Sequence record: MT782071.1 | Strand: one strand, 5' to 3' | DNA length: 64,000 nt | Source: Escherichia phage JN02 | Shown: piece by piece, positions 1 through 64,000 of the stretch | How the letters are laid out: each line of letters starts with the position of its first letter | Position numbering within the stretch: the stretch's first letter is position 1 | Notes under the pieces: model-generated | What the model saw: the letters and a program-made list of their open reading frames with translations, nothing else | Databases searched by the model: none | What the model was told of the DNA's origin: nothing | Translations under genes and position numbers: made by a program

Positions 1-17
1 TATTGTTTTAATTTATG

Positions 18-332
18 TTATTCTTTAGGGAAGTTTTTAGAGTATGCATCATAAAGTTTATTACCAATACGGCGGAAGACTTTAGCTGCAAAACGGTTTT
101 CAGGGTTTTTAATCATGATTTGCATCATGTAAGTTCCTGCATCCGAAAGAGCTTCTTCATAGTACCCGTTAATTTCTTTAAGAGTCCTACGTTTACCACC
201 AGGACCATCAACAGTAATTTTCCATTTACCTGTAGAAGTGCGGCTCGGTGGCTCAACTTGTTCAATCCAAATATAACCACCTTCAACGCGTTGGTTGGCG
301 GATTCTGCAATAAATTCTTTATACGTTTTCAT
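18..332 (-). CDS. Internal (capsid-packaged) protein candidate, 104 aa, N-terminus MKTYKEFIAE
   Basis: ORF in track; N-terminal decapeptide matches the T4 capsid targeting sequence (MKTYQEFIAE) cleaved by gp21 after IAE; sits next to denV/e as the ip genes do in T4. Confidence 0.6.
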   Translation of the reverse strand: MKTYKEFIAESANQRVEGGYIWIEQVEPPSRTSTGKWKITVDGPGGKRRTLKEINGYYEEALSDAGTYMMQIMIKNPENRFAAKVFRRIGNKLYDAYSKNFPKE

Positions 333-362
333 TTTTGTTTCCTTGTTTGTTTTGATAGAGTA

Positions 363-392
363 ATTATACCATATTAATACTTAAGCGTAAAC
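363..392 (-). promoter_or_regulatory. Early sigma70-type promoter (-35 GTTTAC, -10 TATAAT on minus strand)
   Basis: Minus-strand reading GTTTAC-N18-TATAAT, about 30 nt upstream of the ATG at 332. Confidence 0.5.
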
Positions 393-395
393 AAT

Positions 396-656
396 TTAAG
401 CTTTACCGCCAGAAATAATTCCGAAGTTGTTAAAATCGTATCCAATATCGTCAACATCTACTTTAGGGCTTGCTACAACATAAGCAATTTCACTACGTTT
501 TGCATAGGTGTTGATTTCTTTACCATCGCCACCTAAGAAAAAATACCCATTACGTTTTAATGAGCCAAAGTCTTCCGCATCACCAATGAAAGCTTTAACT
601 TTAAATTTAGGACCTTTGGCATCTGCTTCAGCGATAAATTCTTGATACATTTTCAT
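396..656 (-). CDS. Internal protein candidate, 86 aa, N-terminus MKMYQEFIAE
   Basis: ORF in track; capsid-targeting-like N-terminus; 6 nt downstream of denV stop. Confidence 0.6.
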   Translation of the reverse strand: MKMYQEFIAEADAKGPKFKVKAFIGDAEDFGSLKRNGYFFLGGDGKEINTYAKRSEIAYVVASPKVDVDDIGYDFNNFGIISGGKA

Positions 657-662
657 TTTTCC

Positions 663-1076
663 TTAGTAAATTGATTTACCATAGTATTTGTACCAAGTAG
701 GACGTTGAGCAATTTTTTCATCTAAGCGAGCTTGACTTATCGCAATGGATGCTTCGGACGGGACATAATTATTACGAAATTCTGCAGGGATGTCGGAAAT
801 ATCCTGGACAGTCGTGTCCTTGATTTTGAAACCACGTTTCACGCATTCAGCGATTAGCTCGATTTGACGTAAACGTAAAAATTCGAGTTTGTCGTAAAAG
901 AATGTTACGTGACCTGTGCCTAAGATAAATGTTGGAGAGATTTTAAAATCCTTTACACGTTTACCGTTTTGAACATGTTTACGGACTGCACCAAATACGC
1001 GTGGTAATTCACGATACTCAGCCATAAGATGTTGGTCGGTCAGTTCAGAAACAAGTGTTAAATTGATACGAGTCAT
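663..1076 (-). CDS. denV: Endonuclease V (pyrimidine dimer DNA glycosylase/AP lyase)
   Basis: Translation from [12 protein letters not shown] is near-identical to T4 DenV as I recall it; 137 aa from that Met (ORF track begins 4 codons earlier at 1088). Confidence 0.93.
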
Positions 1077-1103
1077 AATTTCCTCCAAGTAGTTGATGAA
1101 TGT

Positions 1104-1133
1104 ATAGTATCAAAGTCCTTGGAGGAAGTAAAC
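1104..1133 (-). promoter_or_regulatory. Early promoter cassette (-35 GTTTAC, -10 TACTAT) with inverted repeat around the -10
   Basis: Minus-strand GTTTAC-N18-TACTAT; cctccaag / cttggagg inverted repeat flanks the -10. Confidence 0.5.
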
Positions 1134-1134
1134 A

Positions 1135-1416
1135 CTATTTTTCTGAAGCTCCTGAAATATATTTTTCAAGACGTTGTTTCATCAGCGAGCCGTTCTTAGC
1201 GATTTCTTCCGGTTTATCGCACATACGTAACAAGGCTTCAAGCTTAGCGATATCGCTGGTACGTTCAAATTTGCGAGTATCTATCTTACTAGCAAGTTCA
1301 GAAATACGTGCTAATAGACTTTCGGCTTCAACCAAAGCTGCACCTAGCTTAGTTGCAAATGTGTCAGTAGCTTCGTTAAGAATAGATTCTGATAAAAATT
1401 CACTATATGTTTTCAT
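1135..1416 (-). CDS. Internal protein candidate, 93 aa from [10 protein letters not shown]
   Basis: ORF track 1135..1431; internal Met gives a capsid-targeting-like N-terminus; overlaps start of e by 4 nt. Confidence 0.55.
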
Positions 1417-1901
1417 ATATACGCTTTCCAAGTTCCTGTTTTAAATGTTGAGATTACGCGTTTCGCGCGATTAGGTGTCTGACGATACCATTTAGATTGG
1501 GCTAGATTTACTGCCGCTTCATCCCAACGTTTCTGTTGAAGCATACGAAGAGAATTAGTAAAACCAGCGACGCCTGCTACACCCATTTGGAAGACCATAT
1601 TGACCAATGCACATCGACGAACAGCATCTAAAGAATCATATACCGGTTTAAGTTTAGCATTACCTAAGATTCCGCGAACGGCTTTATCAACGTCTTCATT
1701 AAATAGCTTTTCAGCCTCATCAAGGGTAATTGTACCGTTGCATTTACGGCCGATCATTCTGTCAAGTTCAGCTTTAGCTACGGCTAAAGACGGGTTCTTT
1801 GTTACTAAATGGCCTATGCCAATCGTCCAAAAGCCTTCAGTGTCTTTGTATAAAGTCAGTCTAAGACCTTCGTCATTACGAAGCATTTCAAATATATTCA
1901 T
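1413..1901 (-). CDS. e: Lysozyme (endolysin), T4 e-type, 162 aa
   Basis: [32 protein letters not shown]... closely matches T4 lysozyme; start taken at MNIF, 4 codons into the track ORF. Confidence 0.95.
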
Positions 1902-1935
1902 AATACCTCCCACGTTTATAGGAGGTATTTATTAC

Positions 1936-2394
1936 TTATAGGATGGTAGTGAGCACCTTATATAATGATTTGCCCATTACATATTCCCATTGAGAAGGTT
2001 TAATTAAAGCGAATGCATCAAATTCAGGAATCTGTCGTCCGTCTGGGAATGTATGATAGGAATTACAAACACTGTTTCTGAATTGCTCGTGCTCTACAGG
2101 GATGGTATATAGGAACAGATGAATATTCTTATTGTCTGAGTAATGATGTTCACCTAGGTCTTTCAGGAAGGCAGGGTCGTATTGTGTAAACCCAGTTTCT
2201 TCTTCGCATTCACGAATAGCGGCTTCGATAGGAGATTCACCAGGCTCGACACGACCTTTAGGAATATCCCACCGATGAGCTAAAGAACCTTTAGGACGAG
2301 AACCAGTTACACGCCCCATGAATAATTCTTTATCTTCGGTAAGGAAAATAATACCGGCTGATAGTTCTTTCACTTTATTTTTCTTACTCATCAT
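1936..2394 (-). CDS. nudE: Nudix hydrolase
   Basis: Nudix box GRVEPGESPIEAAIRECEEETG; about 152 aa; directly downstream of e as in T4 (e.1). Confidence 0.85.
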   Translation of the reverse strand: MMSKKNKVKELSAGIIFLTEDKELFMGRVTGSRPKGSLAHRWDIPKGRVEPGESPIEAAIRECEEETGFTQYDPAFLKDLGEHHYSDNKNIHLFLYTIPVEHEQFRNSVCNSYHTFPDGRQIPEFDAFALIKPSQWEYVMGKSLYKVLTTIL

Positions 2395-2635
2395 CTCGGT
2401 CCCATGATTTGGCCATTAATTCGGACATAAATTCTTCAATGCGCGTTTCTTTAGATGGACTTTCACTATTAGAGACCGCAAGTTTGTAATCTGCAATAGG
2501 ACAGAACATATCAAGGTCCATATTAAGGTCGTCTTTGATTTTTTCTTCTGACACATCTTTATCGTATGTGTACAGATAGCTATCACATGATTCTGATTTA
2601 ATGTAAATTGCTATACTCATCTCAAATTCCTGCAT
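2384..2635 (-). CDS. Hypothetical protein (83 aa; may start at internal Met at 2620)
   Basis: ORF in track; AGGA Shine-Dalgarno 7 nt upstream of the internal ATG. Confidence 0.45.
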   Translation of the reverse strand: MQEFEMSIAIYIKSESCDSYLYTYDKDVSEEKIKDDLNMDLDMFCPIADYKLAVSNSESPSKETRIEEFMSELMAKSWDRDDE

Positions 2636-3108
2636 TCGGTAATAAAACGTTCAACTTCATTATTCTTGGCTTTTATCTTGTCTTTACGTTCCTGTAAACT
2701 ACTTTTAACAAGATTAATAATGATGCCTATAGTACCTCCACCAATAATACCACCAACAACACTTATGATACTAGATGCTAATAAGATAGCAATAATATCA
2801 ACAAAACCGAAAGAACTCACCTTAGTACTGAAAAACCATACCGACGGTACAAATATAATCCATCCTGTTATCCATTGGCACTTATTGAAAAACTTTTCAA
2901 GCTCAGCTTGAGTTGTTCGTATTACTTCATCGATAGGTTGATATCCATTAATGTATCTGTTCACGATAATACCTGCTGGCTGGTCGATTTTAAATTCTTG
3001 ACAAATATGTTTCACTAAGTAGGATGGACATCCTGTCCAATCTACTGAATAGTATGAAATACCTTCATTGCCATCGTCTATATTAGACCAATATGTTTTG
3101 TTAATCAT
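2617..3108 (-). CDS. Hypothetical membrane protein, 163 aa, C-terminus ...ERFITECRNLR
   Basis: ORF in track; hydrophobic helices (FVPSVWFF..., IISVVGGIIGGGTIGIIINL); C-terminal F-I-x-E-C-R motif. Confidence 0.55.
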   Translation of the reverse strand: MINKTYWSNIDDGNEGISYYSVDWTGCPSYLVKHICQEFKIDQPAGIIVNRYINGYQPIDEVIRTTQAELEKFFNKCQWITGWIIFVPSVWFFSTKVSSFGFVDIIAILLASSIISVVGGIIGGGTIGIIINLVKSSLQERKDKIKAKNNEVERFITECRNLR

Positions 3109-3794
3109 TACCAGCCTTCCATAGGGAATTCCAGATAAACTTGAGCATTGACACGAATTTCATTGGTAATCTTTTTAACTCGGTCTGTATTACGAGATAC
3201 ACGTCCGAACCAACGCCATCCATTACTAATTGCACGAGAACCAGTGTGCCATGTTTGCCAATCAAACTGAAGAAGAGTACGGTCCGGAGCTTCCCATTTC
3301 TCTAGTTCACCTTTTTCAATTTTTTCTAGGACTTCTTTGTGCCACTGGCGATAGATAAGTTCGCCATCAGGAATCTGACTGAACTCTGCAGTTCCTGTTG
3401 CAAAATGAGTAGGACACACATCAGCGTTAACAAGACCAAGAATATGTTCAGACAAATAGCGAGGATTGTCATAATCAGGTTGTCCTGCAGTAATAAAGTG
3501 TTGACCAACTGGAATATCAGGGCGTGGTACGTCATCATGGTGATATCCAGGAATAGCAGGATACCAACCAGGCATCAGCATGTGGACTCGTGAATCAAAT
3601 ACAACCTGGTCAGTGTTCCAATCATCTGGCAAGTTCATGATGAAGCTACGAGTAATTGGGCCGCCATTATTAAAAGCAAAATTCAAATCGCAGTTAAAGA
3701 ACATAGGCTCGTTTTTAATCCGATCGTTTTTAATCGCATGAGCAAAACCACCTACTGCACGAGCTTGACTATTAAACACTTTAGAACTATTCAT
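3108..3794 (-). CDS. Hypothetical protein, 228 aa
   Basis: ORF in track, tightly packed in the minus-strand operon. Confidence 0.6.
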   Translation of the reverse strand: MNSSKVFNSQARAVGGFAHAIKNDRIKNEPMFFNCDLNFAFNNGGPITRSFIMNLPDDWNTDQVVFDSRVHMLMPGWYPAIPGYHHDDVPRPDIPVGQHFITAGQPDYDNPRYLSEHILGLVNADVCPTHFATGTAEFSQIPDGELIYRQWHKEVLEKIEKGELEKWEAPDRTLLQFDWQTWHTGSRAISNGWRWFGRVSRNTDRVKKITNEIRVNAQVYLEFPMEGW

Positions 3795-3795
3795 A

Positions 3796-4101
3796 TTATT
3801 TTCCTCGACATTCTTTAATGAAATTTTCTAGATTGGTAGATTCAATAGCTTTTTTACGAGCTTCCGCGTGTTCTTCTTCGGACAATTTACGTTTATAATT
3901 GACCCAGACATTATGGTCGAAACCAGTCGTGGCATATAATAACAATGCTCCAACGAATAGCAAAAACGGCGATAAGAATACAAAACCAGGAACACCATCC
4001 ATATCGTAAGCCTTTTGTAATACTGCAACAGAAAGGGTTGCGTAAAAAGGCGATGCAAGTATTGTTAAAAGACCGATTCGATTGGTTTCTGTTAATTTCA
4101 T
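3796..4101 (-). CDS. Hypothetical small membrane protein, 101 aa, C-terminus ...ENFIKECRGK
   Basis: ORF in track; two hydrophobic segments; shared C-terminal motif. Confidence 0.55.
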   Translation of the reverse strand: MKLTETNRIGLLTILASPFYATLSVAVLQKAYDMDGVPGFVFLSPFLLFVGALLLYATTGFDHNVWVNYKRKLSEEEHAEARKKAIESTNLENFIKECRGK

Positions 4102-4126
4102 AATATTCTCCTCAAGTTGATAGGAC

Positions 4127-4156
4127 TACTATAACATGGCCCTATCAGTTTGTACA
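4127..4156 (-). promoter_or_regulatory. Early promoter cassette (-35 GTACAA, -10 TATAGT) with flanking inverted repeat
   Basis: ttgataggactactataacat element between ORFs. Confidence 0.5.
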
Positions 4157-4157
4157 C

Positions 4158-4358
4158 TTATTTTGACATTTCTTCGATGTCACGACGATACCCATCACGA
4201 ACTTCACGAAGAGCTTCAAGGCCACACATAGGCTCGATACCAGTAATGTGAACTTGATTAATCTGATACTCTACATCTTCTAACTGAGCGAAAACATAAC
4301 GACGTTCTGCTGCACAACCAGGTTTAGCTTTACCGAAACGTTTATTCAAAGTAGTCAT
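4158..4358 (-). CDS. Hypothetical protein, about 66 aa
   Basis: ORF track 4158..4376; internal Met (MTTLNKRF) has GGAG Shine-Dalgarno 8 nt upstream. Confidence 0.45.
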   Translation of the reverse strand: MTTLNKRFGKAKPGCAAERRYVFAQLEDVEYQINQVHITGIEPMCGLEALREVRDGYRRDIEEMSK

Positions 4359-4396
4359 TTTTATATCTCCATTCACTCATTTGTTTTGATAGGTCT

Positions 4397-4426
4397 ATAG
4401 TATCAACAACTACAGACCTTGTAAAC
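4397..4426 (-). promoter_or_regulatory. Early promoter cassette (-35 GTTTAC, -10 TACTAT)
   Basis: Minus-strand GTTTAC-N18-TACTAT; ggtctatag / ctacagacc inverted repeat. Confidence 0.5.
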
Positions 4427-4438
4427 TGTTTTGTGAAA

Positions 4439-5395
4439 TTATTTGAAAGGTTTTACCATATGGAAATTTTGTTTGAAACGTTTTACGTAATCGTTGTGTC
4501 CTAAGCTTTGGTACATACTTACAACTTTGCTGTAGTTTTCCCAGGCGTATTCACGGAACCAACCGGAGGTGATGCTTGTGCAGACTTTTTCTAATGCCAT
4601 CATGAAACTGGCTTCAGGGTTAATTTCAAAGTTATTAGGAATCTGAGAACGTTCTAACGCTAGTACACATGATTCTTCGTATACACCGGCCAATTTGACC
4701 ATTTCTGGTAATGATTCGAACTTCTCGCGTGAGGTCATGACTTCAGAACCATCTTTCATATAAAATGTATACGCTGGACGGTCTGTTAGCGCAATGGCTT
4801 CATGAATAGTATCATGGTCATATGTATAGATGTCATCTTTAAAGAACGCACTTTTAGAAGTGTCAAGAACTGGGTGAGCATAGTTCAAGGTTTCTTTCTG
4901 GCGTTTCAGCATAATTTCAGTAAGTTCATCGTTCAGTGTAACACCTTTACCACGAAGATACTGAATATGGTTCATAGTCTTTAAAAAGAATGGATTATTT
5001 TTCTTGAAACGATGAGACATCTTAATTGCAAGACATATCTCAGGAGTTGCCCAATAAAACCCGTTCAAACGGTCTTTAGTCAAATTTTTCTTGGCGTATT
5101 TTAAAAGGTCATAAGAAGACGTGAAATCTTCAGGAGTGAGTTCACCTACTAATTCACGGACATTAGTGATTGCCGGAACAATATATGCTTCAAAATGAGT
5201 TTCGCGTCCATTATGGAAGCATTTGAAAACTTGGACATCAGGGTTATCTTGATGAACATATACACCCATCATTTGATTTTTGAATGCATTCCAAGAACCT
5301 TGGTCTGCAATAAAGTCCCAGTCACTATTTTTGATAGCGTTAGAATCAATAAGACCGTGATAGTGAAGTGCACGAGAACCAATAACTAACATCAT
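4439..5395 (-). CDS. Hypothetical protein, 318 aa, with possible nucleotidyltransferase-like N-terminal motif
   Basis: ORF in track; N-terminal VIGSRALHYHG...SDWDF resembles the G[SG]...DxD signature of Pol-beta-like nucleotidyltransferases (weak, by eye only). Confidence 0.55.
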   Translation of the reverse strand: MMLVIGSRALHYHGLIDSNAIKNSDWDFIADQGSWNAFKNQMMGVYVHQDNPDVQVFKCFHNGRETHFEAYIVPAITNVRELVGELTPEDFTSSYDLLKYAKKNLTKDRLNGFYWATPEICLAIKMSHRFKKNNPFFLKTMNHIQYLRGKGVTLNDELTEIMLKRQKETLNYAHPVLDTSKSAFFKDDIYTYDHDTIHEAIALTDRPAYTFYMKDGSEVMTSREKFESLPEMVKLAGVYEESCVLALERSQIPNNFEINPEASFMMALEKVCTSITSGWFREYAWENYSKVVSMYQSLGHNDYVKRFKQNFHMVKPFK

Positions 5396-5423
5396 AATAT
5401 TTTCCTCGGATTAATTCATTAAC

Positions 5424-5663
5424 TTAAATTTCACGACATGCGATATTATATTCATCCCAGAGGTCATCATGTGAAGCCTCTACCAATGGAACGATTGTAC
5501 CATTTATGTCTTCATTATAAGGGCAAATTGTGCAGTGTGCATCTTCAAATCGGATGCCTTTGTGTTCAGATTTTTTATAACGCATATCGAATATCTTTGC
5601 AAACTTTTCACGAGTAACGGTTTTAGCAACCACTTCGGTTCCAATACTTTCGTAATAAATCAT
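5424..5663 (-). CDS. Hypothetical protein, 79 aa
   Basis: ORF in track; GGAG Shine-Dalgarno; early promoter immediately upstream. Confidence 0.5.
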   Translation of the reverse strand: MIYYESIGTEVVAKTVTREKFAKIFDMRYKKSEHKGIRFEDAHCTICPYNEDINGTIVPLVEASHDDLWDEYNIACREI

Positions 5664-5691
5664 TGTGGACTCCGTTTAATTTGATAGGACT

Positions 5692-5721
5692 ACTATAACA
5701 TAGTCCTATCTTGTTGTAAAC
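5692..5721 (-). promoter_or_regulatory. Early promoter cassette (-35 GTTTAC, -10 TATAGT) with perfect 9-bp inverted repeat around the -10
   Basis: gataggact...tatagt...agtcctatc. Confidence 0.55.
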
Positions 5722-5725
5722 TGTT

Positions 5726-5923
5726 TTAGCAAGAATAACTAGATGATACCCAGCCTTGAACAGTGATACTATTGTTGGATAATGATATCGCGTTCTGGAG
5801 ATTCAGACCTGCGTTATCTTCAATCCATAATGTAACTTCTTCGCGTTCTTCTGTTGCAATTTGGAACAGGTTTTCCAGGGCAGCTACTGCCGTACGTACA
5901 GCACAATCTAATTCACGAGACAT
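5726..5923 (-). CDS. Hypothetical small protein, 65 aa, paralog family member (C-terminus GWVSSSYSC)
   Basis: ORF in track; shares C-terminal motif with the two upstream ORFs. Confidence 0.5.
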   Translation of the reverse strand: MSRELDCAVRTAVAALENLFQIATEEREEVTLWIEDNAGLNLQNAISLSNNSITVQGWVSSSYSC

Positions 5924-5932
5924 ATGATTTCC

Positions 5933-6205
5933 TTAGCAAGTGTGAGAAGATGCAATCCAACCACCAGTTTCGAGGCTCAGGTTGTAGTCGTATTGGTAAA
6001 CGTCGGCCCATTCAGCATAGCCGTTTTTTGTACAACGTTCAAGATCGGCTTTAAGCTGTCCGGGTGAATGATAAGTTCCACCCATACCATAAGCTGGATA
6101 CAAGTCGAATGTTGTGTTTTGTTTATCAGCGATTTCTTTGGCAGCCTCAATAGCTGCATAGATTTTTGCTACAGCTTCAGCCAGTTCGGTTTGTTCTTTA
6201 GACAT
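5933..6205 (-). CDS. Hypothetical small protein, 90 aa, paralog (C-terminus GGWIASSHTC)
   Basis: ORF in track. Confidence 0.55.
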   Translation of the reverse strand: MSKEQTELAEAVAKIYAAIEAAKEIADKQNTTFDLYPAYGMGGTYHSPGQLKADLERCTKNGYAEWADVYQYDYNLSLETGGWIASSHTC

Positions 6206-6214
6206 AATGATTCC

Positions 6215-6520
6215 TTAGCACAAAGCAGAAGACGAAACCCAAGCACCTTCAGTAATAACGTAACCATTACCTTCACGCTTAACATCGCCACCATTATTTT
6301 CAATTTCATTTTTCATCCACTGGGATACGATTTCACCCTTAGGATAATAAGTACGACCGCTACCATAATCACCTACAGAAAATGATACGGCATATTGGTC
6401 TGCGATCTTTGTTGCTTCTTCTTCGATACGTTCAGCTTGATTCAGAAGTTTATAAATTGCATCTGAAGCGGATTTGGCATCGTTAAACTCTGGTACTTTA
6501 ATTTCAATAATCTTACTCAT
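6215..6520 (-). CDS. Hypothetical small protein, 101 aa, paralog (C-terminus GAWVSSSALC)
   Basis: ORF in track; start overlaps upstream stop (ATGA). Confidence 0.55.
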   Translation of the reverse strand: MSKIIEIKVPEFNDAKSASDAIYKLLNQAERIEEEATKIADQYAVSFSVGDYGSGRTYYPKGEIVSQWMKNEIENNGGDVKREGNGYVITEGAWVSSSALC

Positions 6521-6876
6521 TTTCTACATTCCTTAATAAAGTTTTCGATTGTTTCATTTTCACGTTTAGCTAGAAGTTCATTATAACTAACCATTTGAGA
6601 AGCGTAAACCTTTTTATTTTTCTTGTTATGGTTTATAAAATCGTAGTAAAAATAGACTACAGTACAAAATGATGCGATGGATGCAAAGGCTTGGGTATAC
6701 CGTAAGTCCTGCCATTGGTCTGTGAATCCATCGGTGTTCCCTATAAATCCTAACACAACGCCGTCAATAAGAAATCCAACTAATCCAAAGGCAAATCCCA
6801 TGCCAATACTCATAATAAAAATTAGAATGTTCTCACCAAGAGAAGGCCGTACGGTTAAGAGTTGAGGCTTTTGCAT
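6517..6876 (-). CDS. Hypothetical membrane protein, 119 aa, C-terminus ...ENFIKECRK
   Basis: ORF in track; hydrophobic segments; shared C-terminal motif. Confidence 0.55.
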   Translation of the reverse strand: MQKPQLLTVRPSLGENILIFIMSIGMGFAFGLVGFLIDGVVLGFIGNTDGFTDQWQDLRYTQAFASIASFCTVVYFYYDFINHNKKNKKVYASQMVSYNELLAKRENETIENFIKECRK

Positions 6877-7250
6877 CTTATTTCCTTAACGAATTCCATA
6901 GCTTCTTCGTATTCATACTTTTTAACAGCTTCATTATACTGAGCTTGGGCTTTTGCGCACTGAACTTTCCATTCTCTTAATCGGGCTCTGTGATGACGTC
7001 CTTGGTACCAATATCCTACCCAATTAATAGGCATTAATAAAAACGGTACAATAAGTGGTGCGACGAACATTAATGAAAATGTTGCGTCAGACGATATAAC
7101 TTCACTAGAATCTAAAACAGCTCCTATAATCATAAAGATTAAAAATGCTAAAGCTAAAATAGGGCCAAATAGTACTTCGTTTGGGATTAATTTACGCTTG
7201 TATTCATATGCCCAGGGCTTACTTGGCATGTACAGGGTTGGCTTTGACAT
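6855..7250 (-). CDS. Hypothetical membrane protein, about 131 aa (start uncertain), C-terminus ...EFVKEIRCKSLNS
   Basis: ORF track 6855..7280; start probably an internal Met to avoid long overlap with the upstream gene. Confidence 0.45.
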   Translation of the reverse strand: MSKPTLYMPSKPWAYEYKRKLIPNEVLFGPILALAFLIFMIIGAVLDSSEVISSDATFSLMFVAPLIVPFLLMPINWVGYWYQGRHHRARLREWKVQCAKAQAQYNEAVKKYEYEEAMEFVKEIRCKSLNS

Positions 7251-7815
7251 ATTCTCTACATTCCATAATAAATTGCTCAAGGATTAAATTGTTAGTGAAA
7301 TTAGGACTAACAACCATAGTTTCATAAAGCGCATCAATAGCACTTAAAGCATCAACTCTTTTAAGCAAAGGCTTGCCTTCATACATAGTTTCAGAATCGA
7401 TGATTAACGTAAAGTAATATTTTTTATTATCGACTAGAACTTCTGTATCGATATAAAACATATTAGACCTCAGAAGCTTATCTCTAAAACCATAATAATC
7501 TTCAGAGCGTTCGCTGATATATTCCAATTCAGTGTTTAAACAACAAACAGACCACGTAGGAGCAACGAAATCAGTGAATCTAATATCATGGTCTGCAACT
7601 AGTTTAGCAATAGCTCCGATATCATGAATCATAATACCTGGGGCTAATAAAGATTTTCGGTTATTTGCATATTCAGTTGTCTCATAAGAAGACGACCAGT
7701 ACCATTTACGTCCAGTTGCAACATATCGTAATGAATCAACTAAAGACGTAGGTGGATTTACCTTATTTCGGAACTCTTCGAACATTGAGTCAATATCATT
7801 ATTTTGGTTTCGCAT
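7219..7815 (-). CDS. Hypothetical protein, about 198 aa, containing ...EQFIMECREY... near the C-terminus
   Basis: ORF track 7219..7836; Met at 7815 has GGAG Shine-Dalgarno 6 nt upstream. Confidence 0.5.
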   Translation of the reverse strand: MRNQNNDIDSMFEEFRNKVNPPTSLVDSLRYVATGRKWYWSSSYETTEYANNRKSLLAPGIMIHDIGAIAKLVADHDIRFTDFVAPTWSVCCLNTELEYISERSEDYYGFRDKLLRSNMFYIDTEVLVDNKKYYFTLIIDSETMYEGKPLLKRVDALSAIDALYETMVVSPNFTNNLILEQFIMECREYVKANPVHAK

Positions 7816-7832
7816 GTTAACTCCTTTATTAT

Positions 7833-7856
7833 CCAAAAGGAGGACCGGAGTCCTCC
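7833..7856 (-). terminator. Rho-independent terminator (stem ggaggac / gtcctcc, tetraloop, T-tract on minus strand)
   Basis: Hairpin followed by TTTTGG on minus strand, downstream of ORF 7865..8473. Confidence 0.5.
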
Positions 7857-7864
7857 GTATTATT

Positions 7865-8473
7865 TTATTTCAAAGAGTTAATATATTCTTGTACATCAGC
7901 AGAAGTGGTTTCGACACCAGCTGGAGTGCCATTGAACGTTTCAACACGAGTCAGAGTGTCTTCGATATCAACCTTAGTCAGTGCAGCGATTTCAATTACA
8001 TCATCAGCCGTAGAGATACCAAGGGCATTGGCTGCTCGAGTTTCACGAATGTATTCGAGTTTGATTGCCAGGTTCTGACGAGCATCATCAAGTTCAACCA
8101 CCTTACGAGCAATTTCAATTCGCATAGCAGCATACCCATCAGCTTTTGTATTAAGTTGTTCGGCAGTTCGACGATACAGAAGACCAAGCTTAGCATGCAT
8201 GGTAACATCTTGTCCTTCAGCCATGAGCTTACGAATTTCACGTTCCTTAGAAGCGGCTTGTTTGTTCTTTTCATTAACAAGTTCGCGAATACGTTTTTCT
8301 TCATTAATAGATTTAACAGAAGCCGTTTTTAGTTCTTTGATCTGGGTAATCAACTTATCTGCAGCTGCGTTATACTGTTCTTCGACAGTCAGATTTTTAG
8401 CCATAGCAGTACCCAGTTTAGTGCGGATGAATTCAACAAGTTTCTTCAGTGTGTTCATATTATTACCTTTCAA
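7865..8473 (-). CDS. Hypothetical coiled-coil protein, about 200 aa
   Basis: ORF in track; charged, heptad-like composition. Confidence 0.55.
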
Positions 8474-8499
8474 TTGGTGGTTTATTATCCAATGAGAGC

Positions 8500-8528
8500 A
8501 TTATACTCTACTCTCAAGAGTTTGTACA
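8500..8528 (-). promoter_or_regulatory. Early promoter (-35 TGTACA, -10 TATAAT)
   Basis: Minus-strand TGTACA-N17-TATAAT upstream of ORF 7865..8473. Confidence 0.45.
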
Positions 8529-8529
8529 C

Positions 8530-8778
8530 TTATTTGTACGAATTAATAATCTCTTCCATTTTATCCAGAACATGGATATCGATTATACGAGGAAGTGCCG
8601 AAAGATTAGAACCGTCGAAAGATTTAAGGTCTTCCAAAATAATATTTTCAATGGCCTTTAAAGCTTCCGCAGATTCTGATGCAGAATTAAATTCAGGAAT
8701 TTCTCCAAAAAGACGTAAGAATGAACCAAAGTATTCTACGGCGATTTCTTTAGCTTGTTCGATATCAGACTTAAACAT
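8530..8778 (-). CDS. Hypothetical protein, about 82 aa
   Basis: ORF track 8530..8811; Met at 8778 has GAGGA Shine-Dalgarno. Confidence 0.5.
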   Translation of the reverse strand: MFKSDIEQAKEIAVEYFGSFLRLFGEIPEFNSASESAEALKAIENIILEDLKSFDGSNLSALPRIIDIHVLDKMEEIINSYK

Positions 8779-8806
8779 TTTGTTTTCCTCATTTGTTGGT
8801 GGAGTA

Positions 8807-8835
8807 ATCATATCACCATCCTTGGCGTTTGTACA
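8807..8835 (-). promoter_or_regulatory. Early promoter (-35 TGTACA, -10 TATGAT)
   Basis: Shares the caccatccttgg...ttgtaca element with the cassette at 9305..9334. Confidence 0.4.
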
Positions 8836-9063
8836 TTATTTTTTAATCAAGTTGACATAAAATTCTGCATCTTCAGGGTGCATGCCTTCGCAGTATTCTT
8901 CAACCATGAACTTCTTAACGGCTTCATAAGGACCACTCAGATTAAGCTCAGTTGTCCAGAACTTGGAATCTTGGACTGAATCGATACGAACTTCAGGGTG
9001 ACGGTTGCGAATAACTTCTTCGGTGTATTCATAATCAACGACATCAATACTAACTTTAGCCAT
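8836..9063 (-). CDS. Hypothetical protein, 75 aa
   Basis: ORF in track; AGAGGA Shine-Dalgarno. Confidence 0.5.
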   Translation of the reverse strand: MAKVSIDVVDYEYTEEVIRNRHPEVRIDSVQDSKFWTTELNLSGPYEAVKKFMVEEYCEGMHPEDAEFYVNLIKK

Positions 9064-9091
9064 TTTGTTTTCCTCTTGATTTGATAGGACT

Positions 9092-9121
9092 ACTATAACA
9101 TAAACTTACTTAGATGTAAAT
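9092..9121 (-). promoter_or_regulatory. Early promoter cassette (-10 TATAGT)
   Basis: ttgataggactactataacat element. Confidence 0.45.
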
Positions 9122-9274
9122 TATTTCAACGTCACCTTTAGCTGCTTTATAACCTTCAGCCCAAGATACAACAGAGTTTTTATCTGAGGATTCAAATTCA
9201 GGCATTGGACTTTCACCAATATTCACACAGTATGTTTCTTCATTTTCATCGAACCAAATAATTAAAGTAGTCAT
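9110..9274 (-). CDS. Hypothetical small protein, about 54 aa (below ORF-track cutoff)
   Basis: Hand-translated ORF MTTLIIWFDENEETYCVNIGESPMPEF...; strong AGGAG Shine-Dalgarno; own promoter upstream. Confidence 0.4.
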   Translation of the reverse strand: MTTLIIWFDENEETYCVNIGESPMPEFESSDKNSVVSWAEGYKAAKGDVEIIYI

Positions 9275-9304
9275 TTTGTTTACTCCTCTGTAGTTGATAA
9301 GTCT

Positions 9305-9334
9305 ATAGTATCACCATCCTTGGTGCTTGTACAT
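9305..9334 (-). promoter_or_regulatory. Early promoter cassette (-35 TGTACA, -10 TACTAT)
   Basis: Near-identical to the element at 45570..45599. Confidence 0.45.
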
Positions 9335-9341
9335 CATTATT

Positions 9342-9647
9342 TTAATTTTTCCAACTTAACAACTTGTAGTGTCCTTCATTCATACGTGGTTTATCCCAAG
9401 AAATACTAATATATGATTCACTGTCAATAGAAGTCGCCGGGTTTTTCTCTACCGTAAGACCTTCACTTTCCAGCCATTCAATAGTATTTGCGCATAAATC
9501 TGAAGAACACCTAATCGGAAACCGGCAAGATTTTTCACCTTTAGCTGCAGTGTTATACATCTTTTCTAAAATACGCTTTTGCACGTTTTTAAAAATAGTT
9601 TCAGCAGATTCTTCAGATTTTTTATTCAGTTCAGTGTAAAGACTCAT
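9342..9647 (-). CDS. Hypothetical protein, 101 aa
   Basis: ORF in track. Confidence 0.55.
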   Translation of the reverse strand: MSLYTELNKKSEESAETIFKNVQKRILEKMYNTAAKGEKSCRFPIRCSSDLCANTIEWLESEGLTVEKNPATSIDSESYISISWDKPRMNEGHYKLLSWKN

Positions 9648-9675
9648 AATATTCTCCCCATGTTTTGATAGGTCT

Positions 9676-9704
9676 ATAGTAACACATCTAGGGAAGAAGT
9701 AAAC
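9676..9704 (-). promoter_or_regulatory. Early promoter (-35 GTTTAC, -10 TACTAT)
   Basis: Minus-strand GTTTAC-N17-TACTAT. Confidence 0.5.
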
Positions 9705-9735
9705 AACTTTTTCAGTAAGTTATAGACCCCCTAAA

Positions 9736-9751
9736 GGGACCCGAAGGTCCC
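9736..9751 (-). terminator. Terminator-like hairpin (gggacc-cgaa-ggtccc)
   Basis: Perfect 6-bp stem with tetraloop just downstream of ORF 9758..10384; weak T-tract. Confidence 0.35.
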
Positions 9752-9757
9752 CATTCT

Positions 9758-10384
9758 TTACTTACGAGTTTTTGCATACTGAGCAGCGTCAGCAGCCAAA
9801 CGACCTGCCTGACGAAGTTTTTCTTTAATCGCATCGTGAAGTGGTTGAGTATACTTCAAACCTTCGATAGTCAAATAAAGACGATAAAGGTCTGGGGTAT
9901 CAAGGTTGTTGATATGTTGGCCATTGCGAAGAATATTGAATTCACGAACGAGTGAAGATGTATCGGATTCAATATCGCGAACAAGCGAAGATAGTTGTTT
10001 ATATTTTTTTTCCAGGCTAGAAGTATCAAACTTAAGAGCAGGAGCTTTAGGAGTTGCTTTTACTTCAGGCTTAGGCTCAGGTTTTGCTATTGCTTTAGGG
10101 GCCGCAGGTTTAGGAATGGTAGGAGCAGGTTTTACTTTAGGCGAACCAGATTTAGCAGGAACACCACCACTAACAATATCTTTGAATGCTTTAGAAGCTC
10201 TGTAATATTCTTTTTGGCTCGAAGTGTCGATACCGTACATGGCTTGAACGTTTTTGAAAAACTCTGTACTAGTTTTTGTACCAGAAATAGCATCATAAGC
10301 AGCTCGCCATTTCTCTTTTGTCATACGTACACCGGCTTCGGTGATTACTTCCGTTTCGGCTAAAAATTCATTAAAAGTATACAT
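9758..10384 (-). CDS. Candidate capsid-targeted protein, 208 aa, N-terminus MYTFNEFLAE, with Pro/Ala/Lys-rich linker
   Basis: ORF in track; capsid-targeting-like N-terminus; low-complexity linker GSPKVKPAPTIPKPAAPKAIAKPEPKPEVKATPKAP between two domains. Confidence 0.6.
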   Translation of the reverse strand: MYTFNEFLAETEVITEAGVRMTKEKWRAAYDAISGTKTSTEFFKNVQAMYGIDTSSQKEYYRASKAFKDIVSGGVPAKSGSPKVKPAPTIPKPAAPKAIAKPEPKPEVKATPKAPALKFDTSSLEKKYKQLSSLVRDIESDTSSLVREFNILRNGQHINNLDTPDLYRLYLTIEGLKYTQPLHDAIKEKLRQAGRLAADAAQYAKTRK

Positions 10385-10428
10385 CGATGGTCCTTAGAAA
10401 GTAGGTTTATTGTTTACTATATTTATAC

Positions 10429-10458
10429 AAAAAAAAGCCCCAACCTTTCGGAAGGGGC
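10429..10458 (-). terminator. Rho-independent terminator (hairpin followed by T8 on minus strand)
   Basis: gcccc...ggggc stem with inner GAAA-type loop; plus-strand A8 at 10429-10436 is U8 on the minus transcript. Confidence 0.6.
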
Positions 10459-10507
10459 TTTATACCTTGTCGGGGTTTCCACCTACTAGGTAAGTGTTTG
10501 TACGAAA

Positions 10508-10600
10508 CGCCGGGATTTGAACCCGGTTATTAAGTAGTTGACGCTACTCAATATTTTTAAAAGGCCATATCTCGACCATATCCGAACGTTCCGTCAAAAA
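10508..10600 (-). ncRNA. tRNA-like structured RNA candidate (canonical T-arm and 7-bp acceptor stem, non-canonical body)
   Basis: Minus strand has CCGGG-TTCAAAT-CCCGG T-arm and acceptor pairing cggaacg / cgtttcg, but D and anticodon arms do not fold canonically; sits in a 300-bp ORF-free region. Confidence 0.3.
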
Positions 10601-10761
10601 CGCCACTCGGCTTACGGCAAAGATATTTCCTCGAATCGATAATTCGGTGCGCCGTTTCTGCTGTGATGTAAGGGGATATTAACAAAACATAAAGATTTAT
10701 TAAGACCAGTCCTTACTCAGGGAACATCAGTCCGACGACTTGCCGGTAGCGACCCGGCTTC

Positions 10762-11106
10762 TTATTTTGGCATATCATCAATTTGCTCTCGACGCCGACG
10801 CCATAGATTAATCGCTTCATAAACACATTCAGCATTTGGTATATGGCGACAATAGTACAGTGATTCACGTTTCTGGAACCGATGTTGCAATGGGATTTCG
10901 TTTAAAAGGTCTTTACGGTCAAAGTATTCAAAACTAGTTAACCCGGAACGGTTTTTAAGAAACTTCCAATGGCCGAATTCATTTTGGAAATAAACGTAAT
11001 CAGCGTGTTGATATAACGAATTAATCAACCGGTCGGAAATAACTGTATCCTGTTCGTTAAAATAAAACGTTAAATCATGAACTACTAGATAAATATTGCC
11101 TTTCAT
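10762..11106 (-). CDS. Hypothetical protein, 114 aa
   Basis: ORF track uses a TTG start at 11154 that would overlap tRNA-Arg; ATG at 11106 with GAGG Shine-Dalgarno is more plausible. Confidence 0.5.
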   Translation of the reverse strand: MKGNIYLVVHDLTFYFNEQDTVISDRLINSLYQHADYVYFQNEFGHWKFLKNRSGLTSFEYFDRKDLLNEIPLQHRFQKRESLYYCRHIPNAECVYEAINLWRRRREQIDDMPK

Positions 11107-11124
11107 ATTTTCCTCACTTAAAGT

Positions 11125-11201
<77 letters not shown>

Positions 11202-11207
11202 AATATA

Positions 11208-11281
11208 TGACCCAGACCAGATTCGAACTGGTAACCTTTCCCTTATGAGGGGACTGCTGCTAACCATTGAGCTACAGGGCC
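11208..11281 (-). tRNA. tRNA with CAT anticodon (Met, or lysidine-modified Ile2-type)
   Basis: T-arm accag-TTCGAAT-ctggt, anticodon loop CTCATAA, acceptor with one wobble and one mismatch, D-arm imperfect; 6 nt from tRNA-Arg (dimeric precursor arrangement). Confidence 0.6.
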
Positions 11282-11360
11282 TAAATAACTTTCTATTATG
11301 AAAGGCACTTTAGAGCACCTTTGGTAATAGAGGGTATGAATTAATAATAACACATAATTC

Positions 11361-11876
11361 TTAAAGCAAATCAATCATTTTAACAGTCGGCAAAACAATT
11401 TCTTCTTCAATATAAGCGAATTCAACACGTTCAACTACACGCAAGAAATCATAATCATAATATTCAGAAGCATGGCCAAGAATATCAATGAGACCTTCAG
11501 ATATCTTATTACCATTCACAAAGAATAAGTCAAATACGCGTTCTTCATCTTCTTCGGATTTATTACCAAGGTCGACTTCAATATCAAAGACCTTTTTAAT
11601 GAATTCTGGATAAAGCTGGTCTGAGAACAGTCCTTCAACCAAGTATTCATAGATTAAAAGCGAGCAATCGCTGAACAGTGTATTACCACAGTAACGTTCA
11701 GCTTTAGTGCTAGAATGACGACTCTTAAATTTCTTCAAGAGATATTTAAACTGTTGGAGCTCATGCTCTTCTACACCAAATAATGTTTTGGTTTTATAGT
11801 TGTCGCCGTCATTTTCCCAAGTAGTGACATCAATTACGTAGCCCTTAGGAATTGTACTGCCTAAACGAATATTCAT
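11361..11876 (-). CDS. Hypothetical protein, 171 aa
   Basis: ORF in track. Confidence 0.6.
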   Translation of the reverse strand: MNIRLGSTIPKGYVIDVTTWENDGDNYKTKTLFGVEEHELQQFKYLLKKFKSRHSSTKAERYCGNTLFSDCSLLIYEYLVEGLFSDQLYPEFIKKVFDIEVDLGNKSEEDEERVFDLFFVNGNKISEGLIDILGHASEYYDYDFLRVVERVEFAYIEEEIVLPTVKMIDLL

Positions 11877-11880
11877 TTAA

Positions 11881-12171
11881 TCACCATACCATATTAATGT
11901 AAGTATACTCAATACATTCAAGATTTAAAGGATTCTTGAAAATATCATATTCAAGAGGGCCTTTTTCTGTTTCAATAAAGAAATCAAAGTTAACTGTGTT
12001 AAATTTATCGTCTTCGCAGAGTAATTTAACCTGTGAAGACGAACGGTCGATGTAAACCTTTTCAACTTCAAAATATGTTAAAATGCCATAATCATCGACT
12101 AGTGCTTTAGCTGCACGTTGATCGCTTTCATATCCATTCTCGACAGATTTTACTTTAGCATAAAGAATCAT
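11881..12171 (-). CDS. Hypothetical protein, 96 aa
   Basis: ORF in track. Confidence 0.55.
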   Translation of the reverse strand: MILYAKVKSVENGYESDQRAAKALVDDYGILTYFEVEKVYIDRSSSQVKLLCEDDKFNTVNFDFFIETEKGPLEYDIFKNPLNLECIEYTYINMVW

Positions 12172-12530
12172 GAGTGTTCCACCACTTCAAAAGTATGTGC
12201 ACTTACAATCTGGTACCAGTCAAAATTTTCTTCAGCATTTTTGTAGATTTCACGAAGAGCTTCAACAGTTTTTCCTGTAGCAACAAGATCATCAATACCG
12301 CCAAGAGGATAACAGTCGTAACCAGCAAACAGAAGGAAATTAATAGTTTCTGTAGGTTCTGGATGCAGTGTACCATTGTCATCGACTACTTCAAAGAACA
12401 TATAACCAGGCGATTTAGATTTAATCCAAGCCCATGCTTGAGCCGCTGAATCAAATGGTTTGCGTATCAAACGACAATCAGGGTCTTTAGAAGGATTTGC
12501 TTCAAAATCCGCATATACGTGATATTTCAT
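12168..12530 (-). CDS. Hypothetical protein, about 120 aa
   Basis: ORF track 12168..12548; Met at 12530 (MKYHVYADF) has AAGGTGAG Shine-Dalgarno. Confidence 0.55.
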   Translation of the reverse strand: MKYHVYADFEANPSKDPDCRLIRKPFDSAAQAWAWIKSKSPGYMFFEVVDDNGTLHPEPTETINFLLFAGYDCYPLGGIDDLVATGKTVEALREIYKNAEENFDWYQIVSAHTFEVVEHS

Positions 12531-12531
12531 T

Positions 12532-12738
12532 TTACTCACCTTTTGCAATTTTATCCATAACGATAGCGATTAAGCCGATTAGAAATGCTACTACCAATGA
12601 GATAGAATTTTCTGTTGTTGTCAGTAGTCCACAAATGAATCCTACAAACATCGAAAAACTAAAAGCCATTGAAGCAATTACTACAGCAACATTACGAATC
12701 AGTTCAGCGCGTTTCATTTTATTTCTCCATTTACTCAT
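12532..12738 (-). CDS. Hypothetical small membrane protein, 68 aa
   Basis: ORF in track; two hydrophobic helices. Confidence 0.5.
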   Translation of the reverse strand: MSKWRNKMKRAELIRNVAVVIASMAFSFSMFVGFICGLLTTTENSISLVVAFLIGLIAIVMDKIAKGE

Positions 12739-12754
12739 TTGATTTGATAGGACT

Positions 12755-12784
12755 ACTATATCATAGTCCTATCAGCATGTAAAC
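12755..12784 (-). promoter_or_regulatory. Early promoter cassette (-35 GTTTAC, -10 TATAGT) with perfect inverted repeat
   Basis: gataggact...agtcctatc around the -10. Confidence 0.55.
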
Positions 12785-12787
12785 TAC

Positions 12788-13075
12788 TTACAGAAGAGTT
12801 TTTGCAATAATTTTAAGCTGAGCTACAGAAATATGCTTAGCTTTAAACAGTGCAGTCTCTTCAGCAGGAGAGATAACAATAGTAGCGCCATCTTTCTTAG
12901 CAGACCATCCATCCCCTAAGTAAACAGTACCTTTTACTTCTTCGCCGTCAACCAGACTAATCATTGGTTTACCCTCACGTCCTTTATTTGCTTTAATAAC
13001 TTCGGAAGTAAGGGTTGCTTCGGTCAGAGTAGAAACGTTAGCATCAGGTGATATAAATTCTTTATAGGTTTTCAT
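12788..13075 (-). CDS. Internal protein I-like capsid-targeted protein, 95 aa precursor
   Basis: N-terminus MKTYKEFI...; L-T-E at residues 17-19 would give a 76-aa mature protein; position next to 57B matches ipI in T4. Confidence 0.55.
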   Translation of the reverse strand: MKTYKEFISPDANVSTLTEATLTSEVIKANKGREGKPMISLVDGEEVKGTVYLGDGWSAKKDGATIVISPAEETALFKAKHISVAQLKIIAKTLL

Positions 13076-13109
13076 TTTATTTCCTTGAGGTCGTTTATTT
13101 GATAGGATG

Positions 13110-13139
13110 ATAGTAACACGCCATCATCCTTATGTAAAC
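13110..13139 (-). promoter_or_regulatory. Early promoter cassette (-35 GTTTAC, -10 TACTAT)
   Basis: aggatgat / atcatcct inverted repeat around the -10. Confidence 0.5.
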
Positions 13140-13152
13140 TGTTTTGTGAAAA

Positions 13153-13838
<686 letters not shown>

Positions 13839-13842
13839 TTTA

Positions 13843-14577
13843 TTACCTTAAGGTTGTTTCAATTTTAGAATAAAGCTCTTCTAAAGAGCCGTCGTTTGTA
13901 ATAACTAAATCGCCTTCTTCAATAGGCAACCCAGCTTCTGTAATATGTTTATCGGTGGATTCCGTACCAGAGCGAACCACATGAATAACTGTAGCACCCA
14001 TCGCTCTAGCGGTTTCCATTTCATGGACTTGGCGTGTATCGGTTACAACATAGTAATCGAAATCACTTCCAATATAATCCATATAATTTAATGCAAAAAG
14101 TTTAACCCAATACATACGGTCAAATAAATTAACGACAACATCCGTACCGAGGGCTTGCATAAGACGGCGGATTGACCATGTGTCGTTGATATTATTTATA
14201 GCTTCACGCAGGGCTTCATATGGTTTAATATCTAGATATGAATACCCACCTTCTAATGATGATAATACTTTAACATTATTAATTGGTAAATATTGGCTTT
14301 GTAAATAAATTAGCGCTTCTTCCATTAATTCAATAACATCCAACTTATTGATATTTAATGGTGTTTCACGGTCGTATCCAACACCTTCAAAGTATTCATA
14401 TTTCAACTCAGTGAATACATCAGGGTTTTCGGCATGTCTACGTCCCCAGGCTATTGCTAGAGCGTCTTTAATCGGATATGCCAATTGGTATTTTACGGAT
14501 TTAAAGTTTGAATTGATGTAATCAGCAGTGGTGTCTTTACCACTACGTTTGATGCCGCTTAAAAAGATTAGCTCCAT
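13843..14577 (-). CDS. 1: Deoxynucleoside monophosphate kinase (gp1)
   Basis: MELIFLSGIKRSGKDTTADYI... P-loop-like motif and 244 aa match T4 gp1. Confidence 0.85.
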   Translation of the reverse strand: MELIFLSGIKRSGKDTTADYINSNFKSVKYQLAYPIKDALAIAWGRRHAENPDVFTELKYEYFEGVGYDRETPLNINKLDVIELMEEALIYLQSQYLPINNVKVLSSLEGGYSYLDIKPYEALREAINNINDTWSIRRLMQALGTDVVVNLFDRMYWVKLFALNYMDYIGSDFDYYVVTDTRQVHEMETARAMGATVIHVVRSGTESTDKHITEAGLPIEEGDLVITNDGSLEELYSKIETTLR

Positions 14578-14630
14578 AGGTTTTCCTCATATAATTTATG
14601 AGTGATTATAACATACGGAGCTAGAAGCGA

Positions 14631-15221
14631 TTAACGCAAGGAAGGGTGTCTAGAAATGGATTTAGATTCGACTGCTTGACGTGGTTGTTGAGATACAATG
14701 ACTTCGCCATCCTTTTCTATCGTCATATACGCGTAGTGAATAGTTGCTACGCACGTAACGGCAGGGTCAGAGTCTTCGGTGTAACTAAATTCAATTTCAC
14801 TCAAATCAGAAATCCATGGTTTATAGAAATTTGCCGTCAAAACTACTTCAGTCTTATTGTTGTTTAAAATGTGCAAAGTAACAAACTCAGGACCATCTGA
14901 GTGGGCCGTATTATGTCCGGTTATATAGTTATTAGTGCTGAGCATCCATTTATACATGTTCATCCAGGACGTCATGTCTTCATCAACTATAAATCGTACA
15001 ACAAAAGGGTCGTATTCAAATGTGGTGCCTGCACGCATTGCACGTCCTAACCCCATTGTGCCTGTAACAGTTTCAACAACAGGAATTCTCACACCTGGCA
15101 ATGGAGCCGTTTGGGCATTGAGCACAAAACCCGAAGTTCGTGTACTATCTGGGATATCCACAACAAAGTTTGTTATATTTGTTTGGTTAAAAATCTGTCT
15201 CGCTGGACGAGTCATAAGCAC
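14631..15221 (-). CDS. 3: Tail completion / sheath stabiliser protein gp3
   Basis: Position between gene 1 and gene 2 as in T4; 196 aa. Confidence 0.7.
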   Translation of the reverse strand: MLMTRPARQIFNQTNITNFVVDIPDSTRTSGFVLNAQTAPLPGVRIPVVETVTGTMGLGRAMRAGTTFEYDPFVVRFIVDEDMTSWMNMYKWMLSTNNYITGHNTAHSDGPEFVTLHILNNNKTEVVLTANFYKPWISDLSEIEFSYTEDSDPAVTCVATIHYAYMTIEKDGEVIVSQQPRQAVESKSISRHPSLR

Positions 15222-15317
15222 CTCAAAAACGCTTTAATAAAAATGCAGTATAATGGTTTTAGGTCTCTTCCATTAATCTGGTTCAACAGAATATCAGAAG
15301 AACAGAAGAGAATAGAA

Positions 15318-16139
15318 TTAAGATTTCCAAACAGTATTCGCAGAGAAACGTTTTCCTTTTGACATAAACTGCTGAGTAGGTAACATGATTATGTTAGCCC
15401 AGTCTTTAGGAGCTATTTCTGTTATTGTTCCTCTAATGTGGCCTGGCAGGTATGCTTTAATCATTTTGTCAGCACCTTGGAATCCTTTCACCTTGCTCCA
15501 GTCTATCTTCAACTTTGTGTTATTAGTAATAGTAGTTGTGCTAGCATATTGCTTCAGCAATTCTTCAAGAAACTGTTGACGTGCTTTAGGTGGGATATAG
15601 TGCAAGTTTAACCCGTACATCAAATTATGTTTACCTAATCCCAAATAAATAATCAAAGGATATCTGTCCCAATACGGCAGAGTATCTTTATGTTTAGCAT
15701 CATACACGTAAGTATAAATTTTGCCTGGTGTAGGCTTGACTACTTTATGACCTTTTACACTTTTCTTAATTGTTTCAACAAACCATTTAGATGATTTGTT
15801 GTTTACTGCTGCGCCTTCATTTCTAATCTTTTCTCGTATTGAACTGCGAAACGAGTTTATCATCAGAAGTTGACGTTCTTGCTTATTGAGTTTATTTTTA
15901 GGTTTAGATTCAAGCGTTTCAATTTTCTGTGCAGTCTTAATAGATGATGCATATCTAGACATTGCAGATGTAAACGACGAGTATTTTATTCCTTTTGATT
16001 CTGCAAATGCTTTTGCAGTGATTCCTTTCTCTTTAGCTTTCTTGTATTCTAATCCTATCTCAATCCATTTTCTTTCATTCATAGACTGAGCAATCTTAGG
16101 GGCTTGTACGCCTTCAGATATAATTTGGAATATGCTCAT
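15318..16139 (-). CDS. 2: DNA end protector protein gp2
   Basis: 273 aa (T4 gp2 is 274); conserved position. Confidence 0.8.
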
Positions 16140-16141
16140 AA

Positions 16142-16591
16142 TTACCCCTTGTATCCGAGTTTTCTAAGTCCGTCTTCGGTTAGAACTCGAAATTTTATAT
16201 TTCTCTTTTCAGCAACAGCTGAGGCAGCTTTCCATTTGTCACAGTTCACAGACCAGGTATATATTTCATTCATATAACGTTTCTTTGCTGCGGTAGTAAG
16301 ATTTACAGGCTTAATAGGTGGTTGAGTTTCTTTCTTTGGTTTTATTTCTACAAAGAACTCTTGACCTGATGCATCTTTCATCCATATATCCATAAAGTAT
16401 CGACGTTTTTTACCTTCAGCATTACAAAAATATGGAATTACTGCTGTTTCACTACCCCATGCAATAATTTCTGGATTTTTATCCAACCATTCGAAAAAGA
16501 ATTTTTCCCAGTTTGAACGATACGTTATTTTGGTATGGTCTCCACGGTATTTTTTTAAATTTTTTGGGACCCATTTACCAGAGTAGGCCAT
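16142..16591 (-). CDS. 4: Head completion protein gp4, 149 aa
   Basis: ORF track 16142..16735; internal Met ([12 protein letters not shown]) with AAGGAGG Shine-Dalgarno gives T4-like length; late promoter upstream. Confidence 0.8.
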
Positions 16592-16602
16592 GTTGTCCTC
16601 CT

Positions 16603-16610
16603 TATAAATA
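16603..16610 (+). promoter_or_regulatory. Late promoter TATAAATA (gene 53)
   Basis: Exact T4 late-promoter octamer about 43 nt upstream of gp53 ATG. Confidence 0.6.
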
Positions 16611-16617
16611 GTATTAT

Positions 16618-16625
16618 TATTTATA
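16618..16625 (-). promoter_or_regulatory. Late promoter TATAAATA on minus strand (gene 4)
   Basis: Plus-strand tatttata; divergent from the gp53 promoter. Confidence 0.55.
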
Positions 16626-16652
16626 CCAATTTCATATTGGAAGGAGACTATC

Positions 16653-17228
16653 TTGTTATTTACATTCTTCGACCCAATAGGATATAGTGCTAAAACAGTT
16701 GATAAGAATGCACCTACTATTCCTATGACAGACATATTTCGTAACTATAAAGAGTACTTTAAGCGTGTGGCTGCCAATTATAGATTACGTTCTTATTATA
16801 TTAAAGGCTCTCCGCGTCCTGAAGAACTAGCAAACATAATTTATGGCAACCCTCAATTATACTGGGTCCTTTTGATGTGTAATGACAACTATGATCCGTA
16901 TTATGGTTGGATTACATCTCAGGAAGCAGCGTATCAAGCTTCTATTCAGAAATATGCTAATGCTGGCGGCGACCAAGTTCTTTATCATATTAATGAAAAT
17001 CGTGAGAAATTTTACAATTTGGTTTCATATCCGGACGAGCCTTTAGTGTGGTATGATAAAGGTGATGAAGCTCGTAAGTATCCGCAATATAAAGGACCTT
17101 TAGCTGCAGTAGATACTTATGAAGCGGCAGTATTAGATAATGAAAAACTTCGTAAAATAAAAATTGTTGCAAAAGAAGATATAAACTCGTTTATCACAGA
17201 TTTGATTCGTGAGATGGAGATTGCATAA
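16653..17228 (+). CDS. 53: Baseplate wedge protein gp53
   Basis: MLFTFFDPIGYSAKTVDKNAPTIPMTDIFRNYK... near-identical to T4 gp53. Confidence 0.93.
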   Translation: MLFTFFDPIGYSAKTVDKNAPTIPMTDIFRNYKEYFKRVAANYRLRSYYIKGSPRPEELANIIYGNPQLYWVLLMCNDNYDPYYGWITSQEAAYQASIQKYANAGGDQVLYHINENREKFYNLVSYPDEPLVWYDKGDEARKYPQYKGPLAAVDTYEAAVLDNEKLRKIKIVAKEDINSFITDLIREMEIA

Positions 17229-18961
17229 TGGAAATGATTAGCAGTAGCCTTAATTGGTTCGTGGGTGTTGTCGAGGACAGAATGGACCCATTAAAACAAG
17301 GGCGAGTTCGAGTTCGAGTCGTTGGTCTTCATCCGGCACAGAGAGCACAAGGTGATGTACAAGGTATTCCTACAGAAAAACTTCCATGGATGACTGTTAT
17401 TCAACCTATTACGTCTGCATCAATGTCAGGTATTGGTGGTTCTGTTACAGGTCCTGTTGAAGGAACTCGAGTATATGGTCATTTCTTAGACAAATGGAAA
17501 ACAAACGGGATTGTACTTGGTACATATGGCGGAATTGTACGTGAAAAGCCTAATAGACTTGAAGGTTTTTCAGACCCGACAGGTCAGTATCCGCGACGTT
17601 TAGGTAATGATACGAACGTATTAAACCAAGGTGGTGAAGCTGGTTATTATTCGAACTCTAACGTAATTCAAGATAACAACTTGGATTATGGTATAAACCC
17701 AGACGACACAGATTTAGCAAATATTCCAGAAGATGATGACCCTAATTTTACAATAACAGAAATGTTACGTCGTGACGAAGGTCTTCGTGATAAAGTGTAT
17801 TGGGACCATCTCGGGTATCCTACAGTAGGTATTGGACACCTTATCGTAATGGAAAAGACCCGAGATATGTCTCGAATTAATAAATTGTTATCTGATCAAG
17901 TAGGGCGTGAAGTAACAGGAAATCCGGGAACTATTACATTAGAAGAAGCAACAGCGTTATTTGAGAAGGACCTTGCTAAGATGCAGAAAGACATTCGTTC
18001 TAATTCTAAAGTAGGTCCTGTTTACGCTAAAATGAACAGATCTCGCCAAATGGCATTAGAAAACATGTGCTTCCAGATGGGCGTTGGTGGTGTAGCAAAA
18101 TTCAATACTATGCTTAAAGCAATGGCCACAGGTGATTGGAAAACCGCATACAAATCCGGACGCGATTCATTATGGTTCCAACAGACTAAAGGGCGTGCTT
18201 CACGTGTAACAACAATTATTTTAACCGGTAACATGGAATCATACGGTGTTCCTGTTAAAACACCGCCTTCACCGGGAGTTGGTGCTGATTTAGTTACTAG
18301 AAATACCGATCCAGAAGACCCGGCTGGTCCTCCTGTTCCATTAGATTCACGTATCCTTTTTAAAGAACCGGAATCAAGTTATCGTGGTGAGTATCCATAC
18401 GTTCATGCTATGGAAACAGAAAGCGGTCATATCCAAGAATTTGACGATACTCCAGGTAATGAACGTTATCGCTTAGTTCATCCAACAGGGTCATATGAGG
18501 AAGTTTCTCCGTCTGGACGTCGTACTCGTAAAACTGTAGAAGACCTTTTTGACATTACTAATGGCGATGGGAACTTCTTGATTTCTGGTGATAAACTTGT
18601 TAACGTTGGTGCTAATGAAATATATTATAACATGGCAGACCGCCTCCATCAAATAGACGGCAATGACACAATCTTTATTCGTGGTAATCAAACTAAAACT
18701 GTTGAAGGCGATGGAACTCTTTACGTTAAGGGCAATATCAAAATAGTTGTCGACGGAAATGCAGATATTCTTGTTAAAGGTGATGCTAAAACTCAGGTCG
18801 AAGGGAATCATGATTACACCGTCAACGGAAACGTTAAATGGACTGTTAATGGTAATGTTGATATGACTGTTGCCGGGGATTGGGCAGAAACAATGTCTAC
18901 AATGAGCTCAGTAGCTTCAGGACAATACACTGTTGACGGATCTCGTATTGATATTGGGTAA
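17228..18961 (+). CDS. 5: Baseplate central spike with tail lysozyme domain, gp5
   Basis: 577 aa; lysozyme-like segment DEGLRDKVYWDHLGYPTVGIGHL and C-terminal VxGxxxxx beta-helix repeats. Confidence 0.95.
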   Translation: MEMISSSLNWFVGVVEDRMDPLKQGRVRVRVVGLHPAQRAQGDVQGIPTEKLPWMTVIQPITSASMSGIGGSVTGPVEGTRVYGHFLDKWKTNGIVLGTYGGIVREKPNRLEGFSDPTGQYPRRLGNDTNVLNQGGEAGYYSNSNVIQDNNLDYGINPDDTDLANIPEDDDPNFTITEMLRRDEGLRDKVYWDHLGYPTVGIGHLIVMEKTRDMSRINKLLSDQVGREVTGNPGTITLEEATALFEKDLAKMQKDIRSNSKVGPVYAKMNRSRQMALENMCFQMGVGGVAKFNTMLKAMATGDWKTAYKSGRDSLWFQQTKGRASRVTTIILTGNMESYGVPVKTPPSPGVGADLVTRNTDPEDPAGPPVPLDSRILFKEPESSYRGEYPYVHAMETESGHIQEFDDTPGNERYRLVHPTGSYEEVSPSGRRTRKTVEDLFDITNGDGNFLISGDKLVNVGANEIYYNMADRLHQIDGNDTIFIRGNQTKTVEGDGTLYVKGNIKIVVDGNADILVKGDAKTQVEGNHDYTVNGNVKWTVNGNVDMTVAGDWAETMSTMSSVASGQYTVDGSRIDIG

Positions 18962-18964
18962 TAT

Positions 18965-19480
18965 ATGGCACAAATACTTCCTTTAAATACCGACTTAGGA
19001 GAAGACATGGAAGGGGCGTCTATTGACGTCCTTTTTACTCCACAGTTAGAAACAACCGAAACTTTAGTGTCAATAAATATAACAGATTATGAACCGACAC
19101 AAGGCATTACGGTAGATGGTAATCGTTTATATGGAACATATGAAAGTGTGTTTAGCTTTTCTTCGGATGCATTGAAATATCGATTAAATGATGATTTTGA
19201 AACAGCATCTTCATGGGATGATTTACCAAAAGATGAATCCACACAGTTATATTTGTGGAGAGCTCCTCAGAATCTTCGTAAAGTGTTTAGTTATACGGTT
19301 GAAATGATTTATAACTACCAAGAAGAAAGTTCATCAGGCGATTCTAGAAGTGACTCTGGTACAGAACCTCCACCGGCTCCAGTACAAAAAACTCTTACTA
19401 AGGTTTATACAAAAACTATAGTAGGAAATTGGAGCAAATGGGCTCAACAATTACGAAACTATGTTTATGCGAGGCCGTGA
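18965..19480 (+). CDS. 5.1: gp5.1-like hypothetical protein
   Basis: 171-aa ORF between genes 5 and 5.4. Confidence 0.55.
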
Positions 19481-19482
19481 AA

Positions 19483-19776
19483 ATGTCTGGCTTAAGTTAC
19501 GACAAGTGCGTTACAACAGGTCATGAAGCATGGCCTCCTACTGTAATAAATGCTTCCCAATCTAAAGTATTCACCGGTGGTATTCCTGTTCTTGTGGCAG
19601 GAGACCAAATAACACCTCATACCGAAATTAAAAAACCATACGAGACTCATGGAGGTGTTACTGAACCTCGTACATCTAAAGTATACGTCACCGGTAAAAA
19701 GGCCGTTCAAATGGGTGACCCAATTTCATGCGGGGATACTGTTTCTCAGGCCTCGTCAAAAGTCTTTATAAAATAG
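19483..19776 (+). CDS. 5.4: Spike tip PAAR-repeat protein gp5.4, 97 aa
   Basis: [17 protein letters not shown]... matches T4 gp5.4 size and sequence; track ORF starts upstream at 19429. Confidence 0.85.
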
Positions 19777-19784
19777 GAATTAAA

Positions 19785-21758
19785 ATGGCAAACACTCCTG
19801 TAAATTATCAATTAACCCGAACAGCGAATGCTATTCCCGAGATTTTTATCGGGGGCACATTTGCCGAAATCAAACAGAACATTATCGAATGGCTCCATGG
19901 GCAGAATGAATTTCTTGATTATGATTTTGAAGGTTCGCGTTTAAACGTATTGTGTGACCTTTTAGCATATAACACTCTTTACATCCAACAGTTCAGTAAT
20001 AGTGCAGTGTATGAAAGTTTTATGCGTACTGCAAACTTGCGTAGTTCTGTCGTACAAGCGGCTCAGGATAACGGATATCTGCCTTCATCTAAATCAGCAG
20101 CACAAACAGAAATTATGCTCACATGTACGGATGCATTAAATAGAAACTATATCACCATTCCACGTGGCACTCGTTTCTTAGCATACGCTAAAGATACTTC
20201 TGTTAACCCGTATAACTTTGTTTCTACTGAAGATGTCATTGTAGTTAAAGACAAAAATAACCAATATTTCCCACGTCTTCGATTAGCTCAAGGACGTATT
20301 GTTCGCACTGAATTAACATTTGATAGATTAAAACCTATCATTATTCGTGATAAGAATATTGACCGTAATTTGGTTAAGTTGTATGTTGACGGAGCAGAAT
20401 GGATTAACTGGACTCGTAAGTCGATGGTTCACGCTGGTTCTACGTCAACAATCTATTATATGCGTGAAACGGTTGATGGGAACACCGAATTTTATTTTGG
20501 TGAAGGCGAAATCTCTATTAACACATCAGAAGGTGCGTTAACATCTAACTATATTGGTGGCCTTAAACCTGTTCAGGGTTCTAAAATCGTAATTGAGTAT
20601 ATTTCTACTAACGGCGCAGATGCTAACGGTGCTGTAGGATTTTCTTATGCTGATACATTAGCTAATATCACGGTAATCGATATTAACGAGAACCCTAGCA
20701 ATAACCCAGACTTTGTTGGGGCCGATGGTGGTGGCGACCCTGAAGATATTGAACGTATCCGCGAATTAGGCACAATTAAACGCGAAACTCAACAACGTTG
20801 TGTAACCGCTTCCGACTATGACACATTCGTCTCTGAGCGGTTTGGTTCTATTATTCAAGCGGTTCAAACATTCACAGATTCATCTAAACCAGGGTACGCA
20901 TATATTGCTGCTAAGCCTAAATCTGGATTGTATTTGACTTCTGTTCAACGTGATGATATCAAAAACTATTTGAATGATTATAACTTAGGGACTATTACAC
21001 CTGTTGTTATTTCGCCTGATTATTTGTTTATTAAAATGAATATCAAAGTTACATACGCGTTGAATAAACTCCAAGAATCAGAACAATATCTTGAAGGGCA
21101 AATTATTAATAAAATTGACCGATACTATATTGAAGATGTAGAAATTTTTAACTCATCGTTTGCAAAATCTAAAATGCTAACTTATGTCGATGATGCAGAT
21201 ATTTCTATTATTGGTTCTTCAGCTACTATTCAAATGGTTCGCGAAGTACAAAACTTCTATAAAACGCCTGAGGCCGGTATTAAATACAATAATCAGATTA
21301 AAGATAGATCGATGGAATCTAATATATTCTCGTTTGATTCACACAGACCTAATCCAGAAAATGCAAACGAAACTATTAAATACGGTGTTCGCATAGTATC
21401 TTCTGACCGTAATGACCGTGGCATAGGTCAAGTTATTATTGGTCCATTTGCGGACGGTGATGTTGTTGAAAACGAAAATATACAACCTTATACAGGTAAT
21501 GATTTTAATAAACTTACTGTTACTGACGGACGAAACAAATACTATTCAATCGGTGAAGTGAATTATCCTGCCGATTCGATTTATTGGAACATTGCTAAAA
21601 TTGACCTCACTTCAGACCGTTTTGAAGTTCAAACAATTGAACTTTATTCCGACCCTGCAGATGATATTATTTTTACAAAGGATGGTTCTTTAATCGTATT
21701 CGAAAATGACTTACGTCCTCAGTACTTAACTATAGATTTGGAGCCTATTTCACAATGA
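19785..21758 (+). CDS. 6: Baseplate wedge protein gp6
   Basis: Start at MANTPVNYQ (internal to track ORF); 657 aa. Confidence 0.9.
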   Translation: MANTPVNYQLTRTANAIPEIFIGGTFAEIKQNIIEWLHGQNEFLDYDFEGSRLNVLCDLLAYNTLYIQQFSNSAVYESFMRTANLRSSVVQAAQDNGYLPSSKSAAQTEIMLTCTDALNRNYITIPRGTRFLAYAKDTSVNPYNFVSTEDVIVVKDKNNQYFPRLRLAQGRIVRTELTFDRLKPIIIRDKNIDRNLVKLYVDGAEWINWTRKSMVHAGSTSTIYYMRETVDGNTEFYFGEGEISINTSEGALTSNYIGGLKPVQGSKIVIEYISTNGADANGAVGFSYADTLANITVIDINENPSNNPDFVGADGGGDPEDIERIRELGTIKRETQQRCVTASDYDTFVSERFGSIIQAVQTFTDSSKPGYAYIAAKPKSGLYLTSVQRDDIKNYLNDYNLGTITPVVISPDYLFIKMNIKVTYALNKLQESEQYLEGQIINKIDRYYIEDVEIFNSSFAKSKMLTYVDDADISIIGSSATIQMVREVQNFYKTPEAGIKYNNQIKDRSMESNIFSFDSHRPNPENANETIKYGVRIVSSDRNDRGIGQVIIGPFADGDVVENENIQPYTGNDFNKLTVTDGRNKYYSIGEVNYPADSIYWNIAKIDLTSDRFEVQTIELYSDPADDIIFTKDGSLIVFENDLRPQYLTIDLEPISQ

Positions 21759-24700
21759 CAGTAAAAGCGCCAGCAGTCACAAGTCTCAGAATATCCAAGT
21801 TGTCCGCTAACCAAGTTCAAATACGCTGGGATGACGTTGGTGCTAATTTCTACTATTTCGTAGAAATCGCTGAGACTAAAACGGCAGACGGGGAAATAAT
21901 TCCCCCTGCCAGCTACAGATGGATAAATTTAGGATATACTCCTAATAGCAACTGGTTCGAAAATAGCTTAGACCCATTAACTTCTTATATTATTCGTGTA
22001 TCAACTGCCGCCGAAGGCTTCGAGAGATCTGATTGGGTATATACCGAAATATTTGAATCATTTCAGACTAACGCGTATACATTTCAACATATGATTGAAA
22101 TGCAATTGGCTAACACTTTTATTAGAGAAAAATTTACAAATAACAACATGGCTTATGTCGATTTTAATAATGACACTATAATGGCTGCTCTAATGAATGA
22201 ATCGTTCCAATTTAGCCCTGCTTACGCGGATATTTCATCTATTAAAAATTTCATTATTGGCGAAAATGAGTATCATGAAATTCAAGGTTCGATTCAACAG
22301 GTGTGTCATGATATAAACCGTGTTTATTTGATGGAATCTGAAGGAATTCTTTATTTGTTTGAACGGTATCAGCCTGTGGTTAAAGTCTCTAATGATAAGG
22401 GACAAACCTGGAAATCGGTTAAATTGTTTAATGACCGTGTAGGGTACCCTGTATCAAGAACAGTGTATTACCAGACAGATTACACCACGTATGTTCTTGG
22501 GTATGATAAATTATTTTACGGCCGTAAATCAACAGACGTTCGTTGGTCTGCTGATGATGTGAGATTTAGTTCTCAAGATATAACATTTGCTAAAATTGGC
22601 GACCAGTTAAATTTAGGATTTGATGTAGAAATATTTGGTAACTACGCATCATTACCTGCTAACGTATCACGTATTGCAGAAGCTATCGTTTGCAATGACG
22701 ATTATGTATACGTTGCTGCTCGAGATAAAGTTCGTTTTATTAAAACTAGTAATGCCCCTATTGATTCAGACCCGTTATCTCCGACGTATTCCGAACGTTT
22801 GTTTGAACAAGAAACATTTAACATCACAGGTAACCCTAAGGCAGTTTGCTATAAAATGGATTCTGTCGGTGGTAAAATATTTGCACTGATTATCGGTGAA
22901 GTTGTTAATCTTAATGACGACCCGAGGACCACTCCTATTGTTGATTCTGCTGATAAGGGTATTTACGTTCTAGACCATGATGCTGGCACATTTAAACGTG
23001 TGTTTGGTAATACTGAAGAAGAACGCCGTCGTATTGAACCTGGGTACACCAGTATGTCTACTGATGGTGTTGAGTTATCTATTTCATCTAGTAATTTTAA
23101 ATTTTTAGAATCAGACATTGTTGATGACCCAAAAACACAAGTCAAGTACGGTTTAATCGGTGCTGTTAAATACGAGTATCCTCGCGAATGGTTGGCCGAT
23201 AAACATTATCATATGATGTCATTTATTTCAACTGAAGACTCTCAATGGGAATCGTTCACTCCTCAACCGATGGAATACTATGCTGAGCCATTCTTTAGTT
23301 ATTCTAGAAAGTCTGGTACTCGATGCTGGATTAATAACTCAGACAAGGCCGTTGTAATTTATTCTGATTTACTTTACACTAAGGTTATTGAGAATCATCC
23401 ACTTAGTTCTTCAGACCGTGAAGTTCATGAATATTGGAAGGACGGTGACTGTACAATAGTGATGCCTAACGTGGATTTCACCGGATTTAAAAAATATGCA
23501 TCTGGCATGATTTTCTATAAAGCATCAGGTGAGATTATTTCTTATTATGATTTTAGTTACCGTGTTAGAGATAATGTTTCTATAATTTGGAAGCCTACTA
23601 ATATATTCTTAACAGCATCGTTACAAAACCAAGAAAAAGATACCACATGGACTCCTGTGGAAGAGAATGGTATTGCGGACCCAGATTTACGTCCATTGCT
23701 CACTACAATGATGCCAGAGTCTTATCTTTTAGATAATACAAACTTCGAAGCATTCTGTGAGGCTTATATCCAGTATCTTTCTGACGGCTATGGGACCCAT
23801 TATAACAACCTTTTAAATCTTATTAAAAATCAATATCCGCGCGAAGAACATGCGTGGGAATATTTATGGTCTGAGATTTATAAACGAAACATTTACTTAA
23901 ACGCAGAAAAACGCGATTTAGTGTCTCGTTTCTTTGAATCAAGAAGTTATGACTTCTATTCGACTAAAGGAACTGAAGCATCATATAAATTCTTGTTTAA
24001 AGTGCTTTATAACGAAGATGTTGAAATTGAAATTGAATCTAGTTCCGGGACCGAATATGATATCGTCATTGAATCTGATTCGTTGACAGAAGATTTGGTC
24101 GGACAAACCATATACACCGCTACAGGACGTTGTAATGTGACGTATATCGAGAGAAGTTACTCTAAAGGTAAATTACAATGGACTGTAACAATTCACAACC
24201 TCTTAGGTCGTTTAATCCAAGGACAGGAAGTTAAAGCTGAAAGACTCCCTGGTTTTGAAGGTGAAATTGTTCGTGGTATTAAAGGTAAAGAGCTTTCTCA
24301 GAACAACATCGATTACATAAATCGTGGTAGAGCATACTACGTAATGAAGATTAAATCTAAACTTCCATCATCTCGTTGGAAATCAGACGTATTACGTTTT
24401 GTTCATCCGGTTGGATTTGGATTTATCGCAATTACCCTTCTCACAATGTTTATTAACACCGGATTAACACTTAAACATGTTGAAACCATTATTAATAAAT
24501 ACAAAAACTATAAGTGGGATTCTGGATTACCAACTAAATATGCAGACCGAGTGGCTAAATTAGACCCACAAGGAAATGTTGAGTTTGACCCTATTACAGG
24601 TAAAGCGATATATGAAATAGGCCCTATGGCTGGTCAAGATTATCCATTGCCTGAAGATTATAACGCTGAAAACAATAACTCCATATTTCAAGGTCAACTT

Positions 24701-24853
24701 CCATCGGAACGACGTAAACTGATGAGCCCATTATTTGATGCGTCCGGAACAACATTCTCTAGATTTAGAGATTTGGTTGAACAACGGTTAATCGATAATG
24801 TAGGAAATCCAAGAGACCCCGTGAATCCACCACAGGTTAAATTAGATGAATGA
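21755..24853 (+). CDS. 7: Baseplate wedge protein gp7
   Basis: 1032 aa, identical length to T4 gp7; ATGA overlap with gp6. Confidence 0.9.
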   Translation: MTVKAPAVTSLRISKLSANQVQIRWDDVGANFYYFVEIAETKTADGEIIPPASYRWINLGYTPNSNWFENSLDPLTSYIIRVSTAAEGFERSDWVYTEIFESFQTNAYTFQHMIEMQLANTFIREKFTNNNMAYVDFNNDTIMAALMNESFQFSPAYADISSIKNFIIGENEYHEIQGSIQQVCHDINRVYLMESEGILYLFERYQPVVKVSNDKGQTWKSVKLFNDRVGYPVSRTVYYQTDYTTYVLGYDKLFYGRKSTDVRWSADDVRFSSQDITFAKIGDQLNLGFDVEIFGNYASLPANVSRIAEAIVCNDDYVYVAARDKVRFIKTSNAPIDSDPLSPTYSERLFEQETFNITGNPKAVCYKMDSVGGKIFALIIGEVVNLNDDPRTTPIVDSADKGIYVLDHDAGTFKRVFGNTEEERRRIEPGYTSMSTDGVELSISSSNFKFLESDIVDDPKTQVKYGLIGAVKYEYPREWLADKHYHMMSFISTEDSQWESFTPQPMEYYAEPFFSYSRKSGTRCWINNSDKAVVIYSDLLYTKVIENHPLSSSDREVHEYWKDGDCTIVMPNVDFTGFKKYASGMIFYKASGEIISYYDFSYRVRDNVSIIWKPTNIFLTASLQNQEKDTTWTPVEENGIADPDLRPLLTTMMPESYLLDNTNFEAFCEAYIQYLSDGYGTHYNNLLNLIKNQYPREEHAWEYLWSEIYKRNIYLNAEKRDLVSRFFESRSYDFYSTKGTEASYKFLFKVLYNEDVEIEIESSSGTEYDIVIESDSLTEDLVGQTIYTATGRCNVTYIERSYSKGKLQWTVTIHNLLGRLIQGQEVKAERLPGFEGEIVRGIKGKELSQNNIDYINRGRAYYVMKIKSKLPSSRWKSDVLRFVHPVGFGFIAITLLTMFINTGLTLKHVETIINKYKNYKWDSGLPTKYADRVAKLDPQGNVEFDPITGKAIYEIGPMAGQDYPLPEDYNAENNNSIFQGQLPSERRKLMSPLFDASGTTFSRFRDLVEQRLIDNVGNPRDPVNPPQVKLDE

Positions 24854-25850
24854 TTCAAGTGTTATCTATCGTGCAATAGTTACATCAAAATTTAGAACAG
24901 AGAAAATGCTGAATTTTTATAATTCAGTTGGGGATGGAGATGATAAGAACTCCATTTATATTACGTTTGGACGTTCAGAGCCTTGGGCGTCAAATGAAAA
25001 TGAGGTGGGCTTCGCCCCACCTTATCCTACAGATTCTGTTCTTGGTGTTACTGATATGTGGACCCATATGATGGGTACAGTTAAAGTTTTACCTTCAATG
25101 TTAGATTCTGTTATTCCTAGACGTGATTGGGGAGATGTGCGATATCCAGACCCTTACACGTTTAGAATTAACGATATAGTCGCATGTAATACTGCTCCTT
25201 ACAACGCGACAGAAGTTGGGGCTGGTTGGTTAATTTACCGTTGTTTAGATGTCCCTGACGTAGGGCTCTGTTCAATAGAATCTTTAGATAATAAAGATGA
25301 ATGTCTTAAATTAGGTGGTAAATGGACTCCGTCTGTTCGTTCTATGTCTCCTCCTGAAGGCAGAGGCGATGCTAATGGGGTTATCGAAACCGGTGATGGA
25401 TATATTTGGGAATATCTTTATGAGATTCCTGCCGATGTGTCAATTAACCGTTGCACTAATGAATATCTTGTAGTTCCATGGCCGGAAGAAATTAAAGAAG
25501 ACCCCACCCGTTGGGGATATGAAAATAACTTAACTTGGCAACAAGACGACTACGGCTTGATTTACCGTGTTAAAGCCAATACGATGCGGTTTAAAGCATA
25601 TTTTGATTCTGTTTATTTCCCTGAGGCAGCTTTGCCTGGTAACAAGGGTTTTAGACAGATATCAATTATCGCAAACCCGTTAGAAGCTAAGAAAAATCCA
25701 AATGACCCTAATGTTAAAGCAGAAAAGGATTATTACGACCCTAGAGACCTGCAGCGTCATTCCGGTGAAATGATTTATATGGAAAACCGACCACCTGTTA
25801 TTATGGCAATGGACCAAACAGAAGAAATTAACATTTTGTTTATGTTTTAA
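24846..25850 (+). CDS. 8: Baseplate wedge protein gp8
   Basis: 334 aa as in T4. Confidence 0.9.
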   Translation: MNDSSVIYRAIVTSKFRTEKMLNFYNSVGDGDDKNSIYITFGRSEPWASNENEVGFAPPYPTDSVLGVTDMWTHMMGTVKVLPSMLDSVIPRRDWGDVRYPDPYTFRINDIVACNTAPYNATEVGAGWLIYRCLDVPDVGLCSIESLDNKDECLKLGGKWTPSVRSMSPPEGRGDANGVIETGDGYIWEYLYEIPADVSINRCTNEYLVVPWPEEIKEDPTRWGYENNLTWQQDDYGLIYRVKANTMRFKAYFDSVYFPEAALPGNKGFRQISIIANPLEAKKNPNDPNVKAEKDYYDPRDLQRHSGEMIYMENRPPVIMAMDQTEEINILFMF

Positions 25851-25853
25851 TTA

Positions 25854-25878
25854 GGGAGCCTTCGGGCTCCCATTTTTG
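25854..25878 (+). terminator. Rho-independent terminator (gggagcc-UUCG-ggctccc, T5)
   Basis: Perfect 7-bp stem with UUCG tetraloop and T-tract after gp8 stop. Confidence 0.7.
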
Positions 25879-25882
25879 TATC

Positions 25883-25890
25883 TATAAATA
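25883..25890 (+). promoter_or_regulatory. Late promoter TATAAATA (gene 9)
   Basis: Exact octamer 33 nt upstream of gp9 ATG. Confidence 0.65.
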
Positions 25891-25922
25891 GAATATAATA
25901 TAGGACAACAAAAGGCAGAATT

Positions 25923-26795
25923 ATGGCATTTTTTAAGCAAACTCCTAAACAATTAATCGATACCGGCGAAATTGGTAATGCCTCAACAGGTGATATCTTA
26001 TTCGACGGTGGTAATAAAATAAATGACGATATCAACGCTATTTACAACGCATTTGGCGATCAACGTAAAATGGCCGTAGCAGATGGAACCGGACCTACAG
26101 GTCAAACTATTCATGCCACAGGTTATTATCAAAAAGGAAAGGCGGTCGATTATCAAACTCCTATTAAACCCGGCACCATGCATGATATTGATGCCTCTGA
26201 TGGCGGTGTGATTGTTATTATTGACCGTCCTGAATTAGGTGACTCTGTAGAATTCATAAACTCTAATGGGTCTATTTCTGTTAACAATCCTTTAAGTATC
26301 CAAGTAACTGATGGTTCAATTAAAGGTGTTCTTAATAATCTTGTTATTTCCACCCCTTATACCCATGTTGTTCTTCGTTGTATTGAACTTAATGGGCCAA
26401 CTTCAGTATGGAATTATTCTACTGATAGCATGTTTGGGCAGAAAGAATCTCCTGTCGATGGGACTTGGAGCCTTACAGGAAACACCGTTTCTATTCCTCT
26501 GTTTTATCGCACAGATTATAACATGGCTAAATTGCTTGTTACATGCCAATCCGCTGACGGTAGAAAAATAAAAACATGCGAAATAAATATTCTAATAGAT
26601 ACAATTAACTCAGAAGTTCTTTCTACCGAATTTGCAGTAATGCGAGTTGGTAATGTAGATGAAACCGACGAGATTGCTAATATTAGCTTTAGTATTATTA
26701 ACAACTTTGCTACTATGACGATTACATCCGATATTATTGGATTACGTTCAGCAGTTAAAATTATCTCAACTCAGAAAATTGGGGTCGCTCAATAA
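25923..26795 (+). CDS. 9: Baseplate wedge / long tail fibre socket protein gp9
   Basis: 290 aa; conserved position. Confidence 0.9.
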   Translation: MAFFKQTPKQLIDTGEIGNASTGDILFDGGNKINDDINAIYNAFGDQRKMAVADGTGPTGQTIHATGYYQKGKAVDYQTPIKPGTMHDIDASDGGVIVIIDRPELGDSVEFINSNGSISVNNPLSIQVTDGSIKGVLNNLVISTPYTHVVLRCIELNGPTSVWNYSTDSMFGQKESPVDGTWSLTGNTVSIPLFYRTDYNMAKLLVTCQSADGRKIKTCEINILIDTINSEVLSTEFAVMRVGNVDETDEIANISFSIINNFATMTITSDIIGLRSAVKIISTQKIGVAQ

Positions 26796-28600
26796 TGAAA
26801 CAAAATATTAAAATTGGTAACGTCGTTGATGACGGACAAGGCGATTACCTTCGTCGAGGTGGTGAAAAAATAAATGAGAACTTCGACGAAATCTATTATG
26901 AATTAGGTGATGGTGAAGTTCCTTACGCCGCTGGCGCATGGAAGACTTATGATGCGGCTGATGGTCTTAATCTTAAGGCCGCTTGGGGTAAATCTTATGC
27001 AATTAATACTACTTCTGGACGAGTTTCAGTAAATCTTCCTAAAGGGACAATTGCAGACTATAATAAAGTTATTCGTGCTCGTGACGTATTTGCAACTTGG
27101 AACATTAACCCCGTTACTTTAATTCCGGCAAACGGAGACACGATTAAAGGTTCTTCATCTCCGGTAGAAATTAACGTTCAGTTCTCTGATTTAGAATTAG
27201 TTTATTGTGCTCCTGGACGTTGGGAATACATCAAGAACAAACAAATTGATAAAATAGTTAGCTCTGACATTAGTAATGTTGCTCGTAGAGAATATCTGGT
27301 TGAAACCCAAGGTCAGACCGATTTCATGGATGTTTTTAACGGGACCTCTTATAACGTTAACAACATTCGCGTAAAACATCGCGGTAACGAATTGTATTAT
27401 GGTGATGTATTCAGTGATAATAGTGATTTTGGTTCTCCGGGCGCTAATCCTGGTGAACTGGTTGCACTTGATGGATTTAATATTAGATTACGCCAACCAT
27501 GTAATGTTGGCGACACCGTACAAATTGAGACGTTCCTAGATGGTGTTTCTCAGTGGCGTAGTTCATATACTCGTCGCCAAGTTCGCATTTTAGATAGTAA
27601 ATTGACTGCTAAAAAGTCTATTGATGGAAGTATTTACGTCACTGATTTGAGTACGTTCCGGTCTATTCCATTTACAGCATTTGGTGTTAATCCTACGGAA
27701 CCACCTAACCCTAATTCGTTAGAAGTTCGCTTCAATGGTATTCTCCAAGAATTAGCTGGTACTGTTGGAACTCCTATTTTCCGTTGTGAAGGTGTGGATG
27801 CTGATTCTGAAGAGTCATGCGCTAATCTCGGTGGGACATGGACTCAATCGTATACAGATTATGCGATTGAATATACCGATAATATCCCTAGCGCAATTCT
27901 GTTTGACCGTCAATTTGAAGACCAAGACATTATTACCATCACATGGTTTAATAACGATTTAGGAACTCTTCTTGAAATGGAAGAAATCCTTGATGTCGCT
28001 GATGAGAAATATGTTTCTCAAGGGTCTAACATTGAAATTACTGGTGACGTTGCATTAACCGATTTCGATAAAATTGGATGGCCTAATGTAGAACCTGTTC
28101 CTAAATATGAACGTGAATTCTCAACTATCTCAGCAATATTTGATTCAATTTATCCTGTCGGGACTATTTACGAAAATGCGGTTAACCCTAATAATCCGGC
28201 AACTTATTTAGGTTTTGGTTCGTGGAAAATTTGGGGACAAGGCAAAGTATTAGCAGGTTGGAATGATGACGCGTCAGATCCTAATTTTGCATTAAATAAT
28301 AATGACCTTGACGTCAATGGTAACCCTACTCATACCGCAGGTGGGACCGTTGGTGTAACAACCATCACATTAGAAAATGCTGATTTACCAGCTACACAAA
28401 CCGATGAAAAGGTTCTTATTTCTGATGATAATGGTACAGTAATTATAGGCGGTTGTCAATATGACCCAGATGAAGAAGGACCTATTTACACTAAATATCG
28501 TGAAGACCATGCAAAGACTAATGGATCTCATGTTCCAGCGCGTTCTATAACTAATATTCAGCCATCTATAACTGTATACCGTTGGGTAAGGATTGCATAA
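26795..28600 (+). CDS. 10: Baseplate wedge protein gp10
   Basis: 601 aa. Confidence 0.9.
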
Positions 28601-29259
28601 TGACTGTACTTAATACAAAGGCGGGAGTTATTTCCCGTCATGCTGATTTTTTGAATTACAGAAAAAATCCAGCTCAAATTGATGTTTTAAACAACCAAGC
28701 TGTAGGTTCCGTGACTATTTCTCAGTTAGCTCGTGGTTTTTATGATGCTAACGTAGAATCTGCAATAAATGATGTCCATAATATGGCACGAGCTGATATT
28801 GGTACTGTTGTCACAAACACTTCAGGTGTATCGCCTGAAGGTGCAGCACAAGTTGATTATTGGACTTTTTCTGGTGATGTTCTCGACGATACTTTGGCCC
28901 CTGGAACGCCGGTCGTTATTAACGTATTTGGACTTGCTGTTAAAGCAACAATCGGTATGACTGATAACGAATTAACGGCACAAGTTCGTATAGCTTTACA
29001 AGAAGCCATTGCTAATCAAATCGCTATTTCTTCTTATAAAGACCATCCATCCGAAGGTAATAAACTTCAGGTGACATATTTAGATAACCAACGTCATGTG
29101 TTGCCAACATATGCTTCGTTTGGTGTAACAATTTCGCAAGAAATTTTGTCTGAAGCAAAATCCGGATACGGAACATGGAATTTATTAGGTGCCCAAACGG
29201 TTACTCTTGATAACCATGATACTCCTACCGTTTTCTACCACTTTGTGAGAGCCTCATGA
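28600..29259 (+). CDS. 11: Baseplate wedge / short tail fibre attachment protein gp11
   Basis: Start at MTVLNTKAG (ATG overlapping gp10 stop); 219 aa as in T4. Confidence 0.9.
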
Positions 29260-30839
29260 GTAATAACAATACATACCAACACGTTTCAAACGAATCAATT
29301 TACGTTGAATTCGACCCTACGGGGTCGAATTTTCCAGATACGATCACTAATGTCCAAGCCGCATTAGCTGCTATTTCTCCTTCGGGTGTTAACGGCGTCC
29401 CGGAAGCAACAACTACTACACCAGGAATTATTCAAATAGCTACTCCACAAGAAGTTATTGATGGATTAGATAATAGTAAAGCTGTTACTCCGGCATCACT
29501 GAATGCTCGTCTACAATATCCTAATGCAACCGAAACTCAATATGGCTTAACTCGTTATGCTACTGAAGACGAAGCAGTAACCGGAGCTATTGACGATGCA
29601 TCAATTACTCCGCTTAAATTGAATCAAAAAATAGACAATGTATTTCAGACAAAAGTGTCAACAGAAGCAACAAATGGTGTAATTAAAATTTCAACTTCTG
29701 CCGCGGCATTAGCCGGTTCTGACGATACGACGGCAATGACTCCGTTAAAAACGCAACAATTAGCAATTAAACTTATTTCGCAAATTGCTCCAAATAATAG
29801 TGACGCCACCGAATCTATTACAGGTGTTGTTCGTTTGGCTACAGTTGCTCAAGCACAACAAGGCACCCTGCGTGAAGGCTATGCAATTTCACCTTATACC
29901 TTTATGAATTCAGTAGCATCAGAAACTAATAAAGGTGTCGTTAAACTAGGGACACAGACTGAAGTAAATAGTAACAACTCTTCAGTTGTAGTGACAGGCG
30001 CAACATTAAACGGACGTGGGGCTACAACTTCTTTACGTGGAGTTGTTCGTTTAACTACACAAGCTGGTAGCCAATCAGGTGGCGATGGTTCTTCTGCCCT
30101 TGCTTGGAATGCTGATGTTATCCACCAACGAGGCGGACAAACTATTAATGGCACGCTTCGCATTAATAATACGTTGACGGTCGGTTCTGGTGGCGCTAAT
30201 ATAACTGGTAATGTCAATATGTCCGGTGGTTATATTCAAGGCAATCGTATTGTGACTCAAAATGAATTAGACCGAATTCTTCCAGTTGGCGCTATTACAA
30301 TGTGGGCTGCAGATAGTTTACCGAGTTCTGACTGGCGCTTCTGTCACGGTGGGACCGTTTCTGCTTCAGAATGTCCAGTATATGCTTCCAGAATTGGGAC
30401 ACGATATGGTGGTAGTTCTTCTAACCCAGGCTTGCCTGATATGCGTGGATTATTTGTTCGCGGCTCAGGACGTGGTAACCATTTAACTAACCCTAATGTT
30501 AATGGTAATGACCAATTCGGTAAGCCTCGTCTGGCGGTAGGTTGTACCGGTGGATATGTTGGTGAGGTGCAAAAACAACAGATGTCATATCATAAGCATG
30601 CTGGCGGTTTTGGTGAACATGACGATGCAGGAGCATTCGGTAATACTCGTCGTTCAAACTTTGTTGGTACTCGTAAAGGACTTGACTGGGATAACCGTTC
30701 GTATTTTACTAACGATGGATATGAAATTGATCCAGCGTCTCAGCGTAACTCTAAATATACCCTGAATCGTCCAGAATTAATTGGAAATGAAACTCGCCCA
30801 TGGAATATTTCTTTAAACTATATCATTAAGGTAAAATAA
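29256..30839 (+). CDS. 12: Short tail fibre protein gp12
   Basis: 527 aa as in T4; repetitive fibrous N-terminal region. Confidence 0.9.
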
Positions 30840-32287
30840 TGACTGATATAACTCTGGTAGATTTACCATATGTTGACGGCCCGCCAGACGCGGGTCAGAG
30901 TCGTATTGAATGGATTAAAAACGATGAAGAAATAACAGGTGCTGACACAAAATACGGTTCTGAAGGTGTAATGAACCGTCCTATTGTTGAAGTTCAACGT
31001 AACGTAGAAGCGTTAGATGTTAATATTAAAACTATAGCATCTTCTTTGAATACAGCCAATGAAGATATCAAAGCTATTCAAGGTATTTTAGATGTTTCTG
31101 GGGATGTTGATGCTCTTGCACAGATAGGCCAGAACACCCAAGATATCGATGTCATTAAAGTCACGGTTCAAACCCATGCTAGTGAATTGAATGATTTGAA
31201 TGAACATATTGATGCGAATACTGATGATATTGGTGTTTATAATCAGGAAACAGATTCAGTTTATAGAACGGTTCGTAACGACCTGCTTTGGATTAAAAAT
31301 GAATTAGGACAATATACCGGTCAAGATATTAATGGGGTTCCTACTCCAGGAAATGATAGCACTGGTATGAAACGCCGTATTATGACTAATAGCTCCGTAA
31401 TTGTTGACCACGGTGTTCGATTAACTGATTTAGAAACTAAATTTGCTGATTCTGACGTCGGCTCTTTAACTATTGAAGTCGAACACTTGCGCGAAGAAAT
31501 GGGGCCTCGCACTTCTTTCACTACTCCAGTGTTTAGTCGTCTTTCCGGTATTGATTTAACTTTGTCGCGTCAAAATGCTGACTTGGATGGCATTAAACAG
31601 TCTATTGGGTATCCTAATACGACTTCTATTATTACTACCACTAATGCAAATAGTTCAGCAATAAATGACATTAATCTTGAGCTCAATCAATCAGGCGGTA
31701 TTAAACCTCGTTTGACTACGGTAGAAACTGCCATTGGCGCTGATGATTTGCCTACTACAATCCAAGGACGTATTAAACTCAATACTGATGCTATCGGAGC
31801 ATTGAATACTGTTGTCGGCTCTGATTCTTCGTCAGGATTGCGTTTTAATGTGTCATGGTTAAATAACGTAGTTGGTGTTGACGCTTCAGGTGGTAAACCG
31901 GAACCAGACGGCTCTTTGCTTTATCGTACTCGAGAGCTTGAAGGAACTATCGGTGGGCTGAGTAATGACATTCAGAACATTCAAACTGATGTTGGGACTA
32001 ATTCCACAGGAATTAAGGGTTCTGTAAACACATTAAATACTCTTATAAATGGCACCAACCCAAATGGTTCGACTGTTGAAGAACGCGGTATATTGCCTAC
32101 AGTTAAAAGTCATGATACGACAATTAATGGTTTAACTTCTAGAATTGCTACTCTTGAAACTGATTTGGCCGCTGCAGAAGCTGAAATCCAAACTCTTAAG
32201 GACGCTGGATATATTGAAGATGCTCCTTCAGACGGTAAATTCTATGTTCGCAAAGATGGTGCATGGGTTGAACTTCCTACAGCTTAA
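30839..32287 (+). CDS. wac: Fibritin (whisker) protein
   Basis: 482 aa coiled-coil protein after gene 12. Confidence 0.9.
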   Translation: MTDITLVDLPYVDGPPDAGQSRIEWIKNDEEITGADTKYGSEGVMNRPIVEVQRNVEALDVNIKTIASSLNTANEDIKAIQGILDVSGDVDALAQIGQNTQDIDVIKVTVQTHASELNDLNEHIDANTDDIGVYNQETDSVYRTVRNDLLWIKNELGQYTGQDINGVPTPGNDSTGMKRRIMTNSSVIVDHGVRLTDLETKFADSDVGSLTIEVEHLREEMGPRTSFTTPVFSRLSGIDLTLSRQNADLDGIKQSIGYPNTTSIITTTNANSSAINDINLELNQSGGIKPRLTTVETAIGADDLPTTIQGRIKLNTDAIGALNTVVGSDSSSGLRFNVSWLNNVVGVDASGGKPEPDGSLLYRTRELEGTIGGLSNDIQNIQTDVGTNSTGIKGSVNTLNTLINGTNPNGSTVEERGILPTVKSHDTTINGLTSRIATLETDLAAAEAEIQTLKDAGYIEDAPSDGKFYVRKDGAWVELPTA

Positions 32288-32293
32288 TGAAAA

Positions 32294-32307
32294 GGGCCTT
32301 CGGGCCC
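32294..32307 (+). terminator. Terminator-like hairpin (gggcc-UUCG-ggccc)
   Basis: Stem-loop after wac stop; no clear T-tract. Confidence 0.35.
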
Positions 32308-32319
32308 TAAAGGATTTAT

Positions 32320-33246
32320 ATGTCAGGTTATAATGCACAAAACCCTAAAGAATTAAAGGATGTAATATTACGTCGTTTAGGCGCTCCTATTGTAAATGTT
32401 GAATTAACTACAGATCAAATTTATGATTGTATTTCACGAGCGTTAGAACTTTATGGCGAATACCATTTTGACGGGTTGAATAAAGGTTTCCATGTATTTT
32501 TTGTTGATGACGAAGAAAAATACCGTCACGGCGTATTTGATATGCGTGGTTCTAACGTATTTGCTGTAACAAGAATTATAAGAACAAACGTTGGCTCTAT
32601 TACTTCAATGGATGGTAATGCAACTTATCCATGGTTCACTGATTTCCTTTTAGGAATGGCCGGTGTTTCAGGTGGTATGGGTAGTAATTGCGGTAAATTC
32701 TACGGTCCGAACGCTTTTGGCGCTGATCTCGGGTATTATTCTCAATTAGTATCTTATATGGGTATGCTTCAAGATATGATTGCTCCTCTTCCAGATTTTT
32801 GGTTTAACTCTGCAAACGAGCAATTAAAAGTAATGGGTAACTTTAGACAGAAAGATGTCATTATCGTTGAATCGTATGTTCGCTCTTATATCGAGACCCA
32901 TAAGATGGTAGGAAATACAGTAGGGTACGGTCAAGTAGGTCCTCGTGATTCATGGTCTATTTCTGAACGTTATGATAATCCGGACCATAATTTGGTCGGA
33001 CGTCGAGTTGGTGAAGATCCTGCAACTAAACAAGGCGCATATAACAACCGCTGGGTTAAAGATTATGCAACTGCATTAGCTAAAGAGCTTAATGGACAAA
33101 TTCTTGCTAAACATCAAGGTATGATGTTACCCGGTGGTGTCACTGTTGATGGTGTTCGATTAATTGAAGAAGCTCGTTTAGAGAAAGAAGCTTTACGAGA
33201 AGAGTTATATTTACTGGACCCTCCTGCAGGTATTTTGGTAGGTTAA
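32320..33246 (+). CDS. 13: Neck protein gp13
   Basis: 308 aa; conserved position. Confidence 0.9.
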
Positions 33247-33247
33247 T

Positions 33248-34012
33248 ATGGCAACTTATGATAAAAATCTTTTCGCCAAACTAGAAAATCGTGGTGGGTA
33301 TTCTCAGACAAATGAGACTGAAATTCTCAATCCATTTGTCAATTTTAATAACTATGAGAATAGTCAGACATTAGCCGATGTTCTAGTGGCAGAAAGCATA
33401 CAGATGCGCGGTATTGAATGTTTTTATGTTCCACGTGAATATGTTGCCGTGGACCTTATCTTTGGTGAGGACCTTAAAAATAAATTTACTAAAGCATGGA
33501 AATTTGCTGCATATCTGAACTCTTTTGAAGGTTATGAAGGAGCGAAATCGTTCTTCAGCAACTTCGGAATGCAAGTTCAAGACGAAGTTACATTATCTAT
33601 TAACCCAGGTCTTTTCAAACACCAGGTCAACAATCAGGAGCCTAAGGAAGGTGATTTAATATACTTCCCAATGGACAACAGTTTGTTTGAGATTAACTGG
33701 GTTGAACCATATGACCCATTCTATCAAGTAGGTAAAAATGCGATTCGTAAAATTACTGCAGGCAAGTTTATTTACTCTGGTGAAGAAATCAATCCGGTGC
33801 TTCAGAAAAATGAAGGTATCAATATACCTGAATTTAGTGACTTGGAACTTAACCCTGTTAGAAATCTTGACGGTATCCATGACATTAATATCGATGAATA
33901 TTCTGAAGTTGAGCAAATCAATTCAGAGGCAAGTGAATACGTTGAGCCGTACGTAGTAGTTAACAACCGTGGTAGACAAAATTCACCATTTGACGATGGG
34001 TTTATGAATTAA
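33248..34012 (+). CDS. 14: Neck protein gp14
   Basis: 254 aa. Confidence 0.9.
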
Positions 34013-34064
34013 TAAATAGATAAGATAAAGCAAACACCGGTCGAAAGGCCGGTTAGGAGAAATG

Positions 34065-34886
34065 ATGTTTGGTTATTTTTACAACTCGTCGTTCAGGCGA
34101 TATATCACAATGATGGGCGATTTGTTTTCAAATATCCAAGTTAACCGTCAATTGTCTACAGGCAATAAATTAATTAGAGTTCCTATTACGTATGCATCTA
34201 AAGAGCACTTTATGATGAAACTTAATAAATGGACCTCTATAAACTCACAAGAAGATGTGGCTAAAGTCGAAACTATTCTACCACGTATAAATCTCCAAAT
34301 GGTAGATTTCGTTTATAACCCAACGTTTAAAACGAATATATTGAATAACTCTCTTTTGAGTAAATCGACTAAGGATATTGTAGACCAATACAACCCATCA
34401 CCAATTAAAATGATTTTTGAACTGAGCATCTTTACTCGTTATGAAGATGATATGTTCCAAATCGTTGAGCAAATTATTCCATATTTTCAGCCGCATTTTA
34501 ATACGACTATGATTGAGCAATATGGGCAGGATATTCCATTTGAAAGGGATATTAAAGTCGTATGGATGGCGGCCGCAATGGATGAACAAATAGACGGTGA
34601 TAATTTATCTCGTCGACGTTTAGAGTGGTCATTAACATTTGAAGTAAATGGATGGATGTATCCTCCGGTAGGCGCAGCTGAAGGCCTTATTAAAACGACT
34701 TATCTTGATTTTCATGCTAATGAACGAGACCTTCAAACAGCCGCCAGCGTTTTTGAATCAGTTGATACAGAAATTAAACCGAGAGACGTTGAAGCACAAG
34801 ATTGGAATGGTGAAGTTGAACAAACTTATACTCATGATATTCCAATCCCGACTCCACCAACCCCTCCTGGTCCTAGAAAACAATAA
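34065..34886 (+). CDS. 15: Tail sheath terminator protein gp15
   Basis: MFGYFYNSSFRRY... matches T4 gp15 N-terminus. Confidence 0.9.
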   Translation: MFGYFYNSSFRRYITMMGDLFSNIQVNRQLSTGNKLIRVPITYASKEHFMMKLNKWTSINSQEDVAKVETILPRINLQMVDFVYNPTFKTNILNNSLLSKSTKDIVDQYNPSPIKMIFELSIFTRYEDDMFQIVEQIIPYFQPHFNTTMIEQYGQDIPFERDIKVVWMAAAMDEQIDGDNLSRRRLEWSLTFEVNGWMYPPVGAAEGLIKTTYLDFHANERDLQTAASVFESVDTEIKPRDVEAQDWNGEVEQTYTHDIPIPTPPTPPGPRKQ

Positions 34887-37212
<2,326 letters not shown>

Positions 37213-37239
37213 AAATAAAGCAAATTAAGAGGAATTAAA

Positions 37240-39222
37240 ATGGCACTTCTCTCTCCGGGCGTTGAGCTCAAAGAAACTACCGTACAGAGTACTGTAGTTA
37301 ATAACTCCACTGGTACTGCTGCCCTGGCTGGAAAATTCCAATGGGGACCGGCATTCCAGATTAAACAAATCACTGATGAAGTTTCATTAGTTGATATGTT
37401 TGGTACTCCTAATACGGATACAGCAGATTATTTCATGTCTGCTATGAACTTCCTTCAGTATGGTAATGACCTTCGTGTTGTACGCGCAGTTGATCGTGAT
37501 ACTGCTAAGAACTCATCTCCTGTAGCAGGCAATATTGAATTCACAATCTCTGCTGCTGGTAGTAACTATGCAGTCGGTGATAAAATTATCGTTAAGTATT
37601 TGACCGAAACTGTTGAAGCAGATGGTTATGTCACTTCAGTTGATGTCGATGGTAAAATTCTTAACATTTATATCCCAACCGGTAAAATTATTGCTCGTGC
37701 AAAAGAAATTAATGAATATCCGGCATTGGGTTCTAACTGGACCGCCGAAGTTGCCAGTTCTTCTTCTGGTCTCTCTGGCGTTATTACAATTGGTTCTATC
37801 GTAACCGATTCGGGTATTCTGTTAACTGAAGTTGAAACTTCTGAAGAAGCTATTACTTCTCTAACTTTCCAAGAATCTATTAAAAAATACGGTGTCCCGG
37901 GCGTAGTTGCTCTTTATCCTGGTGAACTTGGCGACCAGATCGAAATTGAAATCGTATCTAAAGCAGACTATGACAAAGGTGCTTCAGCCCAGTTAAAAAT
38001 TTATCCTGATGGTGGTACTCGTGCATCTACGGCTAAAGCAATCTTTGGGTATGGTCCACAAACTGATGACCAATATGCAATTATCGTTCGTCGTAACGAT
38101 GCAGTAGTTCAGAGCGTAGTTCTTTCTACTAAACGTGGTGAACGCGATATCTATGGTAGTAATATCTTTATTGATGATTTCTTTGCTAAAGGCGCAAGCA
38201 ATTATATTTTCGCTACAGCACAAGGTTGGCCAAAAGGTTTCTCTGGCGTAATCAAACTGGGTGGTGGCTTATCATCTAATGAAACAGTTGACGCTGGTGA
38301 TTTAATGGAAGCTTGGGATTTGTTTGCCGACCGCGAATCTGTTAATGCGCAGTTGTTTATTGCCGGTTCTTGTGCAGGTGAATCTTTAGAAGTTGCTTCT
38401 ACAGTTCAGAAACATGTTGTAGCAATTGGTGATTCTCGCCAAGATTGTTTGGTTCTTTGCTCACCGCCACGTGCAACTATAGTCGGTATTCCTGTTAATC
38501 GTGCAGTTGATAATCTGGTTGATTGGCGTACTGCGTCAGGAACTTACACTGATAATAACTTTAATGTAAGTTCTACTTATGCTGCTATTGACGGTAACTA
38601 TAAATATCAATATGACAAATATAATGACGTGAATCGTTGGGTTCCATTAGCTGCTGATATTGCTGGTCTTTGTGCTCGCACAGACAATATTTCTCAGCCT
38701 TGGATGTCTCCTGCCGGTTATAACCGTGGACAAATTCTTAACGTTATTAAGCTTGCAATTGAAACTCGCCAAGCGCAGCGTGATCGTTTGTATCAGGAAG
38801 CTATTAACCCTGTTACTGGTACCGGTGGTGATGGGTATGTTCTGTACGGTGATAAAACTGCCACGTCTGTTCCTTCACCATTTGACCGTATTAACGTTCG
38901 TCGTTTGTTCAATATGGTTAAAACGAACATTGGATCAGCATCTAAATATCGCCTGTTTGAATTGAACAACGCATTTACCCGTTCTTCTTTCCGTACAGAG
39001 ACTTCTCAATATCTACAGGGTATTAAAGCTCTCGGTGGTGTATATAACTTTAAAGTTGTTTGTGATACTACCAATAACACCCCAGCAGTTATCGACCGTA
39101 ATGAATTTGTAGCTACTTTCTACTTACAACCTGCCCGCTCGATAAATTATATTACGTTGAACTTTGTAGCAACAGCAACTGGTGCCGATTTCGACGAACT
39201 AATTGGTGCTGTAGGTGGCTAA
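37240..39222 (+). CDS. 18: Tail sheath protein gp18
   Basis: 660 aa. Confidence 0.95.
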   Translation: MALLSPGVELKETTVQSTVVNNSTGTAALAGKFQWGPAFQIKQITDEVSLVDMFGTPNTDTADYFMSAMNFLQYGNDLRVVRAVDRDTAKNSSPVAGNIEFTISAAGSNYAVGDKIIVKYLTETVEADGYVTSVDVDGKILNIYIPTGKIIARAKEINEYPALGSNWTAEVASSSSGLSGVITIGSIVTDSGILLTEVETSEEAITSLTFQESIKKYGVPGVVALYPGELGDQIEIEIVSKADYDKGASAQLKIYPDGGTRASTAKAIFGYGPQTDDQYAIIVRRNDAVVQSVVLSTKRGERDIYGSNIFIDDFFAKGASNYIFATAQGWPKGFSGVIKLGGGLSSNETVDAGDLMEAWDLFADRESVNAQLFIAGSCAGESLEVASTVQKHVVAIGDSRQDCLVLCSPPRATIVGIPVNRAVDNLVDWRTASGTYTDNNFNVSSTYAAIDGNYKYQYDKYNDVNRWVPLAADIAGLCARTDNISQPWMSPAGYNRGQILNVIKLAIETRQAQRDRLYQEAINPVTGTGGDGYVLYGDKTATSVPSPFDRINVRRLFNMVKTNIGSASKYRLFELNNAFTRSSFRTETSQYLQGIKALGGVYNFKVVCDTTNNTPAVIDRNEFVATFYLQPARSINYITLNFVATATGADFDELIGAVGG

Positions 39223-39235
39223 TAAGACGCCTGAT

Positions 39236-39253
39236 GGGCTATTTCGGTAGCCC
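39236..39253 (+). terminator. Terminator-like hairpin after gene 18
   Basis: gggcta-tttcgg-tagccc stem-loop immediately followed by the gene 19 late promoter. Confidence 0.4.
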
Positions 39254-39254
39254 A

Positions 39255-39262
39255 TATAAATA
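39255..39262 (+). promoter_or_regulatory. Late promoter TATAAATA (gene 19)
   Basis: Exact octamer. Confidence 0.65.
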
Positions 39263-39335
39263 TAACCATATCGTTTAAAAATTAATTCTATGGGCATCTG
39301 GTTAATCCTAAGCCCATATTACTACAGAGGCTAAT

Positions 39336-39827
39336 ATGTTTGTAGATGACGTAACTCGTGCCTTCGAATCAGGTGATTTCGCTCGCCCTAACCTGTTCGA
39401 AGTAGAAATCTCTTATCTTGGGCAAAACTTTAGCTTCCAGTGTCGTGCTACGGCTCTTCCTGCTGCGATCGTTGAAAAGGTTCCTGTTTCTTATATGAAC
39501 CGTAAAATTAACGTGGCTGGTGATCGTACATTCGATGATTGGACTATTACAGTAATGAATGATGATGCTCATAGCATTCGTCAGAAATTTGTTGATTGGC
39601 AAGGTATTGCAGCAGGACAAGGTAATGAAATTACCGGTGGTAAACCTGCCGAATATAAAAAGACCGCTATCGTTCGTCAATTTGCTCGTGATGCTAAAAC
39701 GGTCACTAAAGAAGTTGAAATTGTTGGCTTGTGGCCTACTAACGTTGGTGAAGTATCTCTTGACTGGGACAGCAATAACGAGATTGAAACGTTCGAAGTA
39801 ACTCTTGCTCTTGATTGGTGGGAATAA
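39336..39827 (+). CDS. 19: Tail tube protein gp19
   Basis: 163 aa as in T4. Confidence 0.95.
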   Translation: MFVDDVTRAFESGDFARPNLFEVEISYLGQNFSFQCRATALPAAIVEKVPVSYMNRKINVAGDRTFDDWTITVMNDDAHSIRQKFVDWQGIAAGQGNEITGGKPAEYKKTAIVRQFARDAKTVTKEVEIVGLWPTNVGEVSLDWDSNNEIETFEVTLALDWWE

Positions 39828-39875
39828 TCTGGTTGGGGAGAAATCCCCAGCTTCCCGTGATGACGGAGAAGTCCA

Positions 39876-39883
39876 TATAAATA
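39876..39883 (+). promoter_or_regulatory. Late promoter TATAAATA (gene 20)
   Basis: Exact octamer 29 nt upstream of ATG. Confidence 0.65.
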
Positions 39884-39911
39884 TAACTATAATTCCCATT
39901 CGGAGAATACA

Positions 39912-41483
39912 ATGAAATTTAATATCTTAAGTTTGTTTGCTCCATGGGCAAAAATGGACGAACGTGATTACAAAGACCAAGAAAAAGAAAATTTAGAATC
40001 GATCACCACACCAAAATTGGACGATGGCGCTAAAGAATACGAAGTATCTGAAAATGAAGCACAGCAAACATATAATGCTATGTTTCAGAGAATGTTCGGT
40101 AGTCAAGAACCAGGGCTCAAATCAACCCGTGAATTAATCGATACGTATCGAAATTTGATGACGAACTATGAAGTGGATAACGCGGTCTCTGAAATAGTTT
40201 CCGATGCTATCGTATATGAAGATGATACAGAAGTCGTTTCTATAAATTTAGACAACACAAAATTTAGTCCAAATATCAAATCAATGATGTTGGATGAATT
40301 TAACGAAGTGTTAAATCATTTATCTTTCCAACGTAAAGGTTCAGATCATTTTAGACGTTGGTATGTGGATTCTCGAATTTTCTTCCATAAAATTATTGAC
40401 CCTAAACGCCCTAAAGAAGGTATTAAAGAGCTTCGTCGTTTAGACCCACGTCAAGTTCAATATGTCCGTGAAGTTATTACAACCACTGAAGCCGGTGTTA
40501 AAATAGTCAAGGGTTATAAAGAATATTTCATTTATGACACATCACACGAATCTTATGCTTGTGATGGCCGCATATATGAAGCTGGCACAAAAATAAAAAT
40601 CCCTAAAGCTGCGATTGTTTATGCCCATTCCGGTTTAGTTGATTGTTGTGGTAAAAATATCATCGGTTATTTGCATCGGGCTATTAAGCCAGCGAACCAA
40701 TTAAAACTTCTTGAAGATGCCGTTGTAATTTATCGTATTACTCGTGCTCCCGATCGTCGTGTATGGTACGTTGATACAGGTAATATGCCTTCAAGAAAAG
40801 CAGCAGAACATATGCAACATGTTATGAATACGATGAAAAACCGTATTGCATATGATGCTACTACAGGCAAGATTAAAAACCAGCAGCATATTATGTCGAT
40901 GACCGAAGATTATTGGTTACAACGACGTGATGGTAAAGCAGTAACAGAAGTTGACACATTACCAGGTGCAGATAATACCGGAAATATGGAAGATGTACGT
41001 TGGTTCCGTAATGCGCTTTATATGGCTTTACGTATTCCTATTACCCGTATTCCAAGTGACCAAGGTGGTATACAGTTTGATGCTGGTACTTCTATTACAC
41101 GAGATGAATTGTCATTTGGTAAATTTATTCGTGAGCTGCAACATAAATTTGAAGAGATATTCCTAGACCCGCTTAAAACTAATTTAATTCTTAAAGGAAT
41201 TATTACAGAAGATGAGTGGAATGATGAAATAAATAATATTAAGATAAAATTTCATCGGGATAGTTATTTCTCGGAATTAAAGGATGCTGAGATTCTGGAG
41301 CGTCGCATTAATATGCTTCAGATGGCCGAACCATTTATTGGTAAATATATTTCTCACAGAACAGCTATGAAAGATATTCTTCAGATGTCTGACGAGGAAA
41401 TTGAACAAGAGGCTAAGCAAATTGAAGAAGAGTCGAAAGAGGCTCGTTTCCAAGACCCCGACCAAGAACAAGAGGATTTTTAA
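39912..41483 (+). CDS. 20: Portal vertex protein gp20
   Basis: 523 aa. Confidence 0.95.
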
Positions 41484-41719
41484 TGGACGATTTAATTCAA
41501 GCTATTAAATCAAACGACCTCGTTGCTACTCGAAAGTTTTTTGAAAGTGCAATGGCAGAAAAAACGGTTCGTTTGATTGAAGCACGCAAAGCAGAAATCG
41601 CTTCTCAATTTTTGATTGAAGGCGAAGAACCTGAAGAAGAAAAGAAAGCTAAAGCTTCGGAAGATGACGCTGATGAAGGCGATGACGACGAAGACGAAGA
41701 TGATGAGGACGATGAATAA
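41483..41719 (+). CDS. 67: Prohead core protein gp67
   Basis: 78 aa with acidic D/E-rich C-terminus. Confidence 0.85.
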
Positions 41720-42144
41720 TGTATCTTATCCCTGAATCTTATGAATTGGTACTCGAAAATGTCGAAGCACTTATTCCTGAAGCACAGGGCCGAATCGATG
41801 CATTGTCTTCTGCTCTCGATATTGACGATATAAATACTATTATCGAGAACATGCTTGAAACTGAAACGGATTTAGCTGTTGCAATGGCTTCCATTATTAA
41901 TGAAGAACAGTTAAATGAGTTTATCGTTAAACATGTTTCTTCTCGTGGTGAAGTCACCCGCACTAAAGACCGTAAAACTCGTGAACGTAACGCGTTCCAA
42001 ACAACTGGTCTTTCTAAAGCAAAACGTAGACAAATCGCTCGTAAGGTCGTTAAAGCTAAAAAAGCTAACCCTTCAGGCCAAGTTAAAGGCTTGCGTAAGC
42101 GTAAAAAAGCTCTTAAACGTCGTAAAGCATTAGGATTAAGCTAA
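41719..42144 (+). CDS. 68: Prohead core protein gp68
   Basis: 141 aa as in T4. Confidence 0.85.
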
Positions 42145-42785
42145 TGAATAAACCCGAGTTACTTATTGAAACTTGGGGTCAACCCGGTGAGATTATTGAT
42201 GGCGTTCCAATGTTGGAATCTCATGATGGAAAAGATTCTGGCTTAAAACCAGGGCTTTATATAGAAGGTATTTTTCTTCAGGCAGAGGTTGTTAACCGAA
42301 ATAAACGTTTATATCCTAAACGCGTTTTGGAAAAAGCAGTAAGTGACTATATTAAAGAACAAGTCGAAACCAAACAAGCCCTTGGAGAATTAAACCATCC
42401 ACCTCGTGCAAATGTTGACCCTATGCAAGCCGCTATCATTATTGAAGATATGTGGTGGAAAGGAAACGATGTATATGGACGTGCTAGAATTATTGAAGGC
42501 GACCATGGTCCCGGTGATAAATTAGCTGCTAATATACGAGCTGGTTGGATTCCAGGTGTTTCCTCTCGTGGTCTTGGTTCTTTAACCGACACCAATAAAG
42601 GGTACCGTATCGTGAACGAAGGATTTAAATTAACCGTCGGCGTAGATGCCGTATGGGGACCTTCTGCTCCAGATGCTTGGGTTACTCCTAAACAAATATC
42701 AGAATCAGAAAATTCGGTGGAAATCACCAAAAACAGTGCTGATGAAGCATTTAAAGCTCTCGCAGAGAGTTTAAAAGCATTATAA
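42144..42785 (+). CDS. 21: Prohead core scaffold protease gp21
   Basis: 213 aa; conserved position. Confidence 0.9.
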   Translation: MNKPELLIETWGQPGEIIDGVPMLESHDGKDSGLKPGLYIEGIFLQAEVVNRNKRLYPKRVLEKAVSDYIKEQVETKQALGELNHPPRANVDPMQAAIIIEDMWWKGNDVYGRARIIEGDHGPGDKLAANIRAGWIPGVSSRGLGSLTDTNKGYRIVNEGFKLTVGVDAVWGPSAPDAWVTPKQISESENSVEITKNSADEAFKALAESLKAL

Positions 42786-42788
42786 ATA
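42781..42788 (+). promoter_or_regulatory. Late promoter TATAAATA (gene 22)
   Basis: Exact octamer overlapping gp21 stop. Confidence 0.6.
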
Positions 42789-42818
42789 ATAATGTAATCT
42801 AAACCACAGGACACTAAA

Positions 42819-43631
42819 ATGATCAAAGAACAACTTTTGAAAGAAGCTCAGAATATCGAGACTTCAGTTGCTCTTAATAGTGTTTTCGAATCAGTAGAAC
42901 TGTCTCCGGACGTTAAAGCTAATTTCAGCACTGTATTCGAAGCCACCGTTAAGCAGGAAGCAGTCAAACTAGCTGAATCTCATATCAAAGCTATCGCCGA
43001 AAAAGCCGAAGAAGAAGTTGAAAAGGCTAAAGAAGATGCTGAAGAGAAAGCTGATAAAAAATTGGCTGAACAAGCTTCTAAATTCCTGGACCATCTTGCA
43101 AAAGAATGGCTCGCAGAAAACCAAATCGCAGTTGATAAAGGCATTAAAGCTGATTTGTTCGAATCCATGCTTGGTGGTCTGAAAGAACTGTTTGTTGAAC
43201 ATAACGTTGTTGTTCCAGAAGAATCTGTAGATGTTGTAGCAGAAATGGAAGAAGAGCTGGCCGAACATAAAGAAGAAACCGCTCGTTTGTTCGAAGAAGT
43301 TACCAAACGTGATGCATATATCAATTACGTTCAGCGTGAAACCGCTATTAATGAAAGCGTAAAAGACCTGACTGAATCTCAGAAAGAAAAAGTTATTGGC
43401 CTGGTTGAAGGTATGGATTATTCTGACGCATTTGGTACTAAGTTAACTGCTATTGTAGAAATGGTTAAAGGTTCTACTAAAGAAGAAGCCGCTATTACCG
43501 AAAGTATAAATACAGTTGACAATGACGCTGCCGGTCTTAATTTTGTTGCCGAAGCAGTTGACACTACCACAACTCAGGTAGAACAGAATTCTAATGTAAG
43601 TTTATATGCGAAAGTCGCATCTCGTTTCTAA
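42819..43631 (+). CDS. 22: Prohead core scaffold protein gp22
   Basis: 270 aa, highly charged helical. Confidence 0.9.
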   Translation: MIKEQLLKEAQNIETSVALNSVFESVELSPDVKANFSTVFEATVKQEAVKLAESHIKAIAEKAEEEVEKAKEDAEEKADKKLAEQASKFLDHLAKEWLAENQIAVDKGIKADLFESMLGGLKELFVEHNVVVPEESVDVVAEMEEELAEHKEETARLFEEVTKRDAYINYVQRETAINESVKDLTESQKEKVIGLVEGMDYSDAFGTKLTAIVEMVKGSTKEEAAITESINTVDNDAAGLNFVAEAVDTTTTQVEQNSNVSLYAKVASRF

Positions 43632-43648
43632 TTTAAAGGTTAACACAA

Positions 43649-45217
43649 ATGACTACTATCAAAACTAAAGCTCAGCTCGTAGACAAATGGAAAGAACTGC
43701 TGGAAGGTGAAGGCCTGCCGGAAATCGCTAATAGCAAGCAGGCTATTATCGCTAAAATCTTCGAAAACCAGGAAAAAGATTTCGAAGTATCCCCTGAATA
43801 TAAAGACGAGAAAATCGCTCAGGCATTTGGTTCTTTCTTGACCGAAGCTGAAATTGGTGGTGACCACGGTTATAATGCTCAGAACATCGCAGCAGGTCAA
43901 ACCTCTGGTGCAGTAACCCAAATTGGGCCAGCAGTTATGGGTATGGTTCGTCGTGCTATTCCTAATCTGATCGCTTTTGATATTTGTGGTGTTCAGCCTA
44001 TGAACAGCCCTACCGGTCAGGTATTTGCTCTCCGTGCAGTATATGGTAAAGACCCTATCGCTGCTGGCGCTAAAGAAGCTTTCCATCCGATGTATGCCCC
44101 AGACGCGATGTTCTCTGGTCAGGGTGCTGCTAAGAAATTCCCAGCTCTGGCTGCTGACACTACTACTGTTGTAGGTGATATCTATACTCACTTCTTCCAA
44201 GAAACTGGTACTGTATATCTGCAAGCTTCTGCTGTAGTAACACTTGATTCTGGTGCAACTGATGCAGCTAAATTAGATGCCGAAGTTAAGAAACACATGG
44301 AAGCTGGTGCACTGGTAGAAATCGCTGAAGGTATGGCTACTTCTATCGCTGAACTTCAGGAAGGCTTCAATGGTTCTACCGACAACCCGTGGAACGAAAT
44401 GGGCTTCCGTATCGACAAACAAGTTATTGAAGCTAAATCTCGCCAGCTGAAAGCTGCTTACTCCATCGAATTGGCACAAGACCTCCGTGCAGTACACGGT
44501 ATGGATGCTGATGCTGAACTGAGCGGTATTCTTGCTACTGAAATTATGCTAGAAATCAACCGTGAAGTTGTTGATTGGATTAACTACTCGGCACAGGTTG
44601 GTAAATCTGGTATGACCCTGACTCCGGGTTCTAAAGCTGGCGTATTTGACTTCCAGGACCCGATTGATATCCGTGGTGCTCGTTGGGCCGGTGAAAGCTT
44701 TAAATCTCTGTTGTTCCAGATTGATAAAGAAGCAGTTGAAATTGCTCGTCAAACCGGTCGTGGTGAAGGTAACTTCATTATCGCTTCCCGTAACGTAGTT
44801 AACGTACTGGCTTCAGTTGACACTGGTATTTCTTACGCTGCACAGGGTCTGGCTTCTGGTTTTAATACCGACACTACTAAGTCTGTATTTGCCGGTGTAC
44901 TTGGTGGTAAATACCGCGTATACATCGACCAGTATGCTAAACAGGATTACTTCACCGTTGGTTACAAAGGCGCTAACGAAATGGATGCAGGTATTTACTA
45001 TGCTCCTTACGTTGCACTTACCCCACTGCGTGGTTCCGATCCTAAGAACTTCCAGCCGGTAATGGGCTTTAAAACTCGTTACGGTATCGGTGTTAACCCG
45101 TTTGCTGAAAGTTCCCTGCAGGCTCCAGGTGCTCGCATCCAGTCCGGTATGCCGTCTATCCTGAACAGCCTTGGTAAGAACGCTTACTTCCGCCGTGTAT
45201 ATGTAAAAGGCATCTAA
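43649..45217 (+). CDS. 23: Major capsid protein gp23
   Basis: 522 aa; MTTIKTKAQLVDKWKELLEGEGLPEIANS... as in T4 gp23. Confidence 0.95.
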   Translation: MTTIKTKAQLVDKWKELLEGEGLPEIANSKQAIIAKIFENQEKDFEVSPEYKDEKIAQAFGSFLTEAEIGGDHGYNAQNIAAGQTSGAVTQIGPAVMGMVRRAIPNLIAFDICGVQPMNSPTGQVFALRAVYGKDPIAAGAKEAFHPMYAPDAMFSGQGAAKKFPALAADTTTVVGDIYTHFFQETGTVYLQASAVVTLDSGATDAAKLDAEVKKHMEAGALVEIAEGMATSIAELQEGFNGSTDNPWNEMGFRIDKQVIEAKSRQLKAAYSIELAQDLRAVHGMDADAELSGILATEIMLEINREVVDWINYSAQVGKSGMTLTPGSKAGVFDFQDPIDIRGARWAGESFKSLLFQIDKEAVEIARQTGRGEGNFIIASRNVVNVLASVDTGISYAAQGLASGFNTDTTKSVFAGVLGGKYRVYIDQYAKQDYFTVGYKGANEMDAGIYYAPYVALTPLRGSDPKNFQPVMGFKTRYGIGVNPFAESSLQAPGARIQSGMPSILNSLGKNAYFRRVYVKGI

Positions 45218-45241
45218 TCTTAATTGATTAAATCTTATTTT

Positions 45242-45266
45242 GGGAGACTTCGGTCTCCCTTTTTTG
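45242..45266 (+). terminator. Rho-independent terminator after gene 23 (gggagac-UUCG-gtctccc, T6)
   Basis: Perfect stem, UUCG tetraloop, T-tract. Confidence 0.75.
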
Positions 45267-45269
45267 GTT

Positions 45270-45539
45270 TTATTTCTGTGCAATTTCGATGTAAGTTTTC
45301 AAAATATTTTGCCAATTAGGCATACCTTCTTGGACATATGCCGGAGAGCCGTCTTTGTTTTTGAATGACGCAAGTTTATCAGTGGCCCAATAACCTTTAG
45401 CTCGAGCTTCAGAATCAACTTTCATCCATACTTTGTTGAAGGCATTACCATTAACTTTTGCACCATATTTTTCTACTAACTTAACTGCTTCAGCTTCTAG
45501 AACTTTTAAAGTATCTCGTAAGAAACGTGCTTTAGTCAT
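45270..45539 (-). CDS. Hypothetical protein, 89 aa, between genes 23 and 24
   Basis: ORF in track; strong AGGAG Shine-Dalgarno and own early promoter. Confidence 0.5.
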   Translation of the reverse strand: MTKARFLRDTLKVLEAEAVKLVEKYGAKVNGNAFNKVWMKVDSEARAKGYWATDKLASFKNKDGSPAYVQEGMPNWQNILKTYIEIAQK

Positions 45540-45569
45540 TTTGTTTACTCCTCTGTAGTTGATAAGTCT

Positions 45570-45599
45570 ATAGTATCACATACCAAATACGTTGTAAAC
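45570..45599 (-). promoter_or_regulatory. Early promoter cassette (-35 GTTTAC, -10 TACTAT)
   Basis: About 40 nt identical to the cassette at 9278-9320. Confidence 0.5.
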
Positions 45600-45605
45600 A
45601 ATCTT

Positions 45606-45613
45606 TATAAATA
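45606..45613 (+). promoter_or_regulatory. Late promoter TATAAATA (gene 24)
   Basis: Exact octamer 28 nt upstream of gp24 ATG. Confidence 0.6.
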
Positions 45614-45640
45614 ATCTATATCACATAAGGAAAAAATGCA

Positions 45641-46924
45641 ATGAGTAAAATCCAAAAATTATTGCGTGAATCTACAACGTCTACTAGCAACTCAATTGGT
45701 CGCCCAAATCTCGTTGCTTTGACTCGCGCTACGACTAAATTAATATATTCTGACATTGTAGCAACACAAAGAACTAATCAGCCTGTTGCTGCTTTTTATG
45801 GTATCAAATATCTTAACCCAGATAACGAATTCACATTTAAAACTGGTGCTACTTATGCGGGTGAAGTTGGATATGTAGACCGAGAAAAAATTACTGAGCT
45901 CACAGAAGAATCAAAAGTCACACTAAATAAAGGCGATTTTTTCAAATATAATAATATCGTCTATAAAGTGTTAGAAGATACACCATTTGCAGATATTCAA
46001 GAAAGTGATCTAGAATTAGCTCTTCAGATTGCAGTCGTTCATTTAAAGGTACGGTTATTTTCAGATGCAGCGGTAACAAGCAAATTTGAAAGCTCTGATA
46101 GCGAAATTTCTGATGCAAGATTCCAGATTAATAAATGGCAAACTTCAGTCAAATCTCGTAAACTTAAAACTGGACTCACGGTTGAATTAGCGCAAGATTT
46201 GGAAGCGAATGGATTTGATGCCCCTAACTTCTTAGAAGATTTGCTTGCTACTGAAATGGCCGATGAAATTAATAAAGATATTCTTCAGTCTTTAATTACT
46301 GTATCGAAACGTTATAAAGTTACTGGAATTACTGACACCGGATTTATTGACTTGAGCTATGCATCCGCTCCAGAAGCAGGACGTTCATTATATCGAATGG
46401 TGTGTGAAATGGTATCACACATTCAAAAAGAGACAACTTATACTGCAACGTTTTGTGTAGCCTCAGCTCGTGCAGCTGCTATTCTTGCTGCTTCTGGTTG
46501 GTTAAAACATAAGCCAGAAGATGACAAGTATCTTTCACAAAATGCTTATGGATTCTTGGCAAATGGATTACCTCTTTACTGTGATACCAACAGTCCGTTA
46601 GATTATGTTATTGTGGGTGTTGTAGAAAATATCGGCGAAAAAGAAATTGTAGGGTCCATCTTTTATGCTCCATACACTGAAGGAGTAGATTTAGATGACC
46701 CGGAACATGTTGGTGCATTTAAAGTTGTAGTTGATCCAGAAAGCTTGCAACCGTCTATCGGATTATTGGTTAGATATGCTTTATCAGCAAATCCTTACAC
46801 AGTAGCAAAAGACGAAAAAGAAGCGAGAATAATTGATGGTGGGGACATGGATAAAATGGCAGGACGTTCAGACTTGTCTGTTTTACTCGGTGTTAAATTG
46901 CCTAAAATTATTATAGATGAATAA
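45641..46924 (+). CDS. 24: Head vertex protein gp24
   Basis: 427 aa as in T4. Confidence 0.9.
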   Translation: MSKIQKLLRESTTSTSNSIGRPNLVALTRATTKLIYSDIVATQRTNQPVAAFYGIKYLNPDNEFTFKTGATYAGEVGYVDREKITELTEESKVTLNKGDFFKYNNIVYKVLEDTPFADIQESDLELALQIAVVHLKVRLFSDAAVTSKFESSDSEISDARFQINKWQTSVKSRKLKTGLTVELAQDLEANGFDAPNFLEDLLATEMADEINKDILQSLITVSKRYKVTGITDTGFIDLSYASAPEAGRSLYRMVCEMVSHIQKETTYTATFCVASARAAAILAASGWLKHKPEDDKYLSQNAYGFLANGLPLYCDTNSPLDYVIVGVVENIGEKEIVGSIFYAPYTEGVDLDDPEHVGAFKVVVDPESLQPSIGLLVRYALSANPYTVAKDEKEARIIDGGDMDKMAGRSDLSVLLGVKLPKIIIDE

Positions 46925-46926
46925 AC

Positions 46927-46959
46927 AAAAAAAAGGGACCTTACGGTCCCTTTTTTTTT
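46927..46959. terminator. Bidirectional rho-independent terminator (A8-gggacc-ttac-ggtccc-T9)
   Basis: Perfect hairpin flanked by A-run and T-run between convergent gp24 and rnlB. Confidence 0.75.
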
Positions 46960-46960
46960 G

Positions 46961-47968
46961 TTATGATACTAATTCAATCCATGCAGGACGCAGAACATCT
47001 TGCACCATTCGGACTAATTCTTTCTTAACAAGATTCGGATTATCAGATGATGTTAATACAATACCTTCACGAGAAGTTTCTTCCAGAATATCTTGAACAG
47101 TCAATCCCATCACTTTACCAAAATCTTTTGGCGTTACAGTCCCAATCTTAGAAATCACATTATTAACACGATTTAATGTAACATAACAAGCTAGAACATC
47201 AAGCAGGTTTTTGTCAATTTCGGTTAATGGAACCTGAGTTTTAACAGGCTTATCAGACTTTTTCTTTTCACTGAATTTAGAGTTCTTGCACTTAATAGCT
47301 ACACGAGTACCGTTTGACAGCCATTTAGGGAAACAGGGCTTCAGAACATAACCTTCTGCTGTATTATCGCCAATAACATTAGCATCAAATACACAATTAT
47401 TTGCTTCTACAAGGTCTTCTGATGCAGTAGAATTATAAGCGGCTAAGACAGAATCAAGGTCATTTGGAATCATGATAAGAGAATCAAATGTTCCACGACC
47501 AAGCATTGGTGCCATTTTAAAACCAAACGTATTACAGAAATCTTGCATTTCGTAATCACTCATATAATAAGTATCATCACTTTCCGTGTTTATGATGATA
47601 TCGAACACATAAAAATCTTTTTCACCGTAGTCAACACCTTTCTGGATTCCACCACCAGCGAATTCACCAAAGACTTGATATGACACCGGCACTGAAGTTG
47701 AAATACTTTCCATGACTTCTTGAACGGCTTTAATAGCTTTATCATACTTCTTAAGTACGATTTCATAACCATAAAAATCTTCTGCTGGAAGAATAGGGCC
47801 TGTGCGCTTGGCGCATGTGACGTTGTCACGTTCAATTATTAACGAGAAGTTGGTCCCATGGATTTTCTCACGTGCTACCCAAACACCGGTAGTCAAACCA
47901 TTAGTGTAGAGTTTTTCAATAAACTTAGAGTTGTAGTGGTTTTCAAGACTGCTGTATTTCTTAAACAT
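46961..47968 (-). CDS. rnlB: RNA ligase 2
   Basis: [20 protein letters not shown]... matches T4 Rnl2 N-terminus; 335 aa. Confidence 0.9.
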
Positions 47969-48087
47969 AAATCACCATTATAAATAATAATATCAAAATA
48001 ATTAGCAGAGACTCTATCTCTGGCCCGATGTTTAATTTGAATGGATAGAACCTAGATTCATTATACCATCAAAAAATGTAAAGCATA

Positions 48088-48339
48088 CTAGAACTTGATT
48101 TCTATCCAATGCCCATCACGCTGGTCGTGATTAATTTTGTACTGAAAGCCGTTATCACGGAACCACTGCCCAATTTGCTCGGTGATAGTTAAATCATTCT
48201 TTGAGGGATAGTACGTAAATTGTGTCTGACCTTTGTCAGCGGCTTTCTCTGCCATCACAGAGAAGTTAGTAATAAAATCTTTCAACAAATTGGCTTTAGT
48301 GGCCAGGGCCCTTTCTCTTAATTCCTGTGCAAAACTCAT
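48088..48339 (-). CDS. Hypothetical protein (24.2-like position), 83 aa
   Basis: ORF in track. Confidence 0.5.
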   Translation of the reverse strand: MSFAQELRERALATKANLLKDFITNFSVMAEKAADKGQTQFTYYPSKNDLTITEQIGQWFRDNGFQYKINHDQRDGHWIEIKF

Positions 48340-48542
48340 TTCTTCACCTTTTTGTTAATCAAACGTTTACGGTATACAACTTTTTCTTTTGCTTTAAACT
48401 TTGACCGAGCTGTCTCGGCTTTAGTCCATAGTAATCCAACTTCTTTAGGTTGTAAACCAATTTTTTGAGCAATTTCTACGAATGAAAATCCCGCCTCATG
48501 TAATGTATAAACTTCAACTTCAGCTCTCATAATCAATCCCAT
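48336..48542 (-). CDS. Hypothetical protein (24.3-like position), 68 aa
   Basis: ORF in track. Confidence 0.5.
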   Translation of the reverse strand: MGLIMRAEVEVYTLHEAGFSFVEIAQKIGLQPKEVGLLWTKAETARSKFKAKEKVVYRKRLINKKVKK

Positions 48543-48600
48543 ATTATTTGGTTTGTGCCATTATATACATCAATCTCAAGTTGTGTTTTGTATGCTTTAA

Positions 48601-48626
48601 AAACGAAGAAAGGGGCCGAAGCCCCT
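48601..48626 (-). terminator. Terminator after hoc (aggggc-UUCG-gcccct on minus strand)
   Basis: Hairpin with T-rich tail on minus strand. Confidence 0.5.
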
Positions 48627-48631
48627 TACGA

Positions 48632-50050
48632 TTATGGATATGTATAGATGATACCAGTTTCTAAAGCAGTTTTATGGATGACGTATCCATTACGTGATTC
48701 TTGAACATCAACTTCCGGATAGTCTTTCATCATCTTCTGAAGTGTGTAACGATGCAAGTAGTACTTACTATCTGGATCTTCAGTTTTCCAATCTTTACCT
48801 TCTTCAGTCATTTTTTGGATTTCATCCATAACCCACCATCCGCACCAGATGTAAGCTGAAGTACGATGTGGAAGAGGATGAACATAAGGTAGTTCACCTT
48901 CTGGTTCTGGAGCAACTTTATCGGTTACCTGAACTTGACCTTCTGCTGTAATAGTTTTGCTATCGTAATCAGTTGCAGTAATAGTTGCAGTAACTTCAAT
49001 AGTTTGACTTCCAATAGATGAGGTATCAACAGTATATACATTAGTTGACCCTTCTACAGGAGAAGAATCTTTCTTCCACGAGTAAGTAATTTGTGCTGCG
49101 TCAGGTGCGCCAGTAACATTAGCAGTAAATGTAGCCGAAGCATCTTGTTGAACATTAATAGAAGGAGGAGTCAATGTAATCTGTGGATTCATTGTCTTCT
49201 TATTAACCGTTAATGATACTTCATTCGAAGTAACTTCCTTTGCATCATAATCTGTCGCTGTTACTTGGGCTACACACTTAATTTTTTTAACTCCACTTGT
49301 AGTTGGAGTATAGCTAAATGTAGAGTTAGTTTCTCCACCAACCTGTGAATCATCTACATACCACTGATACGTAGCAGACGCTCCAACCGGTTGAGAAGCT
49401 AAGGCAGCAGTAAATTGAACTTGGGTTCCAATTACTCCGGCCGAAGGACTATTGGGAGTTACTGCCAACGTAGTTGTCTGTGTCTTTTTATTAACAGTCA
49501 GTGACACTTCATTAGAAGTAACGCTTAGTGCATCATAATCTGCCGCAGTTACTTGAGCTACACACTTGATTTTTTTAACTCCGCTTGTAGAAGGAGTGTA
49601 ATTGAATGTAGCGGAAGTTGCTTCGCCAACAGGAGAATCATCTACATACCATTGATAAGTAGCGTTTGCGCCTGATGGCTGCGAAGCTAAAGCGGCAGTA
49701 AATTGAACTTGGGTTCCAATTACTCCAGCGTCAGGGCTATTAGGAGTTACAGCTAAGGTAGTCGTTTGTGTCTTGTTTTGAACTGTGATAGTTGTAGAAG
49801 CTTCTGCTGTTTCAGCTTCAGCTTCCGGAACTGTATTTGTTGCAACTACTTTAATAGTCTTTTGACCTGCAGGTCCTTTTAGTACATAACTAAAAGTTGC
49901 TTCAGCTCCATCTTGTGGAACATCATCTACAGTCCAAGCATATGTAATAGTTCCACCTCCAGTTTCACCACTGGGAGTAGCAGTAAACTGCTTAGTCTCA
50001 TCTATAACTCCAGTAGGTGTTTTAGGAGTTATATCAACTGTAAAAGCCAT
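48632..50050 (-). CDS. hoc: Highly immunogenic outer capsid protein Hoc with expanded Ig-like repeats
   Basis: 472 aa; tandem Ig-like domains; position between 24.x and inh as in T4. Confidence 0.85.
   Translation of the reverse strand: MAFTVDITPKTPTGVIDETKQFTATPSGETGGGTITYAWTVDDVPQDGAEATFSYVLKGPAGQKTIKVVATNTVPEAEAETAEASTTITVQNKTQTTTLAVTPNSPDAGVIGTQVQFTAALASQPSGANATYQWYVDDSPVGEATSATFNYTPSTSGVKKIKCVAQVTAADYDALSVTSNEVSLTVNKKTQTTTLAVTPNSPSAGVIGTQVQFTAALASQPVGASATYQWYVDDSQVGGETNSTFSYTPTTSGVKKIKCVAQVTATDYDAKEVTSNEVSLTVNKKTMNPQITLTPPSINVQQDASATFTANVTGAPDAAQITYSWKKDSSPVEGSTNVYTVDTSSIGSQTIEVTATITATDYDSKTITAEGQVQVTDKVAPEPEGELPYVHPLPHRTSAYIWCGWWVMDEIQKMTEEGKDWKTEDPDSKYYLHRYTLQKMMKDYPEVDVQESRNGYVIHKTALETGIIYTYP
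49202..49777 (-). repeat. Tandem duplication (2 x about 288 bp) of one Ig-like domain inside hoc
   Basis: Two consecutive 96-aa units nearly identical at protein and nucleotide level. Confidence 0.8.
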
Positions 50051-50059
50051 AAGTTATCC

Positions 50060-50728
50060 TTATTTTAATGTTACGAAAGAAGAATTACGAGTTTCACGAA
50101 TTAGAACTGATCCATCGCGATTAATATAATAAATTAAGCTAAATAATGTTTGGTGAGCAGAAGCATGCACAAAACTAGTTGGGCGAGATTTCCAATCTGG
50201 GGTTTCGGCTATCCATTGATAAATCCACCAAGGAACAGTAACATATCCTGGGCCTTTGCCTAATTTAATGAGTGTAGGACTAAAATTTTCAGGCAGAACA
50301 AATTTTACTTCTTTATTTACCTCTGCCTCAGGCTCTTTTTCAGATTCAACAACCTGAGTAATTGCTTCTTCGAATTTATCATGGTCGAATTCTTTTTCTT
50401 GTTCGACAACTTCTAATACTTCAACTTGTTCTGTTGGAGAATCAAACAACAGAATAGCTTCTTCTTTAACTTCTTCGTTGGTGAAATTAACACCGTCTAC
50501 ATCATCTGCGGCAGTAATTAAATCAGTGATAGATAATCCATCAGTTTCAGGTAATGGTTCATCAGCCAGTGCGTTAAGAGCTTCTTCGATATCAATAACA
50601 ATATTATCGAATGATTTTGATTTCTTAACACTAATGCCAAATTGTTCCGCATATTCAAACAGTTTAGCTTTGGCTTCCTTTTTATCAGAAAGAGCACGTA
50701 ACTCTTCAATATAGTCTTTATCGATCAT
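50060..50728 (-). CDS. inh: Inhibitor of prohead protease (Inh)-like protein
   Basis: 222 aa acidic protein downstream of hoc. Confidence 0.7.
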   Translation of the reverse strand: MIDKDYIEELRALSDKKEAKAKLFEYAEQFGISVKKSKSFDNIVIDIEEALNALADEPLPETDGLSITDLITAADDVDGVNFTNEEVKEEAILLFDSPTEQVEVLEVVEQEKEFDHDKFEEAITQVVESEKEPEAEVNKEVKFVLPENFSPTLIKLGKGPGYVTVPWWIYQWIAETPDWKSRPTSFVHASAHQTLFSLIYYINRDGSVLIRETRNSSFVTLK

Positions 50729-50741
50729 GATATTTCCTCAT

Positions 50742-50749
50742 TATAAATA
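50742..50749 (+). promoter_or_regulatory. Late promoter TATAAATA (uvsW)
   Basis: Exact octamer upstream of uvsW. Confidence 0.55.
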
Positions 50750-50778
50750 TAATTATATTTATTACATGGTAATTTGAC

Positions 50779-52293
50779 ATGACTGACATTAAAGTACACT
50801 TTTATGATTTTAGTCACGTGCGCATTGAATGCGACGAAAGTACGTTTTACGAACTTCGTGACTTTTTTAGCTTTGAAGCTGACGGGTATAAATTTAACCC
50901 AAAATATCGCTATGGGCAATGGGATGGTAGAATTCGACTTTTAGATTACAACCGTTTGTTACCATATGGACTTGTAGGACAAATAAAAAAGTTCTGTAAC
51001 AATATGAGTTATTCTGTATGGATTGATCCTAAAATCTTTGAGACCGAAGACCTTACCAGGGAAGATTTTGACGCATGGCTTTCTAAACAAGAAATTTATT
51101 CGGGCAACTCCAAAATCGAACCACATTGGTATCAAAAAGATGCGGTATATGAAGGTCTAGTTAATCGTCGTCGAATTTTAAACCTTCCGACATCAGCAGG
51201 TAAATCACTAATCCAAGCACTTTTAGCTCGATACTATCTAGAGAACTATGAAGGTAAAATTCTCATTATCGTCCCTACAACAGCATTGACAACCCAGATG
51301 GCTAATGATTTTGTTGATTATCGCTTGTTTAGTCATTCGATGATTAAGAAAATTGGCGGTGGTGCTGATAAAGCAGACAGAGCTAAAAACGACGCTCCAA
51401 TTATTGTTGGCACATGGCAAACGGTAGTTAAGCAGCCTAAAGAATGGTTCTCTCAGTTCGGTATGATGATGAACGATGAATGCCACTTAGCAACAGGCAA
51501 AAGTATTTCTTCAATCATCTCAGGATTAAATAATTGCATGTTTAAATTCGGTTTATCTGGCTCATTAAGAGACGGAAAAGCCAATGTAATGCAGTACGTA
51601 GGTATGTTCGGCGAAATCTTCCGTCCTGTTAGCACGTCTAAATTAATGGAAGACGGACAGGTAACTGAGCTTAAGATTAATAGTATTTTCCTTCGTTATC
51701 CGGACGAATTCACCGTTAAATTAAAAGGTAAAACATACCAAGAAGAAGTTAAAATTATTACCGGACTAAAACGACGTACAAAGTGGATTGCTCAACTTTC
51801 AGTCAAATTGGCTAAGAAAGACGAGAACGCCTTTGTAATGTTTAAACACGTTACACACGGTAAAGAAATATTTGAAGCTATTAAAGAGCTTGGATACGAA
51901 AAAGTTTATTACGTATCAGGTGAAGTTGATACTGAAACACGTAACGCGCTTAAAGTCATGGCAGAAAATGGTAAAGGCATTATTATTGTCGCATCATATG
52001 GAGTATTCTCTACTGGTATTTCAGTCAAGAATCTTCATCATGTTATTTTCGCCCATGGTGTTAAATCAAAAATTATCGTACTTCAAACCGTAGGTCGAGT
52101 GCTTCGTAAGCATGGTTCTAAAGCTGTTGCTACAGTTTGGGATCTCATCGATGACGCAGGTGTAAAACCTAAATCATTAAATACTAAAAAGAAGTATACT
52201 CATCTTAATTACTTGTTAAAACACGGTATTGATCGTATCCAACGTTACGCTGATGAGAAATTTAACTATGTAATGAAAACAATTAATTTATAA
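50779..52293 (+). CDS. uvsW: UvsW DNA/RNA helicase
   Basis: 504 aa; SF2 helicase-type motifs (TSAGKS, DECH). Confidence 0.9.
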   Translation: MTDIKVHFYDFSHVRIECDESTFYELRDFFSFEADGYKFNPKYRYGQWDGRIRLLDYNRLLPYGLVGQIKKFCNNMSYSVWIDPKIFETEDLTREDFDAWLSKQEIYSGNSKIEPHWYQKDAVYEGLVNRRRILNLPTSAGKSLIQALLARYYLENYEGKILIIVPTTALTTQMANDFVDYRLFSHSMIKKIGGGADKADRAKNDAPIIVGTWQTVVKQPKEWFSQFGMMMNDECHLATGKSISSIISGLNNCMFKFGLSGSLRDGKANVMQYVGMFGEIFRPVSTSKLMEDGQVTELKINSIFLRYPDEFTVKLKGKTYQEEVKIITGLKRRTKWIAQLSVKLAKKDENAFVMFKHVTHGKEIFEAIKELGYEKVYYVSGEVDTETRNALKVMAENGKGIIIVASYGVFSTGISVKNLHHVIFAHGVKSKIIVLQTVGRVLRKHGSKAVATVWDLIDDAGVKPKSLNTKKKYTHLNYLLKHGIDRIQRYADEKFNYVMKTINL

Positions 52294-52318
52294 GGGCTTC
52301 GGCCCTTAGGAGATAAAA

Positions 52319-52552
52319 ATGGTACTTGAATTTAAACAATTTTTATACGAAGCATCTATTGACGAATTCATGGGTAAAATTGCTAGTTGTCATACCTTAG
52401 AAGGGCTTGAAGAGTTGGAAGCTTATTATAAGAAACGTATAAAAGAAACGGAATTAAAAGATACAGATGATATTTCTGTCAGGGATGCCTTAGCAGGTAA
52501 GCGTGCCGAACTTGAAGGCGACGATGATGAGGATGAGGAAGAAGACTTCTAA
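52319..52552 (+). CDS. uvsW.1: UvsW.1-like small acidic protein
   Basis: 77 aa; AGGAG Shine-Dalgarno; immediately downstream of uvsW. Confidence 0.7.
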   Translation: MVLEFKQFLYEASIDEFMGKIASCHTLEGLEELEAYYKKRIKETELKDTDDISVRDALAGKRAELEGDDDEDEEEDF

Positions 52553-52568
52553 TTAAAAAAAGGCCCGA

Positions 52569-52595
52569 CCTTTTTGGAAGGGCCAAAACCATAGG
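52569..52595 (-). terminator. Terminator (hairpin followed by T7 on minus strand)
   Basis: ggccc...gggcc stem followed by plus-strand A7. Confidence 0.45.
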
Positions 52596-52619
52596 CAAAA
52601 AAGGTAACACTATAGTAAA

Positions 52620-52787
52620 AGTTGGGTTTCGTTCAATTGCTCTTCTGAACTTTCTGAAACCGGCATTTGTTGGACATAATTATAACAAGGCCCAGGATGT
52701 GCGGGACCTTTGTCTGTTTCAACAACCAATGCAGAATCGATTGGAGTTTTACAGACAACACAAATCTTATCTGACATGATTGCCTCC
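52620..52787 (-). CDS. Small Cys-rich protein (uvsY.-2 position), 55 aa
   Basis: Hand-translated ORF MSDKICVVCKTPIDS...; strong AGGAGG Shine-Dalgarno; below ORF-track cutoff. Confidence 0.45.
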
Positions 52788-52809
52788 TAAGTTGAAATTA
52801 CATATCTAT

Positions 52810-53034
52810 TTATACCACTCGCATGCACATATCGATACCCATATCTTTTGTATAAAAATACTCGTCGATGTATCCAGCAAACTTCCCTTTAATATAAAGG
52901 ACGTCTTCGCCACAAGGATGGTCTGCCAGAATACGAATGTCCTGGCGACGTAGACGATACTTTTCCATTAAGAATTTAATTTCGGTTTCAAATTCTTCAT
53001 CATTATTAAAGGCATCTTCAATTGAATAACGCAT
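52810..53034 (-). CDS. Hypothetical protein (uvsY.-1 position), 74 aa
   Basis: ORF in track. Confidence 0.55.
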   Translation of the reverse strand: MRYSIEDAFNNDEEFETEIKFLMEKYRLRRQDIRILADHPCGEDVLYIKGKFAGYIDEYFYTKDMGIDMCMRVV

Positions 53035-53447
53035 TATTGCCCCGCTTCAAATTCTCGCATATCTTGGATATGTTTAAGTGCAAAACTACGAGACTTAACT
53101 GCGTCAAGTGCACCACTACAGAACTCAAGTAAAATTCCCCAGTATTGTAAAGTGGTCTCTATTTTAAGCACGTCTTTATCTGCAGCCAGGACAGTTTTCA
53201 TTTCAGATTTCTCGTATCGGTCCATACTGAATTCATCACCGTCACCTCGTCCCGAGTAGTAGTCTAATCTTGCTTTTAGAGCAGTTTTCTTCTGAGTCTC
53301 TATACGCAACATTTCTTTACGAATAAATGAGTGCTTACGTAGCCATTTGCTGTATAACTTAACATTATTCGCCGTCTCATATTGCAACTTTGTCATATCA
53401 ATAGCTAAGTCTGCGTCTAACTCTTCCTGTAAATCTTCCAGCTTCAT
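53034..53447 (-). CDS. uvsY: Recombination mediator UvsY
   Basis: From MKLEDLQEEL, 137 aa, closely matching T4 UvsY; track ORF begins further upstream. Confidence 0.88.
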   Translation of the reverse strand: MKLEDLQEELDADLAIDMTKLQYETANNVKLYSKWLRKHSFIRKEMLRIETQKKTALKARLDYYSGRGDGDEFSMDRYEKSEMKTVLAADKDVLKIETTLQYWGILLEFCSGALDAVKSRSFALKHIQDMREFEAGQ

Positions 53448-53527
53448 AATGTTCTCTCTTTTAACTAATAATCTCCCGGCTGTATCGGAAGGACCTAAAA
53501 CCATTATACATAGGTTGCCTTGAAGCA

Positions 53528-53926
53528 TTACACTCTATTGCTTGACGCTAGCTGAAGTTTAATTTGTTCAATATCGTCAGGGTTGTCTACGACCGAAAAT
53601 CTAATCTCTACTATAACCGTATAGTCATCATATACTGGCGTTACACTCACAGAAAGTTTGTCGATGCGTGGCTCATAGTTACGAACAGCTGCCTGGATAT
53701 TACGCTCAATCGTATCGGCTGTAAGTGGTGTCATGTTCTCGAAAAGTTCATCAACCAAATCGCATCCAAATTCAGGGTCGAAGGGGCGTGAGCCTTTTCT
53801 AGTTGTCACTATGCCAAGAAGACTATTTTTAATAGAACGAAGTCCTACAGAACGAGCAACGTCCTTGTTCCAATCCATACGCATTTCTGGGTCGATATCT
53901 GAATAAAGTTTATTGATATTAGACAT
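53528..53926 (-). CDS. 25: Baseplate wedge protein gp25
   Basis: 132 aa as in T4. Confidence 0.9.
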   Translation of the reverse strand: MSNINKLYSDIDPEMRMDWNKDVARSVGLRSIKNSLLGIVTTRKGSRPFDPEFGCDLVDELFENMTPLTADTIERNIQAAVRNYEPRIDKLSVSVTPVYDDYTVIVEIRFSVVDNPDDIEQIKLQLASSNRV

Positions 53927-54552
53927 TATAGTAACTCAAAGAATTCTTTGAGGCCTCGTATTGTGTGAACGTGTGACGCCCCACATTTGGGACATTTAAT
54001 AGGGGTTGCCAGATAAATTGATGGCGATACTAAAAGATTTTTAATATTGATCATGTCATCTTCTGTTATAAGGCCGTAAAGGTCGTTTATTTCTGCTTCA
54101 GTTAAATCTTCAACAGGGATGGACTCTCCATTGACAAAAACGGCCTCAATACATGAAGCAATCATTAATGCGATATTTTTATCGTCAAATAATTTAGGTT
54201 GACGGAACTTAATTTTAATACCACTGAACGAATACCAGGGATCGGCCTGTTCATCTAATTGAGTGTGCAATAAATTCATATAGACTTGAAATGAATGCCC
54301 ACAGGAACAATTCCAGGTGTGTTCTTGATTCACTTCACCTAATGAATGTGCCCACAGATTTACCAACAATAACTCGGCTTCTTGTTTAGTCAAGTTTTTA
54401 GCGTTAGAGCAATTAGTGATAATATTGTTCACTGCTGATTCAATAGTACCAGTAGCTCGCGCACCTATGAGTCCTAAATATTCTTTTAAAGTAAAGGCTC
54501 TACAATTCACTTCTTTATCGCCTAAACGTACGGTAAACGTATATTTGTACAT
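53926..54552 (-). CDS. 26: Baseplate hub protein gp26
   Basis: 208 aa as in T4. Confidence 0.85.
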   Translation of the reverse strand: MYKYTFTVRLGDKEVNCRAFTLKEYLGLIGARATGTIESAVNNIITNCSNAKNLTKQEAELLLVNLWAHSLGEVNQEHTWNCSCGHSFQVYMNLLHTQLDEQADPWYSFSGIKIKFRQPKLFDDKNIALMIASCIEAVFVNGESIPVEDLTEAEINDLYGLITEDDMINIKNLLVSPSIYLATPIKCPKCGASHVHTIRGLKEFFELL

Positions 54553-54570
54553 GTTAACTCCTTTATTGTG

Positions 54571-54578
54571 TATTTATA
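54571..54578 (-). promoter_or_regulatory. Late promoter TATAAATA on minus strand (gene 26)
   Basis: Plus-strand tatttata overlapping the gene 51 promoter. Confidence 0.5.
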
Positions 54579-54582
54579 AATA
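54575..54582 (+). promoter_or_regulatory. Late promoter TATAAATA (gene 51)
   Basis: Exact octamer 18 nt upstream of ATG. Confidence 0.6.
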
Positions 54583-54599
54583 ATAGAAAAGGAGTAATT

Positions 54600-55352
54600 A
54601 TGGCTAATATAATTCGTTGTAAATTACCGGATGGTGTTCATCGTTTTAAGCCGTTCACTGTGGCGGATTATAGAGACTTTTTACTAGTTAGAAATGATAT
54701 CGAACATCGTTCGCCGCAAGAACAAAAAGAAATAATTGCCGATCTGATTGATGATTATTTTGGCGAGTACCCTAAAACATGGCAACCATTTATATTCCTG
54801 CAAGTTTTTGCAGGCTCTATAGGCAAAACAAAAGTTCCTGTTATTTTCACTTGCCCTAAATGCTCTAAAGAAAAAACCGCACCATTTGAGATATATCAAA
54901 AAGAACTAGTCGAACCTGAACTTGATGTTGCTGGTATAAAAATACGTTTTTCTTTCCCTGAAAAGTTTTATGACAATAAAGCATTAATGATAAGTGAAAA
55001 CATAAAAGAAATATATTATAATGATGAATGGTACCCATGGAATGATTTGACTGAAGAGAACCAAATCCAAGTAATAGAAGCAATAGACATTGACTCGCTC
55101 GAGAAGGTTATTGCTTCTATGAACCCTATTAATTTGACCCTTAGATTAGGTTGTTGTGAACGTCATGTTAAAACATATACTGATATCTTAGAGGTTTTTA
55201 AATTGTTAGTTAACCCTGATGAGATTTTTACATTCTATCAGATAAACCATTCACTAGTAAAGAGTCAATACACATTGGATTCTATTATGCAAATGATTCC
55301 TGTTGAACGTGGTATTGCTTTAACATTAGTAGAAAAGGACCATAAAAAATGA
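54600..55352 (+). CDS. 51: Baseplate hub assembly protein gp51
   Basis: 250 aa. Confidence 0.85.
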
Positions 55353-56521
55353 CAGTATTCCAACGTCCAGGATATCCTAACTTAAGCGTTAAATTATACC
55401 AAGATTATTCGGCTTGGCAAGAAAATAGATACGTTGAACTCGCAGCAACAATAACAACTTTAACCATGCGAGATTCGCTATATGGAAGAAATGAAGGGAT
55501 TCTTCAATTTTATGACACTAAAAACATCCACACTAAAATGGACGGTAGACAGATAGTCCAAATCTCTGTTTCAAATTCAAACACACCTCTCCAAGTTAGA
55601 ACTCGAATTTACGGATGTAGACATTATTCTGTGTCTGTGGACTCAAAAGGTGACAATATTATTGCAATTGAGCTTGGAACAATACATTCTATAGAGAACC
55701 TTAAATTTGGGCGACCATTCTTCTCAGACGCAGGAGAATCTATACGTGAAATGTTAGGTGTCATATATAAAGACCGTACGTTAATTACTCCGCCAATAAA
55801 CACTATTAACGCTTATGTTCCTGATATTCCTTGGACAAGCACATTTGATGATTATTTGGCATATGTCAGAGAATTAGGACTTGCTACAGCGAGTGATAAG
55901 TTCGTATTCGTATGGCAAGATATTTTAGGCGTAAACATGATTGACTATGATACTCTTATTGGTCAGGAAGGCATTAAGATGATTGTAGGCGAGCCAAATA
56001 CTGTAGGTCAGTATATTCAAGAGCTTGAGTATCCATTAGTATGGGATTTCACCTGGATGACTAAAGCTAACCAATTTACAAGAGACCCTATTAAAAACGC
56101 CACGATATTCGCTCATTCATTTTTAGATACATCTATTCCGGTTATTGTTACAGGTGATGGTGATAATGCTATTCTTGTGTCAAGATCTGGTGGATATTCC
56201 GAAATGACCTATCGTAATGGATTTGAAGAAGCAAGTCGTCTTCAGACAATGGCTCAATATGATGGATATGCTAAATGCACTACTACAGGTAATTTTAACA
56301 TAACGCCTGCTACTAAAATTATATTTGTTGACCAAAAGAACCAATTCAAATCCGAATTTTACGTCGATGAAGTTATTCATGAGTTATCAAATAATAACTC
56401 ACAAACTCATCTGTACATGTTTACCAACTCAATGGTGTTAGAACCTGTTAACCCAGTTAAGGTTAAAAATGAACTTAAATCTGATTCTACCTCTAAAGAA
56501 AATAATTCTACCACAGTCTAA
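55349..56521 (+). CDS. 27: Baseplate hub protein gp27
   Basis: 390 aa. Confidence 0.9.
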
Positions 56522-57002
56522 TAAAAAGGTAATGATTCCTAAATTAGGGCTCAAACATTATAATCTTTTAAAGGACGTTAAAGGTCCTGACGAAAACATG
56601 AAAATCTTAGCCGATTCTATTTGTAAAAATATGAGTCCTGCAGATTTTGATTTTGCATGTCTACACATATTGGAATTTAATAACAAACTTAAGTCTGAAG
56701 TTGAAAAAGACGGATTCACTTATAAACTAGATGACGTCTATGTATGCCAACGAACAGAATTCCAATTTCAAGGTAATACTTTTTATTTTAGACCCCCAGG
56801 CAAATTTGAACAATTCGCTACAATCAGTGAAATGCTATCAAATTGCTTAATAAAAGTTAATGACGAAGAGAAAGAAATTTCTTTCCTTGAGATGCCTGCT
56901 TTTGTAATCAAATGGGCAGAAGACCTTTCGACAACTATTGCTATTCCAGGCCCTAATGGCCCTATTAAGGGTATAGCAGAAATTATTGGATTGCTTGAAT
57001 GA
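56469..57002 (+). CDS. 28: Baseplate distal hub protein gp28
   Basis: 177 aa as in T4; overlaps gp27 by 53 nt. Confidence 0.85.
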
Positions 57003-58771
57003 AACCTGAAGAAATGAAATCCATGCGTAGAAATAAGGTCATTGCCGATAATAAACCACAAAAAGTAGCTGCAACAGCAGCTACTGATTCATTAGAAGCA
57101 TTGAATGACATTTCATCAAAACTAGACGATGTCCAAGCCGCGTCTGAACTCACATCACAAAGTGTAGAAGATAAAGGCAATGGAATTATTGAATCAATTG
57201 GAGACTTAAAGAATTCGACAGATAATACTGCTGAAGGCACAGAGCTTATCGCAGAAGTTATTGAAAAACAAACTGAAGTCGCTAAAAGTATAAACGAAGT
57301 TTCTAGTGCAATAAGCTCTAAGTTAGACCGATTAGCTACATTATTAGAGCAAAAATTACAAACATCTACCGCTATTCAAAATACAGGAGGCACCTCTCTT
57401 GAAGTAATTGAGAACGCAATACCTGTTAAAGTGGTTGAGAATGAAACTTCTGATGAGCTGTTTAAAGCATTACCTACACCTGAAAAGATTGATAATAAGC
57501 CAGACGAAGATTTCTTCCCAACCCCGGTTCAAGAAAGTGCTAATTCTACTTCCGATTCTAAAGGTGGAATTAGCTTTAAATTGAGCGATAAAATTGCAAT
57601 GCTCACCAAAACAGTTCAAACCGGGTTTAATAAATCAATATCAATTTCAGACAGAATTGCTGGAATGCTTTTCAAATACACTATAACGGCTGCTATTGAA
57701 GCAGCAAAAATGGCCGCACTTATTCTTGGTATTGTTATCGGTATTGATTTATTGATAGTCCATTTCAAATATTGGACAGACAAGTTCACTTCTGCCTGGG
57801 ATTTATTTGATGAAAACTTTACTAAATTCTCCGATGAAGCTAAAGAGTGGGGTAAATTCTTAAGTGATATATTCACTTCTATTGACTCGATAAAACAATT
57901 GTGGGAAGCTGGAGACTGGGGTGGTTTAACAGTTGCTATTGTCAAAGGTGTAGGAACAGCATTAATGAACTTAGGCGAACTAATTCAATTAGGAATGGCT
58001 AAACTCTCCGCGTCTATATTGCGTGCTATAGGTTTTGGTGATACCGCAGACGAAATAGAAGGACGTGCTTTAGAAGGATTCCAAGAAACTACTGGGAACA
58101 AATTAAAGAAAGAAGACCAAGAGAAAGTCGCTAAATATCAAATGAAACGTGACGATGGGGAATTAGGAACCGTTTCTAAAGGTCTTGATATGTTACAACG
58201 CGGCAAAACATTCGTTACTAACTGGGTTCGTGGTAATGACAATAAAGAAGAGTTTAGTACAAGCGATGAGCGTGCTGCGGAATCAGCAAAATTAAAAGAG
58301 TTACCTGAAGAGGAGCGTAAAGAGGCGTATATAAAAGCTAATGAAACTCGTGCGGCACTGGTTAGATTTGAGGATTATATCGATAAAATCGATATGACTA
58401 ATCCGGAAAATGCTAAAAACGTCGAGAAGTCTTATGCTGATTTAAGTAAACTTATTAAAGACCCTGAACTTAATAAAACTCCTGTTGTTAAAAAGGAATT
58501 AGATGCTAGATTTGAAAAGCTAAATAATAAAATGGCTGAAGCCAAAAAGGCTCAGACAACAGTTAAGCCTGAATCTTCGACTAAATCTCCGGAAGCAAAA
58601 CAAGTTCAGTCAATAGAGAAAGGACGTGCTTCTGAATCTAAACAACAGCAACCGGTAGCGGCGATTAGTAACACAAATAATGTCGTCAAAAAGAATACCG
58701 TAGTCCAGAATATGACCCCTGTAACAAGTACAACGGCTCCTGGAATTTTCCATGCCACCGGTGTTAATTAA
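56999..58771 (+). CDS. 29: Tail length tape-measure / baseplate hub protein gp29
   Basis: 590 aa as in T4. Confidence 0.9.
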   Translation: MKPEEMKSMRRNKVIADNKPQKVAATAATDSLEALNDISSKLDDVQAASELTSQSVEDKGNGIIESIGDLKNSTDNTAEGTELIAEVIEKQTEVAKSINEVSSAISSKLDRLATLLEQKLQTSTAIQNTGGTSLEVIENAIPVKVVENETSDELFKALPTPEKIDNKPDEDFFPTPVQESANSTSDSKGGISFKLSDKIAMLTKTVQTGFNKSISISDRIAGMLFKYTITAAIEAAKMAALILGIVIGIDLLIVHFKYWTDKFTSAWDLFDENFTKFSDEAKEWGKFLSDIFTSIDSIKQLWEAGDWGGLTVAIVKGVGTALMNLGELIQLGMAKLSASILRAIGFGDTADEIEGRALEGFQETTGNKLKKEDQEKVAKYQMKRDDGELGTVSKGLDMLQRGKTFVTNWVRGNDNKEEFSTSDERAAESAKLKELPEEERKEAYIKANETRAALVRFEDYIDKIDMTNPENAKNVEKSYADLSKLIKDPELNKTPVVKKELDARFEKLNNKMAEAKKAQTTVKPESSTKSPEAKQVQSIEKGRASESKQQQPVAAISNTNNVVKKNTVVQNMTPVTSTTAPGIFHATGVN

Positions 58772-58779
58772 GGATTATT

Positions 58780-59889
58780 ATGATTAGTGTAAAAGAAATA
58801 GTAGTAGATGCAAAGGATTTAAATAAAGCAATCCCAGTCTCAGAAAGTGCTGGGCAAAGCACTAAAACCGAAACAACTACTAAAACTTATGTTGCTCAAT
58901 TTCCTACAGGAAGAGCAGCCGGAAATGACTCCACAGGAGACTTCCAGGTAACAGACCTTTATAAGAATGGATTATTATTTACCGCGTACAATATGTCTGC
59001 ACGCGATTCAGGATCCCTCAGGAATTTACGCCCGGCATATGCCGGCACTTCATCTAATGGTATCATATCAGATTTAACTGATAATGTGAAAGATGCAGTG
59101 ACTAAATTCTCTAATGGGTTGCTTCCTGCTGGAGCTAATAAACCTACTATAAATAAAACTCCTGTTGCTAATATACTTTTGCCACGTTCCAAATCTGATG
59201 TTGATACAACTTCACATCGTTTTAATGATATCGGCGATAGCCTTATTACTAAAGGTGGAGGTACTGCTACGGGTGTTTTAAGTAACATTGCTTCTACTGC
59301 AGTTTTTGGTGCATTAGATTCTATTACTCAAGGGCTTATGGCTGATAATAACGAACAGATTTATACGACTTCTCGTAGTATGTATGGCGGTGCTGAGAAC
59401 CGTACTAAAGTCTTTACATGGGATTTAACTCCGCGTTCAACTGAAGACCTTATGGCTATTATAAACATTTACCAGTATTTTAACTATTTCTCATATGGTG
59501 AGACCGGTAAATCACAGTACGCCCAAGAGATTAAAAGTTATTTAGACGAATGGTACCGTTCAACGTTTATTGAGCCTATGACACCAGATGATGCGGTAAA
59601 AAATAAGACATTGTTTGAAAAGATTACTGCGTCATTAACAAACGTATTAGTTGTAAGCAACCCTACAATTTGGATGGTTAAAAACTTTGGTTATACGTCT
59701 AAATTTGATGGATTAACTGACGTATTTGGCCCATGTCAAATTCAAAGCGTACGTTTTGATAAAACTCCAAATGGACAATTTAATGGTCTCGCTGTTGCTC
59801 CTAACTTACCGTCAACATTTACGTTAGAGATAACAATGCGAGAAATTATTACATTAAACCGTTCTTCACTTTATGCGGGGACTTTCTAA
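58780..59889 (+). CDS. 48: Baseplate tail tube cap protein gp48
   Basis: 369 aa. Confidence 0.9.
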   Translation: MISVKEIVVDAKDLNKAIPVSESAGQSTKTETTTKTYVAQFPTGRAAGNDSTGDFQVTDLYKNGLLFTAYNMSARDSGSLRNLRPAYAGTSSNGIISDLTDNVKDAVTKFSNGLLPAGANKPTINKTPVANILLPRSKSDVDTTSHRFNDIGDSLITKGGGTATGVLSNIASTAVFGALDSITQGLMADNNEQIYTTSRSMYGGAENRTKVFTWDLTPRSTEDLMAIINIYQYFNYFSYGETGKSQYAQEIKSYLDEWYRSTFIEPMTPDDAVKNKTLFEKITASLTNVLVVSNPTIWMVKNFGYTSKFDGLTDVFGPCQIQSVRFDKTPNGQFNGLAVAPNLPSTFTLEITMREIITLNRSSLYAGTF

Positions 59890-60851
59890 TGTACTCTTTA
59901 GAAGAATTTAATAACCAAGCTATAAATGCAGATTTCCAACGAAACAATATGTTTAGTTGTGTATTTGCTACTACACCATCGACTAAATCATCTTCACTAA
60001 TTTCGTCAATTGGTAGTTTTGCTTATAATAACTTAGGGTTGAATTCTGATTGGTTAGGATTGACTCAAGGTGATATCAATCAGGGCGTAACAACCCTGAT
60101 TACAGCAGGAACACAGAAATTAATTCGAAAATCAGGTGTAAGTAAATATCTGATTGGAGCAATGAGTCAACGTACGGTACAAAGCTTGTTAGGTGAGTTC
60201 ACAGTAGGAGCTTATCTGATAGACTTCTTCAATATGGCATATAATAATACAGGTTTAATGATTTATTCTGTAAAAATGCCTGAGAACCGATTATCTTATG
60301 AAACGGATTTCAACTATAACTCACCGAACATCCGAATTACCGGTCGTGAAATGGACCCGTTAGTAATAAGCTTTAGAATGGATTCTGAGGCATCTAACTT
60401 TAGAGCAATGCAAGACTGGGTAAACTCAGTCCAAGACCCTGTAACAGGTCTTCGTGCTTTACCACAAGACGTCGAAGCAGATATTCAGGTTAATTTACAT
60501 GCACGAAATGGTTTACCACATACCGCTGTCATGTTCACCGGATGTATTCCTGTTAGTGTCTCTTCTCCTGAGTTAACGTATGATGGTGATAATCAGATAA
60601 CAGTTTTTGATGTAACATTTGCTTATCGCGTTATGCAATCAGGTGCTGTAAATAGACAGGCTGCTTTAGAATGGCTGGAATCAGGACTTATTAGTAGTGT
60701 TTCAGGAATGTTTGGAAATAATCAGAATGATTCTGGTCTAGGAAGCGCAGTATCAAGACTTTCTAGATTAGGTGGGACTGCTGGAGGTGTGTCTAATATA
60801 AACACATTGACAGGTGTGGTGAATTCTGCGTCAAGAGTTTTAGGACTATAA
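59889..60851 (+). CDS. 54: Baseplate tail tube initiator protein gp54
   Basis: 320 aa as in T4. Confidence 0.9.
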   Translation: MYSLEEFNNQAINADFQRNNMFSCVFATTPSTKSSSLISSIGSFAYNNLGLNSDWLGLTQGDINQGVTTLITAGTQKLIRKSGVSKYLIGAMSQRTVQSLLGEFTVGAYLIDFFNMAYNNTGLMIYSVKMPENRLSYETDFNYNSPNIRITGREMDPLVISFRMDSEASNFRAMQDWVNSVQDPVTGLRALPQDVEADIQVNLHARNGLPHTAVMFTGCIPVSVSSPELTYDGDNQITVFDVTFAYRVMQSGAVNRQAALEWLESGLISSVSGMFGNNQNDSGLGSAVSRLSRLGGTAGGVSNINTLTGVVNSASRVLGL

Positions 60852-60852
60852 G

Positions 60853-60880
60853 AAAAAAGGGAGACGTTGTCTCCCTTTAG
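60853..60880. terminator. Bidirectional terminator (A6-gggagac-gtt-gtctccc-TTT)
   Basis: Perfect 7-bp hairpin between convergent gp54 and minus-strand ORF. Confidence 0.65.
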
Positions 60881-60884
60881 GGGT

Positions 60885-61178
60885 TTATTTACGGAATGAA
60901 AGGAATGCTGGTGCTCGGAATGGAGTATCATCTTTAGAGTATTTAACTAATACGACCATTGGTACCTCTGTTTCTAAATGACCTGTCACTACACCGATAA
61001 AAATTTGATCGGTGTGTTCAGGGTCACGAAAGTTTTTAAGAGGTTCCATAGCAATATGGAATGCACCTGGGAATACTCGATTCAATTCGTCAATCACAGC
61101 TTCGTTAAAAACATCATCCGCTGGGATAGCATCTTCAACTACTAGTTCTTGACCATTAAAGCGAAGCATAGATTTCAT
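60885..61178 (-). CDS. Hypothetical protein, about 97 aa, downstream of alt
   Basis: ORF track 60885..61250; Met at 61178 has AGGAAA Shine-Dalgarno and leaves room for the promoter at 61208..61237. Confidence 0.5.
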   Translation of the reverse strand: MKSMLRFNGQELVVEDAIPADDVFNEAVIDELNRVFPGAFHIAMEPLKNFRDPEHTDQIFIGVVTGHLETEVPMVVLVKYSKDDTPFRAPAFLSFRK

Positions 61179-61207
61179 AACGTTTTCCTCATGTTGTTGA
61201 TGGGATG

Positions 61208-61237
61208 ATAGTATCACACATCCATGTGTTTGTAAAC
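61208..61237 (-). promoter_or_regulatory. Early promoter cassette (-35 GTTTAC, -10 TACTAT)
   Basis: Minus-strand GTTTAC-N18-TACTAT. Confidence 0.5.
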
Positions 61238-63324
61238 TATCCTTGGACAAATTTAAACGGAACTGATTCTAAATCCATTAAAGATGCTAACAATTTCAAT
61301 CCTTTAGGAGCACTAGTTTTTTCTACAAATGAGGAGAACGATACCGGCTCATCTGATTCGATTTCACCCGTCATAGCAACCACCTCGCCTGTTTCCATGA
61401 GAACATCACCATCGTAAATGACAGCTTCGTCCAACTGGTCCGAGGACATGACTTCAGCTTGAATAAATTTAAGGTTGGATTCTAAACCTGCACCAGTGTC
61501 AGATGACGCATCTGTAATTTTATTTATCTGCAAGAGAATGCCTCTAGGCAAAATAATTTCTTGCTCATTAGGGTGATTACTCAACTGGCCGGGATAAATC
61601 ACGTTAACTTTATGGGCGCCATCAATAGCCCATCCAACGTTAACACGGATTTGTTCTGGTGCATGCATAGCTGTTCTTACTTGGCTAGGAGAAATAGTAA
61701 CACCTTCGTCATTATTATCAATGTTAAGCTCTTTGCGAACTTCTTCAGGAGCAAGTCCAAGGGCAACGTTCTCTTTAAACCCACCGAAAATAATAGGAGC
61801 TAGTGAAGTGGAAACATAGTTTCTGAAGTAGAATACCTTATTTTTAACCATTGCTTCGTAAATAGGCATTCTGATAGACTGAGCTCTATATAACGTTAGT
61901 CCTTCAGGTAAACGATCTCCATTTAAAAACGCTGAATCAAGACCATCAATAGCGCGTTTAACTTCATCTTCATCTGCAACATCGTAAAAATCTGGTTTAT
62001 AACGACCTAACAACATATTATTAATATCGATATATGCAGAAGAGGCATATTCACGAATAGCTCGTTTTTCAGCAACAGAGTATTGTTTAGGGTCCCGATT
62101 CATTGTTATATTAAAGGTGCCTCTAGCCGATTCTCGTGCATAAGTATACATCACATTAGACAAGAACGCTGATTTACGTTGTTTCCAAGTTCTTTCAGAT
62201 ACTTCAGCTAAAACGTCGTCGGGCAGTTGGAAATTATCACGTCTAAAATCTTCAAACCATTCGTCTTTAATAGAGTCTGCAATTTCATTTGCAGCTTCAA
62301 CAAAAGCAGCTAATGCTTTAACAGATGTTGTTTTTTCTGTTTTAATTTTCTTAGCAAACTTTTCTAAAGTTGGCTTAATAACACCACCATAAGAAACTTC
62401 ATCAGCAAATCTAAAGGATTCATCAATACGATTATAAATCTTATTTTCGATATCAGCAACTAAAGTGCCTTTTGCTGTGGACGATGCTTGGGCTAGTACG
62501 ATTTCATATGCTTCAGGAAGTAATTCGGCCGTAGCTGGGCCACTAACTTCTTTAGCAGAATTTTCGTATTTCTGGAATAACTCACCTTCTTGGCGGTCAG
62601 CTTCTAAAGATTGACTTGCTGCAATAGCACGACGAGAAATTTTAGTACGAGCAATAACAGGCTTATCTTTACGTTTTTCTTCTACAGCAGCAATAGAACC
62701 AGCAATAGCCGTTTCTTTGGTGACCTTTTCGCCAGTCTTTTTACTCACATAAACTTCGCCAACATCAGAATCTACTTTCGTGTACAACTCTGTGTTAATG
62801 TTAGGGATGCCTTTAATATCTTCAATGTTGGCATTTTTACGGACCATCATCACATAGGTGTGTTTACCTGTGAATTGATACATTGCCGACAATACTTTAA
62901 AACGACCACCGGTTTTAGTAGAAACTAAACGAGCAAGAAGAGTTTGAAGTTGCTGTCCGCGTCCTTTCAATTTCTTGGTAGGGAATCGGAACAGAACTGC
63001 ATCCATACGAAGAGCTTTAACCTGCTCATATACTGTATTGAAAATGGTGTTGATTGCATCAATAGGAGCAGGACCAAGGCCATTTTTCAATTCAGCGAGA
63101 TTACCCTTTTCAGACAGACTCATAATAACAACATGAGCGTATTTGTCGCCAAGTTTAACTTGTTTTACAGCATCGCCTTCAGAAAGGTAAGAGAATAAGC
63201 GAACTACGATGTTTGTATCAACATCACCAATTTTCCAGACTTGTGGAACTTTAGCTTTAGGGTTCAAATTGACGACAGGAAGACTGCCTTCAGATTCAAA
63301 CACTTCATTTAATTGTTCGGACAT
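61237..63324 (-). CDS. alt: ADP-ribosyltransferase Alt (capsid-packaged, injected)
   Basis: 695 aa; ART-like R/STS/ExE signature by eye (YRAQSIR, YVSTS, EQEIILPRG); position after gene 54 as in T4. Confidence 0.85.
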   Translation of the reverse strand: MSEQLNEVFESEGSLPVVNLNPKAKVPQVWKIGDVDTNIVVRLFSYLSEGDAVKQVKLGDKYAHVVIMSLSEKGNLAELKNGLGPAPIDAINTIFNTVYEQVKALRMDAVLFRFPTKKLKGRGQQLQTLLARLVSTKTGGRFKVLSAMYQFTGKHTYVMMVRKNANIEDIKGIPNINTELYTKVDSDVGEVYVSKKTGEKVTKETAIAGSIAAVEEKRKDKPVIARTKISRRAIAASQSLEADRQEGELFQKYENSAKEVSGPATAELLPEAYEIVLAQASSTAKGTLVADIENKIYNRIDESFRFADEVSYGGVIKPTLEKFAKKIKTEKTTSVKALAAFVEAANEIADSIKDEWFEDFRRDNFQLPDDVLAEVSERTWKQRKSAFLSNVMYTYARESARGTFNITMNRDPKQYSVAEKRAIREYASSAYIDINNMLLGRYKPDFYDVADEDEVKRAIDGLDSAFLNGDRLPEGLTLYRAQSIRMPIYEAMVKNKVFYFRNYVSTSLAPIIFGGFKENVALGLAPEEVRKELNIDNNDEGVTISPSQVRTAMHAPEQIRVNVGWAIDGAHKVNVIYPGQLSNHPNEQEIILPRGILLQINKITDASSDTGAGLESNLKFIQAEVMSSDQLDEAVIYDGDVLMETGEVVAMTGEIESDEPVSFSSFVEKTSAPKGLKLLASLMDLESVPFKFVQG

Positions 63325-63360
63325 AGTGTTTTCCTTTTAGTAATAATTTATATTTATGCC

Positions 63361-63380
63361 AAAAAGAGCCCGAAGGCTCT
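63361..63380 (-). terminator. Terminator (agagcc-UUCG-ggctct, T5 on minus strand)
   Basis: Hairpin and T-tract immediately downstream of ORF 63380..63610. Confidence 0.55.
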
Positions 63381-63568
63381 TAATCTACAATCGGGAGCAA
63401 AGTACGATAAACTTCAAAATTAGGGCCTTTTTCGTACTTATCAAAATTGTCCATAAAAATATGATAGGAATCGTTATTAGGAAAATCTAATACAATTTGG
63501 GAACAAGAGGTGGAAACATTGCGTCCATCTTTATTAGCGACAACTACTGTTTCTAAATAAGCTTTCAT
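63380..63568 (-). CDS. Hypothetical small protein, about 62 aa
   Basis: ORF track 63380..63610; start likely the internal Met just after the upstream stop. Confidence 0.45.
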   Translation of the reverse strand: MKAYLETVVVANKDGRNVSTSCSQIVLDFPNNDSYHIFMDNFDKYEKGPNFEVYRTLLPIVD

Positions 63569-63569
63569 A

Positions 63570-64000
63570 TTATAGACCAGTTTGAGACCAATCACCAAAT
63601 ACATCTTCAAATGAATCGGCCTCTGTTTTATCGAAACGCCAACCTTTAATAGTTGGAAGGAAAATACCTACAGTGCCTTCACGTCCTTTAGAATGAACCC
63701 AACCATTGCATTCACAATCAGCAATACGTCCAATCAATTTACCTTCACGAGCTTCAGACATTAATCGTTCGCGGTCCAAATCATGACGCTCATCTAAAGG
63801 AATAAGAACCTTTACACCATCAACTGTTTTATGAGTTGTATCTTTAAACCCTGAACCACAATCAGTTGTAATACGACGACAACGTGATACGAGTTCGACA
63901 CCACCTAATTTGTTAGGGTCTTTAGAGTGTTCATAGTATCCTACAACTTCTAAAGCGATATCAATAACTTCTTTAAATTTAATTAGGTTCTTAGAGCGTT
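63570..64000 (-). CDS. Hypothetical protein, C-terminal 143 codons only (5' end beyond window)
   Basis: Reading frame is open on the minus strand from the window edge to the stop at 63570 (checked codon by codon); the track's 63570..63779 ORF is its C-terminal part. Confidence 0.5.
   Translation of the reverse strand, partial: RSKNLIKFKEVIDIALEVVGYYEHSKDPNKLGGVELVSRCRRITTDCGSGFKDTTHKTVDGVKVLIPLDERHDLDRERLMSEAREGKLIGRIADCECNGWVHSKGREGTVGIFLPTIKGWRFDKTEADSFEDVFGDWSQTGL

Follow-up and report, generated by a model that had tools for sequence, protein, structure and literature searches.

Early-promoter cassettes of an RB69-like phage carry covarying inverted repeats that may fold as hairpins in read-through RNA

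Introduction

Intergenic elements that couple a strong early promoter to a stem-loop, named PeSLs, have been described in T4-type phages, and in the passages of their original description that are considered here their subclasses include one whose stem lies in the -35/-10 interval and another with the stem overlapping the -10 (Arbiol et al. 2010, PMC2839356). A later survey, again in the passages considered, extends them to the phage pairs T4/PST and KVP40/nt-1 (Comeau et al. 2014, PMC4122927); across the two papers, these passages associate PeSL-flanked indels and mini-circles with RB49/phi1, T4/PST and KVP40/nt-1, and neither paper mentions RB69-like phages. Elements at the internal-protein (IP) loci of T-even phages are treated in the same parts of the first paper as PeSL analogs that sit on T4 early promoters and have weaker, AT-rich stems (PMC2839356). 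A different kind of precedent comes from the T4 genes e, soc, 49 and I-TevI, which are preceded by hairpins that carry a promoter in their 5' strand (PMC3014915).

Here, such an element is considered in a stretch of 64,000 nucleotides from Escherichia phage JN02 (MT782071.1), henceforth the window, in which a short early-promoter cassette with an inverted repeat centered on the -10 (the focal cassette, Table 1) stands as one among several. An earlier reading of the same letters, termed the original prediction below, had assigned these elements to the PeSLs and had offered an operator, a recombination site or a DNA structural element as possible meanings of the palindrome.

Results and Discussion

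Genomic setting and layout of the early promoters

By sequence identity, the window is that of an RB69-like Mosigvirus, i.e., a T4-type phage: positions 4000-10000 are 96-97% identical to the RB69-like phages JS09, ST0, HX01 and SA79RD (genus Mosigvirus). The region from 1 to 16 kb is a block of small minus-strand early genes, after which come the plus-strand late structural genes, and comparison with RB69 places in this block homologues of denV, e, e.2-e.8, frd.3, two tRNAs, ipI-type genes, 57B and genes 1, 3, 2 and 4.

The minus-strand promoter layout that the original prediction had attributed to at least 14 intergenic elements is borne out: the motif (GTTTAC or GTACAA)-N16-18-TA[TC][AT][AG]T has 14 minus-strand matches in the 64-kb window and none on the opposite strand, against 0.41 +/- 0.63 expected (maximum 2) from first-order Markov resamples, and all ten of the elements listed individually are present on the minus strand where they had been placed. 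A finder that ignores the letters of the spacer and those after the -10, and requires a -35-like hexamer, 16-18 nt, TAnnnT and then a Shine-Dalgarno sequence (SD) with a start codon, likewise returned 14 sites in the window, every one on the minus strand; with 8500-8527 added, the total comes to 15 cassettes, all on that strand (Table 1). In 14 of the 15, a stop codon comes before the -35, and the SD and ATG follow within 20-45 nt downstream, and 13 of the 15 fall within 1-13.2 kb, among ORFs of 50-320 aa that are mostly hypothetical in the RB69 annotation. Common to the cassettes are an A-rich upstream sequence, GTTTAC (or GTACAA/GTGTAC), frequently a TG ahead of the -10, a -10 of the form TA(C/T)(T/A)(A/G)T and a conserved word, A(G/C)(T/A)CCTATCAA, around the putative start. 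This layout agrees with that of the predicted RB69 early promoters (Nolan 2006), the logo of which has C at -3 and -2, consistent with the +1 adopted here. On these grounds, the cassettes are predicted to be strong sigma-70-type early promoters. Two of them, 13115 and 368 (cassettes are referred to by a position that falls within their span in Table 1), flank IP-type genes.

Table 1. Predicted early-promoter cassettes of the window and parts of the focal cassette
Feature	Coordinates	Strand	Details
Focal early-promoter/stem-loop cassette	5664..5725	-	between stop codon of ORF 5726-5923 and ATG (5661-5663) of ORF 5424-5663
Focal -35 hexamer GTTTAC	5716..5721	-	
Focal -10 hexamer TATAGT	5692..5697	-	in hairpin loop; last base belongs to stem
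Focal 5' arm GATAGGACTA	5701..5710	-	within -35/-10 spacer, upstream of putative start
Focal 3' arm TAGTCCTATC	5683..5692	-	discriminator to ~+3; putative +1 = A of ATCAA
Cassette with same stem type	12745..12784	-	arms TGATAGGACTA (12764-12774) and TAGTCCTATCA (12745-12755); -17.7 kcal/mol, z -4.4
Cassette with imperfect stem of focal type	4118..4157	-	TGATAGGGC / GTCCTATCA, 7 Watson-Crick pairs + G.U; -13.6 kcal/mol
Cassette with distinct stem	4391..4426	-	AGGTCT(GTAGT) / (ACTAT)AGACCT; 11-bp RNA hairpin, -16.4 kcal/mol, z -3.6
Cassette between gene 57B and internal-head-protein gene	13104..13139	-	AGGATGAT (13123-13130) / ATCATCCT (13104-13111)
Cassette of the 'aaactct..agagTATAAT' family (8505)	8493..8527	-	stem TGAGAG(T) / (G)CTCTCA
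Cassette upstream of alt.-3 homologue	61203..61237	-	weak GGATG/CATCC around -10; spacer-internal CACATggATGTG
denV promoter cassette, second geometry	1076..1133	-	spacer TTCCTCCAAG (1118-1127) pairs with CTTGGAGGAA (1080-1089), the Shine-Dalgarno region
Cassette with spacer-internal repeat CACCaaggatGGTG alone	9268..9332	-	3' 47 nt (9268-9314) identical to 45533-45579
Early-type cassette between late genes 23 and 24	45533..45599	-	no -10-bracketing repeat; 47-nt half common with 9310 cassette
Cassette retaining consensus 3' arm AGTCCTATCAA, no complementary 5' arm	9063..9121	-	
Early promoter cassette, no significant repeat	363..392	-	
Early-promoter-like site, no repeat	6580..6609	-	inside 3' end of ORF 6517-6876
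Cassette with spacer-internal CCAaggaTGG alone	8807..8834	-	
Cassette with no perfect repeat	9676..9704	-	spacer ttcttccc weakly complementary to ggggagaa SD

A repeat of at least 6 Watson-Crick bp brackets the -10 in six of the 15 cassettes (5697, 12760, 4133, 13115, 4402 and 8505); in cassette 61213 the bracketing repeat has just 5 bp, and it is absent from 368, 6585, 8812, 9097, 9310, 9681 and 45575. Counting any repeat that involves the spacer brings the number to 7 or 8 of 15, and a repeat is present in ~40-50% of early promoters. The claim that an inverted repeat surrounds the -10 in most of the elements thus holds for the reality of the repeats and overstates their frequency, which is about half of the cassettes (6-7 of 15). 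Since half of the cassettes, including the strong-looking 368, 9097, 9310 and 45575, have no repeat, it appears to be dispensable for promoter function.

The focal cassette and the folds of its relatives

The focal cassette reads GTTTAC-aacaaGATAGGACTAtgt-TATAGT-AGTCCTATC, with a spacer of 18 nt, and its arms make up a 10-bp perfect repeat, or 11 bp with a G.U pair, around an 8-nt loop that contains most of the -10. As RNA, it has a computed minimum free energy of -17.4 kcal/mol, compared with -6.7 +/- 2.2 for shuffled sequences (z -4.9; 0 of 200 shuffles as good). The putative start rests on the distance from the -10 and on the promoters of Nolan 2006. In the orthologous cassettes of RB69 and SA79RD an A-to-G change yields a G.U pair; orthologues of the ORF downstream of the focal cassette were found at two loci in IMG/VR, and for this reason the covariation at the focal site is drawn from paralogues together with RB69 and SA79RD.

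Elsewhere in the window, the denV cassette (1109) has a 10-bp repeat with a 28-nt loop (-17.8 kcal/mol), the fold of the cassette at 61203..61237 is not better than those of its shuffles, and the 'aaactct..agagTATAAT' family displays compensatory changes among its T4 and RB69 paralogues. An outer helix, suggested by RNAfold for 5697, 13115 and 45575, in which the -35 hexamer would pair with downstream GTAAAC-like words, was dropped as chance-level, since neither in the window nor in RB69 or T4 does such pairing exceed that obtained after the downstream regions are shuffled. Rfam covariance models run against positions 1-16500 matched two tRNAs alone at E<=1 and none of the cassettes.

Repeats in excess of chance and their geometry

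To quantify the repeats, the spacer was matched with the sequence running from -8 to the start codon and the longest perfectly complementary segment was taken. Repeats of at least 8 bp were counted and were compared with two controls, namely shuffled spacers and spacers re-paired with the downstream parts of other promoters; the latter control is conservative because the cassettes are related to one another. This length is reached by 4 of 13 promoters in the window versus 0.06 with shuffled (maximum 2 of 300) and 1.03 with re-paired spacers (maximum 3). The whole genome of RB69 has 14 such promoters out of 52 (0.37 shuffled, 1.87 re-paired) and T4 has 8 out of 39 (0.24 shuffled, 0.42 re-paired), the T4 set being slightly incomplete in that it covers 149 of 169 kb, with positions 100-120 kb left out. 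Among the T4-like contigs of IMG/VR, the count is 27 of 207 distinct promoters versus 2.1 with shuffled spacers. The original prediction had made its case depend on the repeats being commoner than chance, and they are in excess in the window, RB69, T4 and the IMG/VR contigs alike. Going by these counts, complementarity between spacer and downstream sequence is a general trait of T-even early promoters that is found genome-wide in RB69 and T4. Examples from T4 include P-ipI (TGATGAGGTA/TACCTCATCA), P-ipII (14 bp), the P-dmd region (10 bp) and the promoter at 57966 (14 bp). Stem-loops ahead of ipIII, ipII and denV were reportedly pointed out by Valerie et al. in 1986 (NAR); a literature search for inverted repeats in T4 early promoters returned none beyond the PeSL papers.

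Three geometries can be discerned. In the first, that of the focal cassette, the 3' arm begins at the end of the -10 and the 5' arm stops 4 or 10 nt before the -10. In the second, it is the 5' part of the spacer that pairs with the Shine-Dalgarno region; its members include the denV cassette of the window (1109), RB69 61339 (14 bp) and 7406 (13 bp), and T4 denV, regB, alc and alt.-3, and this geometry, with the SD as the 3' strand, accounts for ~20-25% of the RB69 and T4 early promoters. In the third, the repeat is confined to the spacer, as with CACC-aaggat-GGTG at 9310 and the spacer-internal repeat at 61213.

Covariation of the arms: pairing rather than sequence, and RNA rather than DNA

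The orthologous intergenic site between 57B and the next IP gene holds at least 7 different stems among the relatives, including that of the window (cassette 13115), TGATGAGGTA/TACCTCATCA, AGGTCTATAG/CTATAGACCT, GGTAGGACTA/TAGTCCTACC, ATAGGGT/ACCCTAT and TAGTGT/ACACTA. A scan of the collection in which GTTTAC, the -10 class and TATCAA were fixed and the spacer and arm left unconstrained recovered 96 cassettes, in 19 of which the 5 nt after the -10 recur within the spacer as their exact reverse complement, with 10 distinct 5-mers being represented; the permutation expectation is 2.2 (maximum 8 of 1000). In the six-member family that includes window cassette 8505, the 7-bp helix is 97.6% paired, as against 33-60% in slid registers, with double changes in 4 of its 7 pairs. 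Similarly, 26 distinct promoters picked by TATAGT and an 18-nt spacer alone are 77% paired in the focal register and 26-53% in slid ones, a level that 0 of 500 shuffles reach, and double changes are found in 9 of the 11 pairs. Altogether, the arms take at least 10 different sequences and fall into two registers.

These patterns bear on the proposal that a dimeric phage protein uses the palindrome as its operator, for instance a factor, of whatever identity, that shuts off the early promoters. Its symmetry is indeed centered on the -10, and the shut-off of T4 early promoters, which is independent of AsiA, has been called 'not completely understood' (PMC3014915, PMC2988021). However, an operator would be expected to present a conserved half-site at fixed spacing, and the window cassettes have neither: their arms and those of their relatives differ widely (GATAGGACT, AGGATGAT, AGGTCT, GAGAGC, GGGCT, GGGTA, GGTACAGG, TGATGAGGTA and others), they co-vary, arm position and loop length vary, and only ~40-50% of the early promoters have a repeat at all. 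What is conserved across the arm sequences and the two registers is the pairing, and this covariation excludes an operator that is read by its sequence; the operator suggested in the original prediction finds no support here; it appears highly improbable.

The exceptions to Watson-Crick pairing carry a strand signal. Read on the sense strand, the non-Watson-Crick positions in helix-bearing members comprise 15 G.T versus 3 A.C, counts that lack phylogenetic independence. When G.T is admitted, the T4 runs of at least 12 bp go up from 2 to 9, and they stay at 2 when A.C is admitted; for the IMG/VR promoters, the extension by G.T is above its null and that by A.C is not, and RB69 taken alone has a weak G.T/A.C asymmetry. 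The loops measure 8-17 nt in the -10-centered stems and 28 nt in the SD-type stem of the window, sizes that disfavor cruciform extrusion on DNA energetics. Both the G.T bias and the loop sizes favor an RNA hairpin on the sense strand over a DNA structure, with moderate confidence, and the DNA structural element that had been entertained is accordingly unlikely. The presence of more than 10 arm sequences, the double changes and the preference for G.T over A.C among the exceptions jointly indicate that the stems are a selected structure rather than a protein operator, and probably one of sense-strand RNA.

Recombination and templated mutation as alternative origins

Positions 9268-9314 and 45533-45579 share 47 nt at 100% identity, so that the ~40 nt previously claimed for this pair (9278-9320 versus 45541-45583) was correct and slightly conservative. 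The identity covers the last 4 nt of the spacer, the -10, the 5'UTR, the SD and ATGACTA, and the -35 halves differ; as it starts inside the spacer, the half with the -10, 5'UTR and ATG is common to both cassettes and the -35 half is not. Phage VR25 has an orthologue of ORF 5424-5663 whose promoter is gone, but just before the SD it retains GTCCTATC as a remnant of the 3' arm. Such observations could be taken to mean that the repeat is a DNA-level recombination hot spot, working as a hairpin or cruciform or simply as a conserved cassette, that shuffles small early genes and has no role as RNA: the two loci with the identical half-cassette are unrelated and the junction lies within the spacer, the VR25 remnant fits, and other T4-type pairs have the PeSL-flanked indels and mini-circles noted in the Introduction. 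The part of the original prediction that envisaged a recombination site is compatible with these facts, but homology alone suffices for them without a hairpin. Exchange needs only a conserved promoter sequence and would not preserve pairing through compensatory changes, the loops are of unfavorable size for a cruciform, and the symmetry of DNA does not predict a G.T mismatch bias on the sense strand. The hot-spot explanation is rather unlikely; stems that are kept by compensatory change are better seen as functional structures than as leftovers of recombination.

A non-adaptive origin has also to be weighed, wherein T4-type replication and recombination, by template switching or by correction of quasi-palindromes, create and homogenize the repeats as by-products in unconstrained intergenic DNA. 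Mutation templated by quasi-palindromes has T4 as a classic system, very short intergenic regions do contain perfect arms of up to 14 bp, and half of the cassettes do without a repeat. Against this stand the consistent location of the 5' arm in the spacer, in two preferred registers that end 4 or 10 nt before the -10, the existence of a class of repeats aimed precisely at the SD, and the retention of a stem at the same intergenic site in distant relatives despite replacement of its sequence. Moreover, G.T is tolerated and A.C is not, whereas templated correction would remove both. A by-product of this kind is distinctly improbable.

Terminator or insulator

A stable stem-loop that comes immediately after a gene resembles a rho-independent terminator, and the GenBank record of Mosigvirus SA79RD annotates the orthologues of the 5697, 4402 and 4133 hairpins as such (a WebGeSTer prediction), which calls for caution in annotation. 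The strict form of this idea, i.e., that the hairpin terminates transcription of the upstream gene within what the PeSL papers call a composite promoter-terminator, draws on that annotation and on an experiment in RB49, where, as reported in the passages considered here, the PeSL211/210 stem-loop reduced expression of a downstream lacZ as much as rrnB T1 did (PMC2839356). However, none of the -10-centered stems in the window is followed by a U-tract, as the 8 nt beyond the stem contain 1-2 T; their G+C content is modest; and a consensus terminator scan of the sense strand had no match at any cassette, although it found canonical terminators elsewhere (e.g., 7839-7856). The plus-strand copy of the focal hairpin does score as a terminator because of TTGTTGT, which does not generalize to other cassettes. 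The missing U-tract and the negative sense-strand scan leave classical intrinsic termination unsupported, and the intrinsic terminator was set aside as a candidate. As to the RB49 experiment, its stems are G/C-rich and those of the window AT-richer, and in the lacZ assay termination cannot be told apart from RNA decay or from effects on translation. A strict terminator is therefore unlikely. By analogy with the lacZ effect, some attenuating or insulating influence on read-through expression is plausible, be it through termination, a barrier to decay or translation.

Two designs with opposite computed effects on the ribosome site

The energy needed to open the SD and AUG was computed for read-through RNA, for the cassette's own transcript and for read-through RNA with a shuffled spacer. 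In window cassette 1109, of the spacer/SD type, it is 11.8 kcal/mol for read-through RNA versus 3.0 for the own transcript and 6.2 with a shuffled spacer; the read-through values of this type go up to 21.3 kcal/mol in RB69, and in T4 they are 17.7 for regB, 18.4 for alc, 12.0 for denV and within 12-18 kcal/mol for alt.-3. By this computation, the spacer/SD type masks the ribosome site by 10-20 kcal/mol. The focal cassette departs from this, with 3.8 kcal/mol for read-through RNA versus 4.1 for both its own transcript and the shuffled spacer, and masking of the SD by -10-centered hairpins was discarded as an explanation, their read-through opening energies being equal to or below the shuffled-spacer values. 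These stems often free the SD relative to a shuffled spacer, as at window 4133 (1.6 vs 5.0) and T4 20588 (2.6 vs 8.2), an effect that is small (1-5 kcal/mol) and statistically modest: 11 of 52 RB69 promoters fall in the lowest two ranks versus ~5 expected, and 6 of 39 in T4 versus ~4. The lowered energy apparently arises because the 5' arm occupies a CCU-rich discriminator that could otherwise pair with the SD. The stems thus follow at least two designs, and the effects computed for the ribosome site of the next gene are opposite in the two.

In light of this, the most likely mechanism, and one that is somewhat more probable than its negation, is a read-through-specific RNA hairpin that insulates adjacent early expression units. 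Each element may be seen as a very strong sigma-70 early promoter that occupies the ~60 nt separating two early genes. In roughly half of these elements, the -35/-10 spacer, which is the part of a promoter least specifically read by RNA polymerase, would have evolved complementarity to the sequence downstream, its partner being the discriminator/+1 region in the focal type and the Shine-Dalgarno region in the second type. As the 5' arm lies upstream of the putative start, transcripts from the cassette's own promoter cannot fold the hairpin, leaving this to read-through RNA: the cassette's own mRNA would start inside or after the 3' arm and be hairpin-free, and the RNA that reads through from the upstream gene would fold a hairpin of 7-14 bp with the -10 in its loop. 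We infer that this folding takes place in vivo and has a biological role, namely that it marks read-through transcripts and thereby insulates neighboring early expression units. For the -10-centered type, to which the focal hairpin belongs, that putative role would most likely be to attenuate the upstream message or to form a barrier at its 3' end, and the stem may also prevent base pairing of the C-rich, anti-SD-like discriminator with the ribosome site that follows. Stems of the spacer/SD type, for their part, would block translation of the downstream gene from read-through RNA, such that the gene is expressed only while its own early promoter fires. The original prediction did not consider an RNA hairpin limited to read-through transcripts.

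A more tentative extension, possible and less probable than the mechanism itself, is that the sequence-tolerant spacer serves as a programmable 5' arm, which gives each early gene one of two opposite rules for transcripts that arrive from upstream. Under a 'do not translate' rule the spacer would pair with the SD (denV, regB, alc, alt.-3), and under a 'translate regardless' rule it would tie up the anti-SD-like discriminator (the focal type). If true, this would amount to a genome-wide translation code dependent on transcript origin, extending the four known late-gene cases to a sizeable fraction of the early genes, and would help explain why many early proteins abruptly cease to be made despite persisting read-through RNA. 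At the least, the cassettes provide a concrete and testable way into the question of how early genes that are so densely packed are kept insulated from their neighbors.

Comparison with known systems

The T4 hairpins at e, soc, 49 and I-TevI offer a close parallel for the proposed logic, as there, too, the promoter is contained in the 5' strand of the helix, and transcripts initiated upstream can fold, unlike those that start at the nearby promoter. In the window, the 5' strand likewise lies upstream of the putative start, with the 5' arm in the -35/-10 spacer in every case, and the denV cassette at 1076-1133 shares the further feature that the 3' strand is the SD. The embedded promoter differs, however, being late (gp55) in the T4 cases and early (sigma-70) in the window cassettes. 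A second difference is that the -10-centered stems of the focal type exclude the SD and AUG and do not reduce their computed accessibility; within the window, sequestration of the SD and AUG is seen in cassette 1109 only. From rho-independent terminators, the window stems are set apart by the features of tail, composition and scan given above.

The T-even IP-locus elements (Repoila et al. 1994, as related in the passages of PMC2839356 considered) resemble the window cassettes in that they build on T4-type early promoters, have weak, AT-rich stem-loops whose size varies, and adjoin IP genes. They are described there for IP loci only, whereas in the window, RB69 and T4 the design extends genome-wide among the early promoters.

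With the PeSLs of RB49/phi1, T4/PST and KVP40/nt-1, as depicted in the parts of the two papers considered here, the likeness is broad: an intergenic cassette that extends from a stop codon to the SD/ATG and is AT-rich in its upstream region, an early promoter that is strong and of the sigma-70 type, a stem-loop often between the -35 and -10 or over the -10, numerous occurrences in hyperplastic early regions alongside small ORFs, and cassette halves that are common to several loci. All the PeSL features open to checking in the letters were found, i.e., a sigma-70-type promoter with A/T-rich upstream sequence, a stem-loop, intergenic placement and copy number in the early region. The differences are that the window stems are AT-richer and diverse in sequence (the GATAGGACT type), as opposed to the GGGG..CCCC of PeSL stems, and that the legend of the T4/PST figure puts the stems just upstream of the promoter (PMC4122927). 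Covariation, a G.U bias and a separate spacer/SD class are not discussed in these parts of the PeSL papers (PMC2839356, PMC4122927). The PeSL assignment made in the original prediction is nevertheless supported, as an early promoter with a stem-loop in the spacer and over the -10 falls under the definition of Arbiol et al. 2010, to judge from the passages used (PMC2839356). The window elements can thus be regarded as PeSL-type cassettes, a type described before, to which a member from the RB69 lineage is added. The observation itself is to that extent largely ordinary, and what it gains here is the evidence from covariation and the two designs with their opposite computed effects on translation; with it, the RB69 lineage joins those that carry composite promoter/stem-loop cassettes, which are credited with driving the expression of accessory genes in T4-type phages as well as their shuffling.

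Promoter hairpins and terminator-like hairpins

The hairpins of phage SA79RD (OL960576) that are orthologous to those of the early-promoter cassettes with -10 elements at 5697, 4402 and 4133 are labelled in the public annotation as 'rho-independent terminator' (WebGeSTer; 1593-1626, 2882-2920 and 3157-3193), and early promoters are not annotated in that record. The terminator label on promoter hairpins is probably a systematic mis-annotation across T4-like genomes. On the plus (antisense) strand, the hairpin of the focal cassette (5683-5710) has TTGTTGTAAA directly after it and receives a terminator-like score. It might halt antisense transcription, but this T-run is absent from the other cassettes. 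A perfect hairpin, GGAGGACCGGAGTCCTCC, has the appearance of a bidirectional intrinsic terminator and shows that canonical terminators are present alongside the promoter hairpins.

Sequence features of the window and their counterparts
Feature	Window position	Strand	Details
Hairpin GGAGGACCGGAGTCCTCC	7839-7856		G+C-rich; T-runs flank both sides; between ORFs 7865-8473 and 7219-7836
aaATGAGTAAATGGAGAAATAAAATG 5'UTR motif	12717-12745, 4358-4385		RB69 76421, 54981, 162676
CC(A/AC)AAGGAT(G/GT)GG spacer motif	9305-9332, 8807-8834, 61208-61237		RB69 50981, 8909, 52004; T4 2434, 50949
~38-nt repeat family	297-334, 621-658, 1381-1418, 13040-13077	minus	gene starts
Tandem direct repeat	49193-49768		within minus-strand ORF 48632-50050 (472 aa); 2 x 288 nt, 80% identity
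tRNA-Arg(UCU)	11125-11201	minus
tRNA-Met(CAU)	11208-11281	minus

Recurrent motifs and a possible half-cassette

Two motifs recur in and around the cassettes. One, CC(A/AC)AAGGAT(G/GT)GG, is a small repeat confined to the spacer between -35 and -10, with an SD-like AAGGA in its loop. The other, aaATGAGTAAATGGAGAAATAAAATG, lies in the 5'UTR and holds an upstream ATG a few codons 5' of the SD-preceded ATG; at the 12760 cassette (12745-12784, minus strand) the two are in frame. Which start codon is the true one is ambiguous. In phage VR25 (IMG/VR 2706795401), the orthologue of ORF 5424-5663, the gene directly downstream of the focal cassette, has no promoter cassette upstream, and tacGGTCCTATCtgaggag persists directly ahead of its SD (~560-600), which looks like a half-cassette remaining after recombination or deletion within the element.

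Genes of the window compared with RB69 and the T-even phages

The 472-aa ORF is a Hoc homologue by its position in RB69, and its repeat presumably corresponds to duplicated Ig-like domains. The two tRNAs of RB69 are matched by those of the window. Four small ORFs share their first codons, a repeated family ATGAAAACNTATAAAGAATTTAT... encoding MKTYKEF..., and a cassette lies ahead of or close to each. These ORFs are probably IP-type genes, because their starts resemble the conserved N-terminal capsid-targeting sequence of the T-even internal head proteins.

Follow-up and report, generated by a model that had tools for sequence, protein, structure and literature searches.

In the MntA-HepT (MNT/HEPN) system, a minimal nucleotidyltransferase polyadenylylates its partner protein, and the catalytic motif of MntA is GSX10DXD (PMC7641770). 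The system is a two-gene module in which a GS-x(n)-DxD enzyme is encoded next to a small protein partner, and in this respect it resembles the locus described here. It is also a precedent for covalent modification, by such an enzyme, of hydroxyl side chains in the neighbouring protein.

Other described systems share single features with the locus. Kanamycin/AadA-type nucleotidyltransferases and RlaP have an N-terminal GS...DxD domain of ~100 aa followed by a helical domain of ~200 aa, and the enzyme-like protein of the locus resembles them in this layout. In multi-precursor RiPP clusters (e.g. prochlorosins), several small genes that share a short motif lie beside one enzyme. Aminovinyl-cysteine chemistry on C-terminal Cys residues acts on a Ser-rich stretch followed by a terminal Cys, which is similar to the ends of the small proteins considered here. 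Ubiquitin, ThiS, MoaD, Pup and the Cys arm of DsrC/TusE are comparable as small modifiers or carriers of 65-100 aa that depend for their function on an invariant extreme C-terminus and are paired with a dedicated enzyme.

The small proteins and the enzyme-like protein encoded in the window (the whole stretch of 64,000 nucleotides that was analysed) fall into the families PHROG 899, PHROG 4882, DUF7277 and DUF7275, which the databases list separately and without an assigned function. Full-text literature searches returned nothing relevant on RB69ORF134c/136c/137c/139c, phrog_899, DUF7275, DUF7277 or a module of this kind. Neither the tail motif, nor a relation between the small families, nor the gene pairing was on record in the literature and databases searched. 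The comparisons below show that the triplet belongs to one instance of a phage gene pair with a wide distribution, in which one to six acidic tail proteins are followed nearly always by one enzyme-like gene.

Layout of the locus

The initial annotation had described three consecutive minus-strand ORFs of 65, 90 and 101 aa with similar C-termini. Inspection of the translations bears this out, the ends being AWVSSSALC, GWIASSHTC and GWVSSSYSC from the longest protein to the shortest. The features of the locus are:

6580..6608, minus strand: promoter-like site TTTACG-17-TATAAT, within e.3 and upstream of the array; a consensus match only
6215..6520, minus strand: small tail protein 1, 101 aa, RB69ORF139c/138c type, phrog_899; YGSGRTYYPKG hairpin; C-terminus GAWVSSSALC
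5933..6205, minus strand: small tail protein 2, 90 aa, RB69ORF137c type, phrog_899; YGMGGTYHSPG hairpin; C-terminus GGWIASSHTC
5726..5923, minus strand: small tail protein 3, 65 aa, RB69ORF136c type, phrog_4882; without the YG hairpin; C-terminus QGWVSSSYSC
5683..5710, unstranded: hairpin with a 10-bp stem, between the small-gene array and the next gene
5424..5663, minus strand: ORF of 79 aa, RB69ORF135c type, phrog_3723, between the array and the enzyme gene
4439..5395, minus strand: enzyme-like partner protein, 318 aa, RB69ORF134c type; Pfam domains DUF7277 (residues 2-101) and DUF7275 (residues 120-305)

The 1.9 kb around the triplet are 97-99% identical to the Mosigviruses HX01, GADS24, APCEc01 and JK42 and to other RB69-type T4-like coliphages; the window itself comes from a Mosigvirus, a T4-like phage of the RB69/HX01 type. 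In annotated relatives the three small ORFs are labelled "hypothetical proteins" and lie between the e.3 homologue and RB69ORF135c/134c. The 101-aa gene carries a frameshift in RB69. Packing of the three small genes is tight and operon-like: the e.3 stop codon overlaps the start of the 101-aa ORF in the sequence ATGA, and both spacers between the small genes are 9 nt long and read TAAGGA...ATG. In phage SA79RD the site equivalent to the promoter-like sequence is annotated as a T4-type middle promoter, and the site equivalent to the 5683-5710 hairpin as a rho-independent terminator; the hairpin in the window has no T-run after it on the minus (coding) strand. The enzyme gene begins ~330 bp downstream of the triplet. 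The 79-aa ORF in between is present in some T4-like lineages only and is outside the universal module. The rest of the 64-kb window contains no further ORF ending in the C-terminal motif of the triplet.

Relative to T4, the small genes are part of a block that is inserted between e.3 and e.2. The earlier statement that no T4 counterpart was known also stands. Neither gene of the pair has a significant HMM match in the 150 of 169 kb of T4 that were covered, i.e. everything but positions 100001-118999 (late structural genes). The best T4 match, Tk.1, was rejected as a counterpart because it aligns over the YG-hairpin region only (E 0.011).

The small proteins and their C-terminal tail

The triplet had been called paralogous, with a common N-terminal helical segment. 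Both descriptions hold for the 90- and 101-aa proteins. These match the phrog_899 profile (E 1.9e-18 and 1.8e-22, respectively), match the family HMM at ~1e-23 each over nearly their full length, and align to each other in a pairwise blastp comparison at 8.6e-7. Besides the tail, they have the YG-x-G-x-T-Y hairpin motif in common, and on this solid sequence basis can be taken as true paralogues. The 65-aa protein matches phrog_4882 (1.7e-36) and has no match to phrog_899; against the family HMM it scores E 0.057. In profile-profile alignment (hhalign) its similarity to the family is restricted to the last 12 residues (probability 88.7), so that paralogy and the common N-terminal helix are established for the 90- and 101-aa proteins only. 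In the predicted structure of the 101-aa protein (pLDDT 90.7) the helix spans residues 15-43, and tail residues 93-100 form a strand and a short helix, structured at a pLDDT of ~88. The small-protein fold has no match in the PDB, and the small proteins have none in NCBIfam.

A fourth small type occurs in Dhakavirus, Karamvirus and others. Its members are 74-77 aa long, end in W-x-P-S-S-C and contain an internal DWLNSSC; their N-terminal helix-strand region is alignable with the family. The four types are alike in position, size, acidity (pI 4.1-4.7) and tail, and the median pI of the family is 4.5. The small proteins are acidic alpha/beta proteins with variable bodies.

The initial annotation had attributed the triplet to local tandem duplication. 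A recent duplication is contradicted by the distribution of the three types: for each of them, separate orthologues are present in Dhakavirus, Krischvirus, Karamvirus, Jiaodavirus and others, and their order is usually unchanged. The duplication is therefore old, and the array older than those genera. Between Mosigvirus and Dhakavirus the small-protein bodies are 55-63% identical and the partner enzyme 75%, which makes the bodies the faster-diverging part. Copy number per locus ranges from one to six. The previously suggested arms-race role is plausible and would fit both this variable copy number and the fast-diverging bodies.

When 1.84 billion cluster representatives were searched with a family profile, 171 proteins matched at E <= 1e-3, nearly all of them 73-120 aa long and with a match that extends up to the last residue. 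One profile match, an 821-aa repeat protein (P0060), was discarded as spurious. The family amounts to 171 clusters at 50% identity, and its C-termini are strikingly uniform. Among 193 unique tails taken from the loci, Cys is terminal in all 193, the set having been chosen for a Cys end; a few family members outside this set carry one or two residues beyond the Cys. Trp occupies position -7 in 144 of these 193 tails and position -5 in 44, with Ser predominating at -5 to -3. Extra internal W-x-S-S-x-C units, placed within acidic linkers, are present in 14 of 152 representatives. The tail is the sole feature common to the phrog_899, 65-aa and W-x-P-S-S-C types.

Similarity confined to a few C-terminal residues had been anticipated as a sign of chance or of a nucleotide-level constraint. 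For the 65-aa protein the similarity is indeed confined to the tail, but the tail is a family-wide hallmark at the protein level. A constraint on DNA or RNA, for instance ribosome-binding sites for translational coupling, could be suspected from the stop codons of two of the genes, which lie within the TAAGGA Shine-Dalgarno sequence of the next gene. Codon usage argues against it: in 100 distinct DNA tails, each of the six Ser codons, the two Cys codons and the three stop codons is in use, so that the constraint is on the protein and not on the DNA. Chance is opposed by the background rate of the motif, since across related loci a loose version of it is found at the end of 223 of the 2289 ORFs that lie upstream of the enzyme on its strand and at the end of 2 of 9199 other ORFs. 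With the tail retained in 171 representatives at 50% identity as well, the probability left to chance or a DNA-level constraint is negligible, and this explanation is regarded as refuted.

Linkage to the DUF7277-DUF7275 gene

The near-obligate link between the small genes and the gene for the 318-aa protein had been overlooked in the initial annotation. The link was examined from both sides. From the side of the small proteins, 25 viral contigs were retrieved by the YG motif, giving 26 loci together with Bp7. A homologue of ORF 4439-5395 lies downstream, on the same strand and within ~1.7 kb, in 26/26. These loci include contigs whose small protein is 31-35% identical and a 371-kb jumbo phage.

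From the side of the enzyme, 80 viral and 5 MAG contigs were retrieved by the enzyme's own motifs. In 78 of these 85 loci, 1-6 tail-motif ORFs are found directly upstream. Among the seven misses, one locus has a variant tail (...WESSESSEC; L114), one is preceded by an ORF that contains WSDSGC internally and lacks the Cys tail (L034), and one is apparently frameshifted (L059). No small partner was seen in one clade of enzyme loci (L077-079 and L105), and no tail proteins were found near the actinophage homologues of the enzyme. Fusions of a small protein to the enzyme were not seen in the enzyme-retrieved loci. All-against-all clustering of the 85 loci recovered only the enzyme and the small proteins as shared across loci, with no third conserved gene.

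Distant family members were examined as well. Eight were chosen at random and looked up, which gave six informative contexts. The enzyme gene lies just downstream in four of them (L129, L130, L134 and L135-137). In the other two there is no enzyme within 4 kb of a member from a 305-kb jumbo phage (L131), or within the available DNA of a 3-kb contig (L139). In L134 a protein with an Acb2/Tad1 hairpin is encoded between the array and the enzyme. The pairing is seen in T4-like, Phapecoctavirus, Otagovirus and jumbo-phage contigs, and the hosts of its carriers range from Enterobacteria to Acinetobacter, Pseudomonas and Aeromonas. Unrelated phage groups retain the complete module: Acinetobacter phage AM101 (Twarogvirinae), Pseudomonas phage COT4 (Otagovirus, 98 kb) and Escherichia phage nieznany (Phapecoctavirus) all have it, and each encodes three small proteins. 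Judged by this conserved gene context, the small-protein array and the DUF7277-DUF7275 gene are very probably functionally linked.

The enzyme gene was found in 733 of ~50,700 phage records. Among cellular genomes (one for each of 185,579 bacterial and archaeal species) there were five loci, all on MAG contigs, one of which is 167 kb long. The module is phage-restricted. Its neighbours in various phages include NUDIX, NAMPT, a putative ADP-ribosyltransferase, Sir2 and anti-sigma factors. These neighbours, the Acb2/Tad1-hairpin protein included, are weak evidence that the module sits among early accessory or counter-defence genes. Models of anti-phage defence systems (PADLOC) gave noise matches only, at E 0.01. 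A Pfam search of eight neighbouring proteins found no LanB/C/M/KC/L, YcaO, radical SAM or HFCD, and no HEPN.

The partner protein is made up of an N-terminal DUF7277 of ~100 aa and a DUF7275 of ~190 aa. Pfam scores for the 318-aa protein are 265 bits for DUF7275 and 97 bits for DUF7277, with a cut-off of 27 for each, and 11/11 diverse homologues match both domains. In an alignment of 11 sequences (38-75% identity) the residues G6, S7, D25, D27 and E69 show little or no variation, and the motifs KMSHR, R-x-KET-x-x-Y-x-HP, YDHDxIH, PAY, VLALER and KVCTSITSGWFREYAWEN are invariant. By alignment, this pattern of conservation is that of a predicted enzyme. Of 82 unique partner sequences, 80 contain GS-x(10-20)-DxD and the remaining two have ExD, and E69 is invariant. 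The succession of G-S, D-x-D and a later Glu is a hallmark of Pol-beta-type nucleotidyltransferases. In two Acinetobacter phage genomes the depositors labelled the partner "putative nucleotidyltransferase".

Profile searches did not extend this likeness. Pfam found no NTP_transf_2, Polbeta or RlaP in the window protein or its 11 homologues, and NCBIfam and PADLOC found nothing beyond the DUFs. The PDB yielded no match to the single sequence, to the full profile or to a profile of the N-terminal domain. When the partner was compared by hhalign with AadA (a reference confirmed as a nucleotidyltransferase by Pfam) and with a seven-sequence RlaP alignment, the top local alignment lay on the DxD strand and was in register, at an E of 0.05-0.07 and a probability of ~1%, which is not significant. 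RlaP itself, which is T4 NrdC.11, is encoded by a separate gene that co-occurs with the DUF7277-DUF7275 gene in the same phages. The AlphaFold model made from the single partner sequence (pLDDT 36) is unusable. Identification of the partner as a putative nucleotidyltransferase is a guess that rests on a short motif.

Possible roles of the module and its place among known systems

The three small proteins would be one half of a phage-restricted two-gene module, and the 318-aa protein the other half. The W-x-S-S-S-x-x-C tail, or the shorter W-x-P-S-S-C, would serve as a common handle recognised by a single enzyme. Most likely this enzyme would covalently modify every member of the array at the tail, and the variable bodies would supply different activities or targets in early infection. 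The simplest model is that a single enzyme acts on many proteins by way of a C-terminal handle, because the tail is their sole common feature and the bodies diverge faster than the enzyme. Taken as a whole, a module whose enzyme acts on the shared tail is the best explanation and has about an even chance of being correct; that the tail is a handle or a modification site is a similarly balanced proposition. The strictly terminal Cys, the three hydroxyls and the occasional internal repeats suggest a reactive site rather than a docking peptide. A simple free-tail substrate is argued against by the confident 101-aa model, in which the tail is structured. The most specific guess for the chemistry would be nucleotidylylation of a tail Ser or Cys, comparable to the adenylylation of HepT by MntA. 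It is suggested by the nucleotidyltransferase-like motif in the enzyme and is unlikely to be right. We also infer a physical interaction between the partners, early expression and an anti-host or anti-defence role. The fullest version of the proposal is a phage-specific protein-modification system, in which the DUF7277-DUF7275 enzyme would activate or mark small effectors through the W-x-S-S-S-x-x-Cys tag, by nucleotidylylation or terminal-Cys chemistry, for host takeover or counter-defence in many lytic Gram-negative phages. This version is tentative and somewhat doubtful.

The main rival is that the small proteins are regulatory, inhibitory or specificity subunits, whose tail docks on the enzyme and whose body steers its action on RNA, a host protein or a nucleotide. 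The linkage data are equally compatible with such a regulator or adaptor, which overall accounts for them nearly as well as a substrate does. A tail that is structured and packed in the 101-aa model is what a docking element would look like, and several bodies or paralogues per enzyme could confer several specificities. The strictly terminal Cys and the hydroxyl run nevertheless look more like a reactive site, and the internal units in 14/152 members better suit multiple modification sites. A regulatory role is rather unlikely, though it is to be taken seriously.

Separate functions for the two genes are also conceivable. The small proteins could be independent early inhibitors for host takeover or anti-defence, with a tail that binds a host factor and an enzyme merely co-inherited in the same accessory island. 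Their small size, acidity (pI 4.1-4.7) and variable copy number would fit, as would their position in early accessory regions beside known or putative counter-defence genes. Yet the pairing is kept across phage groups that share no other gene at the locus, and hitch-hiking would not preserve adjacency, strand and order. It is also unlikely that the tail would meet one and the same conserved host target across Enterobacteria, Acinetobacter, Pseudomonas and Aeromonas. This makes independent inhibitors improbable. Lower still is the probability of a RiPP-like or scaffold pathway, in which the N-terminal fold would be a leader or scaffold and the W-x-S-S-S-x-x-C end would be processed (by Ser dehydration, thioether formation or terminal-Cys chemistry) and released. 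The Ser-rich segment with its terminal Cys does resemble lanthionine or aminovinyl-cysteine substrates, several precursor-like genes lie upstream of one enzyme, and some members have repeated S-S-x-C units. No maturase, protease or exporter was seen nearby, however, nor a third conserved gene. Multi-precursor systems keep the leader and vary the core, the reverse of what is found here; the tail belongs to a confidently folded domain, and the module is carried by lytic phages. Such a pathway is very improbable.

If the pairing reflects a real relation between an enzyme and its tag, the module would be a new and very widespread functional unit of phage accessory genomes. It would then give a common experimental handle on hundreds of "hypothetical proteins" in phages used as models or for therapy, namely RB69, JS98, phAPEC8-like phages and the T4-like phages of Acinetobacter and Aeromonas. 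The tail is a simple sequence signature by which more members can be detected, and candidate effector activities against host processes or defence systems may reside in the variable bodies. A terminal-Cys tag with a new enzyme family, if true, could be new biochemistry of practical use, and the tag would be a new protein handle with a logic akin to that of ubiquitin-like and Pup tails or RiPP recognition sequences. Even if the chemistry is ordinary, the linkage makes three orphan ORFs a testable two-component system.

Measured against the systems introduced at the outset, the module differs from MntA-HepT in several respects. The triplet lacks the HEPN R-x4-6-H motif, which occurs anywhere in the sequence in no more than 8 of 152 family representatives. 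Each enzyme has 1-6 partners, always encoded upstream; the carriers are lytic phages and almost never cellular genomes. A large conserved domain, DUF7275, makes up the C-terminal part of the enzyme-like protein, in which HMMs detected no similarity to NTP_transf_2. AadA-type enzymes and RlaP have small molecules or RNA as substrates and lack a small-protein partner. In RiPP clusters the arrangement is also different, as the proteins of the module are folded as domains with a conserved C-terminal end and a variable body. The beta-grasp fold, C-terminal Gly-Gly and E1-type partner that together characterise ubiquitin-like and sulfur-carrier systems were not found in combination here. Because MNT/HEPN, RiPPs, ubiquitin-like and sulfur carriers and the PADLOC families all fail to fit, the module is best placed outside the known kinds, although with a good enzyme structure it might turn out to be a variant of the protein-modifying nucleotidyltransferase systems.

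Allelic variation in the array across Mosigviruses

The 101-aa gene at window 6215-6520 has its counterpart at 3001-3307 of the RB69 reference genome (NC_004928). There, a frameshift leaves two ORFs in its place, RB69ORF139c of 71 aa and ORF138c of 33 aa, and tblastn recovers the gene as two pieces with 92.8% identity. The split gene is either a laboratory-strain pseudogene or a sequencing error. The neighbouring 90-aa gene (window 5933-6205) occurs as two allele classes in Mosigviruses that are otherwise near-identical: most show at least 94% identity, the LF82 phage series about 77% and P0016 74%. These values suggest allelic replacement at this position.

Small proteins and enzyme homologues found apart

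In one clade of enzyme homologues, represented by four viral contigs (L077-L079 and L105), no recognisable Cys-tailed ORF was found within 2.5 kb upstream. The converse case is a 305-kb phage contig (L131): it encodes a small protein of the family, and no enzyme gene lies within 4 kb of it. Enzyme homologues were also located in two actinophages, and a borderline match to the small proteins in T4:

Streptomyces phage Muntaha (L121), 2851-3893: region of the enzyme homologue
Gordonia phage ClubL (L122), 2809-3890: region of the enzyme homologue
T4 (L005), 10346-10534: gene tk.1, whose product Tk.1 has 62 aa; it opens a tandem row of three small ORFs, tk.1-tk.3

The actinophage enzyme homologues are shorter (248-263 aa) and retain GS-x14-DxD in both Muntaha and ClubL. 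No Cys-tailed proteins are present upstream of either. A protein of about 97 aa is encoded directly downstream of the enzyme homologue in both phages; by eye the two proteins appear related to each other, and they may represent an alternative partner. The match of T4 Tk.1 to the small-protein family is borderline (E 0.011) and falls on the helix-strand-YG-hairpin segment ('LSFEISSEYGDAETYY'). The Cys tail is absent from Tk.1 and the enzyme is also absent from T4. Tk.1 may be a distant relative that lacks the tail.

Annotation and neighbouring genes

Public annotations of the region spanning e.4, the array and the enzyme look unreliable (MK962756, NC_018855, PP693301, MK295203 and others). The e.4 homologue is labelled 'sulfurtransferase' in JK42; a Pfam search of the window copy (6855-7280) returned no match. 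In a few records the product name given to a small protein or to the enzyme is 'tail completion protein', 'major capsid protein' or 'baseplate hub subunit'.

A 79-aa ORF (window 5424-5663, minus strand) of phrog_3723, found only in some T4-like genera, separates the array from the enzyme. It contains 'HCTICPY' and lacks the tail motif. Further neighbours were identified elsewhere:

Metagenomic contig SRR16308653_113242 (L134), 692-1048: 118-aa protein matching Acb2_Tad1_hairpin (Pfam)
Acinetobacter phage AM101 (L118), 4183-4497: gene whose annotation reads putative ADP-ribosyl transferase

The AM101 gene is two genes downstream of the enzyme. In the metagenomic contig, two Cys-tailed small proteins are followed by the Acb2_Tad1_hairpin protein and then by the enzyme; Acb2_Tad1_hairpin is a family of anti-CBASS and anti-Thoeris sponges. 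In contig L130 (186-3535), NUDIX, NAMPT/NAPRTase and PTH2 genes adjoin the module, and its surroundings resemble a phage NAD-reconstitution neighbourhood.

Follow-up and report, generated by a model that had tools for sequence, protein, structure and literature searches.

Of all phage proteins, the internal proteins enter the host cytoplasm first. Those of T4 carry an N-terminal tag of the MKTYQEFIAE type (1994; Mullaney & Black 1996), in which positions 4 and 7 matter for targeting and positions 8 and 10 for processing according to experiments on IPIII (PMC9026906). Between 2022 and 2025, all three T4 proteins were shown to be specific GmrSD-type inhibitors (PMC9391042, PMC12373910), with Ip1, Ip2 and Ip3 each inhibiting distinct GmrSD variants (type IV restriction; PMC12373910). 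IPIII is required on strain ECOR17, and the tag is not needed for its action in the cytoplasm (PMC9391042). The lysines of internal proteins touch DNA phosphates (PMC3012670). In a T4 IPIII mutant, head assembly proceeds at half the rate and the burst is about 40% of normal, and internal proteins co-purify with gp22 (PMC9026906). The literature names 'two Ip loci' (PMC12373910). T4 Alt is a larger head-packaged protein that is likewise processed by gp21 and injected.

The gene described here is located in a 64,000-nucleotide stretch of the RB69-like T-even Escherichia phage JN02 (MT782071.1), which we refer to as the window. The open reading frame at positions 9758–10384 of the minus strand (ATG start, stop codon 9758–9760 included, from the ORF list) is a real gene, and its product of 208 residues has a computed mass of 23.2 kDa and a pI of 9.6. 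The protein is likely to represent a new, previously unnamed T-even internal protein family, encoded at a third ip locus that directly follows rnaC. The most direct evidence comes from an orthologue, MAR005P1_00015 of phage vB_Eco_mar005P1, with 205 of 208 residues identical (99%). It is described as a 'confirmed structural protein by MS' and was among only five proteins in CsCl-purified virions, the other four being gp23, gp18, gp68 and Alt (Michniewski 2019, PMC6563131). This is literature evidence on the orthologue rather than on the JN02 isolate, and the shallow run shows co-purification with virions only; detection among five proteins nevertheless implies a substantial copy number. The original prediction had made its reading depend on presence in virions, which this 99%-identical orthologue supports. 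The virion presence of the orthologue has been in print since 2019; we found no interpretation of the protein in the literature.

Residues 1–16 (10337..10384, minus strand) form the putative capsid targeting sequence and propeptide, assigned from the tag score, conservation and low pLDDT; in the AlphaFold2 model, these residues are of low confidence, with pLDDT < 50 for most of residues 1–12. The N-terminus MYTFNEFLAE shares six of ten residues with the T4 IPII/IPIII tag MKTYQEFIAE, and three of the four remaining positions are conservative; position 2 is Y, not K. Its BLOSUM62 score against the tag is 33. The window has 606 ATG starts in ORFs of 40 aa or longer; these average −1.6 (sd 7.5), and the top non-ip start among them reaches 19. 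Only four small classical ip-like ORFs (18–332, 396–656, 1135–1416 and 12788–13075; 86–104 aa) score higher. The resemblance to a capsid targeting sequence that had been noticed at the N-terminus therefore stands well clear of the background and is kept across most of the family. F4, F7, L8 and E10, the positions important in IPIII, are all present. T4 IPI likewise has F4.

The L-A-E motif predicted at the end of the tag is found at residues 8–10, and a second motif, ITE, is located at residues 14–16. LAE|T and ITE|A are thus two candidate gp21 sites, the second of which matches the cleavage context of T4 IPI (...STITE|ATLTS). The IPI_T4 domain of the IPI orthologue in the window begins at residue 20. 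Apart from one further motif at residue 186, no other [L/I]-x-E is present in the 208-aa protein; the density (three sites, 1.4 per 100 aa) is low compared with that of the degraded gp22 (15 sites, 5.6 per 100 aa), which is more in keeping with a protein that is retained than with a scaffold that is digested.

The AlphaFold2 model shows the three-part layout that had been predicted from the sequence, a short domain followed by a Pro/Ala/Lys-rich linker of about 40 residues and a C-terminal domain. The small N-terminal domain (residues 17–74; 10163..10336, minus strand; pLDDT 84–90) consists of three helices (23–31, 39–50 and 57–72; pLDDT ~88 over residues 23–72), and its invariant or near-invariant residues in the family alignment include R20, T22, W26, F42, G51, Y60 and A66. 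Residues 73–121 are predicted to lack helices and strands altogether, and the basic linker was set at residues 75–117 (43 residues; 10034..10162, minus strand), with pLDDT < 50 for residues 75–105. It contains 12 P, 9 A and 9 K and has a net charge of +7. Over 30 family members, the linker shows only 21–42% identity and ranges in length from 23 to 49 residues, with retention of the P/A/K/V/T fraction (0.63–0.95) and of the charge (+3 to +9). The C-terminal domain (residues 118–208; 9761..10033, minus strand; pLDDT ~90–97) is a helical bundle with helices 122–153, 164–177 and 180–207 (pLDDT ~95 over residues 122–207), contains the conserved loop RNGQHINNLDTPDLY and has many invariant positions among the type A members. 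Structure prediction and comparison for this domain, which the original prediction had suggested, gave a confidently modelled helical fold that matched generic helical-hairpin or coiled-coil structures only. The linker is alike in composition to the Lys/Ala/Pro-rich DNA-binding tails of the histone H1 C-terminal domain and AlgP, and to the Pro/Ala-rich inter-domain linkers of pyruvate dehydrogenase E2 and TonB (a weak compositional match to the E2 linker 6zlm, E 4.1); in neither case is there homology.

The protein matches phrog_2280 ('unknown function') over its full length (E 4.4e-57; residues 1–203 with positions 1–178 of the 178 in the profile). Pfam gave no significant family, only a sub-threshold match to SIX1_SD, and no match to IPI_T4 (PF11634, GmrSD inhibitor). 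The sequence profile found nothing below E 0.19 among PDB chains; Foldseek found no match below E 2.8 in the PDB and only the protein's own family in BFVD. Across the Pfam, PDB profile and Foldseek searches, no similarity to a known anti-defence protein, nuclease inhibitor or DNA-binding fold was detected, and the ip4–10 genes in the supplements of Silas 2025 include no sequence of this family. A T4 IPIII homologue was considered and rejected, with BLASTP aligning residues 1–26 only and hhalign giving a probability of 5.6%, again for the N-terminus only. A T4-type scaffold or core protein (gp22/T4_CASP, gp67, gp68) was rejected as well, given no Pfam match and the sparse [L/I]-x-E sites.

Compared with the T4 internal proteins, the 208-aa protein has in common the tag (aromatic residue at 4, Phe at 7, [L/I]-x-E at 8–10), a basic character, predicted late expression, occurrence in virions, a non-universal and polymorphic distribution, and a phage that encodes gp21 and gp22. 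The mature protein, predicted at about 21 kDa, would be near IPIII* (~20 kDa) in size. It differs in having no similarity beyond about 25 N-terminal residues and no IPI_T4 domain, in lying at a third locus, with rnaC on one side and the e.x genes on the other, in having two domains joined by the Pro/Ala/Lys linker, with N- and C-domains that recombine independently, and in two tandem candidate cleavage sites; overall, its size and complexity exceed those of most Ips. Alt, which was detected in the same MS run as MAR005P1_00015, is a ~70-kDa enzyme with another propeptide, whereas no enzymatic domain is detectable in the 208-aa protein.

The gene lies directly downstream of rnaC, flanked by the rnaC terminator on that side and by the e.8-side genes (e.x genes) on the other, amid accessory genes and at neither of the two described ip loci (ipI; ipII/ipIII next to e/denV). 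The original prediction placed it away from the classical ip positions; this is true relative to T4, yet the position is itself a conserved locus across several genera. An ip locus is a habit of the Ip class, not a mechanistic requirement. Genome comparison shows that T4 is without the gene, and RB69 and many Tequatroviruses have in its place a divergent allele of 188 aa. The type A allele is present in 138 phage records and the RB69-type allele in 165; together, the alleles span Mosig-, Dhaka-, Karam-, Marfa- and Tequatrovirus and more than 300 related phage records. In ime09, two tandem tag-bearing genes occupy the locus. The gene is dispensable and polymorphic among close relatives (absent in T4, replaced in RB69), and such a pattern of presence, absence and alleles is what ip loci usually show.

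Homologues from Mosig-, Dhaka-, Karam- and Marfavirus, as well as the one from fHe-Yen9-01, retain the tag together with one or more [L/I]-x-E-[A/S/G/T] sites, and no full-length homologue aligned is without an [L/I]-x-E site. In EcS1 and Marfa, the N-terminus is shortened and the two candidate cleavage sites are fused into one. Family members combine different N- and C-domains on either side of the linker. The tag also precedes an unrelated N-domain in four of the five distant members (P0054, P0055, P0058 and P0061); the fifth, P0063, begins MKISDFAKKY, a poor match. As the tag is kept before unrelated N-domains, it behaves as an independent functional module, and the coincidental similarity that the original prediction had allowed for is not borne out. 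The intact 188-aa form of the RB69-type allele, P0064 (RB69-type Mosigviruses and many Tequatroviruses), follows the same plan: the tag MKTYAEFLTEA precedes a distantly related N-domain, a short linker containing P/A/K leads to an 'FDT' motif, and the C-terminus is helical. The family profile matches it from end to end (E 2e-4). It is, however, highly divergent and was missed by tblastn with the window protein, its linker is much shorter, and its late promoter is imperfect, compared with a perfect one in JN02. In the RB69 reference record, this allele is split by a frameshift into RB69ORF149c/148c. The otherwise dissimilar RB69 allele shares the tag-encoding DNA GAATTTTTA.CCGAA.

Late transcription of the 208-aa gene is predicted from a T4-type late promoter, TATAAATA (10420..10427, minus strand), an exact match located 36 nt 5' of the ATG; exact copies of this motif number 19 in the window, compared with 7.7 expected. 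The Shine-Dalgarno sequence TAAGGA, read off the sequence, is found at 10391..10396 (minus strand), 6 nt 5' of the ATG. The late promoter and the AAGGA Shine-Dalgarno had both been overlooked in the original prediction. Upstream of the promoter, a stem-loop (GCCCC..GAAA..GGGGC followed by a U8 run; 10429..10461, minus strand) has a folding energy of −21 kcal/mol (z −3.6). An identical hairpin core lies 3' of rnaC in T4 and is also found in RB69, ime09, GADS24 and mar005P1; from its sequence, the hairpin at 10429–10461 is identified as the conserved intrinsic terminator of the tRNA-rnaD-rnaC unit, T4 included. It protects the 208-aa gene from upstream read-through. The order of hairpin and then late promoter is also found 5' of the homologues in PG7 and JS98 (both TATAAATA) and Marfa (CATAAATA), so that the arrangement is kept in four genera.

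The window also encodes the machinery on which such a protein would depend: the gp21 protease (42144–42785; Peptidase_S77, Pfam E 2.5e-107), the gp22 scaffold (42819–43631; T4_CASP, Pfam E 1.5e-89) and an IPI orthologue (12788–13075; IPI_T4). Taken with the virion orthologue, the conserved tag, the residues F4, F7, L8 and E10 and the late promoter, the presence of gp21 and gp22 supports the reading as a capsid-targeted internal protein, and we hold with good confidence that the protein is head-internal, targeted by its tag and processed. Tag-mediated packaging, cleavage, DNA contact, injection and an anti-defence role make up the mechanism that we infer, in which the location inside the head and the ejection with DNA are suggested by the targeting tag. 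The protein would be made late from its own TATAAATA promoter, and its first ten or so residues (MYTFNEFLAE) would bind the gp22-based scaffolding core during prohead assembly. Cleavage by gp21 after Glu10 and/or Glu16 would then leave a basic mature protein of ~21–22 kDa (pI ~9.8) kept among the head DNA, with the Lys-rich Pro/Ala/Lys linker probably lying along the DNA phosphates. At infection, the protein would be expelled into the host with the DNA, where the helical C-domain, which is conserved yet exchangeable, would most likely neutralise a first-line host defence, perhaps together with the N-domain. This last step is proposed because of the analogy with T4 Ip1, Ip2 and Ip3, each of which blocks a different GmrSD-type type IV enzyme.

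An anti-defence function specifically is the leading inference by that analogy, although we rate it as somewhat short of an even chance. The C-domain is well conserved across genera with probably different DNA modifications, which counts against such a function and suggests less a fast-evolving specific inhibitor than a protein whose structural partner is conserved. The same conservation is what an internal head protein with a structural or physical role would show, acting as an IPIII-like prohead-assembly helper and/or a histone-H1-like counter-ion, with no host target. Its helical C-domain, a generic bundle or coiled coil like those of many scaffolding proteins, would bind the gp22 scaffold, and its Lys-rich linker, which keeps composition and charge rather than sequence, would neutralise and organise the packaged DNA. 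The slow head assembly and low burst of the T4 IPIII mutant, with the co-purification of internal proteins and gp22 (PMC9026906), and the lysine–phosphate contacts (PMC3012670) are consistent with such a role; in addition, JN02 is without an IPIII orthologue of comparable size, its other four tag-bearing ORFs being of 86–104 aa, and the predicted mature mass of ~21 kDa matches that of IPIII* (~20 kDa). Nevertheless, T4 and other phages manage without the gene, C-domains are swapped between close relatives, which is hard to square with a fixed structural partner, and homology to IPIII does not extend past the N-terminus. Moreover, IPIII itself has a cytoplasmic target in the host, a GmrSD variant (PMC9391042, PMC12373910). 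We therefore consider a purely structural role unlikely.

The mass spectrometry places the protein in virions but not where in them, and a position outside the head (neck, whiskers, tail or baseplate), with the tag a recombination relic without a targeting role, would also account for its detection. Fibrous and decoration proteins, too, have Pro/Ala/Lys linkers and coiled coils, and the tag DNA shared with the RB69 allele is compatible with a recombination site. The tag protein sequence, however, is kept in distant genera despite divergence of the DNA, and before unrelated N-domains, with the positions critical for targeting and cleavage retained; searches of Pfam, PHROGs and BFVD (Foldseek) revealed no similarity to a tail, neck or fibre family, and the gene sits amid accessory genes, not tail or baseplate genes. 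We regard this location as very improbable. An abundant non-structural late protein contaminating the virion preparation is still harder to credit. The run was shallow (five proteins), and a later Jiaodavirus study, which offered no usable connection with the present family, warns that many hypothetical proteins in virion MS are contaminants (PMC13119998), but the protein was detected after CsCl banding while most true structural proteins were below detection, and contamination leaves the conserved tag and cleavage sites unexplained.

On the preferred reading as a packaged internal protein, the gene may add an abundant packaged protein to the T-even repertoire and is a candidate host-range determinant; the family is widespread, and many of its carrier genera are used for phage therapy. 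The modular build indicates a way in which phages may exchange cargo domains while keeping the packaging tag constant, a point of relevance to the engineering of T4-type capsids for protein delivery. A wider proposal, which we put forward tentatively and consider rather doubtful, is that the third ip locus, so far unrecognised, encodes modular two-domain injected proteins in which the linker tethers the protein to DNA and the shuffled domains inhibit different first-line defences. Nucleases active against DNA with arabinosyl- or glucosyl-hmC, of type IV or another kind, would be example targets. If true, this would extend the arms race between Ip1–3 and GmrSD to a new architecture and to RB69-like phages.

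Several smaller features of the flanks were also considered. On the plus strand, two ORFs of 99 and 122 aa overlap the gene; no homologue backs them, and they were rejected as artefacts of the low-complexity linker. Rfam identified two tRNAs only on the flanks, and a sub-threshold NsiR1 match over the terminator hairpin was dismissed. The hairpin occurs once in the window and was rejected as a repeated mobile element. Of the terminator hairpins with which the gene was predicted to be bracketed on both sides, the upstream one is real but belongs to the tRNA-rnaD-rnaC unit rather than to the gene itself. On the downstream side, the UUCG hairpin is present (GGGACC-UUCG-GGUCCC; 9736..9751, minus strand), but its U tract is weak and its z score of −1.45 is unremarkable; it probably stabilises the 3' end or acts as no more than a weak terminator.

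The gene for the 208-aa protein (9758..10384, minus strand, ATG start) lies within 2 kb of DNA that shares 95-98% identity with Mosigvirus (RB69-like T-even) phages, for example, GADS24, JS09, and HX01. The N-terminus of the protein, MYTFNEFLAE, was compared by BLOSUM62 with the T4 IPII/IPIII sequence MKTYQEFIAE, taken from the T4 record; the background consisted of every ATG start in the window that opens an ORF of 40 aa or more (606 starts). It scores 33 (background mean -1.6, standard deviation 7.5), and the top non-ip start in the window reaches 19. Only four small classical ip-like ORFs score higher (18-332, 396-656, 1135-1416, and 12788-13075); all are located on the minus strand, encode 86-104 aa, and carry near-canonical capsid targeting sequences. 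The ORF at 12788-13075 is the IPI orthologue, with the Pfam IPI_T4 domain from residue 20, right behind LTE|A. No Pfam family matched the other three; in 1135-1416, two [L/I]-x-E sites stand in tandem (LSE|S and LNE|A), as in the 208-aa protein. This motif, the recognition pattern of the prohead protease gp21, is found in the 208-aa protein at residues 8-10 (LAE), 14-16 (ITE), and 186 and nowhere else. ITE precedes an alanine, the context of the T4 IPI site (...ITE|A). In T4, the first 10 residues of IPIII are enough to direct proteins into the scaffolding core (PMC9026906, PMC3012670, PMC12373910), with positions 4 and 7 counting for targeting and positions 8 and 10 for gp21 cleavage (PMC9026906). 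F4, F7, L8, and E10 are present in the window protein. The density of gp21 motifs is 1.4 per 100 aa as compared to 5.6 in the scaffold protein gp22, which fits a protein that is N-terminally trimmed and retained, not degraded. The pI is 9.6 for the whole protein and about 9.8 without the first 16 residues (21.3 kDa).

An AlphaFold2 model was calculated from a 30-sequence alignment (mean pLDDT 77). Residues 1-16 are of low confidence, with pLDDT below 50 across most of 1-12. The N-domain (residues 23-72) consists of three helices with pLDDT about 88, and the C-domain (residues 122-207) is helical with pLDDT about 95. Residues 73-121 have no predicted helix or strand, and pLDDT is below 50 for 75-105. 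The linker, assigned to residues 75-117, contains 12 Pro, 9 Ala, and 9 Lys and has a net charge of +7; it resembles histone-H1-type tails and E2/TonB-type linkers in composition only. The original prediction of a targeting-tag variant with an LAE site, a short domain, a Pro/Ala/Lys-rich linker of about 40 residues, and a C-terminal domain is borne out by the ORF, the tag score, the motifs, the modelled layout, and the linker composition. Fold and sequence searches with the protein gave no clue to function.

Virion proteomics, proposed earlier as a check, gives a positive answer in published data for an orthologue. Only five proteins were detected by nanoLC-MS/MS in CsCl-purified vB_Eco_mar005P1: tail sheath, prohead core protein gp68, major capsid protein, the packaged ADP-ribosyltransferase Alt, and the hypothetical protein MAR005P1_00015 (Michniewski et al. 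2019, PMC6563131). MAR005P1_00015 is a 627-bp gene (6284-6910 in LR027390), annotated as 'confirmed structural protein by MS', with a tRNA-Arg-proximal ORF on one side and e.x genes on the other; its product is identical to the window protein at 205/208 residues. That this product was picked up at such shallow depth argues for a high copy number. A site outside the head for the window protein, or contamination of the preparation by the orthologue, is improbable; either explanation leaves the conserved tag unaccounted for.

The 208-aa protein matches phrog_2280 (function not assigned; E 4e-57), and a Pfam search with it returned no family. With tblastn, 138 phage records were found, about 71 of them at 90% identity or more (Mosigvirus) and the remainder at 30-67% (Dhakavirus JS98, EcS1, Serratia CBH8, Kosakonia 305, Yersinia fHe-Yen9-01, Karamvirus PG7 and Pet-CM3-4, Marfa, and others); 'hypothetical protein' is the annotation throughout. 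Wherever the context was inspected, the gene is directly 3' of the tRNA cluster and 5' of the e.8/e.6 genes. The family is small, since 1.8 billion representative proteins, searched exhaustively with a profile, yielded only 20 representatives; members traceable to a genome all belong to T4-like phages of enterobacteria. The tag consensus in the family alignments is M-[LKY]-x-[FY]-[NK]-[EDQ]-[FI]-[LI]-x-E. Most members keep a second [LIV]-x-E-[AS]-G site; in EcS1 and Marfa, the N-terminus is shorter and the two sites are fused into one. N-domain identity between members is 20-81%. The linker varies in length (23-49 residues) and is just 21-42% identical in sequence; its composition (P/A/K/V/T fraction 0.63-0.95) and its positive charge (+3 to +9) are preserved. 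The C-domain has at least two forms, type A in the window protein and type B in Enterobacter phages, for example, CIP9. N- and C-domain identities to the window protein are uncoupled (20% and 64% in member P0018; 43% and an unrelated 18% in P0042), which indicates domain shuffling across the linker; the crossover may lie in the low-complexity Pro/Ala/Lys sequence. Four of the five distant members (P0054, P0055, P0058, P0061, and P0063) have a tag-like start despite an unrelated N-domain, with peptides including MLKFNEFLAEG and MNVLSYKDFLNES; the exception, P0063, starts with MKISDFAKKY, a poor match. Judged from these alignments, the tag behaves as an independent module and the most constant part of the family. 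P0041 (278 aa, metagenomic contig) has a 60-residue extension N-terminal to the tag; its start was probably mis-called on the short contig, the true start likely being the internal MINFNEFLAESE.

Upstream of the gene, a stem-loop with a U8 run (10429-10461, minus strand; -21 kcal/mol, z -3.6) is followed directly by a perfect T4 late promoter, TATAAATA (10420-10427, minus strand); exact matches to this promoter number 19 in the window against 7.7 expected. The sequence AAGGA reads as a Shine-Dalgarno element 6 nt 5' of the ATG on the same strand. Downstream is a GGGACC-UUCG-GGUCCC hairpin with a poor U tract (9736-9751, minus strand). The approximately 300 nt 5' of the upstream hairpin share about 93% identity with T4 rnaD and rnaC, the stable RNAs known as species 2 and species 1. 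This noncoding stretch (~10500-10765, minus strand), between an RB69ORF150c-like ORF (10762-11106) and the hairpin, includes a tRNA-like T-arm, CCGGGTTCAAATCCCGG; it gave no ARAGORN call and no Rfam family at threshold. The core of the hairpin is identical to the one after rnaC in T4 and, by its sequence, is recognised as the conserved terminator of the rnaD-rnaC stable-RNA unit. These flanking signals and the terminator identity indicate that the 208-aa gene is an insulated monocistronic late unit inserted right after the rnaC terminator. In T4 itself, there is no such cassette, and the e.8 promoter directly follows the terminator. The order of hairpin and late promoter recurs 5' of homologues in Enterobacter phage PG7, Klebsiella phage Marfa (CATAAATA), and coliphage JS98.

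RB69 has a different gene at the equivalent site: ORF149c, with the start MKTYAEFLTEAAKLPSEA, is frameshifted into ORF148c. The two overlap in NC_004928 (13429-13991, minus strand; MKTYAEFLTEA...) and look like one gene of ~188 aa, split in the reference record by a sequencing error or as a real pseudogene. The family profile matched the intact 188-aa form (P0064) over its full length, and this form occupies the same locus in 165 phage records, in many cases from Tequatroviruses. Tequatrovirus ime09 has two tandem tag-bearing genes 3' of rnaC (1902-2375 and 2501-3064). The 157-aa product of one begins with MKSYAQFLNEAVLNEA; its N-domain differs, its PAK linker is short, and its C-domain is related. 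The second gene belongs to the RB69ORF149c type. Both genes have their own upstream copy of the GCCCC...GGGGC-U5 hairpin, which may therefore delimit the cassettes for recombination. The sequence after the RB69 cassette terminator (GGGCTTTTTTGTATCTAGGCCTTTC, ~13380-13440) resembles that after the T4 rnaC terminator (GGGGCTTTTTGGTATCTAAGCCTTTCC, ~7300-7345), which gives the impression of a cassette flanked by duplicated terminators. Recent literature refers to 'the two Ip loci' of T-even phages (PMC12373910); the rnaC-adjacent site is a further, multi-allelic ip locus.

The T4-type head module is present in the window as well, with gp21 (42144-42785; Peptidase_S77, E 2.5e-107) and gp22 (42819-43631; T4_CASP). 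With F4/F7/L8/E10, the late promoter, this cognate protease and scaffold, and the low gp21-motif density, we propose an Ip pathway. The protein would be made late, brought into the core by its tag, and cut after Glu10 and/or Glu16 (candidate sites); the basic 21-22 kDa product would be kept on DNA, partly via the Lys-rich linker, ejected together with the DNA, and presumably act inside the host. Mature T4 IPs, ~1000 molecules in total, remain amid the DNA and are ejected into the host (PMC9026906, PMC3012670, PMC12373910), their lysines sitting on DNA phosphates (PMC3012670). Ip1, Ip2, and Ip3 inhibit GmrSD-type type IV restriction enzymes, a different one in each case (PMC12373910), and tag-less IPIII still functions in the cytoplasm (PMC9391042). 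We infer a host-directed role only from this analogy and from the pattern of presence/absence, allele replacement, and domain shuffling, typical of arms-race genes. A structural role, as an IPIII-like assembly helper or DNA counter-ion, is still plausible: the C-domain, a helical bundle of generic type, is well conserved between genera, the phage has no other IPIII-sized Ip, and an IPIII mutant has an assembly phenotype (PMC9026906).

Whichever role applies, the window protein probably works like a T-even Ip, and the class features that could be examined here were found except for the genomic locus, which is a habit of the class and no mechanistic requirement. Sequence and profile comparison showed no homology to IPI or IPII/IPIII beyond the N-terminus, and the protein is no homologue of Alt or the scaffold proteins either. 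It is very probably a new member of the known Ip kind and amounts to a family of its own; its modular architecture is unusual among Ips, the underlying principle being already known. In the literature searched, the orthologue is reported from virions but never interpreted as a tag-bearing internal protein, and the rnaC-adjacent locus is nowhere described as an ip locus. The protein is widespread and probably abundant and can be tested directly as a host-range/anti-defence factor. Antisense to its gene, the plus strand has ORFs at 9906-10205 (99 aa, Gly/Leu/Ala-rich) and 9995-10363 (122 aa, Arg/Phe/Ser-rich); their products are of low complexity, and both ORFs are almost certainly spurious, arising from the repetitive DNA that encodes the linker.

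Follow-up and report, generated by a model that had tools for sequence, protein, structure and literature searches.

The segment at positions 10459-10761 of this phage DNA was initially annotated as free of open reading frames (ORFs) of 60 aa or more, with a tRNA-like 3' half on its minus strand. This raises the question of whether it encodes a tRNA, the remains of one or a stable RNA of another kind. We analyzed the segment within the whole stretch of DNA available (64 kb, hereafter the window). The ORF list bore out the absence of ORFs of at least 60 aa from the segment. When the cut-off was lowered to 30 aa, only ORFs of 34, 42 and 51 aa touched it. The 51-aa ORF overlaps the 5' edge of the segment, and the 34- and 42-aa ORFs lie inside it. 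The genes near the segment are on the minus strand. Further, a 341-nt stretch of the locus folded with a z score of -6.8, and none of 100 shuffled sequences folded as well.

Positions 10400-11300 matched 713 phage records. The best match was Shigella phage JK42 (Mosigvirus mar005p1; 97.7% identity), and nearly all of the remaining matches were T-even phages of Escherichia, Shigella, Yersinia and Salmonella. Judged by sequence, the phage of the window is a Mosigvirus, a member of the T-even group. Species 1 and species 2 RNAs, encoded by rnaC and rnaD, have been known in phage T4 since the 1970s. We conclude, with a probability of about 0.9, that the segment carries orthologues of these two small stable RNAs, located at the 3' end of a tRNA unit and before its terminator. 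The features of the locus are as follows.

11281..11208, minus strand: tRNA-Met(CAU), called by ARAGORN and Rfam; upstream in the same transcription unit
11201..11125, minus strand: tRNA-Arg(UCU), called by ARAGORN and Rfam; upstream in the same transcription unit
10762..11106, minus strand: 114-aa ORF, function unassigned; inserted between tRNA-Arg and rnaD
10765..10645, minus strand: rnaD homologue (T4 species 2 RNA), 121 nt; mapped via the RB9 ncRNA feature
10644..10640, minus strand: spacer AAUUA, 5 nt; lies between the RB9 features rnaD (ends 1619) and rnaC (starts 1625)
10639..10501, minus strand: rnaC homologue (T4 species 1 RNA), 139 nt; mapped via the annotated rnaC of T4 and RB9
10500..10462, minus strand: conserved 3' trailer with a small hairpin; alignable to T4 and RB9
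10461..10426, minus strand: intrinsic terminator (hairpin and U-run), found by folding; ends the tRNA/stable-RNA unit

The terminator that had been noted beside the segment was thus found as a hairpin followed by a U-run, and the record of phage G4507 has a terminator annotated at the matching site. The tRNA-like 3' half of the initial annotation corresponds to rnaC, and the 5' 120 nt of the segment belong to a separate RNA, rnaD.

The identification rests on homology to annotated T4 and RB9 genes and on covariance models, which together indicate that the segment is orthologous to both T4 stable RNAs. A sensitive blastn search with the 341 nt returned 800 phage records, at least 679 of which covered at least 80% of the query. 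Identity to these T-even records was 89-99%, and that to T4 was about 89% across 334 nt. Where records were annotated as ncRNA under the match, the annotation was rnaC or rnaD (RB9, Kha5h and T4). The order in RB9 is tRNA-Arg, 1 nt, ncRNA rnaD ("species II RNA", 121 nt), a 5-nt gap and ncRNA rnaC (139 nt), and in T4 strain 147 rnaC is annotated at the corresponding place as "small, stable RNA; species 1 RNA". Positions 10639..10501 aligned end to end with the rnaC of T4 and RB9 and differed from it at 3 to 4 of the 139 nt, and positions 10765..10645 aligned with RB9 rnaD.

Covariance models were built only from the homologues of other phages, with the window excluded. The rnaC model matched 10639..10501 over model positions 1-139 (162.3 bits, E 1e-41) and had no second match anywhere in the window. 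The rnaD model matched 10765..10645 at full length (147.1 bits, E 7e-39). Further, rnaC lies 3' of rnaD and 5' of the terminator of the unit. The initial annotation had suggested one RNA analogous to the stable RNAs of T4. The likeness to T4 held and, given the identity of about 89% and the model matches, goes beyond analogy to orthology; the number did not hold, as the segment carries two RNAs and not one.

The window and T4 share the gene order rnaD, 5-nt spacer, rnaC, trailer and terminator; a location that closes the tRNA unit on its 3' side and precedes the e.8/e.6 gene block; and the lengths of rnaD (121 nt) and rnaC (139 nt). They differ in several respects. In T4 and RB9 a tRNA lies 1 nt upstream of rnaD, whereas in the window the 114-aa ORF lies in between. 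This ORF overlaps rnaD at its mapped 5' end with the stop codon, and it is missing from the tRNA-Arg/rnaD junction in both T4 and RB9. The 3' end of rnaD is CACCG in the window versus CACCA in T4 and RB9, and the T loop of rnaC is UUCAAAU in the window versus UUCGAAU in T4. Further, the phage of the window, unlike T4, has only two tRNA genes in the 64 kb: ARAGORN and Rfam detected no tRNA in this stretch beyond tRNA-Met and tRNA-Arg. In T4, RNAC is visible on northern blots, both RNAs are detected by RNA-seq, and both are classed as late (PMC9697503). Nothing that we found contradicts the identification of the two RNAs as rnaC and rnaD.

To describe the structure of rnaC, we aligned 23 distinct homologues, including those of T4, RB9 and T-even phages from IMG/VR as well as those of Karamvirus PG7 and KMB17, Erwinia phage COW86c and Tegunavirus phiR1-RT. 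RNAalifold and pair counting yielded a consensus of 47 pairs, in which 95.5% of the cells were paired and 23 pairs showed compensatory changes among these related phages. None of 500 column-shuffled alignments was as good, and slid controls were 38-45% paired. The minimum-energy structure of the window sequence was the consensus fold (z = -4.2; 0 of 200 shuffles as good). In this alignment, inspected by eye, an 11-codon frame within rnaC has lost its ATG or is shifted in Karamvirus and Tegunavirus. The elements of the fold, all on the minus strand, are as follows.

10638..10632, minus strand: 5' strand of the acceptor stem, CGAUUCG; partner 10509..10503; two internal U.U mismatches
10631..10562, minus strand: arm I, a 70-nt irregular hairpin entered via a 3-bp stem
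10593..10587, minus strand: internal CGGAACG, taken for the 5' strand of the acceptor by the initial annotation and by ARAGORN; the conserved fold places it at the tip of arm I
10561..10554, minus strand: A/U-rich single-stranded linker UUUAAAAA; with the preceding CU it gives CUUUUAA
10553..10528, minus strand: hairpin II, a 10-bp stem with the loop CGUCAA (the hairpin of the initial annotation)
10526..10510, minus strand: T arm, CCGGG-UUCAAAU-CCCGG (the T arm of the initial annotation)
10509..10503, minus strand: 3' strand of the acceptor stem, CGUUUCG, followed by UA; no encoded CCA

Thus, rnaC is a tRNA mimic with an acceptor stem and a T arm as well as an extra hairpin; a 70-nt arm replaces the D and anticodon arms. 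A contact between the T loop and the UGG internal loop may exist in addition. The T arm of the initial annotation is present and backed by compensatory changes: two of the five pairs of its stem are compensatory (CG/UA and GC/UA/AU), and 100% of the cells are paired. The same is true of the 10-bp hairpin, whose strands UAUUGAGUAG and CUACUUAAUA flank the CGUCAA loop (8 of 10 pairs compensatory, 98.7% of cells paired in the 23 homologues). The sequence of arm I is very conserved, 11 of its 25 pairs (helices 2-4) are compensatory in the 23 homologues, and the single-sequence minimum-energy fold agrees with the consensus. The sequence of the linker differs among genera.

The acceptor stem had to be redrawn. 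The initial annotation paired CGGAACG (10593..10587) with CGUUUCG (10509..10503) in a 7-bp stem. These strands can pair in the window, but the pairing is not conserved: it shows no compensatory change, contains an A.C mismatch in 11 of the 23 homologues and fails in Tegunavirus. We therefore rejected this stem on covariation. The conserved stem uses the 5' end of rnaC (10638..10632). Its third pair is GC in 12 and AU in 11 of the 23 homologues, its second pair occurs as three types, and its U.U positions become U-A and C-G in Tegunavirus. The column of the internal CGGAACG covaries within arm I (UG in 12, UA in 7, AU in 3 and GC in 1). Accordingly, rnaC has both an acceptor stem and a T arm of the kind that marks a tRNA, and both covary.

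With regard to rnaD, we aligned 18 homologues of T-even phages and Dhakavirus. The first 48 nt and the last 25 nt were almost invariant in the 18 homologues, and the central hairpin occurred in three unrelated versions. The consensus comprises four helices, namely H1, H2, H3 and the base of the central hairpin. The elements of rnaD, again on the minus strand, are as follows.

10758..10742, minus strand: H1, GCCGG-GUCGCUA-CCGGC; 5-bp stem capped by an invariant loop of 7 nt; closing pair covaries
10739..10733, minus strand: 5' strand of H2, GUCGUCG; partner 10654..10647, predicted by RNAalifold
10719..10666, minus strand: central hairpin, a variable module whose base covaries
10654..10647, minus strand: 3' strand of H2, CGGCG(C)AC, closing a long-range helix and followed by the 2-nt tail CG

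H1 has the consensus RCCGG-GUCGCUA-CCGGY; its closing pair is AU in 13 and GC in 4 sequences, and four of its five pairs are compensatory once distant homologues are included. H2 is invariant in the T-even phages. In two distant homologues one of its pairs changes from G-C to C-G, and in distant homologues its two outer pairs are broken. In H3, which pairs UGUU with AGCA, U-A alternates with A-U (10 versus 7 sequences). When the distant copies were added, 13 of 24 pairs of rnaD were compensatory, in an alignment that was fitted to the model. Thus, rnaD has a non-tRNA fold, which consists of a 5' hairpin and a rod that is closed by a long-range helix and carries a swappable central hairpin. The 3' end of rnaD is CCA in two of the 18 homologues (T4 and RB9 only), CCG in 10 (including the window), CAG in four and CCU in two. 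Since the ends vary in this manner, an encoded CCA is not a family-wide property.

The two RNAs are distributed differently among phages. In Tequatrovirus and Mosigvirus, rnaC and rnaD are adjacent. In Dhakavirus, rnaD is joined directly to the trailer, which is kept, and the covariance model detected no rnaC there even at E up to 1. In Karamvirus, Tegunavirus and the Erwinia phage, rnaC is located between tRNA genes inside the tRNA array. Further, the rnaD model detected a divergent rnaD-like RNA elsewhere in the array of Karamvirus and the Erwinia phage; the copy of PG7 directly follows tRNA-Asn, the upstream neighbour of tRNA-Asp (28.9 bits, E 3e-6). With the rnaC model, a search of all phage loci collected found nothing more distant than the homologues detected by nhmmer. 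The 5,426 E. coli genomes searched contained no match to rnaC or rnaD, neither a homologue nor a host RNA that they might mimic. Two viral-contig matches to the 3' motif of rnaD were rejected as chance matches in GC-rich coding DNA. Thus, rnaC and rnaD are independent modules, either of which can occur alone and which occupy separate places in Karamvirus-type arrays.

Having a tRNA-like end and a location among tRNA genes, rnaC may be compared with the type II tRNAs (Leu, Ser and Tyr; RF00005). As in these tRNAs, the ends of rnaC form a 7-bp acceptor stem, the T stem is the canonical one of 5 bp and carries a UUCRAAU loop, and a long extra hairpin stands one base 5' of the T arm. Unlike them, rnaC has no D or anticodon arm (the 70-nt arm stands instead), its extra hairpin has 10 bp, its acceptor stem contains two U.U mismatches and no CCA is encoded. 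The combination of an acceptor/T-arm mimic with a non-tRNA body is also found in tmRNA, mascRNA, YrlA (bacterial Y RNAs) and viral tRNA-like structures. Such mimics allow tRNA enzymes to recognise the RNA. YrlA differs in that its ends form a Ro-binding stem, not an acceptor stem as in rnaC. The Rfam models of tmRNA, mascRNA, YrlA and viral tRNA-like structures gave no match over threshold in the segment. Further, neither ARAGORN nor Rfam detected a tmRNA in the window, and there was no tag reading frame.

The predictors of tRNA genes gave divided results at rnaC, and these bear on a reading in which the 3' 94-95 nt (10594..10500) are an unusual or degenerate Lys-like type II tRNA, either decoding or a dead gene, whose anticodon loop would be CUUUUAA(A) and whose long variable arm would be the 10-bp hairpin. 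At default settings, ARAGORN called no tRNA at rnaC in the window or in T4, so that a standard predictor did not resolve the segment as an ordinary type II tRNA. With the threshold relaxed, it returned 'tRNA-?(ttta)', with a 4-base anticodon, in both. In relatives, its default calls covered the 3' two-thirds of rnaC as a tRNA of 94-96 nt, namely Lys(ttt) in phage 55 and G4507, Phe(gaa) in COW86c and Met(cat) in PG7, and some GenBank records carry such calls at the site of rnaC. The internal pairing ACGGAACG/CGUUUCGU, which has 8 bp in T-even phages, also speaks for a tRNA. However, the anticodon called differs by lineage, and four of the nine D- and anticodon-stem pairs (two of four and two of five, respectively) never form standard pairs in the 23 homologues. 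The internal acceptor shows no compensatory change, whereas arm I and the terminal acceptor covary, and the annotation of the mature T4 RNA gives it a length of 139 nt and a start at UCGAUUCG. In addition, CCA is not encoded, and Rfam found no tRNA in 10459-10761 either at the gathering threshold or at E up to 10. At the latter setting it returned terminator-like noise and a sub-threshold mascRNA on the T arm (14.7 bits, E 9), and no Rfam family matched rnaC, rnaD or any other part of the segment over threshold. We therefore discarded the type II cloverleaf of ARAGORN, because its D and anticodon stems are unpaired across homologues and its anticodons are inconsistent. The remark that canonical D and anticodon arms are lacking agrees with the silence of Rfam and of default ARAGORN, and the degenerate tRNA that had been offered as an alternative found no support in the predictors or in the stems of the cloverleaf. 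A tRNA or tRNA relic at this site is therefore extremely improbable.

Two further explanations dispense with a tRNA. The segment might act only in cis, as a 3' untranslated element that processes or stabilises the upstream transcript and yields no RNA acting in trans. It stands last in the unit, right before the terminator, its own promoter was not found, and its strong structure could block 3' exonucleases. Against this, the T4 RNAs accumulate as discrete stable species (PMC9697503, PMC2330249), arm I is conserved far above the needs of a structural block, and in other genera the modules stand alone inside tRNA arrays, away from terminators. Because the modules occur alone in arrays and the RNAs are discrete in T4, we regard a purely cis role as very unlikely. 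Alternatively, rnaC, rnaD or both might be sRNAs that base-pair with phage or host mRNAs. The variable hairpin of rnaD (10691..10678) contains a 14-nt perfect complement to an e.2-like gene (3105..3092), which encodes a membrane protein and is covered at codons 2-6; about 0.1 such complements are expected by chance in the window. No further complement of at least 13 nt to rnaC or rnaD was found in the window. However, the complement is located in the non-conserved part of rnaD, and the conserved parts are mostly base-paired. In RB69, which is closely related and has the same gene order, the longest complement between rnaD and the start of e.2 is 5 nt, and both sides differ from those of the window. 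Since the 14-mer shrinks to 5 nt in RB69, we treated it as chance, and base-pairing sRNAs appear improbable here.

We return to the reading of the segment as orthologues of T4 rnaC and rnaD and ask how the RNAs may be made. The primary transcript of the tRNA cluster in T4 is approximately 1.75 kb long and gives rise to eight tRNAs as well as to species I and II RNAs; transcription stops after the species I gene (PMC2330249). In the window, no late promoter of their own (TATAAATA) was detected on the minus strand upstream of rnaD, from 10762 to 14192, and the late-promoter motif at 10427..10420 serves the next gene. The lack of a late promoter up to 14192, together with the conserved terminator, makes read-through the likely source of the two RNAs. 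Transcription that starts at the tRNA promoter and passes through tRNA-Met, tRNA-Arg and the 114-aa ORF would thus continue into both RNAs, which would then be excised by the tRNA-processing machinery of the host. Processing as tRNA-like units fits the place of rnaC among tRNA genes in Karamvirus, Tegunavirus and the Erwinia phage, that of the rnaD-like RNA after tRNA-Asn in PG7 and the 1-nt distance of rnaD from tRNA-Arg in T4 and RB9.

In T4, RNase P processing at rnaC is known from the older literature. In the model that we propose, RNase P would cut at the acceptor stem of rnaC, the acceptor/T-arm module being of the kind that this enzyme recognises. The same cut, made at the 5' end of rnaC, would set rnaD free as well, still carrying a 5-nt tail that exonucleases could then trim. 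This proposed release of rnaD from rnaC resembles the processing of dimeric tRNA precursors in T4. The route to the 5' end of rnaD may differ from that of T4, because the 114-aa ORF and not a tRNA lies directly upstream. The products, rnaC and rnaD, would accumulate as stable RNAs that cannot be charged.

The roles of rnaC and rnaD have been stated to be unknown in papers up to 2025 (among them PMC3014915, 2010; PMC9697503, 2022). A recent study reported a convergent SNP in rnaD during the adaptation of a T4-like phage to one E. coli strain (PMC12685909, 2025). We tentatively prefer, at below even odds, a reading in which the tRNA-like module is a handle for processing and stability, with a protein involved in handling tRNA or RNA as the trans target of the strongly conserved arm I of rnaC and of the rnaD core. 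Such an effect would be accessory, host-dependent and non-essential. Deletions of the tRNA region of T4 are viable. Given these deletions and the existence of phages that possess rnaD and lack rnaC (Dhakavirus), any role should be dispensable.

A more doubtful and rather unlikely idea is that rnaC, and perhaps rnaD, is a counter-defence decoy, a tRNA mimic that would titrate a host enzyme recognising the shape of tRNA. The target could be an anticodon nuclease, for instance, or some other defence toxin directed at tRNA. The linker CUUUUAA of T-even rnaC matches the anticodon-loop sequence of E. coli tRNA-Lys(UUU). The decoy idea fits the observation that rnaC can be drawn in a second tRNA-like register with the internal acceptor strand; the CUUUUAA motif and this second register are not conserved outside the T-even phages. 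It also fits the convergent change in rnaD upon host adaptation (PMC12685909).

The finding is a correct rediscovery of the known rnaC and rnaD of T4 and does not define a new kind of element. Most records, including that of the closest relative JK42, leave the region unannotated. Others carry spurious hypothetical proteins or "tRNA-Lys" and "tRNA-Met" calls, which are an artefact of the predictor. The present analysis adds structures backed by covariation, the separability of the two modules and divergent rnaD-like RNAs in Karamvirus-type arrays, and it exposes these mis-annotations. The role of these abundant RNAs is a question approximately 50 years old, and mutagenesis would most obviously be aimed at the conserved arm I of rnaC and at the invariant rnaD core.

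The two stable RNAs, rnaC and rnaD, are separable modules. rnaC is cleanly absent from Dhakavirus VR5 and dhaeg (loci L006 and L007, about 1197-1395), in which rnaD runs straight into the trailer and terminator. Further, the upstream side of rnaD varied in its neighbor. The window carries the following reading frame between tRNA-Arg and rnaD.

10762-11106, minus strand: 114-aa ORF, phrog_3355, function unknown

This ORF had no Pfam match, and it ends in a stop codon that overlaps the first mapped nucleotides of rnaD on the minus strand. In contrast, a tRNA abuts rnaD in T4 and RB9, and in other T-even phages differing sequences reach right to the conserved rnaD start AAGAA (rnaD alignment A4). 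Judged from these sequences, genes appear to be inserted preferentially at the tRNA-Arg/rnaD junction, making it an apparent insertion hot spot.

In rnaC, one lineage (L018, L054, L062; columns 129-135 and 81-84 of the rnaC homologue alignment A3) possessed a non-canonical T loop, UGCAUGC, and the internal-loop UGG beside the arm I closing helix was also altered, to CUCG. Because both elements changed in the same lineage, the comparison hints at a tertiary contact resembling that between a D-loop and a T-loop, although in a single lineage. The terminator scan marked the tip of arm I (GCGUUUUUGAC, window 10601-10619, minus strand) as terminator-like. However, this segment lies within mature rnaC and belongs to a covarying helix, and is thus probably not a terminator.

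Public annotations place tRNA-Lys or tRNA-Met over the 3' two-thirds of rnaC at the following positions.

Phage 55 (L123), 1007-1100
G4507 (L122), 767-860
PG7 (L004), 1554-1648

ARAGORN returned the same calls for these three phages. We rejected them as artefacts of the tRNA-like module; the anticodons disagree between lineages.

Directly 3' of the terminator U-run, we noted the following motif.

10420-10427, minus strand: T4 late-promoter-like TATAAATA

It lies upstream of a 208-aa ORF (10384..9758, minus strand). The motif occurred 19 times in the whole window versus 7.7 expected, and most copies fell within 37-51 kb on the plus strand.

The variable hairpin of rnaD (10678-10691, minus strand) is perfectly complementary over 14 nt to an e.2-like membrane protein gene (3092-3105, minus strand), the complementary part comprising codons 2-6. 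This match was not conserved in RB69, in which the longest complement was 5 nt, and is thus probably due to chance or lineage-specific.

Besides rnaC and an rnaD-like RNA, the tRNA array of PG7, a Karamvirus, contains conserved non-tRNA spacers.

L004, 404-647
L004, 724-880
L004, 1040-1253

Homologues were found in L003, L008, L018, L054, L068 and L093. Such spacers of Karamvirus-type arrays are 140-240 nt long, with 74-99% identity between phages, and have no counterpart in the window. They could represent additional stable RNAs.

Follow-up and report, generated by a model that had tools for sequence, protein, structure and literature searches.

The ORF presented above, one of those in the ORF listing of the window (the whole 64,000-nucleotide stretch of Escherichia phage JN02 DNA that was analysed, MT782071.1), is judged from its sequence to be ipI of an RB69-like Mosigvirus T-even phage and to encode a member of the IPI family proper (Table 1). 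The explanation as a whole, in which this ipI follows the T4 model and its product is packaged, cleaved, injected and inhibitory to GmrSD enzymes, is considered very probable. The ORF starts with ATG and comprises 95 sense codons plus a stop codon. The protein reads MKTYKEFISPDANVSTLTEATLTSEV...AKTLL, with MKTYKEFI at the N-terminus (complete translation, MKTYKEFISPDANVSTLTEATLTSEVIKANKGREGKPMISLVDGEEVKGTVYLGDGWSAKKDGATIVISPAEETALFKAKHISVAQLKIIAKTLL), and a Shine-Dalgarno-like AAGGA is located at 13086-13082, 6 nt 5′ of the ATG at 13075.

A sequence search of the PDB returned a sole match, chain A of 2JUB (‘Internal protein I’; E = 6e-42), with which residues 20-95 align without gaps over chain residues 1-76, with 72 of the 76 positions identical. 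The same residues are covered by the full length (1-76/76) of the Pfam profile PF11634 (IPI_T4), with a score of 169.6 bits versus a gathering score of 25, and Pfam describes this family as ‘Nuclease inhibitor from bacteriophage T4’. In PHROGs, the protein is assigned to phrog_4363, internal virion protein, with E = 5.8e-48. An IPI-type internal protein was the original prediction and these three matches bear it out, as does the alignment with T4 IPI and other T-even alleles that had been proposed as a check, in which similarity to IPI is clear throughout (88% for the precursor, 72/76 for the mature part). The family profile, a capsid targeting sequence (CTS), the in-register cleavage motif, the locus and a gp21 protease plus scaffold are all found together in this DNA. 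Some T-even phages have a non-homologous, alternative ip gene at the ipI locus, a candidate identity that is ruled out here as the sequence is that of IPI proper. Weak matches were also obtained to Pfam DUF7412 and to phrog_3155 and phrog_3966, but these are confined to the shared N-terminal CTS and carry no meaning for the mature part of the protein.

The ipI DNA was found by megablast in 117 phage records and is 99.3% identical to the annotated RB69 ipI and 99.7% identical to the sequences of several Mosigvirus isolates. With tblastn, IPI homologues were identified in 291 phage records, many of which carry the label ‘nuclease inhibitor’ or ‘internal head protein’. Proteins that are 100% identical are encoded by the Mosigvirus phages GADS24, LF82-41, LF82-7, AV110 and ECO26.1 3-1, and the T4 IPI precursor is 88.4% identical. 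The ipI in the window is, in this sense, an ordinary gene, already known and annotated in RB69 and in >100 close relatives. With only 95 codons, it might have been taken for a chance ORF, or for a pseudogene remnant within AT-rich intergenic DNA, but such a reading has next to no probability and is ruled out by the intact, full-length frame with its RBS, the end-to-end matches to the family and the structure, the 291 records and the predominance of synonymous changes. The tblastn search also returned a weak match to IPI residues 25-68 (45% identity over 44 aa, E = 9e-4) at 55914-56042 in Salicola phage SCTP-2 (MF360958.1), a halophilic jumbo phage of 440 kb that is well removed from the Tevenvirinae; this match may be due to chance.

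The propeptide is closed by L17-T18-E19, encoded at 13019-13027, and followed by A20. Cleavage after E19 would leave 76 residues, starting ATLTSEV, and the solved T4 IPI* chain (2JUB) begins exactly at A20, the first residue past the proposed cleavage site. L-T-E is positioned as expected for the site cut by the prohead protease gp21, and by analogy with T4 we infer a CTS role for residues 1-19. Nine alleles, drawn from Mosigvirus, Tequatrovirus and Dhakavirus, were aligned, and M1, K2, T3, E6 and F7 are invariant in all three genera, as is the T18-E19-A20 junction. The elements first recognized in the ORF, namely a 95-aa precursor, a MKTYKEFI start and L-T-E at residues 17-19, are thus all present, and the predicted mature product of 76 aa, the size class of T4 IPI*, agrees with the alignment of the 2JUB chain from A20 over all 76 residues.

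Table 1. Positions, strands and supporting evidence for ipI, its parts and the related or neighbouring features in the window
Feature	Position	Strand	Evidence
CTS-type ORF, 104 aa, MKTYKEFIAE then SANQ, phrog_3966	18-332	-	
CTS-type ORF, 93 aa, SILNE then A near N-terminus, phrog_3499 internal head protein	1135-1416	-	
tRNA-Arg(TCT)	11125-11201	-	
tRNA-Met(CAT)	11208-11281	-	
tRNA.4 homologue, downstream neighbour	12532..12738	-	phrog_1692; synteny with RB69 tRNA.4 and T4 ORF2
Downstream PeSL-type cassette, 11-bp stem-loop overlapping early-type promoter	12746..12784	-	Promoter scan, folding
ipI (internal protein I precursor, 95 aa + stop)	12788..13075	-	2JUB, PF11634, phrog_4363, RB69 ipI DNA identity
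Mature IPI* (residues 20-95, 76 aa), predicted GmrSD inhibitor	12791..13018	-	2JUB, dN/dS, RB69 identity
Putative propeptide/CTS, residues 1-19 MKTYKEFISPDANVSTLTE	13019..13075	-	Alignment with T4 IPI MKTFKEFTSTTTPVSTITE
Upstream PeSL-type cassette, T4-early-type promoter overlapping 10-bp stem-loop	13104..13139	-	Promoter scan, folding
57B, upstream neighbour, 151 aa, Acb1 anti-CBASS family	13153..13608	-	Pfam PF23474 Acb1, 195 bits; RB69/T4 synteny
Prohead protease gp21, expected IPI-cutting enzyme	42144..42785	+	Pfam PF03420 Peptidase_S77, 357 bits
Scaffold core protein gp22, prohead core targeted by CTS-bearing proteins	42819..43631	+	Pfam PF25623 T4_CASP, 300 bits

T4 IPI, like the window protein, has a 95-aa precursor with the same type of CTS, and is cut before A20, the cleavage position predicted here, to give a 76-aa product; the T4 cleavage motif is I-T-E at the position occupied here by L-T-E, and the T4 gene has the same locus and the same flanking early-promoter and stem-loop signals. 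The closest well-known relative is RB69 IpI (NP_861845.1, RB69p155), which is also flanked by 57B and tRNA.4 and has an identical mature sequence of 76 aa. The single difference between the two proteins is in the propeptide, D11 in the window versus V11 in RB69, and ipI as annotated in RB69 has its start four codons 5′ of that of the ORF in the window. RB69 gp155 was again listed as an IPI homologue in a 2026 paper (PMC13326640). The Ip2, Ip3 and alternative ip alleles resemble the window IPI in having a MKTYxEF CTS and a (L/I)-x-E processing site, but, unlike the protein described here, they do not resemble IPI in the sequence of the mature part. Such alternative ip alleles of T-even phages were reportedly the subject of work by Repoila et al. 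in 1994. Internal proteins of this CTS-bearing group, Ip2 and Ip3 among them, are packaged into the virion, are injected and act as inhibitors of GmrSD variants (PMC12373910, PMC9026906).

Internal proteins of T4 are directed to the scaffold core by the CTS, which gp21 removes, and about 360 copies of IPI* are kept in the head and ejected with the DNA (PMC9026906). As gp21 and gp22 are both encoded in the window, so are the processing enzyme and the holding core of the T4 internal proteins; the portal gp20 and the major capsid protein gp23 are encoded there also. In the mechanism proposed, expression of the 95-aa precursor would start at the adjacent upstream promoter of the T4-early type, probably supplemented by read-through from others further upstream. 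The N-terminal CTS (MKTYKEF...) would bring the precursor into the prohead scaffold core, where the phage's own gp21 would cleave after L17-T18-E19, and the 76-aa IPI* would be retained in the head and ejected with the DNA. It would then bind and inhibit CT596/Eco94-type enzymes, type IV restriction endonucleases of the GmrSD family that would otherwise cut sugar-modified hmC DNA. For the window IPI, we infer this packaging, cleavage, injection and GmrSD inhibition from the T4 and RB69 literature. Co-expressed IPI* abolishes GmrSD toxicity and restriction (PMC4437046), and Ip1 specifically blocks GmrSD-CT596, with the targets of Ip2 and Ip3 not cross-protected (PMC12373910). According to the citations in one paper, RB69 is protected from GmrSD restriction by its IPI, in which four residues are not those of T4 IPI (PMC6024577). 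Alternatively, the protein could be packaged but serve mainly head structure or the neutralization of DNA charge, with no anti-restriction role here, in line with the historical view of internal proteins as basic, DNA-associated head proteins and with the effect of IPIII on head assembly (PMC9026906). This is, however, very unlikely given that T4 grows without IPI on standard hosts and requires it specifically on hosts with GmrSD (PMC9026906, PMC4437046), and that the 95% identity to a characterized inhibitor makes a loss of activity improbable.

The original prediction also held that the protein had diverged from T4 IPI, which is correct for the propeptide but not for the mature part. Of the 11 differences between the window and T4 proteins, seven are in the 19 propeptide residues and four (V47I, V84A, Q86H and T93N, window versus T4) are in the 76 mature residues, the latter being those previously reported for RB69 IPI. 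When codons of the mature part are compared with those of T4, 26 differences are synonymous and 4 are non-synonymous, giving a dS of 0.75, a dN of 0.023 and a dN/dS of 0.03 by the Nei-Gojobori method, versus a dN/dS of 0.29 for the propeptide, a pattern that indicates strong purifying selection on the mature inhibitor. A diverged allele is ruled out, as the precursor and the mature protein are 88% and 95% identical to those of T4, respectively, and ipI, with 88% protein identity, is the best conserved relative to T4 of seven neighbourhood genes; the values for gene 1, 57A, 57B, tRNA.4, tRNA.3 and tRNA.2 are 40-84%. Mature IPI* therefore has 95% amino acid identity between Mosigvirus and Tequatrovirus, with flanking genes at 40-84%, and so is unusually well conserved despite its location at a hyperplastic locus. 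Either of two explanations fits such conservation: the GmrSD target may constrain the protein tightly, or the genera may have exchanged the cassette fairly recently.

The four mature substitutions raise the alternative that this is an IPI orthologue with a target range shifted by V47, V84, Q86 and T93, together with arabinosyl-hmC, to a subset of GmrSD enzymes other than that inhibited by T4 IPI*. RB69 DNA carries arabinosyl-hmC (PMC6024577), whereas T4 DNA contains glucosyl-hmC, and from the RB69 literature the arabinosyl form would be expected in the lineage of the window phage (PMC6024577). Because RB69-type DNA carries arabinosyl-hmC and not glucosyl-hmC, the host enzymes relevant to these phages may differ from those studied with T4. 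Each internal protein acts strictly on its cognate GmrSD variants (PMC12373910), and the GmrSD of UTI89 restricts RB69 but not T4, an observation for which the authors left undecided whether the four IPI residues or arabinosyl-hmC are responsible (PMC6024577). The substitutions are, however, conservative; V47, V84 and Q86 are found also in the Tequatrovirus alleles of PhiZZ30, UFV10 and F1, so that among the nine alleles sampled T93 alone sets the Mosigvirus allele apart. The dN/dS of the mature part points to a conserved function and not to adaptive change, and the protection reported for RB69 IPI (as cited in PMC6024577) also speaks against a shifted range. A change in target range appears unlikely on balance, and it is similarly doubtful that the Mosigvirus IPI* allele, in an arabinosyl-hmC phage, would have a GmrSD spectrum unlike that of T4 IPI*. 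If it did, the sensitivity of RB69, but not of T4, to the UTI89 enzyme could, for example, be explained in this way, and the specificity of the inhibitor would depend on a small number of surface residues. The effect of four residues of this allele on GmrSD specificity is a question already in print for RB69 (PMC6024577). The gene ipI is a textbook phage counter-defence factor, with a solved structure for the T4 allele, and apart from correct annotation its identification is of little consequence.

The gene order 57B, ipI, tRNA.4 is common to the window, RB69, T4 (X03016) and SA79RD, consistent with the assignment of the gene, from the outset, to the T4 ipI position beside 57B. The 3.3-kb neighbourhood of ipI is 96-98% identical to Mosigvirus genomes, and the arrangement annotated in Mosigvirus SA79RD is the same: 57B, early promoter/terminator, IpI, terminator, tRNA.4. 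Past 57B, synteny with RB69 and T4 continues through 57A, gene 1, gene 3 and gene 2. Two counter-defence genes, ipI and 57B/Acb1, are thus adjacent; in public records, 57B is labelled variously as ‘RNA ligase’ or ‘hypothetical protein’. Downstream, the tRNA.4 ORF as listed has 68 aa, with a second ATG at 12717 that is preceded by GGAGAAATAAA. This second ATG is probably the true tRNA.4 start, because the phrog_1692 profile begins at residue 8 and the T4 and RB69 homologues have 61 aa. The two tRNA genes identified, for tRNA-Arg(TCT) and tRNA-Met(CAT), are the pair present in RB69, far fewer than in the eight-tRNA cluster of T4.

On both sides, ipI is flanked by sequences with the layout of PeSL (promoter-early stem-loop) cassettes, which are known from T4-like phages and have a proposed role in gene shuffling (PMC2839356, PMC4122927). 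The upstream early-type promoter identified by scanning has GTTTACA and TACTAT separated by 17 nt, with 9/12 matches, and overlaps a hairpin at 13104-13130 with a predicted energy of -13.2 kcal/mol (z = -4.5). Downstream, GTTTACA and TATAGT are also separated by 17 nt (10/12 matches) in an early-type promoter that would serve the next gene, and the hairpin at 12746-12773 (-18.0 kcal/mol, z = -3.9) is a potential ipI terminator. The flanks can be aligned to one another and to both flanks in T4, the upstream cassette with PE2 and its stem-loop and the downstream cassette with PE1 and the ‘pot. IpI terminator’ annotated in X03016, and a promoter and a terminator are annotated in SA79RD at the place of the upstream cassette. 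Features shared with PeSL cassettes are a stable stem-loop overlapped by a sigma-70-like early promoter, the repetition of this pair at either end of a non-essential gene within a hyperplastic region, and a gene at this junction that is present in some relatives and absent from others. In contrast to the PeSL cassettes of RB49 and phi1, the stems in the window are not of the GGGG...CCCC type. A strict scan for intrinsic terminators found none at the ipI flanks, although clear hairpins exist, because these hairpins lack the T-run that the scan required. There is no T4 late promoter sequence, TATAAATA, between 57B and ipI. The nearest on the same strand is inside gene 1, at 14193-14200, where a late promoter is annotated in SA79RD.

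The gene that varies at this junction is RB69p156, an extra RB69 gene located between 57B and ipI (3628-3954 in the RB69 record) that encodes a CTS-bearing internal head protein of 108 aa (MKTYQEFIAE..., phrog_2667). It is absent from the corresponding interval of the window (13076-13152) and from most close Mosigvirus relatives. In RB69, the shared upstream cassette precedes RB69p156, whereas in the window it directly precedes ipI. The RB69p156 junction falls within the promoter/stem-loop cassette common to both phages and the conserved ATGAAAACCTAT start, suggesting a cassette-mediated gain or loss of the gene. Elsewhere in the window, the two additional ORFs with CTS-type N-termini, at 18-332 and 1135-1416, probably encode further injected internal proteins and so are candidate inhibitors of other GmrSD variants.
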